A stretch of DNA of 64,000 nt from assembly GCA_964016885.1 (NCBI GenBank), contig OZ024749.1, forward strand, positions 16,616,001 through 16,680,000. Direction: 5' to 3'. Below are positions 1 through 64,000 of this stretch, piece by piece. The position numbers were made by a program, and so were the translations under genes. The notes beneath the pieces are model-generated. The model was not told where the DNA came from and did no database searches. It saw only the letters and a program-made list of their open reading frames with translations. The DNA comes from Eledone cirrhosa (Eukaryota). Within the stretch, counting starts at the first letter, position 1, and every line of letters begins with the position of its first letter.

Positions 1-546
1 ATCAGATTAGCATGGGAGGGGGGTGTTCCGAGGCCATAGTATCCAGAATAAGGACAGGTTGGAAGAAGTTTAGGGAGCTGCTTTCTCTATTGACAAAGAA
101 GGGTTTCTCCCTGGATACGAAAGGACGGTTGTATGATGCCTGTGTGAGATGTGCAATGCTGCATGGTAGTAAGACATGGGCAGCAACTACAAAGGATATG
201 TGACGGTTGGAGAGAAATGAAGCATGCATGCTCCGTTGGATGTGCAATGTCAATGTGCGTGAACGACCAAGCATAGATGAGTTGAGAAAGAAACTGGGTA
301 TAAGAGGGATAAGTTGTGGTGTGCAGGAGAGAAGACTGAGATGGTATGGACATGCGATGTGCATGGAGGATGACCGCTGGGTAAAGATGTGCCAAGAAAT
401 CCCAGCAGAAGGAAGACGCAGAAGAGGTAGACCACGAAAAACATGGGCGGAGGTGGTGAGAGAAGACATCAGATCGCTGAAATTCACCGAGAAGATGACG
501 GAGAACCGTGACAACTGGAGAGATGGTTTCAACAAGATTGGGTGGT
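1..546 (+). mobile_element. RTE-clade LINE, 3' coding fragment (degenerate)
   Basis: Translation gives SRIRTGWKKFRELL..KGRLYDACVRCAMLHGSKTW*..MLRWMC..RRLRWYGH..RGRPRKTW, the RTE ORF C-terminus, with an internal stop at 201-203. Confidence 0.9.
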
Positions 547-644
547 GAAAGTTATAGTTTTTGTAGTAGAATCTCATCACATACTTATATCTAATCACAT
601 AAGGTTCCTTCAAAGACTCTTCTAGAGTTACAAAGTCATTTATA

Positions 645-945
645 TATATTGTGTGTTTTGAACAATGAAAATAAAACTAGAGACAAAGATATGTTCTTAA
701 TTAGTTCATTGTTTTACGATCATTTCAGAGGTTTGATTGATCATGGTAGATTAATATATTGACAAACAGGTAGTTGTTATGTCACTAACTATTTCTAGTC
801 TCAAAATCCCTGCTCAATCACAACGTATCAATATATTGATTTACCATGATCAATCAACCCCCTGAACTGATTGTAAAACAATGAACCATATCTCAGACTT
901 TTGTTTTATTTTCAATGTTCAATACCCACAAACACACATATATAA
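645..945. repeat. Diverged inverted repeat (fold-back)
   Basis: 704-762 is the approximate reverse complement of 828-886. Outer arms ttgaacaatgaaaataaaac and gttttattttcaatgttcaa also pair. Confidence 0.75.
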
Positions 946-974
946 TTGACAATTTCTTTGGAATAATTGATAAG

Positions 975-1540
975 ACTCGTAGCTGGAACAAAGTACCAGC
1001 CAGACAGAGGGTGACCTAGTGGTGAAACAGCACAGTAGATAGAGCTATTAACTTACATTACTCTATATTTACTATATATTTTCATGGTAAAGTTTTTATC
1101 TCACATAATATTGAATCTATGAGACTTTGATATTACTTATTTTGAGGACAATACATTAACATCAATATGAGCTGCGAGTTACAGCCGGTTTGAACAGAAA
1201 GAGGTGAAAGAATTCTGGCTGGATACGGCCAGTTTAAATGCTAAAGGGTTAAAGATAAGTGACAGGCATGGAAAGACTGGAAAAATAGGGGTATCAGACC
1301 AGGACCAGGTAGCTAAGAGAGAAGCTAAAAGACAGGTATACATAACAGAGAGAGAGGCTGAAAAAGAAAGCTTGCCATTGTCTTGAGATGTGAGAATCAG
1401 AGGTGTGAAGTGTTCCACATTGCAAGACAGGGAAAGGTGTGTTAGAAATGACACTGGTACACTTAGCACCACTGATGCTAAAAAAAATGAGGCCTGGAAA
1501 TGTTACTATGAGAGATTGATGAATGTAGAGAATAAATTAA
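975..1540 (+). mobile_element. RTE LINE fragment (endonuclease-RT linker), interrupted by a TTAA-inserted element
   Basis: RVT*W*NSTVDRAIK, AKREAKRQVY and EAWKCYYERLMNVEN match the RTE copies at 31.3-31.7 kb and 36.2-36.5 kb. Confidence 0.8.
1052..1248 (-). mobile_element. Short non-autonomous TTAA-targeting (piggyBac-like) element, single-monomer form
   Basis: Flanked by TTAA at 1048-1051 and 1249-1252; removing it restores the RTE sequence gatagagctaTTAAagataag. Minus-strand start is TTAA-CCCTTT. Homologous to 12245ff, 26745ff and 48026ff. Confidence 0.7.
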
Positions 1541-1624
1541 GAAGCAATCCTAGACTTTTGTTTTATGTTCATTGTTCAACACATACACATATAAATGACA
1601 TTCTCTTTGGAATTAATGATGAAA

Positions 1625-2634
1625 CTTGTTAGTGACACAACTACAAGAGAGGTTCCTAGCCAAGATTAAGCTGCAATGTTTAGCTTTTATAGATCTAGAA
1701 AAGGCCTTTGGCAGAGTACCTTACTCTGTTATCTGGTGGTCCTTCAGAAAATTAGGTGAAGAATGGCTTGTGAAAGCAGTGGAACTGTCAGTAAAGTGAG
1801 AGTAGGAAGGGAGTTTAGTGAAGAATTCAATGTACAGGTAGGTGTTCATCATGGTTCAGTTCACAACCCACTGCTATTCATCATAGTTCTCCAGACCATA
1901 ACTAATGAGATTAAGACTGGCTGTTCACGGGAAACAGTCTATGTGAATGATCTGGTCCTTATAGCTGACTCCATAAAAGAACTAGAGAATAAGTGACCCT
2001 ACTGCATATGTAGAAAAGGAGTAGGCATAAACTGTACACAATGATAACTTCCGCTATCTAGGTAACCGAATTAGCTGTGGAGGAGGGTGCTTCGTAAGAG
2101 AGGAAAGGATTGGAGTTTAGAGAGCTACTTCCACTGTTGGCAAATAAAGGTTTCTCCTTATGTTGGCTGTACAATGCCTGTGTGTAAAGTGCAATACTGC
2201 ATGGAAGTGAAACATGAGCAGTAACTGCAGAAGACATGCATAAGCTGGAGAGAAATGGAGCAACCGTGCTTCGTTGGATGTGCAACGTAAATGTGACAGG
2301 AAGGCAGAGCTTGGATAAAATAAGGAAGAAGTTGGACTTCAGAGGAAACCAAAGTGGTGTGCAAGGAAGAAGGCTGCTTTGGTACGGATATGTGATAAGC
2401 ATGGATGGTGATCGCTGGTTAAAGAAGTGCCACGGAATACCAGAAGAGGGAAGCCATACTAGAGGTAAACCAAGGAAGACCAGGGTAGATGTGGTGAGAG
2501 CTGATCTCAAAATGCTGAGACTTGCAGAGGAGATGACGAAAGAACAAGCGAGTGGGGAGTTGTTATGCTTAAAGGACCCATCCAAAACCATGCCAAGATT
2601 GAAAAACGGACGTAAAACTATGATGATGATGTAG
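1625..2634 (+). mobile_element. RTE LINE RT/C-terminal fragment with (ATG)n tail (duplication-unit block, copy 1)
   Basis: DLEKAF, GVHHGS..PLLF, YVNDL and LRWMC..WYGYV motifs, ending in atgatgatg. Paralogs at 24.78-25.57, 43.23-43.96 and 62.02-62.34 kb. Confidence 0.85.
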
Positions 2635-3354
2635 ATGAAGTAAATTAAATCAACATAGATTTAGACTAAAACGAACAAAACTTCCCTGAAACAATAACAA
2701 GTACAGCTAAATATAAAATATATTTTTTAATGTAAGGTAGTGAACCACATAATTAAATAGACGGAGGTATTTTAAATAATAAATATATCTTTAATTTACT
2801 TAAAGCAATAACCAGGTACAGCTCAATATAAAATATATTTTATAATGTAAGGTAGTGAACAAGATAATTAAATAGACGGAGGTATTTTAAATAATAAAGA
2901 CAGTCATGACAACAATATATTTTATATCACATGTAACAGTGGAATCTGGTTAATTACTGGATCGTTGTAAGGTTCACATAATTATATTATTTACACACAT
3001 TAATATAGACATTAAGTAAATTTTTGTCAACTTACCTCCTTGAGATATAATCAATGTGTTGCGTTGTTAGGTTTTACTAAACAACCAAAGAAATAATCTC
3101 TTTGTTATAAAATTAGAAGTTTCAAAGATGTTATCAGCTTTATTTCACGACATTAACGTTGGTTTATCTTCTTTATCTTTAGTCATAAATTGATATATTG
3201 TCAGAATGAAGTAGTGAGGCTGACTTTATGTCTTTAGCTACAGATTTGATAGGAAATATATATATATATCAGGTTAATATGTGGTCTAAAATATATATAT
3301 ATTGTCTATAAATGACTGATAGCAGATGTTCTGGTGAAATAGTAGTTTTACTAC

Positions 3355-3633
3355 TGTGGGTATGGTGTGGCGTGCGGTGGCCGGGGGCGGGGGAGTGCTC
3401 GACTGGAAGGGGTTTTTGAGTGCTCGACCGGAAGGGGTCTTTGACCAGAAGGATGCTCGACCGGAAGGGCCAGGAGAGGGCCTCTCTCTAGTGGTGACCA
3501 GCATACGGTGAGGACGTGTTTTTGGGCAGCTCCCGGTGTTAAGCAGTCGGACGCACGTGGAAGAGGAGTACCTGCAGTAGAATTTAGCGGCGCCTGTGAA
3601 AAGCGGTAAGTGAGGTAGCTTTTTCTAACCACA
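3355..3633 (+). repeat. 5' LTR (279 bp)
   Basis: Starts TGTGG and ends CCACA. Differs from 7076-7357 by about 5 substitutions and a 3-nt G-run indel. Confidence 0.95.
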
Positions 3634-3708
3634 AGCTATTTCGGCGACTGAAAAAAAAAAAAAAAAAAAAAAAAAAAAGAAAACACTTGCCGCAAAACAA
3701 ATCAGAAG

Positions 3709-4470
3709 ATGGCGACAAGACTACGGATGAACGAAGCTATCAGGCCATTCACCGGGGAAGGTGATGTTGTCGCTTGGCTGCGGAAGGTTCGGCTGGTCGC
3801 GGGCTTGCAGAAGATAGAAGACGTGGCCGGTTTCATTGCATTGTACCTCGAGGGCGACGCGTTGGTACTCTTCCTTGAGTTGGACCACCACAGTCAAAGA
3901 GATGTGCAGAAGATTGAGAGGCGTCTGATGGATGCATTCGCCGAGGGACCGTTGGCGGCTTTTGCTAAGCTGGCGAGAATCAGGTGGAATGGTGAGCGCG
4001 TCGACATTTTCGCAGCGGAAATAAGGCGGTTGGCTATGTTGGCTGGTTACCAGGCGGAATGCGAACGCACGGTGCGGTTGGCATTCATCAATGGATTTCC
4101 GGACGACATAGCGGTGAAACTGCAGCAAGTCCCGGGGTACAAGGAGATGGAAATGCGTTCACTGGTCGAACAAGCCCGGATCATAGCGGAAGATGCCAAA
4201 AAGAGTGTCGCGGCGATAGCAACTACGGAGGCTCAGGACACCTGGCAGCGAAATAGTCGAAGGGAGGCAACCTCGGCACGCGGCCGTTCGCGAGAATTTA
4301 GAGGCCGCTGTTTTAGATGTCACGGCCCGCATATGGCTAGAGACTGTAGAGAGTCGAAGCCGGATATAATTTGCTACCGGTGTAAGCGACCAGGCCACAT
4401 CGCTACTAACTGCGACCAGGGAAACGATCCAAGGGGAACTACTGCGCCGGTAGTTGCCCCTTACGAGTAG
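3709..4470 (+). CDS. gag: Gag-like protein with two zinc knuckles
   Basis: 253-aa ORF with CFRCHGPHMARDC and CYRCKRPGHIATNC knuckles near the C-terminus. Confidence 0.9.
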   Translation: MATRLRMNEAIRPFTGEGDVVAWLRKVRLVAGLQKIEDVAGFIALYLEGDALVLFLELDHHSQRDVQKIERRLMDAFAEGPLAAFAKLARIRWNGERVDIFAAEIRRLAMLAGYQAECERTVRLAFINGFPDDIAVKLQQVPGYKEMEMRSLVEQARIIAEDAKKSVAAIATTEAQDTWQRNSRREATSARGRSREFRGRCFRCHGPHMARDCRESKPDIICYRCKRPGHIATNCDQGNDPRGTTAPVVAPYE

Positions 4471-4476
4471 CGGCGC
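4419..4476 (+). promoter_or_regulatory. Programmed -1 ribosomal frameshift signal (slippery heptamer plus H-type pseudoknot)
   Basis: G GGA AAC in the gag frame (4419-4425), a 5-nt spacer, then stem AAGGGGAACTAC/GTAGTT(G)CCCCTT. Loop GCGCCG is complementary to CGGCGC at 4471-4476. Pol is in the -1 frame and open from the slip site. Confidence 0.85.
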
Positions 4477-7063
4477 TGCCCATGGTGGAAGTCTTCGTGA
4501 GGGGGAAGCCACAGCGAGCCCTCGTGGATACGGGCTGTACGACGACACTGGTGACCGCGGGGGTGGCGCAGAGGTGGGGAGGGAAGAGCAGCGTAAGGGC
4601 AGTCGACGGCAGGAAAATTGAATGCCGAGGTCGCAGCGAGATGGAAATAGCGGTACGGGGAAGGACGATAAGGCTTTCCGCCATCGTGGTAGACAGTGTG
4701 GTGGATGGGATCGGCGTGGTTATGGGCATGGACGCGATTGGCCGTCTAGGGGGCGTCACGGTGAACAATGTCGGTGTGTCATTTGGCGCCGCTGCATCAG
4801 TATGCGCTGTGAGTGCACGTCATGAGAACCAGAAGGCCCACGAGGAGCAATACCCCGCTTACACTGTACAGGACAAGGACTTCAAGGCCGTGTTTGATGG
4901 GCAGCGATGGGTTGTTGAGTGGTACTGGAAGGGAGAACCACCAACACTGAAGACCAAAGTGGGCTGTTATCAACACACATTGAAGGGAAACGCTAGGGGC
5001 GAGTTCGAGCGAGAAGTAGAGAGATGGATCGAAGAGGGCATACTGCTTCCCTGGAAGGAGGAGGTGAAGTGCGGAGTATTGCCGTTGATGGCGGTGGTGC
5101 AACCCACGAAGAGCAAGGTGAGGCCGGTGCTGGACTATCAAGAGCTGAACGAGCACGTGTCATGCTACACGGGTGGCGAGGTCACGGATGTCTGTGGGGA
5201 AACCCTGCGTGAGTGGAGACGCATGACGGGGGGTTCAGCGATCGTGGATCTAAAGTCGGCTTACTTGCAGTTGCATATAGATGAGAAGCTCTGGCGGTAT
5301 CAGCTGGTCAGGTATAAGGGCCAGACATATTGCCTGACCAGGCTCGGTTTCGGGCTGAGCTCCGCACCGAAGATCATGGCGGCGGTCCTCAAGACCGCTC
5401 TGGGGAAGGCCGACAAGATAAAGAGGGCTACTAACTCCTACATTGACGACATCCTAGTGGACGAGTCGGTGGTGTCGACGGCGGAGGTCACGAGCCATTT
5501 GCGGAGGTATGGACTGACTGCGAAGCCATCAGAAGCATTGGAGGGAGGAGCCGCGCTGGGACTTAGGCTACGGCGAGATAAGACAGGCGTTTTGGTGTTC
5601 CAGAGGGGAAACGAAGTTCCGGAACTGGGCCCAAGTATGAATAGGCGGGAGCTTTTCTCGGTGTGTGGAAAGCTGGTGGGTCACTACCCGATCGCTGGGT
5701 GGCTCCGGACGGCATGCAGCTATGTCAAGAGACGAGTGGGAGGGGTGACTTGGAGTGACAGAGTGGGAGAGAGAACGGTGGCCATGATGCAGGAGATCGT
5801 GGGGAGGGTGAAGGCCGACGACCCAGTGCGGGGACGCTGGTACGTTCCCAAATCACGGAGCGGGACCGTATGGTGCGATGCCAGCAGCATAGCGCTGGGT
5901 GTCACGTTGGAGATAGGAGGTGTTGAGGTCGAGGATGCAGCCTGGCTTAGAAAGGACGACTGCAGCCACATCAATGTGGCCGAGCTGGACGCGGTGTTGA
6001 GAGGGGTGAACCTCGCCCTGCGGTGGGGGCTGCGCACCATCGAGATACGCACCGACTCGGCTGGGTAAGATCAGTGCTCACCAGTGAGAAGAGAGTGCGA
6101 ACGAGAGGCGCGGCGGAGATGCTGATAAAGCGCCGCCTGGGAACGTTAGGAGAGCTGGCCACCGAGTTCGACCTGAGGCTGAGCGTAGTGTTCGTGCCCT
6201 CAGAGAAAAATAGGGCGGACATCTTAACTAGAGTGAAGAAAGCCTGGATGGAAGCGCCGGAGGAGGTAGAGGATGAGATAGCTGCCGTGTGTCGGCTGAC
6301 CGAGTTAGACCGGCAGGGAACGTACCTCTCGATGGTCGACTGTGGACCAGGACGGATGGCGATATGGAGGGAGATGAAGACTGGAACGGCCGAGGAAATC
6401 GTGCGGACGTTGAGAGAGGTGTTCTTGGAGCGGGGCCCTGTGGATGAACTGCTGATGGACAACAGCGCAGCGTTCCGCTCGGAGGCACTGAGGGAGATGC
6501 TCGATGGATGGAAGGTGGACCGTTTCTTCAGAGCGGCGCACAGGCCGAGCGGGAATGGAATCGTGGAGCGACACCACCGGATGATCAAGGCAATGGCGGA
6601 GCGGGGCCATATCTCACCAATGGAGGCAGTGTTCTGGTACAATATGTCCCCTCGGGTTGGACAGGTCGAGGAATCGGTGCCACATAGAGCAGTATTCAAA
6701 TACGAGTGGCGGCACCCGTGCACACCACCACAACGGCCAGTGGGGAGAGAAAGTGCATTCGTGCAGGTGGGCGAAGAAGTCTGGGTTAAGCCCCCAGATG
6801 CACGGTGCACATCTCAATGGGGAAGGGGAACGGTGACGGCCGTAAATTCAAAGAACAATGTGTCCGTGGACGGGGTACCACGTCATGTCCTGGATGTAAG
6901 AAGAATCACTGTGTCGACGGACTCCGAGGAAGAGGAAACCCAAGATGAGGTGGAAACCCAGAGCCCTGCCCCAATACTACGAAGATCGCAACGAAGTCGT
7001 AGACCACCGACCTGGACGGCAGACTTTCATATGCAGAGGGACGAGGGGGAAATTGATCCTTGA
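4422..7063 (+). pseudogene. pol: Pol (aspartic protease, RT, RNase H, integrase) with a frameshift near 6060 and apparent loss of the integrase N-terminus
   Basis: ALVDTG (PR); DLKSAYLQ, RLGFGL and YIDD (RT); WCDAS..HINVAEL..IRTDS (RH); LMDN-35aa-E (IN). Split over ORFs 4482-6068 and 6023-7063. No HHCC motif is visible. Confidence 0.88.
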
Positions 7064-7075
7064 GATCAGGGGACG

Positions 7076-7357
7076 TGTGGGTATGGTGTGGCGTGCGGTG
7101 GCCGGGGGAGGGGGGGGAGTGCTCGACCGGAAGGGGTTTTTGAGTGCTCGACCGGAAGGGGTCTTTGACCGGAAGGATGCTCGACCGGAAGGGCCAGGAG
7201 AGGGCCTCTCTCTAGTGGTGACCAGCATACGGTGAGGACGTGTTTTGGGGCAGCTCCCGGTGTTAAGCAGTCGGACGCACGTGGAAGAGGAGTACCTGCA
7301 GTGGAATTTAGCGGCGCCTGTGAAAAGCGGTAAGTGAGGTAGCTTTTTCTAACCACA
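7076..7357 (+). repeat. 3' LTR (282 bp)
   Basis: Direct repeat of 3355-3633, preceded by purine-rich gagatcaggggacg. Confidence 0.95.
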
Positions 7358-7448
7358 GGTGAAATAGTAGTTTTACTACTACAGATTGTAATGGAACTCT
7401 TAGTAGACACAATTGTAAAGTAAAGGAATTAGAAACAGTTTTATCAAA

Positions 7449-7875
7449 ATTTATTTCCTTATATTATCAGCAGAAGTTGGTATGTCACCCAAAGTTCGCT
7501 TTGTATGTTCCCGAATAGCAGTGAATTTTGATAAAACTGTTTCTAATTCCTTCTCCACAGTAAGACTATATCCATGTGTAGTTGAAGAGGATAAGTATGA
7601 AAGAACAGTCATTTAAATTTACAGATGGACAGATGTGGTGTTTGGCAGGGTTTGAGATATATAGAAAAATAATTATTTACAGAAAAAGAAAATAATAATA
7701 AAGAATTATTATAATTTTTTTAAAGATTTATATCTTTTGGACTACACATGGATATTTGTCTTACTGTGGAGAAGGAATTAGAAACAGTTTTATCAAAATT
7801 CACTGCTACTCGGGAACATACAAAGCGAACTTTGGGTGACATACCAACTTCTGTTGATAATATAAGGAAATAAAT
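7449..7875. repeat. Inverted repeat with about 134-bp arms
   Basis: 7449-7582 is the near-exact reverse complement of 7741-7875. A 29-nt piece is present a third time at 7423-7451. Confidence 0.85.
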
Positions 7876-9434
7876 CAGTGAAGGTATTTATTACATTTTG
7901 ATTGCATTTTTATTACAACCACTAATACTTACCATTATACCGAGGGACCCTGCCCGTTCGGGAAAAGCTCTACAGACACGGATTCCGGGACGGAAACCCC
8001 TTGGAAAAGAAATGTCCCAGATGCGTTTGCAACGAGGAAACTGTGGGGATATGTCGCCGGCCAACAAATGGTCCTCTTCTTCCGATACCACTTCGAAAGA
8101 AGGATCAAGGTGGAGAAAAAGGCACTCAGTCCCAGCCAATTCCATGAAAGATGGGTGAAAGTAGCAATAATGGCCCGTGTAAGGGGGCCATCTCTCTATA
8201 TCGGCTTGTACAGGTAAGAAAAGGGAGCACCCCCTCTCTCTGTGCTCCCTGGCAGAAAGGTCGCACACTTTCTACGGGGGTGTGTGTGACCCCAAAAGGC
8301 TAATAAATCGCAAAAAAACAAACAAACAAACAAAAAAGGGGCAAATAAAGAAATCTATGCCCCAGTGGCAAATAAATCGCAAAAAAAAAAACAATAAATA
8401 AATCTATATTTCTTTTAACGGCTAAAAAAAGGGGAATGTAAATTTGTTGGAATTGCCTCATACATTGAAGTAAGCGGCATTTAGGCCGCTAAAATTGGAT
8501 ATCGCCGAAAATTGTGTATATATATATCCCACCATATGTCCATAATCGGCAGGATGGTGTGGATTTTTATTTTTTGTGTTCTTCTACCCATGTACGTAGG
8601 GTAGAATGTGTATGCGGTGGATGTGATTGGTTTGATGGACAGTTTCACTGCTGTGTCCCTGTCCTTCATGAGAATGGATAGACTCCCGTAGAGTCTATCC
8701 TTCTGAATGAAGGTGATGTCCTTCAATTGTTACACAAGAGATATAATTAGATTAATTAAAGTTATAATGAAGACAGCAGTACTCGGTGTCGTTGGGAATG
8801 TTTCAACTCTCGTACCGGTGTCATACGTTAAAAGTCTCTGATATAATTTAATACATTCAGACAATTCCAATCGTATTTAATCGATAGTAAATCAGAAAGT
8901 ATCACTCAGTAAAATATCAATTATATATCAATAAGAAAACCTCTACGTAGTCTCTCTAACTGCTAGAAATAGCAGTGATATTATCCATTACAACTTAGTT
9001 TTTTGTTTAAAATCTCCAAAGTTTAGTTATATAATCAACAGCAAATCTTTTGTACAGACTTCGGAATAAACTGGAAGACCGTCAGAATATCATTCTCCCT
9101 CTTATATATATATATATATATAAATTAGCGAGAATCGTATTTCAACTCAAGAATTAACGAAAAACAACTTCCGAGATGTGTGGCAAGCGCTCGATGATTC
9201 ATATGAATCAGAGCTACAACATACGTTAAAGGCCAAACACACTGAGAAACGACCAAGTAATTCGGGTCAAACAATAAAAATATATGTGATTATATATATA
9301 TATACATTTAGCTTTGTTGGTTCACCACTGGTAGAACTAGTCATTCCGTATTGTCAACCTTGATGTAATATTAGGGAGAGCACTCGACGTAATCCTATAT
9401 TTCAGGTTATTGTTATCATGACTCTTTATTATTT

Positions 9435-9810
9435 GGGACGCCAAGTTTTCCAGCAGAGTTACGTCCCTTTACGGTCTGAGTTCAAATCCTGTCGACGTTA
9501 ACTTTCATCCTTACGGGGTTGATAAATTAAAGTACCAGTAATTAAAGTACCTTATGCCAAAAGTAGAAACAATTATTTAAAATACCTCGGGCGATGGATT
9601 GGCAGTATTGGTAGAGGGTCGGACGCCATGCTTTGAAGCATAGAGTTACCTCCCTTTATGATCTGAGTTGAAATCTCGCCGAGGTTAACTTTGCCTTTCA
9701 TCCTTACGCGGTCGATAAAATAAAGTACCAGTCACGCGCTGGGGGTCGATTTAATAGACTTTCCCCTCCCCCCAAATTGCAGGCCTTGTGCCTATATAAG
9801 AAGCCATTAT
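9435..9810 (+). mobile_element. tRNA-derived SINE with Nin/Deu-like central domain (truncated copy 9435-9577 plus full copy 9589-9810)
   Basis: A-box-like tggcagtattgg, B-box-like gagttcaaatcc and central ctttcatccttacggggtcgataaaataaagtaccag. Other copies at 12718-12828(-), 41825-42005 and 45353-45727. Confidence 0.8.
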
Positions 9811-10547
9811 AACTTTAATTAATCTAATTATATCTCTTGGGTAACAATTATATATATATATATATATATACACAATGTTGTCTCCCCTACATCAGTCTTA
9901 CACTGTCATATCTATTCTTACTTTACAAGTGTGTCTAAGAGTTCCATTACAATCTAGTAGTAAAACTACTATTTCACCAGAACATCTGCTATCAGTCATT
10001 TATGTATATACATATATATATGTATATAAAAGCTAAACAGAAATAACAACACAATCGGTACAGTATATGGAAGGGATATATTAGGTTAACACTTGATATA
10101 GCAGGAAGAGGGTCTTAACTTTTTGGACTCTAGTCCTTCATCAGAAGAAAGAATGAGAAATAAAATAGATTGAGAGGACGGGCGCGTTGGAATTGGAAAA
10201 AATGTCTTTAGCTAAAAAATGTCTATGTAATGTAATATAATACAGCCAAAAGGGCAGATAATGGGAAAATACTTTGAAAGGAAGTTGACCCTGAAATGGG
10301 AATATAAATGGAATAAAATAAGTTTCGAGTAAGTCGGAGCAGGTGTTCCCGCGATATGGGGTTTCTGGGGTACCTTCATAAATAGAGAGAGAGAGAGATA
10401 GAGAGGAAGAGAGAGTAGTTGTGACAGAATAGATTGAAAGAGAGACATAGAGAGACGAAGAGAGAGAGGGAGCTGGCGGTGTTGTGTATATCTATATATA
10501 TGTGAGTGTGTGTCTATGACCAGTATATATAGATCACAGACACCCAC

Positions 10548-10582
<35 letters not shown>

Positions 10583-10618
10583 TACATATATATATGTATA
10601 TACACACACACATTTATA

Positions 10619-11372
10619 CTAGCAGTGGTACCCGGGATTGCACGGGATAAGGTATTTTGGAACGTGGTCTGCCAACAGACCTAATCGTGGAAAAACTGCA
10701 TGCCTGAACAATTTGTAAAGAAAATAAACCGAATACTCTGATGGCTGTCACGCCTCCAAAAAGCCCTAAAAAGCTGAAAAAAAAATGAAGTTTTTCACCT
10801 AATGCGGGCCCTAGGCCATAAAAAAGTTGGATTTTCTTTGCTTACGGTATGAAGAAGAGACTGACTAATACATAGTTACAATTTCAAGGAAATCGGTCTG
10901 ACATGACGCCTCAAAAAAACGCAGTTTTTCACCTAATGCGGGCCCTAGGAGACAAAATGTTGAATGTGCATATCACTCCCTGAAACATAGTACACATGTA
11001 AAGTTTGAAAAAAATCGGTTGGGTACTTCTCGAGTTTTAGGGATTCAAACTCACATACACACACACACATCCTCAGGGAAGTGACGTAATGCAGACAGCC
11101 AGACATACAGACAGATATTATAAGGGCGTAACGTTATATGTATGTATCTATCTAAAAAGAGAAAGACTCAGAATTATAGAGCGAGATCGCTAAATCGCCC
11201 AATGCGGTCCCTAGGGCATAGAAAATTTGAAATTGTTTTTGCTCAGAACACTCCCTGAAACATAAGTATTACATGTGTAAAGTTTGAAAACAGTCGGTTG
11301 GGTAGTTCTCGAGTTTTAGGGATTCAAACTCACACACACACAGACAGACATCCTCATTTTTATATATATAGA
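10619..11372 (-). mobile_element. Non-autonomous Helitron
   Basis: Minus strand starts A|TCTATATATATAAAAATG and ends cccgtgcaatcccgggtaccactgCTAG|T (hairpin plus CTAG), with no TSD. The paralogous site near 47330 is empty. Confidence 0.8.
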
Positions 11373-11511
11373 TATATACACACACGTGTATATATATATA
11401 TATATATGGGCCTTCCAGTTTCACATTCATTATGTACATGTCTGTATAAAATTATTTTGAGGTGAACATTACCCAATGGGTCACAGGTGGTCTACATACA
11501 TATATATGTGA

Positions 11512-11921
11512 GGAGGCACGTGTCCTAGTGGTAAGGGTGTTGGACTTACGATCATAATGTCGTGGGCTCGATTCCTGGGTTGCGTGTTGTGTTCTTGAGC
11601 AAACCACTTCATTTTACGTATACTCAGCTGAAAATGAGTACCAGCAATAGCTGGAGGTTTAACCTGCAATGGACTGGTGTCCTGTCCTGGGAGAAGTCTT
11701 GTACTCTCACTTGCTTAATATATACTTTACATAACCCTGTGATGGACTGGTGTCCTGTCCAGGGGGTGTCTTGTACTGTCAGCTGCTTAATATATACTTT
11801 ACATAACCCTGCGGTGGACTGGTGTCCTGACCAGGGGGAGTCTTGTACTCTCAGTCGATTCACGCCATGAAACCGGGATAAGCTCCGGCCAAATGAGCCT
11901 TCTGGCTTAAGACAGACTTTA
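11512..11921 (+). mobile_element. tRNA-derived SINE with an internal 72-bp triplication
   Basis: Head ggaggcacgtgtcctagtggtaaggg with B box ggctcgattcc. Repeats aaccctgyrrtggactggtgtcc start at about 11661, 11733 and 11805. Confidence 0.75.
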
Positions 11922-12383
11922 GATATATATATTTCTATATATTTATATCAAGCAAGAATTTGTTGGTGATTCCTCTCTCTTCCACAGAATCTCTGTATTG
12001 GACAACAAGACTCAGTAGAGTGTCTCCTTCATATGTTGGACTACCTCAACACCAACGATCCTCTCACAGGTAAGTACATATCCATCAAAACTGGAGGTGA
12101 ACCAATTATCAAAGTACTTCAACATCTTTTTAACTGTTTTATCACTACAGAAAAAAGCCCAGTCATGTTCAAGGAAGCATGGATATTTGTACTCTACAAA
12201 AAGGTAGCAGACTTGATTGTAGGAACTATTGTCCTATCAGCCTATTAACCCTTTAATGTTCAAACCGGACAAAACCGGCCAGAATTCTCTACATCTTTGT
12301 GTTGAAACTGGCTGTAACTGGTCGCTCAAACTGATGTTATGGTATTGTTCTCAAAATAAATACATTCAAAATCTCATAGATTC

Positions 12384-13520
12384 AATATTATGTAAGATAA
12401 AGCCTTTACTGTGAAAATACAATAGTATATATAGAGTAAAGTAAATGTTATGTGAGATATTATGTAAGATAAAGCCTTTACTGTCAAAATACAATAGTGT
12501 ATATAGAGTAGTGTAAATGTTATGAGAGATATTATGTGAAGTAAAGCCTTTACTGTGAAAATACAATAATATATATGGAGTAATGTAAATGTTATGTGAG
12601 ATATTATGTGAGGTAAAGTCTTTACTGTGAAAATACAATAGTACATATACCGAGTAATGTAGATGTTGAGATATTATGTGAGGTAAAGCCTTTACTGTGA
12701 AAATATAATTGTATCTACTTTTGGCACAAGGCCAGTAATTATCCCAGTACTTTACTGGTACTTTATTTTATCGACCCCGTAAGGATGAAAGGCAAAGTAA
12801 ACCTCGGCAGGAATTGAACTCAGATCGTGAAAATATAATAGTATGTATTGAGTAATGTAAATGTTATGTGAGATATTATGTGAGGTAAAGCCTTTACTGT
12901 GAATACAATGGTATCATCATCATCATCATCGTTTAACGTCCATGTTCCACGCTTGCATGGGTTTGGACGGGATTTTTCCCACTTGAGGCAAGAGTGGTTG
13001 TCTTGCTCGCATAGGACTGTCTGGCGGGTTTTCTACAGCTGGATGCCCTTCCTAACACCAACCACATTTACAGTGTATATAGAGTAATGTAAATGTTATG
13101 TGAGATATTATGTGAGGTAAAGCCTTTACTGTGAATACAATAGTATATATATAGTAATGTAAATGTTATGTGAGATCTTATGTGAGGTAAAGACTTTGCT
13201 GTGAAAATACAATAGTATATATAGAATAATGTAAATGTTATGTGAGATATTATGTGAGGTAAAGCCTTTACTGTGAATACAATAGTATATATATAGTAAT
13301 GTAAATGTTATGTGAGATCTTATGTGAGGTAAAGACTTTGCTGTGAAAATACAATAGTATATATAGAGTAATGTAAATGTTATGTGAGATATTATGTGAG
13401 GTAAAGCCTTTACTGTGAAAATACAATAGTATATATAGAGTAATGTAAATGTTATGTGAGATATTATGTGAGGTAAAGTCTTTACTGTGAAAATACAATT
13501 GTATATATAGAGTAATGTAA
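12384..13520 (+). repeat. 72-bp minisatellite array (copy 1) containing inserted SINE and RTE 3'-UTR pieces
   Basis: Monomer tactgtgaaaatacaatagtatatatagagtaatgtaaatgttatgtgagatattatgtgaggtaaagcctt. Follows the TTAA-CCCTTT element that starts at 12245. Confidence 0.95.
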
Positions 13521-13804
13521 AGCTTCTCTTCCTCTCTCTCTAGAAAGCCAGATCCTTTCTCAACCATGGAACCATGTATTACGTGATGTCCTGTTTAGGG
13601 GTCACAAACTGTCAGATTTCTCTGACCCTATACTTTCGCTCATCATTAAGGTAAAGTCTCCCTTTATTTATATCCCTGCTTTGTGTGGTTGGTGTTAGGA
13701 AGGGCCTCCAGCTGTAAAATACCCAACAGTCCTCACCAGAGCAAAGCGCAATGGGGCCAACTATGGCCAGACTGCCTCCTTCACTGTGTTTATCACCAGA
13801 ACTA

Positions 13805-14139
13805 TCATCATCATCATTTTACGTCCGCTTTTCTCTGCTTGCAAGGGTGGGATAGGAACTGATTCTGGCTTGATTTCTACAGCTGGATGCGCTTCCTAAC
13901 ACCAACCTCATTTACAGTGAGTGCTGGGTGCTTTTTTGCCGTGGCACCTCCACGACCACTTTGCAGTGGAATGATAGGGACCCCAGTCCTATCATCTCAT
14001 TTCTACAGCTGAGTAAACTGGAGCAATGTGAAATAAAGTGTCTTGCTCAAGGAAACAACACATCACCTGGTCTGAGAATTGACCTCACAACCTTTCGATT
14101 GCAAAGACAGTGCTCTAACCACTAAGCCATGTTCTTCCA
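13805..14139 (-). mobile_element. tRNA-derived SINE with RTE-derived 3' tail
   Basis: Reverse complement of the 21895-22228 family. Confidence 0.85.
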
Positions 14140-14179
14140 TGTATATATATATATATATATATACATAAAAGATTAAAAA

Positions 14180-14485
14180 AAGATGGTATGTTCACAGCCA
14201 CTCTATGAAGAACTAGAGAACTCAACAACACTGGCCAATAAAATCTGGCAGCTTAAGGACACAAACCAGGAATATGGGATTAGCTGGTCGAAATTTAATT
14301 ACCGCCCACCTCCACATCTTGTGTATATAACATAGCGATTTGTTTCCCTATATATGCCTGTGTCTACCATTCCTTCATAAACCAGTTCCTAGATCACGAT
14401 CACAACACCATCATCCTGAAATAACATATCCACCAGATGCTGAAGAATGCACACATCATGTTAAAAGCTGATCAAATCCAATCAG
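14180..14485 (+). mobile_element. Penelope-like element 3' remnant
   Basis: Translates NSTTLANKIWQLKDTNQEYGISWS, similar to the GIY-YIG C-terminus at 40.35-40.42 kb. Paralog at 28.07-28.26 kb. Confidence 0.55.
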
Positions 14486-14895
14486 GTATATATATATATG
14501 TATGTGTGTATGTGTGTCTGTGTGTATATGTGTGTGTGTATATATATGTGTGTGTGTGTATATATATATATGTGTGTGTGTGTGTGTATATAATAAATAA
14601 TGTATATAATCTTCGCCTACTCATGATTAAAACTTCTACTTTGCATGCTTACAACTGTAGCTGGCAGCTGTGATATTGACAAGAATGTAGTACTCAATAT
14701 AGCGTGCATGATAGAGAGTAGCATTGAGAAGGGGAAAATGCATAATGAAAAACACACCAATATATATATAGTATATATACTACATACATACTATATATAT
14801 ATATATATATAAAAGGTAAACAGAAATAACAACACAATCAGTACAGTACACGGAAGGGATATATTAGGTTAACGATTGATATAGCAGGAAGAGGG

Positions 14896-14931
14896 TCTTA
14901 ACGTTTCGGACGCTAGTCCTTCATCAGAAGA
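14896..14931 (-). ncRNA. Minimal type-I hammerhead ribozyme motif (Penelope-type repeat)
   Basis: TCTT-CTGATGA-a-GGAC tagc GTCC-GAAAC GTT-AAGA, with palindromic stem III. Related copies at 46992-47027 and 10113-10148 (GAAA mutated). Confidence 0.75.
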
Positions 14932-15289
14932 AAGAATGAGAAATAAAATAGATTGAGGGGACGGGTGGGATGGAATTGGAAAAAATGTCTTTAGATAAAA
15001 ATACCAGGTCCATTCATGTTGACATCTCTTGCAAAACTATACATATATATATAAATATCAATGATATTAATAAATGGAAACTATATTTATAAAACCATAT
15101 TTATTCTATTATATGTATTTCAAGGGTTCCAAAATGTTGGTACGTTCTCATCAGATAAAATTAAAATGTTGTTTTATAAATAGTGACATACCCAGGAATG
15201 ATACCTTAACGGTTCAAGTTTCTTCTGGATAGTGAAAGAAAAGAGAGAAAAAGGGAAGAAAGGAAAAATCAAATATTCCAAATTATTTT

Positions 15290-16088
<799 letters not shown>

Positions 16089-16804
16089 GATTTTTTCTTG
16101 AACAGAATATACAAATATTTTACTTGTGCTTTTACTTATATTATATTCCTAAAACTATTTCTTCTTCTATATTTCCCTCACCTGTGATTTCAGTTAATAT
16201 CTGAAGATAATACAAACTTATGTTTCATCCAAGTTTAGTTAAAATACAAAACCATCTTATAGTGAAGAAAATAACTCAGTTCTGAGGAAATATTTCACAG
16301 TAATTGAACTATAGATTTATATAAACAGTGTTATATAAGTTCTGTTTAAAATGTTTTAGTCTTCAAATGATGATAAATAGAGGTGATGTATCCGAGATTG
16401 AAAATAATAATTTATCCCAATGTCATCTGGTATTCTGAAATGAAAAAGAAACAGTATGAGATAATAGAGAACACTTTCGAAGCAGAGATAGATTTAACAG
16501 TGGAAATTTTATATTTCTATATTGGTAAACTGTAGATATCAACTTTCCTGTCCAGAGAAATTCTCTCCAATGTAAGCAGTGGTATTCCAGCAAGCTCTGT
16601 AAATTATATCCTTCGATCTCTTGGGAGGTCTGCTCTATGGCAGTTTAGAGAAAAATTCATTCTGATAGGAATTTCTAACATAGCTACCATCTTCGCTCCT
16701 GGTGACATGTCAACACCTGTTTAACATATGCATATATAAATATATATATACATCCACATGCACATATACACATATATACACATATACATACATATATATA
16801 CATA

Positions 16805-17104
16805 CACCACCCCTTTCAATGTAAAGTTATGTTGGTACCACAACATCCAGGCCGAAACAAATGAGGTCGTGTAGATGTCACGACAAAAAAACACACAGTC
16901 CACCCTGTAATGTGGCCGTGTAGGTAACACGGTAAAAACCTCCTAGTTCCACACTGTAAATGTGGTTGGTGTTAGGAAGGGCATCCAGCCGTAGAAAACC
17001 CGCCAGACAGTCCTATGCGAGCAAGACAACCACTCTTGCCTCAAGTGGGAAAACTCCCGTCCAAACCCATGCAAGCGTGGAATATTGACGTTAAACGATG
17101 ATGA
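16805..17104 (+). mobile_element. RTE LINE 3' UTR fragment with (ATG)n tail
   Basis: Reverse complement of the 3' UTR at 34068-34350. Confidence 0.8.
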
Positions 17105-17159
17105 TATATATATATACATATATACATATATATACATATATATATACATATATATATAC

Positions 17160-17807
17160 ATAATAACTAGAAATTGATTAACATATATATAAATAAATAT
17201 AAACATGAATAATCACAGGAGATAATTTTTACAAGCGTGTAACCACGCATGGCTAGTAGGTAACAAATAAATAAAATTAACTAGAACTTCAAAAATAGAT
17301 ACCTTTTAATGATTAATCTTCCCTGAATATATTCCATTAAAGAAATATATTTCACCAATTAATCAGATGGTAAGTCACAGAAAGTGGATATTATTGGATT
17401 ATCAACAAGGAAGAACAATATTCCAGCAATCCATGCTTACACGGCGAGTCAAAATCTTCAACTGGCCGCTACCACGTGTTGTTTTTACACATCGCAGCGG
17501 CTTCGTCTCAGATTTTGACTCGCCGTGTAAGCATGGATTGATGGAATATTGTTCTTCCTTGTTGATAATCCAATAATATCCACTTTCTGTGACTTAGCAT
17601 CTGATTAATTGGTGAAATATATTTCTTTAATGGAATATATTCAGGGAAGATTAATCATTAAAAGGTATCTATTTTTGAAGTTCTAGTTAATTTTATTTAT
17701 TTGTTACCTACTAGCCATGCGTGGCTACACGCTTGTAAAAATTATCTCCTGTGATTATTCATGTTTATATTTATTTATATATATGTTAATCAATTTCTAG
17801 TTATTAT
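17160..17807. repeat. Long palindrome: 298-bp arms, 52-nt spacer
   Basis: 17160-17457 versus 17510-17807, with 3 mismatches seen by eye. Confidence 0.95.
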
Positions 17808-18477
17808 AAAATGCTCGGACCTACAAAATCTTTGAGCTTATTTTCCGGGCGATATGGCATGACACCCACAATTTCGATTTGGATTAAATTCATTTAATTT
17901 ATCTTAATTTTGGATATAGATATATATATAGATATATACATACATATATACATATGTATGTATATATATATATACATACATACATATATACATAGTTGTC
18001 GATAACCCTATTCATGCTACTGGCACGAAGCTGGTAAGATATGTGTATTTTTAGTAAATACAGCATGTGTTACTGACCAGTCGCTTATTTGAATTTGATG
18101 CTTAAGTCCTCTTCCTTGTTGAAAATCCAGGATCCGGCTACTGTCGTTTACCAATCGATTAATTGGTGAAATATATTTCTTTAATGGAATATATACAAGG
18201 AAGATTAATCAATTTATAAGGTTAATCACTTTTAATCAATTTTATCTTTGAAGTTCTAGTTAAACTTTATTTAGTTACCTATATAGCTGTGTGTGCTTAC
18301 ACAGTTTTACAAATTATTCCGTGATTGTTTCATATGTTTATTTTAGATAAATTTATGTCAATTAATTTCTAGTTGGTATAAAATGCTCGGATCTATTCAT
18401 TGGAATCTTGGAGCATATTTTACAGATGATATGGTGCATGTCTATCTGACATGCCACCCTTAATTTAACTTAATTTT

Positions 18478-18520
<43 letters not shown>

Positions 18521-18682
18521 CACATATATATATACATATACACATATATATATACATATACACATATATATACATATATATATATACATATATACATATA
18601 TATACATATATATATATACATATATATACATATATATATATACATATATATACATATATATATATACATATACATATATATA

Positions 18683-18802
18683 CATTTCTAAATGCTTTTC
18701 AAAAATAATTTTGAGATAGAGTGTCCGTGCTGTTTGCTCTGATCAGAGCAAACAGCACGGACACTCTATCTCAAAATTATTTTTGAAAAGCATTTAGAAA
18801 TG
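18683..18802. repeat. Perfect 120-bp palindrome with no spacer
   Basis: 60-bp arms centred on gctctga|tcagagc (18742/18743). Confidence 0.97.
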
Positions 18803-19269
18803 CGCAACCGGTAAAAACTTAAAAACTTAAAACCACAACTGAATACTAACCCATACAATCACTAATACTCTTTTATTCCTAATTAAACCATTTTTCAACT
18901 GTGAACAATTTGTCAGCATTTTCTATTCCGTTTACCAATATATAATAACTTGTGTGTTACACCTCTATTCTTTTAACTATATATACATATATATATATAT
19001 ACTTATATATATATATATATATACACACATATATATTTATATATATATACACATATTTATATTTATATATATATACACATAGTTATGTAATAAACAACAT
19101 AAGGCAATTATTTCATTTACCAGTGGTTTCTTAAAAGCAAAAAAATTTTGCTTTCAATCATCAGAATGAAAAAATCCTGGAGTATTTATTGACGTTGGAT
19201 TTTAAAAACAAAAATGCAATCTATATGAAAGTGAGGCTGGAAAAGGAAGAAGGAAAGGAAAAATAAAAT

Positions 19270-19924
19270 AAAAACACACATGCAAACACACACACACACA
19301 CAATTATATACATACACACATATATATATATATACATACACACATACATACATACATACACACACACATATGTGTATATATATACATACACATACATACA
19401 TACACACACACATATATGTGTATATATATACATACACACATCCACACGTAAATATCAACATATCCATACATACACATACATATATACAACCACACACACA
19501 TATATATATATATACACATACACATACATATACATACACATACATATAATCATACGTATATACACACGTACATACATACACACATATATACACGCATACA
19601 TACGCATGCACAAAAATAGAAATATATACACACACCTCTACATACTCACACGCACAAATAAATATAAGAAAAAATATATAATAATAAAAAAACATAAAAA
19701 TGAATATAAAGACTATTATAATGTTGACAGCGATACAGGCAACAAATAAATGTACAAACACGTGGTAAGCAATACACACAAATGCACGTACACATACATA
19801 CGTAAAAATAAATACGTACACACACTCTCACACATAAATATACATATACAAATACATAAACACATACATACGCATACACAAATACATACACACACACTCA
19901 CATATACATATATACACACACACA
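19270..19924. repeat. Compound (TA)n/(CA)n/(TACA)n microsatellite
   Basis: Low-complexity tract. Similar tracts occur at 18480-18682, 22640-22920, 28298-28475, 33850-34066, 40950-41170, 42335-42478, 46624-46747 and 58712-58920. Confidence 0.95.
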
Positions 19925-20303
19925 AAGCATGCTCCGTTGGATGTGCAGTGTAAATGTGCGTGAACGACCCAGCATAAATGTGTTGAGAGAGAAACTGTGT
20001 CTGAGAGGGATAGAATGTAGTGTACGGGAGAGGAGACTGAGGTGGTATGGACATGTGATGCGCATGGAGGATGACCGATGGGTGAAGAAGTGCCAGGAAA
20101 TGCCAGTTGAAGGAAGACGTGGTAGAGGTAGACCACGAAAAACATGGGCGGAGGTGGTGAGAACAGACCTCAGATCATTGAAGCTCACGGTGGAGATGAC
20201 GAGGGACCGTGACGAGTGGAGAGATGCTGTGCTGAATAAGACCCGTCCCACCCTTGCAAGCAGGGAAAAGCGGACGTAAAATGATGATGATGATGATGAT
20301 GAT
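19925..20303 (+). mobile_element. 5'-truncated RTE LINE 3' end with (ATG)n tail
   Basis: MLRWMC..RRLRWYGHVMR..RGRPRKTW followed by cccacccttgcaagcagggaaaagcggacgtaaa(atg)n. Confidence 0.9.
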
Positions 20304-20482
20304 ATACACACATACATACATAACCATACAAATATACCATACATATACATACATATCACAAACACATACATACAAATACAAACACACATATATGTGTGTA
20401 AAACTCATTCTTAGATAATTCATATAAACCTTATTTAACTCTAAAATATATATATATATTATATATATATATATATATATAC

Positions 20483-20755
20483 TGTTATACTTTGGGAGGG
20501 TCATGTTGCCAATAAGAAACACACGCACCAGTTGTTTTCACTTCAATTTATTATAATAAATTTATAAATTTACGGTTGGTTGGTTGGTTCCACAACCAGA
20601 TGGTTGTTTATATATTGTCAAAGTTCTTTCGTCACACATTATGTGACCTCTTCAGTGACTGGGGATTCTTTTCTTTGTTTTTGTGCCTCTCCTTTGTTCT
20701 GTCCTACGCCATCTTGTTTCTGTGTGTGGCAACATGACCCTCCCAAAGTATAACA
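20483..20755 (-). mobile_element. Penelope-like terminal-repeat remnant with 29-bp inverted ends and a hammerhead motif (20617-20659)
   Basis: Homologous to the 3' end of the GIY-YIG element at 46.35-46.6 kb. 20483-20511 and 20727-20755 are inverted. Minus strand reads GTCA-CTGAAGA-g-GTCACAT aat GTGTGAC-GAAAG AA CTT-TGAC. Confidence 0.75.
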
Positions 20756-20828
20756 ATATCGGTTTCAACACACGTTTTCAGATAAAGAATCTTGCTAAAC
20801 AAATTCAGAAACGAAATATATATATATA

Positions 20829-21557
20829 TAAATCTTTCGTTAACTACTTTTCCCATCTTGACGTTATAGTCGCATATATGTTATAGAATGCCGTTAGCTT
20901 CTTGCTAAAACAATCTCTATACCTCTCATTTATATTTATACTCGGATTCTTTTCCTAGAGTGCTTAAACTATCTGTGACTAATCCCGGTTTTTTTCATAA
21001 AAACTGTGATAATTATTGCTATTTTGCTGAACTCCTTTGTAGAGTTTTTTTTCAGAATGTATTTGACTGCTATATCTTGTAAATAAACATTCACTTTCAT
21101 CCTGACGTCACTAGCCCCGTTTTTTCCTCATGTGCTTTTTCATAAATACACATGAAGGCGAACTAGCCAGTTTTAGAATTCCCTTTTTCGGATTATATTA
21201 CTGTGAGAGCCCTGGTTTATGTTGAGCTCTGCTGATGAATGAAATTCCAACCGTGACCATCTCCACTGAAAGTTTTCATGAAATAGTCTTTTAAGACTAT
21301 ACAGAGCATTTGATGTTATTCCAAATTGAAGGATAAGTGTTTCAAACTTTATTTTATCATGAGTTAAAGGTCTATAGATTTTTCCCTGGATTTTACTAAA
21401 TTCTGTGGATGAATTTATATCCTGATTCTCTTTTGAGATGAGTTTGAGTTATTTTTCCTAAATCTTTCGTTAACTACTTTTCCCATCTTGACGTTATAGT
21501 TGCATATATGTTATAGAATGCCGTTAGCTTCTTGCTAAAACAATCTCTATACCTCTC

Positions 21558-21565
<8 letters not shown>
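20829..21565 (+). mobile_element. 630-bp-period partial tandem repeat (Penelope pLTR or retrozyme-like) carrying a hammerhead
   Basis: 20829-20935 is repeated at 21459-21565, and the whole is flanked by (TA)n. Confidence 0.65.
21226..21307 (+). ncRNA. Complete type-I hammerhead ribozyme
   Basis: Stem I GCTCTG/CAGAGC, core CTGATGA, stem II ATGAAA/TTTCAT, GAAA, stem III ATAGTCT/AGACTAT. Predicted AUA cleavage after 21301. Confidence 0.85.
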
Positions 21566-21622
<57 letters not shown>

Positions 21623-21894
21623 CACATATATACACACACATACATACATACTCACATACACTTATATACCTACACACACATATATACATACACGTACGTA
21701 CATACACACACACACACATATATACATATATAACTAAATATATATATATATGAGAAAGAACATAATTATTATATATATATATAAAAAATAAATATTGTAT
21801 ATATAAAAAAAGATGGAAGATGGACATTAAACGATGATGATGATGATGATATATATATATACGCATATATATAATTATATATATGTATATATAT

Positions 21895-22228
21895 GGAGGC
21901 ACATGGCTTAGTGGTTAGAGCATTGGCCTTGCAATCGAAAGGTTGTGAGTTCAATTCTCAGACCGGGTGATGTGTTGTTTCCTTGAGCAAGACACTTTAT
22001 TTCACATTGCTCCAGTTTACTCAGCTGTAGAAATGAGATGATAGGGACTGGGGTCCGTATCATTCCACTGCAAAGTGGTCGTGGAGGTGCCACGGAAAAA
22101 AAAGTACCCAGCACTCACTGTAAATGAGGTTGGTGTTAGGAAGGGCATCCAGCTGTAGAAATCAATCCAGAATCAGTTCCCGTCCCACTCTTGCAAGCAG
22201 GGAAAAAGCGAACGTAAAATGAAATGAA
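21895..22228 (+). mobile_element. tRNA-derived SINE with RTE-derived 3' tail (full length)
   Basis: A box TGGCTTAGTGG, B box GAGTTCAATTC, central ccttgagcaagacactt. The 3' end matches the RTE tail at 20243-20285. Copies at 13805, 26376, 27715 and 47458 (all minus) and 22923 (partial). Confidence 0.85.
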
Positions 22229-22374
22229 TGATATATATATATCAATAACAAAGGAATTGTGGTAAGGAACCAGATGGACCATAACGCACCAGCGTACTCA
22301 ATACTTAGGGTAGTAGAGTGGGAAATAGGAAAAAGAATGGGGTCATGCTTTTTCCTATATATATACATACATAT

Positions 22375-22640
22375 AAACATATATGTAGAGGTTATATTTA
22401 ATTTGTTGGGATACAACAAGCAAAATATTTTTATAACTGATATAAAGCACTCAACAAATTATTGGAGTAAATATACAATATATTAACAAATGGAAACTAT
22501 ATTTATAAAACCATATTTATTTCAAGGGCCACCAAGGCAGATTATGGTGCACTTTCATCAGATAAAATATAATATAGATTAGTCTTATAAATAAATATTG
22601 ACATACCCTGAAAAATGCAACCTTCACGGTTGGAGTCATA
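22375..22640 (-). mobile_element. Penelope-like pLTR remnant (family of 38570-38830)
   Basis: Reverse-complement match. Hammerhead stem III and the cleavage site are deleted here. Another copy lies at 15060-15225. Confidence 0.7.
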
Positions 22641-23409
22641 TATACTTATATATATAAATATATATACATATATATACACATATATATATACATATATATA
22701 CACATATATATATACACATATATATATACATATATATATATACATGTTTATATATACATATATACATATATATATAAATACATATATATATACATATATA
22801 TATAAATACATATATATATATACATTTATATATAAATACATATATATATAAATACATATATATATAAATACATATATATATAAATACATATATATATAAA
22901 TACATATATATATATAAATACACGAAAAAGCACCCAGCACTCACTGTAAATGAGGTTGGTGTTAGGAAGGGCATCCAGCTGTAGAAATCAAGCCAAATCA
23001 GTTCCTGTATGAGCAAGGCATGGTCAGCCGACCAGACACTGCCCACAACAGGACAACCCGTCTAACCCATGCTAGCGTGGAAGAACGGACGTAAAATGGT
23101 GATGATGATGATGATGATGACATATATATATATACACATATATATATATACATATACATATATATACATATATACACATATATATATACATATATATACA
23201 TCCTGAGTCCTGTATTTTCGTTGCTGTGGTAATGCGGCTGGACTGCCGATCGCTATATTTGATTTGCTAAGCTGTCTAAACATATTGTTATTACTCCTGG
23301 GTATTAACCCCATCCGAGTGCTAAAGCTACATACCAAATTTGCATTCATTAGCTTCTCCGCAAACTAAAATTTGTATATATATATATACATATACATACA
23401 TATATATAT

Positions 23410-24715
23410 ATACAAGTTAACTTTAAGGCCTTTTGATTCTAGGCCATGCTTCCATGTTTGGAATTTCTTCTCTAGTTCAGCCATAAATTCAGCTATGTGT
23501 GTTAGATCATCTGCGTATAGAAGTTCCCATGGGCAGCCGGTCTTGAACTCCTCTGTTATAGCCTGAAGGGCAATAGTAAATAGGAGGGGGCTAAGGACAG
23601 AGCCTTGATGAACACCAACTTTTACGCTAAATTCTTCACTATATTCATTGTTAACTTACTGACAGTTTCTGTATACATGGCTTGTATATCCCTCACAAGC
23701 CATTCATCTACACCTAAGAGCCCACCAGATATGGCGCAGGGGACTCTGTCAAAGGCTTTCTCCAAGTCTATAAAAGCTAAGTAGAGGGGTTTACTTATAG
23801 CTTGGTACTTCTCCTGTAGTTGTCGTACAAGGAAAAGAGCGTGTGGTACTTTTACATGAAACTGCATTTCATCTAGATCAATTCACTCTCTGTGACCTAA
23901 TGCCTCTATAGTTTCCCCTATCTAGAGCATCCCCTTTACCCTTGTAGCAGTTAATGATGCTGCTGCTACGCCAGTCCTTCGGAACGACCCCATTCTCTAT
24001 TACTTGGTTTACTATCTGGGTGACCATAGTATGTCCCACCATTCCAGATGCTTTCAACATCTCAGCAACTATCTCCGAAGGCCCAGCTGCCTTGCCCGTC
24101 TTCATATTTTTGATTGCCTTACTTATTATACTACCCTTAACTTGCACTGCTTGTCCCTCTTTTGGATCGATTTGGGGCGGACTATCTTTTTCCCATTTAT
24201 TCTCCTCATTTAGTAGCCTCTCGTACTGACACTTCCAAGCTATTTTCTTATCAGTAAAAGTGAGGGCAAGTATCATTACTGACTCACTTCTCCCCAACAA
24301 TATCACGATTTTCCTTGACATATTGTCTAGCAAATCCTGAACACTTCACGTTTTTGGTCCTCTTGTAGAAAATGCTTGATCTTTCTATCCTCTTCTTCCC
24401 TTTTTGCACGGTACACTTGTCTCCTAGCTTCTCTTCTGGCCACTTGATAGTGCTCTCTACTACCCCCATCCTGCCATACTTTCCAAGCCTGCTTTTTGGC
24501 CTTGATTGTCTCCTCCACCTTACTGTTCCACCACCAAGTTACTCTCCTCCTGCCTATAGGTCTGCTCCAACCACAGATTTCATCCGTCGCTTTCAGCAGG
24601 TTCACTTTCAAGAATGTCCACTGTTCCTCTATATTGTACGTCTCTAATTGCTCTTCCTTACTGGCTGTGGGGTCCTTCAACTTCTATATTATTCTCCTCA
24701 AGATAGTCTTTTATT
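23410..24715 (-). mobile_element. RTE LINE internal fragment (degenerate)
   Basis: [38 protein letters not shown] and YADD region. Paralogs at 42480-43230 and 60590-61950. Confidence 0.9.
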
Positions 24716-24779
24716 TTATGTTCATCGTTCATCACACATACACATACAATTGATATTCTCTTTGGAATTATTGATGAAA

Positions 24780-25570
24780 CTTGTTAGTGACACAACTACA
24801 AGAGAAGTTCCTAGCCAAGATTAAGTTGCTTTATTTAGCTTTTGTAGATCTATAAGAGGCCTTTGACAGAGTACCTCACTCTGTTATCTGGTGGGCCTTC
24901 AGAAATTTAGGAGGAGAATGGCTTGTGAGAGCAGTACAAACCATGTAGAGAAGAGCTGTTAGTAAAGTGAGAGTAGAAGGGAGTTTAGTGAGTAATTCAA
25001 TGTACAGGTAGGTGTTCATCAAGGTTCAGTTCACAACCCACTGCTGTTCATCATAGTTCTTCAGGCCATAACCAATGAATTTAGGACTGGCTGTTCACGG
25101 GAAACAGTCTATGTGAATGATCTGGTCCTTATAGCTGAATCCATAAAAGAATTAGAGAATAAGTGACCCTACTGCATATGTAGGAAAGGAGTAGGCATAA
25201 ACTGTACACAATGATAGCTTCCACTATCTAGGTGGGGAGAAATGGAGCGACCATGCTTCGTTGGATGTGCAACATAAATGTGAGAGGAAGGCAAAGCTTG
25301 GATAAATTGAGGAAGAATTCGGACTTCAGAGGAAACCGAAGTGGTGTGCAAGAGAGAAGACTGCTTTGGTATGGATATGTGATATGCATGGATGATAATC
25401 ACTGGTTAAAGAAGTGCCAGGGAATACCAGAGGAGGGAAGCCATAGTAAAGGTAGAGCAAGGAAGACCAGGGTAGATGTGATGAGAGCTGATCTCAAATT
25501 GCTGAGACTCACAGGGGAGATAAACCATGCCAAGATTGAGAAACAGACATAAAACTATGATGATGATGTA
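24780..25570 (+). mobile_element. RTE fragment (duplication-unit block, copy 2)
   Basis: Paralog of 1625-2634 with an internal deletion shared with copy 3. Confidence 0.85.
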
Positions 25571-26879
25571 GATGAAGTAAATTAAATCAAAACAGATTTA
25601 GACAAAAACGAACACAACTTCCCTGAAACAACAACAAAGTAGAGCTAAATATAAAATATATTTTATAATGTAAGGTAGTGAACCACATAATTAAATAGAC
25701 GGAGGTAATTTAAATAATAAATATATCTTTAATTTACTTAAAGCAATAACAAGGAACAGCTAAATATAAAATATATTTTATAATGTAAGGCAGTGAACAA
25801 GATAATTAGATGGACGGAGGTAATAAAATAATAAACAGTCATGATAACAATATATTTTATATCACATGTAACAGTGGAATCTGGTTAATTACTGGATAGT
25901 TGTAAGGTTCACATAATTATATTATTTACACACATTAATATAGACATTAAGTAAATCTTTGTCAACTTACCTCCTTGAGATATAATCAATGTGTTGTGTT
26001 GTTAGTTTTTACTAAACAACCAAAGAAATAATCTCTTTGTTATCAAATTAGAAGTTTCAAAGATGTTATCAGCTTTATTTCATGACATTAACGTTGGTGT
26101 ATCTTCTTCATCTTTAGTCATAAATTGATATTTTGTCAGAATGAAGTAGTGAGGCTGACTTTATGTCTTTAGCTACAGATTTGATAGGAAATATATATAT
26201 ATATTAGGTTGATATGTGGTCTAAAATATATATATTGTCTATAAATGACTGATAGCAGATGTTCTGGTGAAATAGTAGTTTTACTACTACAGATTGTAAT
26301 GGAACTCTTAGTAGACACAATTGAAAAGTAAGAATAGATACGACAGTGTAAGACTGATGTCGGGGAATTAAAATTGTGTCTTGCTCAAGGAAACAACACA
26401 TCACCTGGTCTGAGAATTGAACTCACAACCTTTCAATTGCAAGGCCAATGCTCTAAACACTAAGCCATGTGCCTCCATATATAAATATTTATATCAAGCA
26501 AGAATTTGTTGGTGATTCCTCTCTCTCTCTCTTCCACAGAATCTCTGTATTGGACAACAAGACTCAGTAGAGTGTCTCCTTCATATGTTGGACTACCTCA
26601 ACACCAACGATCCTCTCACAGGTAAGTACATATCCATCAAAACTGGAGGTGAACCAATTATCAAAGTACTTCAACATCTTTTTAACTGTTTTATCACTAC
26701 AGAAAAAAGCCCAGCCATGTTCAAGGAAGCATTGATATTTGTACCCTTTAATGTTCAAACCGGACAAAACCGGCCAGAATTCTCTACATCTTTGTGTTGA
26801 AAGTGGCTGTAACTGGTCGCTCAAACTGATGTTATGGTATTGTTCTCAAAATAAATACTTTCAAAATCTCATAGATTCA

Positions 26880-27420
26880 ATATTATGTAAGATAAATCCT
26901 TTACTGTGAAAATACAATAGTATAGAAAGAGTAGTGTAAATGTTATGTGAGGTTTAGCCTTTACTGTGAAAATACAATAGTATATATAGAGTAAAGTAAA
27001 TGTTATGTGAGATATTATGTAAGATAAAGCCTTTACTGTGAAAATACAATAGTATATATAGAGTAAAGTAAATGTTATGTGAGATATTATGTAAGATAAA
27101 GCCTTTACTGTGAAAATACAATAGTATATATGGATTAATGTAAATGTTATGTGAGATATTATGTGAGGTAAAGCCTTTACTGTGAAAATACAACAGTATA
27201 TATAGAGTAAAGTAAATGTTATGTGAGATATTATGTGAGGTAAAGCCTTTACTGTGAAAATATAATAGTATATATAGCGTAATGCAAATGTAATGTATGA
27301 AAATACTATGAAAATACAATAGTATATATAGAGTAATGTAATTGTTATGTGAGGTACAGTCTTTACTGTGAAAATACAATAGTATATATAGAGTAATGTA
27401 AATAATATGTGAGGTAAAGC
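26880..27420 (+). repeat. 72-bp minisatellite array (copy 2)
   Basis: Same monomer as 12384-13520. Confidence 0.95.
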
Positions 27421-27714
27421 TTCTCTTCCTCTCTCTCTAGAAAGCCAGATCTTTTCTCAACCATGGAACCATGTATTACTTGATGTCCTGTTTAGGGGTC
27501 ACAAACTGTCAGATTTCTCTGACCCTATTCTTTCGTTCATCATCAAGGTAAAGTCTCGCTTTATTTATATCCCTGCTTTGTGTGGTTGGTGTTAGGAAGG
27601 GCCTCCAGCTATAAAATACCCAACAGTCCTCACCGGAGCAAAGCGCAATGGGAGCCAACTATGGCAAGACTTGACCCAGATTCTGCCTCCTTCACTCTGT
27701 ATATCACCAGAACT

Positions 27715-28040
27715 ATCATCATCATCATTTTACGTCCGCTTTTCCCTGCTTGCAAGGGTGGGACGGTAACTTATTCTGGCTTGATTTCTACAGCTGGATG
27801 CCCTTCCTAACACCAACCTCATTTACAGTGAGTGCTGGGTGCTTTTTTGTTGTGGCACCTACACGACCACTTTGCAGTGGAATAATAGGGACCCCCAGTC
27901 TTATCATCTCATTTCTACAGCTGAGTAAACTGAAGCACCGTGAAATAAAGTGTCTTGCGCAAGGAAACAACACATCACCCGGTCTGAGAATTGAACTCAC
28001 AACCTTTTGATTGCTCTATCCACTAAGCCATGTGCCTCCA
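27715..28040 (-). mobile_element. tRNA-derived SINE with RTE tail
   Basis: Paralog of 13805-14139. Confidence 0.85.
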
Positions 28041-28549
28041 TGTATACATGTATATATATATACATAAAAGATAAAAATAAGATTGTATGTTCACAGCCAC
28101 TCTATGAAGAACCTTAGACTCTATATGCCTGTGTCTACCGTTCCTTCATAAACCAGTTCCTAGATCATGATCACAACACCGTCATCCTGAAATACCACAT
28201 CCACCAGATGCTGAAGAATGCACACGTCATGTTAAAAGCTGGTCAAATCCAATCAGATTAAGTCCTCATGAAGAGTCTGTTGCACAAGGTAAGTAGCATG
28301 TGTGTGTGTGTGTGTGTGTATGTGTGTGTCTATATATGTATGTGTATATATATATATATATGTGTGTGTGTATGTGTGTATATGTATGTCTGTGTGTATA
28401 TATATATATGTGTGTGTGTATGTATGTGTGTATATATATATATATGTGTGTGTGTGTGTATATATGTGTGTGTGAGATATGACTCACCTGTATGGGTATA
28501 TTTGTGTCTAGTTAAACTACTTGAAACGGAGAATGATTTACCACAGATA

Positions 28550-30079
28550 TCAGTGATATGGTTTCTTACATCTATGTATACGTCTGTGTTTAGATAAATG
28601 ACTACTTACAGAGAATGATTTACCACAGATATCACAGTGGTATGGCTTCTCACCTGTATGGGTACGTAAGTGTCTAGTTAAGGTACTACTTACAGAGAAT
28701 GATTTACCACAGATGTCACAGTGATATGGCTTGCCTCCTGTATGGACACGTTTGTGAGTAGTTAAGGTACAACTTTCAGTGAATGATTTACCACAGATAT
28801 CACAATGATATGGCTTGTCTCGTGTATGGATACGTTTGTGTTTAGTTAAGTTACTACTTGTAAAGAATGATTTACCACAGATATCACAGTGGTATGGTTT
28901 CTCACCTGTATGTATACGTTTGTGGCTAGTTAAGTGACCACTTTGAGCGAATGATTTACCACAGATATCACAGTGGTATGGTTTGTCTCCTGTATGTGTA
29001 TGTTTGTGGCTAGTTAAGGCACTACTTACAGAGAATGATTTACCACAGATATCACAGTGATATGGCTTGTCTCCTGTATGGGTACGTTTGTGACTAGTTA
29101 AGGCACTACTATCAGAGAATGATTTACCACAGATATCGCAGTGATATGGCTTGTCACCTGTATGTATACGTTTGTGAGTAGTTAAGGCACTACTTTGAGA
29201 GAATGATTTACCACAGATATCACAGTGATATGGCTTGTCTCCTGTATGTATACGTTTGTGACTAGTTAAGGCACTACTATCAGAGAATGATTTACCACAG
29301 ATATCACAGTGATATGGCTTGTCTCCTGTATGGGTACGTTTGTGACTAGTTAAGTTACTACTATCATAGAATGATTTACCACATATATCACAGTGATATG
29401 GCTTGTGTCCTGTATGTATACGTTTGTGAGTAGTTAAGGCACTACCATCATAGAATGATTTACCACAGATATCACAGTGGTATGGCTTCTCACCTGTATG
29501 GGTACGTTTGTGTATAGTTAAGGAACTACTATCAGAGAATGATTTACCACAGATATCACAGTGATATGATTTCTCTCCTGTATGGGTACGTTTGTGTCTA
29601 GTTAAGTTACTACTCTGAGAGAATGATTTACCACAGATATCACAGTGATATGGCCACTCTTCTGTGTGTATACGCTTGTGTTTAGTTAAGGTACTACCAT
29701 CAGAGAATGATTTACCACAGATATCACAGTGATATGATTTCTCTCCTGTATGGGTACGTTTGTGTCTAGTTAAGTTACTACTCTGAGAGAATGATTTACC
29801 ACAGATATCACAGTGATATGGCCACTCTTCTGTGTGTATACGCTTGTGTTTAGTTAAGGTACTACCATCAGAGAATGATTTACCACAGATATCACAATAT
29901 GGCTTCTCTCCTGTATGTATAACTTTGTGAGTAGTTAAGGTACTCCATTTATTGAATGATTTACCACAGATATCAGAGTGATATGGCTTCTCTTCTCTAA
30001 CCTTTGTCATTTCACCAGGAATACTTAACACTTTAGATCGTGTTTCACATTTAATCTTCTCAGTCAACATATTTTCCAT
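28550..30079 (-). CDS. Tandem C2H2 zinc-finger protein, 509 aa, 17 fingers (first degenerate), single coding exon
   Basis: Open ORF of [10 protein letters not shown]-x-LTxHKRxH-TG(E/D)KP repeats with a short (about 30 aa) N-terminus and no recognisable effector domain. An upstream splice acceptor tttcatttcAG lies at 30423-30422. Confidence 0.93.
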
Positions 30080-30779
30080 GATTTTTTCTTCAACAGAATA
30101 TACAAATGTTTTACTTGTAATATTTCCTATATTATATTCCTAAAAATATATCTTCTATATTTCCATCAACTGTGATTTCAGTTAATATCTGAAGATAATA
30201 CAAACATATGTTTCACCCAAGTTTAGTTAAAATACAAAACCATATCATAGTGAAGAAAATAAACTCAGTTCTGAGGAAATATTTCACGGTAATTGAACTA
30301 TAGATTTATATAAAGTGTTATATAAGTTCTGTTTAAAATGTTTTAGTCTTCAAATGATGATAAATATAGGTGATGTGTCCGAGATTGAAAATAATTATTT
30401 ATCCCAATGTCATCTGGTATTCTGAAATGAAAAAAAAACCGTATGAGATAATAGAGAACACTTTCGAAGCAGAGATAGATTTAACAGTGGAAATTTTATA
30501 TTTCTATATTGGTAAACTGTAGATATAAACTTTCCGGTCCAGAGTAATTCTCTCCAATGGAAGCAGTGGTTTTCCAGCATACTCTATAAATTATATCCTT
30601 CTATCTCTAGAGAGGTCTGCTCTATGGCAGTTTAGTGAAAAATTCATTCTGATAGCACTTTCTAACGTAGCTATCATCTCCTCTCCTGGTGACATGTCAA
30701 CACAGGTTTAACATATACATATATAAATATATATACACACACATATATATACATATACACATATATATATATATGTAAC

Positions 30780-31985
30780 TTTTACAAACAACCGCAATGA
30801 CAGAGGACGGAGACATCGTTATGCAGAGCAGGGGACTTCAATGGTCATGTTGGACAGCTCCAGGATCGTTACATTGGTGTACATGGTGGGCACGGTTACA
30901 GCTCAAGAAATGAAGGAGTGAGACTTCTTGAATTTTGTGATGCAAGTACACTGACTATTTGCAACACTAACTTCCAGAAACCTGCCAGCCACCTAATAAC
31001 CTACAAATCAGGGGAGCACATCAGCCATATTGACTTCTTACTAGTTAGGCAGATGGTGTCAAATACCAAGGCATACCCTGGGGAAGAATGTACCCCACAG
31101 CATAGGTTAGTCATTAGTGATATCTCAGTAAGCAAGAGATGGAATGAGACATACAGTGTGTAAAAGAAAGATCTGGAAGCTAAAAGACCTTTCACTAAAA
31201 TACAAATTTAGGAAAGCCCTTTAAGATGTGTATGACGAAAAAGAAGACGATTTAGAGACGTATGACATAGATAATAACTGGAATTTCTTACGTGACAACT
31301 TATTGCAGGCTAGTGATGAAACTTGTGGCTAGAGCAGAGCTCCAACCAGACAGAGAGTGACCTGGTGATGGAACAGCACAGTAGATAAGGCCATTAGAGA
31401 CAAAAGACTAGCATGGAAAGCTTGGAAAAAGGGTGGGAGTAGAGAAGGATATACAGCCACTAAGAGAGAAGCTAGACGTCTGGTGTACTTAGCACACAGG
31501 GAGGCTGAGAGGCGTGCGGTGTTCCACATTGCAAGGCAGTGTGTCAATGCAAATCAGGATGTTGTTGGAGATAAATGTGTCCGGAATGATGCCGGTGTAC
31601 TTAGTGTCACGAATGATCAGAAAAAGGAGGCCTGGAAATGTCATTATGAGAGACTGATGAATGTGGACAACGAATGGGAGGGAGATAAATTACCCTCATT
31701 AGTTCCGACAGAGGGACCAGCTATTGAGATTGGCGAATATAGGGTCCAAGAGGCAATTAAGATAATGAAAAATGGTAAGGCTGCTGGACCGTCGGGGATA
31801 GTTGCTGAGATGCTGAAGACATCAGGAGATGTAGGCACTAAACTGGTTGCACGCATCATCAATCAGGCTATATATGGTGGTGTCATACCCAAAGACTGGT
31901 GCAGCAGTATTCTATTAAATTGCTACAAAGGTAAAGGAGATGTTCTGGAGAGGAGCAATTATAGGGGTATAAAACTGATGGATCA
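30780..31985 (+). mobile_element. RTE LINE fragment (APE C-terminal half, linker, RT start)
   Basis: GDFNGHVG, LLEFCD..ICNTNF, IDFLLV, QHRLVISD, KAAGPSGIVAEMLK and NYRGIKLMDQ. Confidence 0.9.
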
Positions 31986-33850
31986 GCTTGCAAGGGTGGG
32001 ACGGGTTTTATTCAGCACAGCATCTCTCCACTTGTCACGGTCCTTCGTCATCTCCACCGTGAGCTTCAGCAATCTGAGGTCTGTTCTCACCACCTCTGCC
32101 CATGTTTTTCGTGGTCTACCTCTAATGCGTCTTCCTTCAACTGGCATTTCCTGGCACTTCTTCACCCATCGGTCATCCTCCATGCGCATCACATGTCCAT
32201 ACCACCTCAGTCTCCTCTCTCGCACACTACATCTATCCCTCACAACACATCCATGCTGGGTCGTTTACACACATTGACATTGCACATCCAACGGAGGATG
32301 CTTGCCTCATTTCTCTCCAGCCGTCGCATATCCTCTGCAGTTGCTGCCCATGTCTCACTACCATGCAGCATCGCGCTCCTCACACAGGCATCATATAACC
32401 GACCTTTCGTACGCAGGGAGAAACCCTTCTTTGTCAGCAGAAGAAGCAGCCCCCTAAATTTCTTCCAACCCGTCCTTATTCTAGATACTATGGCCTCGGA
32501 ACACTCCTCCCTCCCATGCTAATCTGATCTCCTAGGTACCGGAAGCTATCCACCATTTCTATAGCACCCGCCTGCATTTGAAAAATGTGTCTATCAATGT
32601 GACTTCTACTGTCTAATTTCCGTGTACATCTACTGCATACATATTTCTCTATCTGTTAGTGTGCCTGCTATCCCACTACATCTCTTGTGTACCCGAGATA
32701 TTCATTGTGTGCATTTTATAGAATTTATGCCAGTTCCTTTTCTGCATATCGGACATGGCCATTTCCCTGACGGAATCAGCACTTTTGTCTTAGCTAGGTT
32801 CACTCTCAGGCCTCTTGGTTCCAACTACTGTTTCTATACCCAGAATTTATTCTCTAGCTCCTCTACTGATTCTGCTATAAGAACCAGATCATCAGCATAG
32901 AGAAGTTCCCATGGACAGCCAGTCTTAAACTCCTCTGTTATGGCTTGGAGGACTATAATGAACAAGAGCGGGCTGAGGACCGAACCTTGATGTACTCCTA
33001 CTCGTATCTGAAATTCCTCACTAAACTTCATTCCTACCCTGACTTTACTGACAGTACCTCTGTACAAAGTTTGCACTGTCCTCACAAGCCATTCCTCAAC
33101 ACCTAGTTTCCTTAGGGACCACCAGATGACAGATCGGGGTACTCTATCAAAGGCCTTCTCTAGGTCAACAAAGGCTAAATATAGTGGCTTATTCTTCTCT
33201 AAGAACCTGTCTTGTAATTGTCTCACTAAGAAGAGGGCATCTGTTGTACTTTTCCGAGGCCCAAAACCAAACTGCATCTCATCTAGTTTAACCCTTTCTC
33301 GAATTAGTTGTGCTAATATCCTTTCTGTCACTTTCATAACCTGATCCATCAGTTTTATACCCTTATAATTGCTCCTTTCCAGAGCATCCCCTTTACCTGT
33401 GTGACAATTTATGAGAATACTTCTGCACCAGTCTTTGGGTATGACACCACCATATATAGCCTGATTGATGATGCGTGCAACCAGTTTAGTGCTTACGTCC
33501 CCTGATACCTTCAGCATCTCAGCAACTATACCCGATGGTCCAGCAGCCGTACCATTTTTCATTTCCTTAATCTCCTCTTGGACCCTATATTCGCCAATCT
33601 CAATAGCTGGTCCCTCTGTCAGATCTACTGAGGGTAATTTCTCTCTCTCCCATTCGTTCTCCACATTCATCAGACTCTCATAATGACATTTCCAGGCCTC
33701 CTTTTTCTGATCATTCGTGACACTAAGTACACCGCGGACACATTTATCTCCAACAACATCCTGATTTGCATTGACACACTGCCTTGCAATGTGGAACACC
33801 GCTCGCCTCTGATCTTCCCGTTGCAGAACATTGGCAAACCTCCCACTCAC
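31986..33850 (-). mobile_element. RTE LINE 3' half (RT plus C-terminus), tail-to-tail with the previous copy
   Basis: QFGFGPRKSTTD, DLEKAFDRV, GVHQGSVLSPLLF, YADD and RRLRWYGH. Confidence 0.92.
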
Positions 33851-34067
33851 ATATATACATATATATATATACATGTATATATATATACATGTATATATAT
33901 ATACATATAATATATATATATATACATACATATACATATATATACATATACATATATATACATACATATGCATTTATATACATATACATATATATATACA
34001 TACATATACATATATATATACATACATATACATACATATATACATACATATATATATACATATATAT

Positions 34068-37000
34068 CATCATCATCGTTTAACGTCCATCTTCCACGCT
34101 TGCATGGGTTTGGACGGGAGGTTTCCCACTTGAGGCAAGATTTGTTCGCAAAGGCGGGGTTTCTACGGCTGGATGCCCTTCCTAACACCAACCACGTTTA
34201 CAGTGTGGACTGGGAGGTTTTTACCGTGTTACCTACACGGCCACATTACAGCGTGGTCTGTGTGTTTTTTTGTCGTGACACCTACACCACCTCATTTGTT
34301 TCGGACTGGATGTTGTGGTACCAACATAACTTTACATTGAAAGGGGTGGTGTGGATGGGGTGGGGGTAGTGGGGCGGGGGTGTATTTTGTTAGAGGTGCC
34401 TACTGACTGTAGTAGGTTTTACTTTGTATTTAGGTAAGGCGAGTCTTCTCTATTACTGTGTAGCGCCAAAGATCCCGGTCCAGTGACATTGTCTTGGAGA
34501 GGTGTAAGTGTGTGAGGTCGGAATTTATCAAGTCGTCCCAGGTTTTTCTGGGTCTGCCTACTCAGTGGCTACCGTCTATCTTTATTGCCCTGCACTTTTT
34601 TATACAGCTGTCGTCTTTCATGCGCATCACGTGACCATACCAACGTAGCCTTCTCTCGAATAAACAACATCTGATCCCTCTTATTTCTAATTTTTCCCTT
34701 GCCATTCACATATATTACTATTACACATCCAGCGGAGCATGCAAGCTTCGTTCCTCTCTAGTCTGCGTATATCCTCTGCACACAATGCCCAGGTCTCACT
34801 GCCATGCAACATTGCTGTTCGTATGCAGGCATCATACACCCTGCCTTTCATTTTTAGGGAAAACCCTTTAGCGGCTAATAGTGGTATAAGCTCTCTGAAC
34901 TTTTTCTATCCAGTTCTGACTCTAGCTACTGTTCTTTCAGAGCACCCTCCACCACTGCTGATTTTGTCACCCAGGTAACGGAAGGTGTCCACTATTTCTA
35001 TAGAACCATCTGTGCAATGGAATGAGCTAGTATTCTGTGGGCACTTGCTGCTACTTATTGCACCAGAGCACCGGCCACATATAAAATCTATGTTCTCAGT
35101 TAGCTTACCTGTGTTCCCACTACATCTTTTATGCACCCATACTTTGCATTTGGGACATAAAATGGAGTTTCTACCTACTCCTTTCCTACACACTGAGCAT
35201 GGCCAATTCCCGGATGGAACCGGTGCCCTATTTTCCTTCTTACAAACTAGAACTTTAGTCTTAGACAGATTAATTTTAAGGCCTTTTGATTCTAGGCCAT
35301 GCTTCCATGTTTGGAATTTCTTCTCTAGTTCAGCCATTGATTCATATGAGCGTTAGATCATCTGCATATAGGAGTTCCCATGGGCAGCCGGTCTTGAACT
35401 CCTCTGTTATAGCCTGAAGGGCAATAATAAATAGTAGAGGGCTAAGAACGGAGCCCTGATGAACAACTTTTACTCTAAACTCTTCACTATATTCGTTGTT
35501 AATTCTAACCTTGCTGACTGTTTCTTTATACATGGCTTGTATAGCTCTCACAAGCCATTCATCAACACCTAGTTTTCTAAGAACCCACCAGATAATGGAA
35601 CGGGGGACTCTGTCGAAGGCTTTCTCCAAGTCGACAAAAGCTAAGTATAGGGGTTTACTTTTAGCTAGGTACTTCTCCTGTAGTTGTCGTACAATGAAAA
35701 GAGCGTCTGTGGTACTTTTACCTGACACAAACCCGAACTGCATTTCATCTAGATCAATTCGCTCTCTGATTAGTTGCACTATTACTTTTTCTGTGACCTT
35801 CATGACCTGGTCGATTAATTTAATGCCTCTATAGTTACCCCTATCTAGGGCATCTCCTTTACCCTTGTCACAGTTAATGATGCTGCTACGCCAGTCCTTT
35901 GGAACAACCCCATTCTGTATGACTTGGTTTACTATCCGGGTGACCATGGTGTGTCCCACCATTCCAGAAGCTTTCAGCATTTCAGCAACTATTTCCGAAG
36001 GCCCAGCCGCCTCACATCTTTGATTGCTTTACTTATTATACTACCTTCGACTAACACTGCTGGTCCCTCTATTGGATCGATGTGGGGGAGACTGTCTTTC
36101 TCCCATTTATTCTCCTTTCGTAGTGACACTTCCAAGCTACCTTCTTATCAGCGTCAGTGATGGCAAGTACACCATCATCATTAAGGACACACTACTCCCC
36201 GACAATAACACGGTTTTCCTTGACACATTGCCTAGCAATCCTGAACACCTTACATTTTTGGTCCTCGCGTTGTAGAACATGCTTGAACTTTCTTTCCTCT
36301 GCTTCCCTTCTTGCGAAGTACACTTGTCTCCTAGCTTCCCTCCTGGCCACTTGATAGTCTTCTCTACTTCCCCCATCCCGCCATACTTTCCAAGCCTGCT
36401 TTTTGGCCTTAATTGACTCCTCCACCTTACTGTTCCACCACCACGTTACTCTCCTCCTGCCTATAGGCCTGCTCCAGCCACAGACTTCGTCTGCCGCAAT
36501 CAGCAGGTTTGCTTTCAGGAATTCCCACTGTTCCTCTATATTGTACGACTCTAAGTGCTCTTCCTTACTGTCAAAAGCATCAAGTAATATGCTTTTAAAT
36601 TTATTACTGGCTGTGGGGTGCTTTAGCTTCCATATTTTTCTCCTGAGGATAGTCCTCTTTTGTTGTCGAGTACGTCTCGTCCTGACTATGAGGTCGCTAA
36701 TTATCAGTCTATGTTGGGAGGTGCATTCTTCATGGGGGAGGGATTTAGTGTTTACAACAGACACTCTGTCACGTCTTCTGGTAAGGATATAATCTACCTG
36801 ACTGGTATGTTCCCCTGATCTGTAGGTGATCAAGTGATTGTCTCGGTTTTTTAAGTTAGTGTTACAGATAGTTAGGTTAATTGCGTCACAGAATTCCAGG
36901 ATTCTGGAGCCTTCCTCATTTCTAGTACCAAACTCATAGCCTCCATGGATTCCGTCATAGCCGTCACAATGTTGTCCAACGTGACCATTTAGGTCGCCAG

Positions 37001-37620
37001 CAATAATTATATAGTCATTGTTGGTTATTTGGGAGGTAGTGAGCATCAGTGTCTCATAGAATCTGTCTTTTATAGCGCCAGGCAGTCCGGATTGGGGTGC
37101 GTATGCAGATATTACTGTCACAGTAGTTTTATTTAGAACAAGTCTTATTTTAATTATTCTGTCATTCACTCTATTTACGTCTATTATGTTATCCACCCAT
37201 TTTTCTGCTAACATGATTCCTACCCCACCCAGCCCATTGTCATTTCCCACCCAGAAAAGCTTATAGCATCGTTTTTTACCCACAATGAATCTAGCAGACC
37301 CGCCCTTCCACCTGGTCTCTTGGATACAGCAAGCATCAACCTCCTTACATTCAAGCATTTCTACAACCTCGTTAGAGCGGCCTTTTAAGGTGCCTACATT
37401 CACGGTACCAACTCTGAAGTTTTGGATTGCGTTTGGTGGGTGGGGCGCAGGGAGGGGTGAGGGGGATGGGGTTCGGGTTGGGGTTATGTTGGCCATCTGC
37501 GGCCGAAACAAAGAGGAGGAGTCCTTGCCCTTTCGTCCAGCAGCATGAGGTGAATTTGTCGTTATCTTTGGCATTGTCTCCGAGTGTCCAGATTCTTCAG
37601 ACTCTCCAGAAATTCCTTAG
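34068..37620 (-). mobile_element. Near full-length RTE LINE (APE endonuclease, RT, PHD-like finger, 3' UTR, (ATG)n tail), frameshifted
   Basis: ORF pieces 37574-36192 (VGTVNVGTL, CIQETRW, GDLNGHVG, HRLIISD), 35980-35342 (YADD) and 35337-34906 (CSVC..CPKC..HKRC..CGRC). 3' UTR about 34430-34068. Confidence 0.93.
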
Positions 37621-37663
37621 TCCATATATATACATATATATATATATATAAATATATATATAC

Positions 37664-38431
37664 ATCATCATCATCATCTTCGTTTAATGTCCATTTTCCA
37701 TGCTAGCATGGGTTAGACGAGAGTTGTCCCACTTGAGGCAAGGCTGGTCGGGTGACCATGTCTCGCTCATATAGGACTATCTGGCAGGTTTTCTACGGCT
37801 GGATGCCCTTCCTAACACCAACCACATTTAGTGTGGAACTGGGAACTTTTTACCGTGTTACCTACACAGCCACATTACAGCGTGGACTGTGTGTGTTTTT
37901 TGTCGTGACACCTACACGATCTCGATCTCATTATCTCGTGCTGTTGCTGGGAGTGGGAGGATGGGGTAGGGTAGTGGATTAGGGTGTATATTTGGTCAAG
38001 AGGTGCCTACTGACTGTAGGTTTCGCTTTGTACATAGGCAAGGCGGGTCTTCTGTATTACTGCGTAGCGCCAAAGATCTCAGTCCAGAGACATTGTCTTA
38101 GAGAGATGTAAGTGTATAAGGTCGGAATTTATCAGATCATCCCAGGTTTTTCTGGGGCTACCTACTCCGTAACTACCATCAATTTTGATCGCCCTGCACT
38201 TTTTTATGCAGCTGTCGTCTTTCATGCGCATCACGTGACCATACCAAAGTAGTCTCCTCTCAAGTAAACAGCATCTGATCCCTCTTATTCCTAATTTCTC
38301 ACTTAGTTCATTTATGCTTTGCTGTTCACGTATATTACTATTACACATCCAACAGAGCTTGCATGCTTCATTCCTTTCCAGTCTACGCAGGTCTTCTGCA
38401 TGTAATGCCCATGTCTCACTGCCATGTAGCA
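37664..38431 (-). mobile_element. 5'-truncated RTE 3' end with UTR
   Basis: MLHGSETW..RRLLWYGH..SPRKTW, with a UTR similar to 34068-34430. Confidence 0.88.
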
Positions 38432-38631
38432 TATATATACATATATACATATATATATATATGATATTAACAAATCGAAACTATATTTATAAAACCATAT
38501 TTATTTCATTATACATATTTCAAGGACACCAAGTTAAATTATGGTGTGCTTATATCCGGGAGCTTCCAACAATAATGGTTGCATTCTTTAAGGGTATGTC
38601 AATATTTATTTATAAAACTGCTCTATATTAT

Positions 38632-38694
38632 ATTTTATCTGATGAAAGCACACCATAATTTAACTTGGTGTCCTTGAAATATGTATAATGAAAT
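38632..38694 (+). ncRNA. Type-I hammerhead motif in Penelope pLTR
   Basis: ATTTTAT-CTGATGA-AAGcACACCA..TGGTGTcCTT-GAAATATGTATA-ATGAAAT. AUA site at 38685-38687. Confidence 0.75.
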
Positions 38695-41600
38695 AAATAT
38701 GGTTTTATAAATATAGTTTCCATTTGTTAATATCGTATTTTTACTCCAATTATTTGTTGAGTGCTTTATATCAGTTATAAAAATATTTGCTTGTTGTATC
38801 CCAACAATTTAAATAGAACTTCTACATATATATATATGGTAATTAACTGGTTTAATAATATTAGATATAAATCCTCTGCTTCATTTCTACAATTTGATAT
38901 AGATAATTATTATTCTTCTATATCACCTATACTCCTGAACAAAGCCTTGATATTTGCTAAAAATAGATCTAACTTAACTTTGGATGACATTAATATTATT
39001 ACACATGCTAGACTAACACTACTGGAATTTCAGAATGAATACTGGACCAGAAACACATATAGTAATCTATTCGATATTACTATGGGCTCAAGCGATTCTG
39101 CCCAAATTACTGGTCTTGTGGGCCCCTTTCTTCTTTTTAACATAAATGCTTCCTTTCCCCACCTTAAAGGTGGTTTATATCGTGACGACTGTCTTCTTCT
39201 TTCCAATAACCTTAGCCTCTCAGAGATAGAAAAAAATAAAAAGCTTATTAGAACTTTCCTTAAAGACTATTATAGTCTAGATATTACATTTGAAAACACA
39301 AGTAAAGTAGTTAATTTCCTAGATATAACATTAGACTTATCTACGGGTATCTACCAACCTTACCATAAACCCAACCAAAATTTACACTACATACACTCAC
39401 AATCTAATCACCCTAAATCTATCCTTAAAAACCTTGCATATAATATATCACTTAGAATTTCTAACCTTTCGTCTAACCAAGATGTATTTGATAAAAATGC
39501 GACCTTTTATAATGAAGCTCTAGCTAGAAGTGGCCACAAAAATAGATTAGTATATATACCTTCTACCAATAACACTACAAACATACAACCTAATATTACC
39601 AACAAACACCAAATGAAACATACACACCTAAATGCCACTCACACTATACCCCAAAACACCAACATAAAACCAAATTTCTCTAACTCTTCTAATATACAGT
39701 ATAGTAACTCTCAAAAAACTACTCATCCTACAACTCTAATAAATGTTAATAATAAAACTCCTAATAAACAAGCTAAAACACCTAAATCAATAAATCTAAC
39801 TAAAAATGTGTGGAGAGGTCATTAACAATAATTCTCTTAATAAACATCAGGATGCATCCTATAAAAACAATAAACAACATAGAAACCGTAATAGATGAGT
39901 TACTTGGTATAATGCTCCATTTAATTTACAAATTAAGGATAATATACCTAAAAAATTCTTTAATATCCTAGAGAAAAACTTCCCGCCAAACCACAAATAC
40001 CATCAAATCTTAAATAGATCAACGGTTAAATTCTCCTACTCAACAAACAAAAACATAAAACAAAATATAAGTACCTATAATGCATATAAGTGTAAAAAAA
40101 CCATGAGTATACCACCAGTACATCAAACTAACCATAATATCTCCTCAGATACAGGATTCACGAAAAGTTGTAACTGTAGAAACAAGGCAAACTGTCCATT
40201 AAAAGGAAATTGCCTTGTTAATAACATAGTATATAAATGTAAAGTTAACACTAAGGACTCTATTTTTTCATATATAGGAGCTACCTCTAACAATTTTAAG
40301 GTAAGATTTAATACCCACAAACATAGTTTTAAAAATGCCGCACTAGCTAATACAACATCTCTAGCTGAAATAATTAATAGTTATAGAAAGAGGAATATAG
40401 AATATGACCTGACCTGGAGTGTGCTCAAAAGGGCCACCCCTTATCAAAATAGTAGAAATGAATGTAGATTATGTTCCCAAGAACTTTTCGAAATAATGAA
40501 ATCTAAGGATATCCTATTAAATAAGCGACAGGAATTAATAATATCGTGTAATCATAAACTGAGAAAAACCTTTAAATATTATAAACCTAATTAATATACA
40601 CTTTAGAAATTAATATATAAATTATTTTTAATTTAGTTAACCTATAATTAATATTCTACGACTGATGAACTACATAATTCTGCTTTAAATATTATAAACC
40701 TAATTAATATACACTTTAGAAATTAATATATAAACTATTTTTAATTTAGTTAACCTATAATTAATATTCTACTACTGATGAACTGCATAATTTGGCTTTC
40801 CTTCTTACAAATATCATTTCCTAAAACTGACACCATTAAGTAAACATATATAATGCTTTAACTTCAGGTTATGACTCTATGTTCCTTGAAAACTATATAT
40901 ATTTACTATTTCTCACTAATAAATTTAATCCCCCCCCCCCAATAATTATATGTATATATGACTGTGTATGTGTGTGTATATATGTGTGAATGTATGTATG
41001 TGTGTATATATATGTGTGTATATATATGTATATATATGTGTATGTATGTGTGTGTATATATATGTACATATATATATATATATATGTATATATAAGTGTA
41101 TATATATATGTGTATATATGTATATATATATGTGTGTGTGTGTATGTATATATAAGTGTATATATATATATTATTTTTATATTCTTTTAATCTCCCCTCA
41201 TCTTTAGCAGCAGTTTTCAACTGCATCTAACTCTTATTTATCATATCTATATGTATTAGTATAATTTTATCAATATAAATATACCCTTCAATTAAATTAA
41301 TTTTATATTCTTTTCATAGATGTATTTTTTTCACTAACATTCTTATCTTAAAACTTTTGTCACCTTAGATATTTGTATTGGCATTACTATTTTATAACAG
41401 CAACCGCCTGTATACCTTTTACTGACCACCTGACCTAGTTTCACCCCTAAAATAAGCTTCAATTACTACTATTTTACCATTTGGCCAATTATTAACTTTC
41501 TATTGGTTAATTCTAAACCTCTTACCAAACAGACAGAATATATTAGATCTTTGTTGGTTTTATTCAATGAACAAATAAAATTATTTCTGAGGTCAGCATA

Positions 41601-41824
41601 TGACCTATTTCTTCCCTAAAATAATCCTTCATTCATAATATTCTTTTGCATCCAAAACTGAAATCTACCTTCCTCTACCCATAATTTAAGGTTCTTCTAC
41701 TACTATATTACTATCTTGACCCTCACTATCTCCTGATTGGTCAATTCAAAACCTGTTCCTAAACAGACCTATTGTATTGAATCTTTGTCTTTATCAATAA
41801 ACAAATATCATTATTTCTGAAGAC

Positions 41825-42005
41825 GTGGATTGGCAGTATTGGTAGAGGGTCGGACGCCATGCTTTGACGCATAGAGTTACGTCCCTTGCATTCTGAGTTC
41901 AAATCCCGCCGAGGTTAACTTTGCCTTTCATCCTTACGGGGTCGATAAAATAAAGTACCAGTAATACACTGGGTATTTGCTGGCCTTGTACCTAACGTAG
42001 AAACA
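41825..42005 (+). mobile_element. tRNA SINE with 15-bp TSD
   Basis: attatttctgaagac at 41810-41824 and 42006-42020. Confidence 0.88.
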
Positions 42006-42145
42006 ATTATTTCTGAAGACAGCATATATATGTGTAGGTATGTATATTCCCTCTGATAGTTTGTATAAATATTGTACATAGATCTATAGAATATGCATAC
42101 CAACTCTAACACATATATATCCTAGAAACGATCGTAAAATGATGA
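42006..42145 (+). ncRNA. Hammerhead motif with about 100-nt stem II
   Basis: ATTATTT-CTGAAGA (42013-42019), long hairpin, GAAACGATCGTA (42125-42136), AAATGAT. Two mismatches at the base of stem II. Confidence 0.6.
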
Positions 42146-42342
42146 AATTTTTTTTTAATATAAGGAACTGTTTCTTTGTTTATTCATTATTTCATTAATT
42201 TATCTTGACTCTGTTTTCCGTTTATTTTTCACCGAAAGTAGTTTTTGAATGCATCTCCTCTTTTCATGATATCCGGATTACATTGAGTTCTTCATACGGA
42301 TTGGACACTACCGTAAACTTTTGGTAGATTTATCTATATACA

Positions 42343-42434
<92 letters not shown>

Positions 42435-42479
42435 TATATGTATTTATATATATATATACATTTATATATGTATATATTT

Positions 42480-43960
42480 CAGCTATGAGAGTTAGATCAT
42501 CTGCGTATAGAAGTTCCTATGGGCAGCCAGTCTTGAACGCCTCTCTTATAGCCTGAAGGGCAATAATAAATAGGAGGGGGCTAAGGACAGAGCTTTGATG
42601 AACAACTTTTACGCTAAATTCTTCACTATATTCATTGTTAATTCAAACCTTGCGGACTGTTTCTGGCTTGTATAGCTCTAACTAGTTTCTGGCTTGTATA
42701 GCTCTAACAAGCCATTCATCTACACCTAGTTTTCTAAAAGCCCACCAGATAATGGCGTGGGGGATTCTGTCAAATGCTTTCTCCAAGTCTACAAAAGATA
42801 AGTAGAGGGGTTTACTTTTAGCTAGGTACTTCTCCTGTAGTTGTCGTACAAGGAAAAGAGCATCTGTGGTACTTTTACCAGACACAAACTCAAACTGCAT
42901 TTCATCTAGATCAATTCGCTCTCTGTCACCTTCATGACCTGGTGAACTAACTTAATGCCTCTATAGTTTCCCCTATCTAGAGCATCCCCTTTACCCTTGT
43001 AGCAGTTAATGATGATGCTGCTACACCAGTCCTTTGGTATGACTCTATTCTTGTTGTAGAACATGCTTGATCTTTCTATCCTCTGCTTCCCTTCTTGCAA
43101 GGTACACTTGTTTCCTAGCTTCCCTCCTGGCCACTTGATAGTGCTCTCTACTACCCCCATCCTGCCATACTTTCCAAGCCTGCTTTTTGGCTTTGATTGA
43201 CTCCTCCACCTTACTGTTCCACCACCAAGTTAGATCTAGAAAAGGCCTTTGACAGAGTACCTCACTCTGTTATCTGGTGGTCCTTCAGAAATTTAAGTGG
43301 AGACTGGCTTGTGAGCTGTCAGTAAAGTGAGAGTAGGAAGGGAGTTTAGTGAGGAATTCAATGTTCAGGTAGGTGTTCATCAAGGTTCAGTTCACAACCC
43401 ACTGCTGTTCATTATAGTTCTCCAGGCCATAACCAATGAGTTTAAGACTGGCTGTTCACGGGAAACAGTCTATGTGAATGATCTGGTCCTTATAGCTGAC
43501 TCCATAAAAGAACTAGAGAATAAGTGACCCTACTGCATATGTAGGAAAGGAGTAGGCATAAACTGTACACAATGATAGCTTCCGCTATCTAGGTGGAGAG
43601 AAATGGAGCGACCATGCTTCGTTGGATGTGCAACGTAAATGTGAGAAGAAGGCAGAGCTTGGATAAATTAAGAAAGAAATTGGACTTCAGAGGAAACCGA
43701 AGTGGTGTGCAAGAGAGAAGACTGCTTTGGTATGGATATGTGATATCCATGGATGATGATCGCTGGTTAAAGAAGTGCCACGGAATACCAGAGGAATGAG
43801 ACCAAGGAAGACCAGGGTAGATGTGGTGAGAGCTGATCTGAAATTGCTGAGACTCACAGTGAAAATAACGAAGGAATAAGCGAGTGGGGAGATGTTGTTC
43901 TTAAAAGGACCCATCCAACCCATGCCAGGATTAAAAAACGGACGTAAAACTATGATGATG
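42480..43960. mobile_element. RTE fragments (minus 42480-43230, plus 43231-43960); duplication-unit copy 3
   Basis: Paralogous to 23410-25570. Confidence 0.85.
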
Positions 43961-45118
43961 TAGATGAAGTAAATTAAATCAAAACAGATTTAGACTAAAT
44001 CGAACAAAACTTCCCTGAAACAACAAGGTACAGCTAAATATAAAATATATTTTATAACGTAAGGTAGTGAACCACATAATTAAATAGACGGAGGTAATTT
44101 AAATATTAAAGATATCTTTAATTTACTTAAAGCAATAACAAGGTACAGCTAAATATAAAATATATTTTATAATGTAAGGTAGTGAACAAGATAATTAGAT
44201 GGACGGAGGTAATAAAATAATAAAGTCATAACATGATAACACAACATTTTATATCACATGTAACAGTGGAATCTGGTTAATTACTTAATAGTTGTAGGGT
44301 TCACATAATTATATTATTTACACACATTAATATAGACATTAAGTAAATCTTTGTCAACTTACCTCCTTCACATATAATCAATGTGTTGTGTTGTTAGTTT
44401 TTACTAAACAACCAAAGAAATAATCTCTTTGTTATCAAATTGGAATTCTCAAAGATGTTATCAGCTTTATTTCACGACATTAACGTTGGTGTATCTTCTT
44501 CATCTTTAGTCATGAATTGATATCTTGTCAGAATGAAGTAGTGAGGCTGACTTTATGTCTTTAGCTACAGATTTGATAGGAAATATATATATATATATTA
44601 GGTTGATATGTGGTCTAAAATATATATATTGTCTATAAATGACTGATAGCAGATGTTCTGGTGAAATAGTAGTTTTACTACTACAGATTGTAATGGAACT
44701 CTTAGTAGACACAATTGTAAAGTAAGAATAGATATGACAGTGTAAGACTGATGTCGGGGAATTAAAATTGTGTATATATATAATTGTTACACAAGATATA
44801 ATTAGATTAAATGTTATAATGAAGACAGCAGGTACTCGGTGTCGTTGGGAATGTTTCAACTCTCGTACCGGTGTCATACTTTAAAAGTCCCTGATATAAT
44901 TTAAAACCTTCAGACAGTTCCAATCGTATTTAATTTATTGTAAATCAGTAAAATATCAATTATATATCAATAAAAGAACCGCTACGTAGTATCTCTAACT
45001 GCTAGAAATACCAGTGATATTATACATTACAACTTATTTTTTTTTGTTTAAAATCTCCAAATCTTTTGTACAGATTTCGGAATAAACTGAAAGACCGTGA
45101 GAATATCATTCTCCCTCT

Positions 45119-45153
<35 letters not shown>

Positions 45154-45193
45154 TCCGAAAGTATATATATATATATATCATCATCATCATCAT

Positions 45194-45224
<31 letters not shown>

Positions 45225-45352
45225 GGTTTGTTGGTTCACCACTGGATAGAACTGGTAATTCCGTATTGTCAACCTTGATGTAATATTAGGGAGAGCACTC
45301 GACGTAATCCTATATTTCAGGTTATTGTTATCATGACTGTCTTTATTATTTG

Positions 45353-45727
45353 GGACGCCAAATTTTCCAGCAGAGTTACGTCCCTTTACGGTATGAGTTC
45401 AAATCCCGTCGACGTTAACTTTCATCCTTACGGGGTTGATAAATTAAAGTACCAGTAATTAAAGTACCCTATGCCAAAAGTAGAAACAATTATTTAAAAT
45501 ACCTCGGGCGATGGATTGGTAGTACAGGTAGAGGGTCGGACGCCATGCTTTGAAGCATAGAGTTACCTCCCTTTATGATCTGAGTTGAAATCCCGCCAAG
45601 GTTAACTTTGTCTTTCATCCTTACGCGGTCGATAAAATAAAGTACCAGTCACGCACTGGGGTCGATTTAATCGACTTTCCCCTCCCCCCAAATTGCAGGC
45701 CTTGTGCCTATATAAGAAACCATTATA
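45353..45727 (+). mobile_element. tRNA SINE pair
   Basis: Paralog of 9435-9810. Confidence 0.8.
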
Positions 45728-46600
45728 ACAAATTTAGAAGGGCCCTAGATAAACATAAACTTAATATTAAGATAGTAGAAAGACCAGGTACCTCCATAAA
45801 AACACTTATTAGCAATACATACCCTTTTCAAAAAGCTCCCTGTATAGATAAGAAATGCATAATCTGTAAACTAAGCCCCCATATTAACTTTAAAGCTACA
45901 AATGTAGTATATAGCATAAGATGTACTGAAGGACAATGTAAAGATAAGAATATAGTGTACATAGGTGAGACAGCTCGTAGTATAGGAGAACGGTTAAATG
46001 AACACTGGCGAGAACTTCAAGATAAAAAAGAATCATCAATACTCCACCAACATGCTAAAATAGGACATAAGGGCAAATTAGAGAACATAGACTAAAAATA
46101 GAATCTACACACAGAAAAGATGCAATGTTTAGACAAATCACATAGGCAATAAACATAAATGAACTCCCATCAAAATTAAATAGAAAACAGGAATGGAATA
46201 GCAACATCACAACTTACAATTAAAACACACACACACATGGAACAAACAACCAACCAGTAACATTTAAATAAACAAATAAATAAACAAATAAAAACACACA
46301 CAGACACCCGAATGTAACACATGCGCAAACTAAGCACACAACATACACAAAAACAAGATGGCGTAGGACAGAACAAAGGAGAGGCACAAAACAAAGTAAA
46401 GAATCCCCAATCACTGGAGAGGTAACAGAATGTGTGACGAAAGAACTTTGACAATATATGAACAACCGTCCAGTTATGGAACCAACCAACCAACCGGAAA
46501 TTTATAAATTCTTAAATTTATAAATTTAATTTATAATAAATTGAAGTGAAAGCAAATGGTGCGTGTGTTTCTTATTGGCAACATGACCCTCCCAAAGCAT
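45728..46600 (+). mobile_element. 5'-truncated Penelope-like element (GIY-YIG plus 3' repeat with mutated hammerhead at 46411-46452)
   Basis: Translates CIICK..NVVYSIRC..C..VYIGETARSIGERLNEH..SILHQH. Absent from the paralogous site near 9810. Confidence 0.8.
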
Positions 46601-46620
46601 AATTATATCTTTCGTGTAAC

Positions 46621-46751
<131 letters not shown>

Positions 46752-47457
46752 ATGTTGTCTCCCCTACATCAGTCTTACACTGTCATATCTATTCTTACTT
46801 TACAAGTGTGTCTAAGAGTTCCATTACAATCTAGTAGTAAAACTACTATTTCACCAGAACACCTGCTATCAGTCATTTATGTATATACATATATATATAT
46901 GTATATAAAAGCTAAATGGAAATAACAACACAATCGGTACAGTATATGGAAGGGATATATTAGGTTAACACTTGATATAGCAGGAAGACGGTCTTAACGT
47001 TTCAGACGCTAGTCCTTCATCAGAAGAAAGAATGAGAAATAAAATAGATTGAGGGGACGGGTGGGTTGGAATTGGAAAAAATGTCTTTAGCTAAAAAATG
47101 TCTATGTAATGAGGAAGAGAGAGTGGTTGTGACAGAATAGATTGAAAGAGAGACAAAGAGAGAAGGAGACAGAGAGCTGGCGGTATTGTGCATATATATA
47201 TATATGTGAATGTGTGTGTATATATGTATATGTTTGTGTATAGATCACAGACACCCACATATATATATACACACATACATATATATATATGTATACACAC
47301 ACACTTATATATATATATACACACACATTTATATATATGAAACTTCCAGTTTCAGATCATATACATGTCTGTATAAAATTATTTTGAGGTAAACTTTACC
47401 CAACGGGTCACAGGTGGTCTAATACATACATATATATATATATATAAATATATATAT

Positions 47458-47802
47458 CATCATCATCATCATCATCATCATTTTACGTCCGCTTTTCCCT
47501 GCTTGCAAGGGTGGGACGGGAACTGATTCTGGCTTGATTTCTACAGCTGGATGCCCTTCCTAAAACCAACCTCATTTACAGTGAGTGCTGGGTGCTTTTT
47601 TGCCGTGCCTCCTCCACGACCACTTTACAGTGGAATGATAGGGACCCCAGTCCTATCATCTCATTTCTACAGCTGGGTAAACTGGAGCAATGTGAAATAA
47701 AGTGTCTTGCTCAAGGAAACAACACATCACTCGGTCTGATAATTGAACTTACAACTTTTCGATTGCAAGGCCAATGCTCTAACCACTAAGCCATGTGCCT
47801 CC
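47458..47802 (-). mobile_element. tRNA SINE with RTE tail
   Basis: Reverse complement of the 21895-22228 family. Confidence 0.85.
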
Positions 47803-48155
47803 ATATATATATATTTATATCAAGCAAGAATTTGTTGGTGATTCCTCTTACTCTCTCTCTTCCACAAAGCTGGAGGTGAACCAATTATCAAAGTACTTCA
47901 ACATCTTTTTAACTGTTTTATTACTACAGGAAAAAAGCCCAGACATGTTCAAGAAAGCATTGATATTTGTACTCTACAAAAAAGGTAGCAGGCTTTAATG
48001 TGGGAATTATTGTCCTATCAGCCTATTAACCTTTTAATGTTCAAACCGGCCAAAATTCTCTACCTCTTTCTGTCGAAACTGGCTGTAACTGGTCACTCAA
48101 ACTGATGTTATGGTATTGTTCTCAAAATAAATACTTTCAAAATCTCATAGATTCG

Positions 48156-48632
48156 ATATTGTGTAAGATAAAGCCTTTACTGTGAAAATACAATAGTATA
48201 CATAGAGTAATGTAAATGTTATGTGATATATTATGTGAGGCAAAGCCTTTACTGTGAAAATACAATAGTATATATAGAGTAATGTAAATGTTATGTGAGA
48301 TATTATGTGAGGTAAAGCCTTTACTGTGAAAATACAATAGTATATATAGAGTAATGTAAATGTTATGTGAGATATTATGTGAGGTAAAGCCTTTACTGTG
48401 AAAATACAATAGTATATATAGAGTAATGTAAATGTTATGTGAGATATTATGTGAGGCAAAGCCTTTACTGTGAAAATACAATAGTATATATAGAGTAATG
48501 TAAATGTTATGTGAGATATTATGTGAGGCAAAGCCTTTACTGTGAAAATACAATAGTATATATAGAGTAATGTAAATGTTATGTGAGATATTATGTGAGG
48601 CAAAGCCTTTACTGTGAAAATACAATAGTATA
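48156..48632 (+). repeat. 72-bp minisatellite array (copy 3, highly homogeneous); resumes at 49509
   Basis: About 6.5 near-identical monomers. Confidence 0.95.
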
Positions 48633-49508
48633 TCTATATATTAATTTGAACAATGTCAGTATTCCGTCATAATTCTCGATTATCATTGGTTCATAGGTTT
48701 CAAACGACTCCGCCCACCTCAGCGATGCCAAGCTTAAATTAATATGCATAATGCCAATGAGGGAGTGAGAGGGGAGAGAGAGGCAAAGTGAACGCTGTGT
48801 TTGGATAGACTATATATATGTGTCAGTGTAGAGACATGTGTGTGTGTGGATATAAGAGGGGAAGGAAAGCAATAACTATTAACATGTGTGCGTGTGTATG
48901 TACGTGCGCGTATGTTTATGTTTGTGTGCATGCGTGCAGCGTTCCACAGAAAGTAAAAACTATCAACATGTGTGAATGTGTGCGTGTGTGTAAGTTTGCG
49001 TGCGTGTGCGCGTTTCCATGCGTGTATGTGTGTACGTGCGACATCCCACAATTGCCACGCAGTTTATCTGTCTGTGTGCCTGTCTGTCAGTCTAACATAC
49101 ACAAAGTTGTGAAGGGAGTAAATAGGGACCTTTTTTTACATTGACAGACATCTTTTATATTAATTATCTATATCTATATCTACATATAATATAAAAGATT
49201 GGAACTTCCATCATCCTTTTGAGAAACGTGGAACAACCACGTCTATGCAATGATACACGTTTTACAGTCAGGCAGAAGATGAACCATCTCCTAGAGGTCA
49301 CTATTCTAGGTAGGAGCACCTAGAATTGTTCATATACTATGCACAAACGGTATATCTGGAAGATTTTTTTTACTGTTTTTGGTATCACACAGACACCACG
49401 GACTCGCCTCACACTGTAATCAGACAAACATCCAATACAGTCATTTTCTCTTTTACCTGTCTTCTCTAATCATCTGTTTACCCGGGCGAAGCTGAGTACG
49501 TCAGCTAG
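48633..49508 (+). mobile_element. Non-autonomous Helitron inserted in the minisatellite
   Basis: A|TC start and cccgggcgaagctgagtacgtcagCTAG|T end; removal restores the monomer exactly with no TSD. Internal PIF1 remnant PIILLRNV..PRLCNDTR at about 49205-49310. Confidence 0.85.
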
Positions 49509-49549
49509 TATAGAGTAATGTAAATGTTATTTGAGGTGTAGCTTCTTCT

Positions 49550-49552
<3 letters not shown>

Positions 49553-49616
<64 letters not shown>

Positions 49617-49630
49617 ACTCTCTCTCTCTC
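49553..49630. repeat. (TC)n microsatellite
   Basis: Direct reading. Confidence 0.95.
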
Positions 49631-49741
49631 TTCCCATCTCTCTAGAAAGCCAGATCCTTTCTCAACCATGGAACTATGTATTAAGTGTTAATTGAACAAT
49701 TTTCAGTTGAAAATTGCAAACTTGACTGTCACCACACATTA

Positions 49742-49780
49742 TGAACCTGAAGATTGCGAAAGCATGAAAGTACTTGTTCA
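49742..49780 (+). ncRNA. Minimal type-I hammerhead motif
   Basis: TGAAC-CTGAAGA-tTGC gaaa GCAt-GAAAGTACTT-GTTCA, with palindromic stem III. Sits in a small insert with 19-bp inverted repeats at 49681-49699 and 49774-49792. Confidence 0.75.
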
Positions 49781-49942
49781 ATTAACACTTAACATTTAAT
49801 ATTCTACCATACTATTTCATTCTAATACCATTATAAATTTTAAAGGATTGTAAATAAAACGAGTAAATCAGACAAAGTTGGAATTCCTTTTATTAATATA
49901 TATACATATATATATACATACATATATAGATACATATATATA

Positions 49943-51188
49943 TCATCATCATCATCATCATCAACGTTTAACGTCCGTGTTCCACGCTTGCATGGGTTTG
50001 GACGGGGGTATTCCCACTTGAGGCAAGAGTGATTGTCTTGCTCGCATAGGACTGTCTGGCAGGTTTTCTACAGTTGGATGCCCTTCCTAACACCAACCAC
50101 ATTTACAGTGTGGGTCTGGGAGGTTTTTACCGTGTTGCCTACACGGCCACATTACAGCGTGGACTGTGTGTTTTTTTGTCGTGACACCTACACGATCTCA
50201 TTTGTTTCGGCCTGGATGGCACGGCACCAACATAACTTTACATAGAACGGGGTGGTGTGGATGGGGTGGGGTGGGTGGGACGGGGTGTATTTTGTTAGAG
50301 ATGCCTACTGGCTGTAGTAGGTTTTACTATGTATTTAGGTAAGGCGGGTCTTCTCTGTTACTGAGTACCGCCAAAGGTCTCGGTCCAGTGACATTGTCTT
50401 GGAGAGGTGTAAGTGTGTGAGGTCGGAGTTTATCAGCTCGTCCCAGGTTTTTCTAGGTCTGCCTATTCCGTGGCTACCGTCTATCTTTATTGCCCTGCAC
50501 TTTGTTATACAGCTATCGACTTTCATGCGCATCACGTGTCCATACCAACGTAGCCTTCTCTCGAGTAAACAACATCTGATCCCTCTTATTTCTAATTTTT
50601 TTCCTTAGTTATCCAGCGGAGCATGCAAGCTTCGTTCCTCTCTAGTCTGCGTATATCCTCTGCACACAATGCCCAGGTCTCACTGCCATGCAACATTGCT
50701 GTTCGTATGCAGGCATCATACAACCTGCCTTTCAATTTTAGGGAGAACCCTTTAGCAGCTAATAGTGGTATAAGCTCTCTGAACTTTTTCCAACCAGTTC
50801 TGACTCTAGCTACTGTACTTTCAGAGCACCCTCCCCCACTGCTGATTTTGTCTTCCAGGTAACGGAAGCTGTCCACTATTTCTATAGAACCCTCTGCGCA
50901 ATTGAAAGAGCTAGTATTTTGTGGGCACTTGCTGCTACTTATTGCACCAGAGCACCGGCCACATGTAAAATCTATGTTCTTAGTTAGCTTACCTGTGATC
51001 CCACTATATCTTTTATGCACCCATACTTTGCATTTGGGACATAAAATGGAGTTTCTACCTACTCCTTTCCTACACACTGAGCATGGCCATTTCCCAGAAG
51101 GGACCGCCGCCTTATTTTCTTTCCTACAAACTAGAACTTGAGTCTTAGCCAGGTTAATTTTAAGTCCTTTTGATTCTAGGCCGTGCTT

Positions 51189-51191
<3 letters not shown>
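49943..51191 (-). mobile_element. 5'-truncated RTE LINE (PHD-like finger, C-terminus, 3' UTR)
   Basis: ORFs 51236-50592 and 50535-50335, with a UTR matching 34068-34430. Confidence 0.9.
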
Positions 51192-51233
<42 letters not shown>

Positions 51234-51235
51234 CA

Positions 51236-54200
51236 CAAGATGAATTACCTGGCATTGCCCGGGTTACTGTTGTTTTTATTCAGATTAGTAAACAATAAAT
51301 ATGAAGATGTTTTTTTTTTCTCATATTCATTTTATATAAAATATGTCAAAGTTGTAATAATAATAGAATTTAGAAATGAAAATCTGTTTAACCCGGTTTT
51401 ACCCGGGAGATTTGGTTCACTGATAAGAATTCAACTTCTTTTCTCAACCAAGAAACCAACAAAAATCACAAAAAAGGAACACGAAAAACAAAAAATATTA
51501 AGAATAACAAACCGAAATCCTAATAAATTTACTGTCAAATAAGGTTGAAAACAGAAATATGAAAACCCAAAAGAAAGAAAAAAAATTGAAATCCAAAAAG
51601 ACAAAACACAAACAAAGACAAACATAAAAATCAACCAAATTAATAATCACAAACTTACGTGCATTTATTTGCCTTCCTTTCAATTAAAATGGGCTGGCAC
51701 AGAAGTGAAGATCAACATGAAGTCGAACCATGTATGGCACGGAAAAGAGGCTGGCACAGAAGAGCGTTATCATTGTAGAGCCTCTTGGTAGACAACATTC
51801 TTAACTTCTCTTTTTGTTGAGTGAATGAAGAATCCCCGCGGAATTCCTACTCGGGAACATCCAACGTACAGTTGGCCATGTGAGAATGCCTGTTCACTCA
51901 GATTCAGTCCAACCACTTTCATCGATTGTCCCTGTGCCTTGTTGATGGTCATGGCAAAGCTGAGTTTGATGGGATATTGCAATCGCGTAAATTCGTTGAC
52001 GACGTCAGATGGACTGAGTTTTACTGGGGGGGGGGGGATTAGAACGTCTGTGCCAGCAGCTGGTTCGTTCAAGATTGTCGCAACCAGAATTTTGGACTTT
52101 AACGATTTGATGATCATTCCTGTTCCGTTACACATTGTTGGAGAGTCCTAGTTCCTTAGCATCATAACCGGCGCACCAACTTTTAGCTGCAGGTCGTGAG
52201 GCGGAAGTCCAGGAGGTGTTTGACTGTTGAGGAATTCAATGGTAAACATTGTGGCATCCTCAGCATTTTTTTGGTTTCAATAGATTTAAATGAAACTGTA
52301 TTCCCTGGAAGCCGATCGAGGAGTTTCTTGTTTATTTCGTCAACTGTCACATTGTGTGGTGCCAAAATAGCCCTCTCTCTAAGCCAGTTGTGGTCACAAA
52401 ACCAATTTTCAATGTCAGGAAACACAGACTCCATTAGTTCGTCCACATCAGACACGTAGTTTCCAAATGGAAGACGGATATGCTCTTCAGCTATATGTCC
52501 TTCCATCTATATGTCCATTGCTGACATCAAGAAGCTGCGCCGAAAAAGTTAAATAATCTTGATCGCCATGTACCTGAACTCTCATGTTGGTAGTCAGATG
52601 AAGTTTTTCAATATGATGCCAGAGATATGACAACTTTATTGAAGCGTTGATCTCGTCTGCTCTTGTCTCTTTCGGGATGACAGGAAGAGTCTGCCGGAAA
52701 TCACCAGCCAGTAGAACTGTCGTACCGCCCATCAGCCGAGTATTGTGCCGTGAGTCTCGAAGAGTCCGATCAAGAGCTTCGAAAGCATTTTTATGACTCA
52801 TCGTTACCTCGTCCCAAATGATGAGGCAGCACTCTGCGAGTAGATTGCCTTTTGCCGATCCTCGACTTATGTTGCAGGTTGGAGTTTCTTTTTTCGCCAA
52901 GTCCAGTGGTAGTTTGAAGGCTGAATGTGCCATTTTACTGCCATGTAGCAGGGTTGCCGCAATACCACTGGATGCAACTGCTAAGACAATGCGGTTGTCT
53001 TGTCTCAGCTTAGCCAGCAGCAGGTTGATGAGGAAGGTTTTTCCTGTGCCGCCAGGAGCATCCAAAAAAAAAAACATTTTTCCTTCGTAAGAGTCGATGC
53101 TGGAAAGCATCCTATGGTATGCTTGTCTCTGGTCGTCCAAAAGTCGGGGCTCATCCTGAGCTACTTGGGCCGCCATTTTGTCTGTGTTGTAGTTCAATTC
53201 CCGCATATACTCAGCAGATAAAGCATTTGGACGGTTCCGTGGTTGAGGCAAGCCGAAATCTACTACACCAACCGTTGTCATTGATTGCAGCCGACTTTCC
53301 AGATCGAGGAGAGCCTCATTGTAGAAGGCATCGTTGAATGCGAAAACTCCTAAAGGATCCTCAGCTTGCAGTCTTCGAAGGAAATCCTCTGACATGCTGT
53401 CTTTGTATGTTTCCCAAAGCTGAAGGGGCTCACCCATGTTGCAGAAGATCAACATAATGCAAAAAAGACGTCGCATTTCTCGCGGTTTCCTACATTCAGC
53501 GGCCTCTTCCATTGCCACGTTCCAATGAGAATCATTCTCTAACATCCCATGCTTCAAGCACGCGCCCCTGTAAGTAGAGCAGATTTCTCCGTCGAAAAGC
53601 CTGAGATCTGTGAACGATTTTGGCCCAGCGACGCGGTGTAGCAGCATCCGCAAAAAAAAAAATTCTTGGTCCTTTGGATGGGCTGTGTAGACACGCCGGA
53701 TAGCTTCACCTCTGTAGATAGCCTCACCTTGCACATTGTCAACAACCACACCTCTACGCCGTCTGTGCCATTTTTGTTCGACCATGTGAAGAAGGATGGG
53801 ACGTCCGCATAAAGAAGAGTTGCAGCATAGGTATCGGTGGAGCATAACTTGAAAAAAGCCGTTAGTGTCGTTTCAGGCGGCTGCTCGATCACTTTGGATG
53901 CGCTGTCTTCAGTGAAGTAAACGCGTTGGCCATTCTTGAGGTGAACATCCAAATTCATAACAGCTGGGGAAGACTGGTGAATCTCGAATCCCCAAATCCG
54001 CCATGCAGCCATGTTGGACGAAATGTATCGACCCATTAAGTACTGCTTAATTTCGTCATTTGTAGTACCCTCACGATGAATGTCCACAACAGCCATGTCC
54101 TCGCCTTTGTTGATATATTTACATATGTATTTAATGCTTTTCACGGATGAGCAGGACTCTACGTTGATGTGTGCATTAAACATTCGCGCAAGGAAAGGAT

Positions 54201-55915
54201 TGTAGGGCACCACCAAGCTGTTATCAATTTCATATGTTTTTCCATTTCTCGTAATCATAGCAGTAATCCCACCAAAGTCGGGCGCACGTCAGCAGTAAAT
54301 GGGGTAGCCATCAATTCCAGTGCATGTTTCCTTGTTGAAAGCTCTGGGATATCGTTTCGTGCACTTGTTCTGTGCCATACAGGGTGATGCAGGGTTTATG
54401 ACGCCACATGGTCCGTGTATCATGTGCTTTGAAACAATCCTGAAGAGTTCGGGGTCCTTTTGAGGGTCTGGCAGCTCTGCCCATATAACCCGATCGATGT
54501 CCGAAGGCCTGATTCTCTCCTTGCACCAAATTAATATATGAGCGTGTGGGAGACCCCGTTTCTGCCATTCCACTGTGTACATCCATGCATTCAGTTGCCC
54601 GAAAATGGCACCATGTTTCAGCAACCACGTAAGGTTTTGCAATTTAAGATGGAAAACTCTCGCAGATAAGTCATGTCTGTCGCAGGTTGCCTGTCCGTTG
54701 AATAGTTATTCCTTAATCTCCGGCCAGTTAGGGTTGCATGTGAAGGTTATAAACAGGTTAGGACGCCCAAATTTACGAACATATGACATTGCATCCTGTG
54801 TTTGCTGATGCATATACAGTGGTGACCCGGTAAAGCTGGAAGGTAGAATCACCTGATGTCCAACGTTGGATGTGTCACCGTCACACTGCACAGCGTCCTT
54901 TAGGTGGACGTATTTCTCGGCTCGCAGAGTTTTCTGATTAAGCCGTATGAAAAATAGCCTTTCACCTTCTATTTTGGCGTACATGTCGACCAAGAATTGG
55001 TTAGTTATGTCCCTGAAGCATAGAATTTGGTTGAATTGACCATCTCGAATCATTAGACGGTATGCGTAAAAATCCCTGTAAGAAACACGTTTAGACAATT
55101 CAGCACCGCTCGTCATAGCGAAACACGAATTATATTTCCGTGTGCCCTTGCAGAATTTCTTGGCGTCGTTGGAGTTTCCGGTGAGCATATTTTTCAGAAT
55201 TTCAGGTGGATTTGCCAACGCTTGAAGTCGAACCATACCTCTAGAACAACAAAGTCCGGGTGCATCGTTGCCCCACTTCTTGGCCCCGCAATACTGGCAT
55301 ATCTTGTCCATTTTACCAAGAGTTATGGCAGGGTGATCAGTAAAATCATCAGAACGGCTGTAGTTGAAGCCAGCTTTCATCCAAACAACGCCTCTTGCAG
55401 AAGCTACATTTCTTTGATGTCTCCCTGCCAGCCTTTCTTCTGTTACCACAACCGACTCCTCGAGAAGAGAGCGTTGATTGCGGCTGCGTTTGTGAGCAAG
55501 GCGGGCCTCCTTTGCTTCGGCTGACTCTTCAAGAATAGAGCGTTGATTGCGAATATGCTGGTCAGCAAGGCGGGCCTCCCTTGCTTCGGCTGACTCTTCG
55601 AGAAGAGAGCGTTCATTGCGATCGCGCATGTCAGCAAGGCGAGCCTCCCTTGCTTCTTCAGACTCCTCGAGAACCGAGCGTTCACGATACTGACGTGACG
55701 TTGAAAGTCTGCCTTCTTTTTGGCTAGCCGTTTCCTAGTAAAATAAATACAAAAAAAGTTAATTTAAAATAAAATACAGATAAACGTGTATTGCAAAATA
55801 AGCATAAAAAATAAAAGAAGGCGTACCTATGCTCGCGATTCCCTTTGTCGCAATTTAAGGAGTTTGATTCTTTTAGAAGAGATAATAGAGCATTTTCGTT
55901 TAGGCATAACCTGTG
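51236..55915 (-). mobile_element. Decayed autonomous Helitron encoding Rep-Helicase (frameshifted)
   Basis: FITFTCNPNWPEI, VEWQKRGLPHAHILIW (HUH) and KYICKYINKG (Y2). PIF1 motifs DAPGGTGKT, IIWDE, GDFRQ, FAMTINKAQGQS and HGQLYVGCSRV. 3' hairpin cccgggcaatgccagg plus CTTG|T at 51239-51236. The 5' end was not found. Confidence 0.93.
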
Positions 55916-56559
55916 ATGTGACAGAGCATGTTTAAATTTCTTATTTTCTGCTTCCCTTGCAAAGTATACTTGTCACCTAGCTTTTCTCCTAGCATCCTAA
56001 CAGTGCTCGATACTCCCCCATTCTACCATTTTATCCATGTCTGTCTTTTGGCCTTAATTTTCTCCACCCTACTGTTCCACTACCAAGTCACTCTCCCTCA
56101 ACCTAGAGACCTGCTTCATCCACAGATTTCATTTTTTGCCGTCAAGAATTCCCATTTCTCCACTACTTTAATCAGTCATATCAATCCCAGTACTAATTAT
56201 TCAAAGCTGGCACTTACTTTATTAATCTCTTTTGTCAAATTACACTAAGTTATGGGATATTAGCACACTTACAAACCTAAACATGGTAACACACACACAT
56301 TATGCAAACCTAAACATGGTAACATGCACACGTAGTAGTTTTACACGATCGAACAAACTGTAAATGATTTTTATTGCAGTAGAAGTGTGCTTAGAACGCG
56401 CAAAAAATCAAATCTTGTTCACGATACTGGTGTGATGTTAATGCAACCCATTTAAACTGATTATTGTAGTTAAATAAACTAATGAAATGCAAAGTATGCC
56501 TTATTAATTTGAATGTGTTGTTTATGCAGAAGTCTCCTTAGAACTGTATTGTCCATTTA

Positions 56560-58711
56560 AGAATACACCCTGCCTTTCATTTTTAGGGAGAACCCTTTAG
56601 CGGCTAATAGTGGTATAAGCTCTCTGAACTTTTTCCATCCAGTTCTGACTCTAGCTACTGTACTTTCAGAGCACCCTCCCCCACTGCTGATTTTGTCGCC
56701 CAGGTAACGGAAGCTGTCCACTATTTCTATAGAACCATCTGTGCAATGGAAAGAGCTAGTATTTTGTGGGCACTTGCTGCTACTTATTGCACCAGAGCAC
56801 TGGCCACATGTAAAATTTATGTTCTTAGTTAGCTTACCTGTGATCCCACTACATCTTTTATGCACCCATACTTTGCATTTGGGACATAAAATGGAGCTTC
56901 TACCTACTCCTTTCCTACACACTGAGCATGGCCATTTCCCGGATGGGACCGGTGCCCTATTTTCCTTCTTACAAACTAGAACTTTAGTCTTAGACAAGTT
57001 AATTTTAAGGTCTTTTGATTCTAGGCCATGCTTCCATGTTAGGAATTTCTTCTCTAGTTCGGCCATTGATTCAGCTATGAGCGTTAGATCATCTGCGTAT
57101 AGGAGTTCCCATAGGCAGCCCGTCTTGAACTCCACTGTTATAACCTGAAGGGCAATAATAAATAGTAGGGGGCTAAGAACGGAGCCCTGATGAACACCAA
57201 CTTTTACGCTAAACTCTTCACTATATTCGTTGTTAATTCTAACCTTGCTGACTGTTTCTTTATACATGGCTTGTATAGCTCTCACAAGCCATTCATCAAC
57301 ACCTAGTTTTCTAAGAGCCCACCAGATAATGGAACGGGGGACTCTGTCGAAGGCTTTCTCCAAGTCGACAAAAGCTAAGTATAGGGGTTTACTTTTAGCT
57401 AGGTACTTCTCCTGTAGTTGTCGTACAATGAAAAGAGCGTCTGTGGTACTTTTGCCTGACACAAACCCGAACTGCATTTCATCTAGATCAATTCTCTCTC
57501 TGATTAGTTGCGCTATTACGTTTTCTGTGACCTTCATGACCTGGTCGATTAATTTAATGCCTCTATAGTTACTCCTATCTAGGGCATCTCCTTTACCCTT
57601 GTCACAGTTAATGATGATGCTGCTACGCCAGTCCTTCGGAACAACCCCATTCTGTATGACTTTATCCGGGTGACCATGGTGTGTCCCACCGTTCCAAAGG
57701 CTTTCAGCATTTCAGCAACTATTTCCGAAGGCCCAGCCGCCTTACCCATCTTCATATCTTTGATTGCCTTATTTATTATACTACCTTCGACTAACACTGC
57801 TGGTCCCTCTATTGGGTCGATGTGGGGGAGACTGTCTTTCTCCCATTTATTCTCCTCATTTAGTAGCCTTTCGTAGTGACACTTCCAGGCTACCTTCTTA
57901 TCAGCATCAGTGATGGCAAGTACACCATTATCATTAAGTACACACTTCTCCCTGACAATATCACGGTTTTCCTTGACACATTGCCTAGCAATCCTGAACA
58001 CCTCACGATTTTGGTCCTCGCGTTGTAGAACATGCTTGAACTTTCTTTCCTCTGCTTCCCTTCTTGCGAAGTACACTTGTCTCCTAGCTTCCCTCCTGGC
58101 CACTTGATAGTCTTCTCTACTTCGCCCATCCTGCCATACTTTCCAAGCCTGCTTTTTGGCCTTAATTGACTCCTCCACCTAACTGTTCCACCACCATGTT
58201 ACTCTCCTCCTGCCTATAGGCCTGCTCCAGCCACAGACTTCGTCTGCCGCCATCAGCAGGTTTGCTTTCAGGAATTCCCACTGTTCCTCTATATTGTACG
58301 ACTCTAAGTGCTCTTCCTTACTGTCGAAAGCATCAAGTAATATGCTTTTAAATTTATTTCTGGCTGTGGGGTCCTTTAGCTTCCATATTTTTCTCCTGAG
58401 GATAGTCCTCTTCTGCTGTCGAGTATGTCTCGTCCTGACTATGAGGTCGCTAATTATCAGTCTATGTTGGGAGGTGCATTCTTCATGGGGGAGGGATTTA
58501 GTGTTTACAACAGACACTCTGTCACGTCTTCTGGTAAGGATATAATCTACCTGGCTGGTATGTTCCCCTGATCTGTAGGTGATCAAGTGATTGTCTCGTT
58601 TTTTTAAGTTAGTGTTACAGATAGTTAGGTTATTTGCGTCACAGAATTCCAGGATTCTGGAGCCTTCCTCATTTCTAGTACCAAACCCATAGCCTCCGTG
58701 GATTCCATCAT
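56560..58711 (-). mobile_element. RTE LINE internal segment (same family as 34068-37620)
   Basis: ORFs 58913-58179, 58178-57579 and 57537-56557, with YADD and the PHD-like finger. Confidence 0.92.
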
Positions 58712-58820
58712 TTATATATATATACATATATATACATATATATATATATACATATATATACATATATATACATATATATATACATATATATACATACATA
58801 TATATATATATACATATATA

Positions 58821-58852
<32 letters not shown>

Positions 58853-58920
58853 CATATATATGTATATACATATATATGTATATACATATATACATACATA
58901 TACATACATACATATATATA

Positions 58921-59781
58921 TGGTGGTGGCTGCCAACTCGTTTTCGAGTACGGCCACTACTTCATATCCATGTAGGAGAACCCCTACCAGTAGCACCAAC
59001 TGGTGACCTGACATACATATATATATACATACATACATACATATATATATACATACATATATATATACATACATACATATATACATACATACATATATAT
59101 ACATACATATATGGTGGTTGCCAACACGTTTTCTAGTACGGCTACTACTTTATATCCATGTAGGAGAACTCCTACCGATGCGCTGAACGAGTGTGACTTT
59201 TTAGTCCAGCCAGCGACTTGAAAACTCTGGAACAAACACTACACCTGTGACAATTATTGACACATAGTGCTGGGTTCATGGTACCACGTGATGACAAGTG
59301 CAGAGAGATCTCCAGATATAAAGCAATGCCTGTGCCGTGAAGCTTTTATAGTGAGCAAAGGCACTGCACAAAGCCAGTCCCACTCTCTTAACCAAGATGA
59401 TATTTACCAAAAAGAAGAACATGTCAACATCATTGGATACCATCAGAGTTGCAGGCATTATATCAGAGTTTTCCTTCTCCTAGAATTCTGCCTTGACAAA
59501 GGCTAAGGGGTCATCACTCCCGATGATTTTTGATGGCCATTGACTCTTAAGAGCTCCTTTGCCCTTTGACAGGTTTTGTTTTTAGTCCTGCAGGATGTCC
59601 AAAGTCACCCTCCTCACCAAGAAACCTTGGTGGAGTTGCCAGTTTAGTCGCCAATGACCCGACCATGAGACAAGGTTATACTGGGATACATGTTACCAGT
59701 AGCACCAACTGGTGACCTGACATACATATATATATACATACATACATACATATATATATACATACACACATATATATATAC

Positions 59782-59814
<33 letters not shown>

Positions 59815-60502
59815 CATACATACATATATATATATACATACATACATACATATATATATACATACATACATATATATACATACATACATATATGGTGGTT
59901 GCCAACACGTTTTCGAGTAGGGCCACTACTTTATATCCATGTAGGAGAACTCCTACCGATGCGCTGAACGAGTGTGACTTTTTAGCCCAGCCAGCGACTT
60001 GAAAACTCTGGAACAAACACTACACCTGTGACAATTATTGACACATAGTGCTGGGCCCATAGTACCACGTGATGACAAGTGCAGAGAGATCTCCAGATAT
60101 AAAGCAATGCCTGTGCCGTGAAGCTTTTATAGTGAGCAAAGGCACTGCACAAAGCCAGTCCCACGCTTTTAACCAAGATGATATTTACCAAAAAGAAGAA
60201 CATGTCAACATCATTGGATACCATCAGAGTTGCAGGTGTTATATCAGAGTTTTCCTTCTCCTAGAATTCTGCCTTGACAAAGGCTAAGGGGTCATCACTC
60301 CCGGTGATTTTGGATGGCCATTGACTCTTAAGAGCTCCTTTGCCCTTTGACAGGTTTTGTTTTTAGTCCTGCAGGATGTCCAAAGTCATCCTCCTCACCA
60401 AGAAACCTTGGTGGGGTTGCCAGTTTAGTCGCCAACGACCCGACCATGAGACAGGTTGTACTGGGATACATGTTACCAGTAGCACCAACTGGTGACCTGA
60501 CA
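58921..60502 (-). mobile_element. Head-to-tail array of a non-autonomous bipartite RTE-like element (two copies of about 610 bp and one mini copy of about 90 bp)
   Basis: Units 60501-59893, 59720-59113 and 59012-58921 are each followed by a (TATG/TA)n tract. RTE-type 5'-UTR motif ggagaaggaaaactctga. The 3' end encodes [22 protein letters not shown]. Confidence 0.7.
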
Positions 60503-60547
60503 TAAACATATATATATATATACATATATACATACATGTATATATAC

Positions 60548-60578
<31 letters not shown>

Positions 60579-60589
60579 CATATCCATAT

Positions 60590-62342
60590 ACAAGTTAACT
60601 TTAAGGCCTTTTGATTCTGGGCCATGCTTCCATGTTTGGAATTTCTTCTCTAGTTCAGTCATAGATTCAGCTATGAGTGTTAGATCATCTGCGTATAGAA
60701 GTTCCCATGGGCAGCCGGTCTTGAACTCCTCTGTTATATCCTGAAGGGCAATAATAAATAGGAGGGGGCTAAGGACAGAGCCTTGATGAACACCAACATT
60801 TATGCTAAATTCTTCACTATATTCATTGTTAATTTTAACCTTGCTGATTGTTTCTCTATACATGGCTTGTATAGCTCTCACAAGCCATTCATCTACACCT
60901 AGTTTTCTAGGAGCCCACCAGATAATGGCGCGGGGGACTCTGTCAAATGCTTTTCCAAGTTTACAAAAGCTAAGTAGAGGGGTTTACCTTTAGATAGGTA
61001 CTTCTCCTGTAGTTGTTGTACAAGGAAAAGGGCGTCTGTGGTACATTTACCTGACACAAACCCAAACTGCATTTAATCTAGATCAATTCGCTCTCTGTGA
61101 CCTTCATGACCTGGTCAACTAACTTAATGCCTCTATAGTTTCCCCTATCTAGAGCATCCTCTTTACCCTTATAGCAGTTAATGATGATGCTGCTACACCA
61201 GTCCTTTGGTAGGACCCCATTCTGTATTACTTGGTTTACTATCTGTGTGACCATATTATGTCACACCATTCCAGATGCTTTCAACATCTCAGCAACTATC
61301 ACCGAAGGCCCAGCCGCCTTGCCTGTCTTCATATCTTTGATTGCCTTACTTATTATACTACCTTTAACTTGCACTGCTGGTTCCTCTATTGGATCGATTT
61401 GGGGCAGTCTATCTTTTTCCCATTTATTCTCCTCATTTAGTAGTCTCTCGTAGTAACACTTCCAAGCTATCTTCTTATCAGTATCAGTGAGGGCAAGTAG
61501 ACCGTTATCATTACGGACTCACTTCTCCCCGACAATATCACAATTTTCCTTGACACATTGTCTAGCAATCCTGAACACCTCACGTTTTTGGTCCTCTTGT
61601 TGTAGAACATGCTTGATCTTTCTATCCTCTGCTTCCCTTCTTGCACGGTACACTTGTCTCCTAGCTTCCCTCCTGGCCACTTGATATTGTTCTCTACTTC
61701 GCCCATCCTGCCATACTTTCCAAGCCTGCTTTTTGGCCTTGATTGTCTCCTCGACCTTACTGTTCTACCACCAAGTTACTCTCCTCCTGCCTATAGGTCT
61801 GCTCCAGCCACAGATTTCATCCGTAGCTTTCAGCAGGTTCACTTTCAAGAATTTCCACTGTTCCTCTATATTGTACGTCTCTAATTGCTCTTCCTTACTG
61901 GCTGTGGGGTCCTTCAACTTCCATATTCTTCTCCTCAAGGTATTCTTTTGTTTTATGTTCATTGTTCATCACACACACACACATAATTGATATTCTCTTT
62001 GGAATTATTGATGAAACTTGTTAGAAACACAAGAGAAGTTCCTAGCCAAGATTAAGTTGCTTTATTTAGCTTTTGTAGATCTAGAAAAGGCCTTTGACAG
62101 AGTACCTAACTCTTTTATCTGGTGGGCCTTCAGAAATTTAGGTGGAGAATGGCTTGTGAGAGCAGTGCAAGCCATGTACAGCGGAGCTGTCAGTAAAGTG
62201 AGAGTAGGAAGGGAGTTTAGTGAGGAATTCAATGTACAGGTAGGTGTTCATCAAGGTTCAGTTCACAACCCACTGCTGTTCATTGTAGTTCTCCAGGCCA
62301 TAACCAATGGGATTAAGACTGGCTGTTCATGGGAAACAGTCT
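60590..62342. mobile_element. RTE fragments (minus 60590-61950, plus 62018-62342); start of duplication-unit copy 4
   Basis: Paralogous to 23410-25110. Confidence 0.87.
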
Positions 62343-62343
62343 A

Positions 62344-64000
62344 TAATAATAATAATGAAATTATTGTGTAAAGTGCTCAGGTGCACTACAACTCGTCAAT
62401 ATAGTACATAGAATAATACACAAATGTCAGGGAAGTACATGTGTGCATGTGTTAGCTGTAGTGTTGGCGGTTCTCGGGAAGCATGGAGGCCTTAAAGGAT
62501 GCAGTGTCTCGACAGCTAACAACTGATGCAGGTAGTTTGTTCCATGCTTCAGCAACTCTGAGCGTGAAAAAATGTTTCCGAAAGTCATGGGAACTGTGCT
62601 GTTTTCTTACTTTGTGGGCATGTCCACGTGTGTTAGACACATGGAAATCGAAAAGGCACTCAGGGTTGTTGTTGGCAACATGGTTAACAATTTTATGGGT
62701 GTTTACCAAGTCAGTTGCCAGGCGTCGGAGCTTCAATGAATCCATGCCCAGGGAAGCAAGGCGCTCAGAGTATGGTAGATGCCTGATGGAGGGTATTCGC
62801 TTGGTTGCACGTCTCTGAACAGTTTCCAGGCGGTCAATGTCCTGAGCAAGATAGGGGTTCCAGACTGGTGATGCAAATTCTAAGTGTGGTCGCACCATAG
62901 CTGTATACAGCCTTAAATAGATATCTGGAGAGCGGCTGACAAAGGTCTTGCTGAGTGATGCTAAGACACCCTCGGCCCTCTTGACAATTTTAGAGACGTG
63001 CCTCGTCCAACGCAAATCACTGCTGACCGTAATGCCCAGGTCACGTTCACAGGAAGACTTCTTGATATTAGTGCTGTGGAGGGAGTATGTGGACGCTGGG
63101 TTTTTACTCCCAAAATGCATGGTGGTGCATTTGTCCACAGCTAGCTTGAGTTGCCAGTCTGAGATCCACTGTTGCATTGTGTCCAGGTCAGACTGCAAGC
63201 AAGATCTATAGTGTTCAGGATCTGTCCTTTTTATCTCAAGGTACAGCTTGATGTCGTCTGCGTACTTTAGTACTGTGGCATTCCTTAAGTTGGCATCTAT
63301 GTCATTAATATATGCCACAAACAAAAGGGGGCCAAGAACAGATCCCTGAGGTACACCAGATGACATCTCATATGGTGAGGAATGCTGTCCCAGAACCGTG
63401 ACTACCTCTCTTCGACTGAGAATGAAGGACTTCAACCAGTTAAAAAGATCATCCTTCACACCCATTGCAGAGAGTTTTGCCATAAGCCTTTTGTGTGGCA
63501 CAGAATTGAAGGCCTTCGCAAAGTCAAGGTAAACAACATCCACCCATGAGCCGCCATCAGTGATCCGGGTGATGTCCTCAAGAAACTCTATAAGTTGATC
63601 ACAGCAGCTGGAGTTGGGGATAAATCCAAATTGCGAGGGCCGGATAATACTGTGAGAGCTCCAGAAGTTCCAAAGTGTTTCTCTGACACAGGATTCCATC
63701 AGTTTGGCGATGCAACTAGTAAGACTGACTGGACGATAGTTCACAGGTGATGTGCGGTCACCCTTTTTGAACAGAGGAATGACACTGGCAGTTTTCCACT
63801 GTTCTGGAATAGCACTGATGTTCAGACAGAATTGGAAGAAGCGTGATAACTGGTGTAGAAGGAAGTACCCACCACGTTTAAGAAGCAGGTACGTAACACC
63901 ATCAAGACCAGGAGAGGCATGGTTGCGTTTATTTTTTAGGTGACGTCGCAGCATTGCAAGTGTAAATTCCATGGTTGTAATAGAGTCCGGTGTCATAGGT
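62344..64000 (-). mobile_element. CR1-group-like LINE, 3' part (runs off the window), with (ATT)n tail
   Basis: Tail aataataataat at 62344-62356 interrupts the RTE block. Contains an uninterrupted RT ORF. Confidence 0.88.
62452..64000 (-). CDS. Non-LTR retrotransposon ORF2 reverse transcriptase (partial, intact over 514 aa)
   Basis: SPGLDG, NYRPVSLTS, QFGF, YLDFAKAF, GVPQGSVLGPLLF, YADD, RDLGI and TRGH..FFTLRVAEAWNKLP. Confidence 0.92.
   Translation of the reverse strand, partial: PMTPDSITTMEFTLAMLRRHLKNKRNHASPGLDGVTYLLLKRGGYFLLHQLSRFFQFCLNISAIPEQWKTASVIPLFKKGDRTSPVNYRPVSLTSCIAKLMESCVRETLWNFWSSHSIIRPSQFGFIPNSSCCDQLIEFLEDITRITDGGSWVDVVYLDFAKAFNSVPHKRLMAKLSAMGVKDDLFNWLKSFILSRREVVTVLGQHSSPYEMSSGVPQGSVLGPLLFVAYINDIDANLRNATVLKYADDIKLYLEIKRTDPEHYRSCLQSDLDTMQQWISDWQLKLAVDKCTTMHFGSKNPASTYSLHSTNIKKSSCERDLGITVSSDLRWTRHVSKIVKRAEGVLASLSKTFVSRSPDIYLRLYTAMVRPHLEFASPVWNPYLAQDIDRLETVQRRATKRIPSIRHLPYSERLASLGMDSLKLRRLATDLVNTHKIVNHVANNNPECLFDFHVSNTRGHAHKVRKQHSSHDFRKHFFTLRVAEAWNKLPASVVSCRDTASFKASMLPENRQHYS

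Follow-up and report, generated by a model that had tools for sequence, protein, structure and literature searches.

A single 22-bp target-site duplication and a putative 5′ tRNA-Phe primer-binding site in an invertebrate LTR retrotransposon family

Long target-site duplications (TSDs) have been described for several retroviruses. Those of HERV-K span 13-450 bp (PMC5488345), a 273-bp duplication was found at one of 15 XMRV sites (PMC2857682), and one-ended integration has been published for HIV and ASLV (PMC5041404). In HERV-K (HML-2), XMRV and HIV-1/ASLV, as at the locus considered here, a rare long duplication occurs amid canonical ones of 4-6 bp, and uncoordinated or host-completed integration is the explanation. 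However, the present element is an invertebrate retrotransposon, and both of its ends are intact, whereas the XMRV case had lost its CA and the aberrant ends of HIV are often truncated.

A second comparison concerns the priming of reverse transcription. Truncated-tRNA priming is known in Copia, where anticodon-loop sites were described for tRNA-iMet, Tyr, Ile and Asp (PMC10886601), and the same paper cites truncated primers for Copia lineages only, in plants. The present element shares with these a primer-binding site (PBS) complementary to a tRNA part other than the 3′ end, and therefore the tRNA must be cut; it differs in its PR-RT-RH-IN domain order and in a putative site that corresponds to nt 1-12 of tRNA-Phe, an elongator tRNA. 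In the self-priming of Tf1/sushi elements, a primer of about 11-12 nt is released from an RNA duplex, at a site adjoining the LTR. The primer proposed here would be alike in length, in its origin from an RNA duplex and in the position of its site at the LTR edge, but the present element lacks the self-complement, and the partner would be a host tRNA acting in trans.

Structure of the element and TSDs of its family

Within the window (the whole 64,000-nucleotide stretch of Eledone cirrhosa DNA analysed here), the copy at 3333..7379 is a defective member of an LTR-retrotransposon family and has direct TG..CA LTRs, PBS and polypurine-tract positions, gag, protease (PR), reverse transcriptase (RT), RNase H (RH) and integrase (IN). 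All of its features lie on the forward strand. The 5′ LTR (3355..3633, 279 bp) and the 3′ LTR (7076..7357, 282 bp) differ in the LTR alignment by five mismatches and one 3-bp indel, a divergence of 1.8% compared with a family median of 2.3% (n = 110 pairs), and the clean TG..CA ends claimed in the initial annotation were found in this comparison as TGTGG...CCACA. The putative PBS (3634..3645) adjoins the terminal CA of the 5′ LTR and is an exact complement of nt 1-12 of the host tRNA-Phe(GAA). The gag gene (3709..4470; 253 aa counted from the first ATG; CCHC zinc knuckle or knuckles) overlaps the first part of pol (4410..6068), which encodes an aspartic protease, an RT with YIDD, DUF7047 and RNase H. 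A candidate heptamer within the overlap (4419..4425), kept in 93 of 105 near-full-length copies, may act as a -1 frameshift site. A small deletion near 6060 interrupts the frame of the first part, and the second part (5951..7063) carries the RNase H end and the D,D(35)E integrase core; roughly 200 bp have been deleted near 6310, and with them the N-terminal region of the integrase. A polypurine-tract-like segment (7060..7075), similar in relatives, precedes the 3′ LTR.

The 22-mer that had been reported directly outside both LTRs was verified in the assembly at 3333..3354 and 7358..7379, the right copy being identical to the left one with 0 mismatches. The left copy belongs to a dispersed host repeat, and at the left junction one extra base fits either side (23 letters in all). 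The empty paralogous targets carried the 22-mer once each on the forward strand, as had been claimed, at 26266..26287 and 44660..44681 (the latter given previously as about 44659), and both align with the left flank and with 66 bp at the start of the right one. Further single occurrences were located in the window at 9957 and 46834, both on the minus strand, and 100 shuffles gave 0 matches; the window also contains tandemly repeated units bearing the target. Genome-wide, 448 matches with at most one mismatch were counted. A pre-existing tandem target was rejected, as all 30 empty loci fetched lacked a second 22-mer copy within 100 bp and no close pairs occurred among the first 100 of the 448 matches listed. 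The empty joint was seen in 98 RAD-seq reads (run X8), of which the paralogs may be the source, and no filled junction was present among the matches listed for these reads and for the contig runs X3, X4 and X6 (one sample). No more than 0.31 of the sampled words occurred in the contig runs, and empty joints are not assignable to this locus. The 22-bp duplication is confirmed at the assembly level, and the reads are uninformative on the filled junctions.

In the census of the family, with 419 exact LTR-start matches and 1231 candidates in the genome, 150 distinct insertions were scored. An exact 5-bp TSD was observed in 125 of the 149 other two-ended insertions and a 5-bp TSD with one mismatch in nine more; the remaining ones were single cases of 6, 7 and 4 bp, three of 3 bp and nine with none, and imperfect junctions therefore do occur in the family. 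The upper 95% bound on the rate of long TSDs is about 2%. Near matches to long TSDs at two loci (L072 and L116) were discarded as tandem-repeat periodicity and another (L234) as AT-rich; L116 and L234 carry exact 5-bp TSDs, and L072 has a 5-bp TSD with a mismatch. Among metagenome sequences, the three loci with two clean LTRs and flanks, which may be chimeric, gave two TSDs of 5 bp (one mismatch) and one locus with none. The initial annotation had left two interpretations, a lineage whose integrase makes widely staggered, possibly structure-guided cuts or a one-off aberrant integration. The first did not survive the tabulation of copies, with 5 bp in 134 of 149 and a TSD of about 20 bp in none of them, and the second fits a single 22-bp case among 5-bp copies.

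Origin of the 22-bp duplication

The account preferred here, in which moderate confidence is placed, is that the 22-bp TSD was a single accident, the cDNA ends having been joined 22 bp apart, in a family that likely primes with a 12-nt 5′ fragment of tRNA-Phe. A single integration, either uncoupled or finished by host repair, is the likely cause of the duplication, and such events are on record for HERV-K, XMRV and HIV. Both cDNA ends would have been joined to the target 22 bp apart, either because the integrase joined both without coordination or because one end was joined by the integrase and the second was taken up in host repair, and gap filling would then have copied the 22 bp, yielding the duplication; the sequence does not distinguish uncoordinated joining from host capture. 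Matching junction patterns (exact patterns, genome-wide) were found at this locus only, and no second family insertion adjoining the target motif was present in the assembly. The 22-bp duplication would represent a known kind of rare accident, adding one invertebrate example and a rate (1/150). As an observation against the one-ended model, published cases often show a truncated viral end or microhomology, and here both ends are intact, with 1 nt shared.

It is unlikely that an ordinary 5-bp insertion was followed by a later break at one junction, whose repair added 17 nt templated by the opposite flank or by an empty paralog until synthesis halted in the hairpin of the target. The 448 genomic matches would be possible templates for such a repair, 1 nt is common to both sides of the left junction, and the hairpin is variable among paralogs, differing by 2 nt at 9957 and 46834. 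However, a second event that left the LTR end exact would be required, and the right junction has no microhomology. Improbable, too, is an assembly or polishing artefact in which the extra 17 bp came from empty-paralog reads: the target is a high-copy repeat and no junction-spanning read was among those listed, but both LTR ends are exact, the duplication is perfect and the flanks are collinear.

An integrase that routinely cuts with a wide stagger guided by hairpins is very improbable. The 7-bp-arm hairpin claimed for the target does fold (-3.8 kcal/mol, z -2.4) and is complete at 7365-7381, and the left junction falls within its 3′ arm, as had been stated; the hairpin measures 17 nt, and 22 minus 17 equals 5. 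However, no TSD longer than 7 bp was observed outside TA runs in the 149 other insertions, and an inverted repeat of at least 7 bp was held by 10 of 124 exact-5-bp targets, which nevertheless gave 5-bp TSDs, compared with 43 of 744 flanking controls (Fisher p 0.31). Folding energy did not distinguish targets from controls (MFE p 0.57), and folding as good as that of the 22-bp target was seen in 8.6% of control windows. Without hairpin enrichment in the family, the earlier proposal of hairpin-guided targeting fails; hairpin-guided wide cutting as a family trait is refuted, and the hairpin at the 22-bp target is probably incidental. A pseudo-TSD produced by recombination between two elements that had entered paralogous repeats at positions 17 bp apart, a model discussed in PMC5488345, is disfavoured as the remotest of these accounts. 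The target-bearing tandem units within the window would suit it, but either exact junction pattern occurs genome-wide only here, the element's own LTRs differ by 3 gap bases versus at least 17 to the nearest of the other LTRs in the list, and the divergence of the LTR pair is ordinary.

The putative tRNA-Phe primer-binding site

The primer site, non-canonical and missed in the first reading, matters more than the duplication. From base 1 after the 5′ LTR, 12 of 12 nt are complementary to the 5′ part of the host tRNA-Phe and not to a tRNA 3′ end, the chance of a 12-nt match being about 6e-6 (100 tRNA 5′ ends, uniform base use). The site has the arrangement by which truncated tRNA primers are recognised: the PBS adjoins the LTR, and its complement lies in the tRNA outside the 3′ end. 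It is conserved in 119 own-genome copies, a conservation partly built in, as up to two mismatches were allowed when picking the site. In metagenome loci, the Phe 12-mer was detected in 11 of 76, always after ACA and with 0 antisense occurrences, and the ACA-AGCTA motif was counted 49 times in sense versus four in antisense (4.5 expected). The site or a variant was located upstream of pol in 29 of the 35 related metagenome contigs holding the region, the motif being absent in the other six. Variants changed mostly at tRNA positions 4-6, and natural tRNA-Phe genes that begin with them were found for all four of the commonest. The source of the tRNAs matching variant sites is viral contigs rather than the elements' own hosts, and three variant 12-mers also start Thr, Ile or Leu tRNAs. 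A PBS-labelled tree (quick search only, 38 rows) does not show co-evolution because kin share labels.

These sequence patterns suggest that a 12-nt fragment from the 5′ end of tRNA-Phe serves as primer. Annealing would involve the 5′ acceptor strand of the tRNA together with the first part of its D stem, and a cut after nt 12, by the RNase H of the element or a host nuclease, would place the 3′-OH exactly at the LTR boundary. Self-priming of the Tf1 type was not supported, given that in 46 sites the PBS complement to the element's own LTR was only 4-7 nt when anchored at the LTR and 5-8 nt in any stretch.

It seems rather unlikely that the 12-nt site binds tRNA-Phe or its 5′ fragment for packaging, dimerisation or regulation, priming being self-based or dependent on a bipartite site. 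In favour of this reading, further tRNA contacts are used by Ty3, and the putative primer was deduced from sequence. However, complementarity starts at the first base behind the terminal CA, the position required of a primer end, the self-complements are as short as given above, and the element has no complement of at least 8 nt to the tRNA-Phe 3′ end. Should tRNA-Phe fragment priming work as proposed, a 12-nt 5′ tRNA fragment would be the primer of a non-Copia element, a mode without description in the literature searched; no publication of this primer site or lineage was found in that search, which lay outside Repbase and most subscription journals. 5′ tRNA fragments would then take part directly in the replication of retrotransposons, and a specific RNA cleavage would become testable. 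PBS finders that seek 3′-end complements would miss such a site.

Relationship to described LTR lineages

The PR-RT-RH-IN order is shared with Ty3/Gypsy (Metaviridae), as are gag-pol, the CCHC knuckle, TG..CA ends, the 5-bp TSD and a D,D(35)E integrase. Unlike in Ty3/Gypsy, the Gypsy-typical Pfam RT_RNaseH models match none of 45 relatives; DUF7047 and RVT_3 were matched in all 45. On one Gypsy-like family of the same genome, the clade profile scored 6-15 bits for RT versus 42-50 bits for integrase and, judged by these scores, the RT lies far from that family, the sole Gypsy representative tested. Besides this family, that genome yielded LINEs and one weak match to BEL. In one relative (P0005), the fold agrees with those of RTs and integrases, and all viral matches, whether solved or predicted, lie at 10-19% identity.

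Assignments to Ty1/Copia, BEL/Pao, DIRS/VIPER and Troyka/Kuafuorterviruses were rejected. In Ty1/Copia the integrase is expected upstream of RT, and here it is last; for BEL/Pao, Peptidase_A17, the Pao-type RNase H region and DUF1758/1759 were absent from the 16 Pfam families matched by the 45 members; and for DIRS/VIPER, an rve integrase was found in 44 of 45 members and no tyrosine recombinase family. Troyka elements have CG..CG ends, a 3-bp TSD, (I/V/L)ADD and a CX2CX8-10H knuckle. Like Troyka and the Kuafuorterviruses, the present element represents a deep-branching LTR lineage of aquatic animals with the same domain order, but it has TG..CA ends, a family TSD of 5 bp and YIDD, and lacks the CX2CX8-10H knuckle. 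A motif search did not find the clade motif in the RT alignments of the Kuafuortervirus supplement, where gaps could hide one, and IMG/VR contained no relatives. Named hosts whose genomes carry relatives include Trichuris suis, Petrolisthes manimaculis, Nymphon striatum and Plakobranchus ocellatus.

A broader proposal is tentative and, on present evidence, doubtful: a widespread and compact invertebrate LTR lineage of about 4.2 kb, outside Gypsy, BEL, Copia and Troyka, might prime with tRNA-Phe nt 1-12, cut from the tRNA within an RNA duplex, and retune its site to the tRNA-Phe acceptor stem of each host, which would amount to a tRNA-in-trans counterpart of Tf1-type self-priming within an unrecognised superfamily. 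By sequence comparison, the lineage looks distant from the established LTR superfamilies yet numerous. In the ESM Atlas, Euglenozoa clusters ranked first (0.95), which is a lead only. The RT search returned 1712 protein clusters at E<=0.001, some share of them outside the clade.

Duplication of the target and the family census

The 22-bp duplication around the element, proposed by the initial annotation, was confirmed in the assembly. One copy of the 22-mer (3333-3354) adjoins the start of the 5′ LTR (3355-3633) and the other (7358-7379) the end of the 3′ LTR (7076-7357), both LTRs presenting TGTGG...CCACA termini and differing by five substitutions and one 3-bp indel. The 22-mer, which sits in a repeat with 448 matches across the genome, was also found singly at each of four other sites in the window, and did not occur in shuffled sequence. 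In the empty paralogs at 26266 and 44660, the left flank runs on into the right flank with one 22-mer. Since the empty paralogs carry it singly and it was never in tandem at empty loci (0 of 30 fetched), the insertion is linked, in the assembly, to the 22-bp duplication. In the RAD-seq run X8, 98 reads span the empty joint, possibly from paralogs, and the filled junction was absent among the matches listed, so that these reads do not test the duplication.

The target lies within a ~500-bp clustered repeat (window 44278-44782, with an inverted copy near 46740-46900), of which the right end at 44782 recurs and which often forms inverted pairs spaced by 1.4-2.6 kb. A stretch of ~1.3 kb starting 66 bp past the element (7424-8725) is missing from the paralogous units and contains a 135-bp inverted repeat (7449-7582/7741-7875).

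The census of target-site duplications (TSDs) comprised 181 loci: besides the window and the top BLAST hits, it took in the 100 LTR starts listed first and another 80 with A, C or T as the preceding base; locus L034 was dropped in favour of L079, and L001-L030, except L016, were swapped for longer sequence. Both outer ends were present in 151 loci but not in the other 30, and the removal of one duplicate left 149 insertions besides the window. An exact 5-bp TSD was observed in 125 of these (seven in TA runs, also fitting 7-11 bp) and a 5-bp TSD with one mismatch in nine, the remainder presenting 4, 6 or 7 bp (one each), 3 bp (three) or none (nine). Among the insertions scored, a long TSD was exclusive to the window copy, and its frequency among other copies has an upper 95% bound of ~2%. 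The initial annotation had put forward, as the first of two readings, a lineage with widely staggered, possibly structure-guided cuts and had designated the TSD lengths of other copies as the refuting test; the predominance of 5-bp duplications refutes such a lineage.

The LTR start had 419 exact genome matches, 5′ and 3′ LTRs pooled. Six such matches, which share their orientation and lie inside 0.53 Mb of a host contig (G000:C8:39730969-40259035), are probably segmental copies of one insertion, and one of them was sampled. Two other family insertions, L069 and L193, have a 3′ LTR short by its last one or two bases, and L069 fits a 5-bp TSD once this loss is allowed for.

The hairpin noticed at the target does fold as described. 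Nevertheless, the folding of targets reconstructed from 124 exact-5-bp insertions did not surpass that of 744 flanking controls (p 0.57), 7-bp inverted repeats occurred in 10/124 targets versus 43/744 controls (p 0.31), and 8.6% of control windows folded as well as the window target. This absence of hairpin enrichment contradicts structure-guided targeting in the family, in which ten hairpin-bearing targets yielded ordinary 5-bp duplications; the hairpin may have played a part in this one event, though none is needed.

Origin of the long duplication

What remains as a reading of the 22-bp duplication is a single uncoupled integration, in which the integrase would have joined both ends in an uncoupled manner or one end may have been finished by host repair. 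The long TSD is an accident of an already known kind: the portions available of the respective sources describe target duplications of 13-450 bp for HERV-K (PMC5488345), a 273-bp duplication at one of 15 sites for XMRV (PMC2857682) and one-ended integration events for HIV and ASLV (PMC5041404). In these precedents, however, the viral end is often damaged, whereas both ends of the window element are intact, which weakens the close match.

The fallback of a one-off aberrant event fits, the window holding the only long TSD among the insertions scored, and two alternatives keep a small share. It is unlikely that later repair extended the duplication, and an assembly artefact is a little more improbable still. 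Recombination between two staggered insertions, which would have made a 22-bp pseudo-duplication, is disfavoured because either exact junction pattern was matched in the genome at this locus only and the LTR pair is ordinary (1.8% divergence, the median of 110 family pairs being 2.3%), with an indel structure common to both LTRs.

A putative primer site complementary to the tRNA-Phe 5′ end

The conserved site for the 5′ end of tRNA-Phe, in a lineage that is poorly classified, carries more weight than the duplication alone. The sequence after the 5′ LTR lacks the initial TGG, and the reverse complement of its bases corresponds to the start of host genes called tRNA-Phe(GAA) by ARAGORN. The putative primer site (3634..3645) is the exact complement of tRNA-Phe nt 1-12, from the first base after the terminal CA, and no complement of at least 8 nt to the tRNA-Phe 3′ end was found in the whole element. 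Among 119 own-genome copies, the commonest base reached 97-100% at positions 1-12 and 65-73% at positions 13-16; the conservation of positions 1-12 is partly built in because the selection tolerated two mismatches in the 12-mer. Judging from this complementarity, we infer priming by nt 1-12 of tRNA-Phe, which would anneal through these bases and would be cleaved after nt 12 by a host nuclease or by the element's RNase H, in analogy with RNase H primer cleavage in Tf1. Self-priming was not supported, the self-complement of the site being at chance level.

A large tandem tRNA-Phe array with a ~1.26-kb period occupies another host contig (G000:C4:117362945-117538737 and beyond); it alternates with tRNA-Asn in the scanned locus, and the pattern has 231 matches genome-wide.

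Among 76 metagenome loci related to the element (36-64% best-segment identity), the Phe 12-mer was present in 11, each time after ACA, and never in antisense. The broader ACA-AGCTA motif occurred 49 times in sense versus four in antisense (expected 4.5), usually 12-38 nt upstream of the CCHC gag, and in 29 of the 35 loci covering the region. Variants of the site differ chiefly at tRNA positions 4-6. Each of the four commonest equals the 5′ end of tRNA-Phe genes that come from viral contigs rather than from the relatives' hosts, and three of the four also start Thr, Ile or Leu tRNAs. On one 134-kb IMG/VR contig (L343), genes for tRNA-Ser, tRNA-Phe and tRNA-Ser form a cluster, and its tRNA-Phe start is the complement of the commonest variant among the relatives.

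Truncated-tRNA priming is known in Copia, where the sites described in the accessible part of the source lie at anticodon loops, in contrast to the putative nt 1-12 site of this element (PMC10886601). The literature searched, to which the Troyka supplements, Repbase and most subscription journals did not belong, yielded no account of the lineage or of a site corresponding to nt 1-12 of tRNA-Phe, so an earlier annotation is possible; the available portions of PMC12859917, PMC7472051 and PMC3362945 added nothing on either.

Coding content, classification and surroundings

The element encodes a gag with a CCHC knuckle, followed by a pol whose domains are protease, RT (YIDD), DUF7047, RNase H and a D,D(35)E integrase. 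Of 105 near-full-length copies, 93 have a candidate -1 frameshift heptamer where gag and pol overlap. The window copy is defective, presenting a small frame-breaking deletion near 6060 relative to all 25 copies compared and a ~200-bp deletion near 6310 relative to 18 of them.

The element works like a Gypsy-order LTR retrotransposon, a likeness of organisation without superfamily placement: its domain order is that of Gypsy, but Gypsy-typical RT_RNaseH models, as well as BEL models, matched none of the 45 aligned members of its clade, all of which matched DUF7047 and RVT_3. The clade profile scored 6-15 bits for RT and 42-50 for integrase on one own-genome Gypsy-like family. By source names, relatives occur in a crab, a sea slug, a nematode and a sea spider. 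The confident structure model of the relative P0005 (mean pLDDT 85.5) has only 10-19% identity to the RT polyproteins that it matches, retroviral and caulimoviral ones among them. Troyka/Kuafuortervirus membership was rejected, as the defining features given in the accessible parts of PMC12440569 and PMC11673190 were not found in the element. The lineage is poorly classified.

The window seems to belong to a tandem zinc-finger cluster whose units measure ~18-23 kb, harboring C2H2 arrays of 84-bp period (28550-30139, minus strand, and 15330-16020) and 72-bp tandem repeat arrays recurring in every unit (11600-13500, 26770-27450 and 48040-48630). It also contains a fragmented Helitron with PIF1 helicase and Helitron_like_N domains (52487-55734, minus strand) and LINE fragments with RT and endonuclease (32834-37616 and 56557-57711, minus strand), in which one RT frame runs on into a PHD finger.
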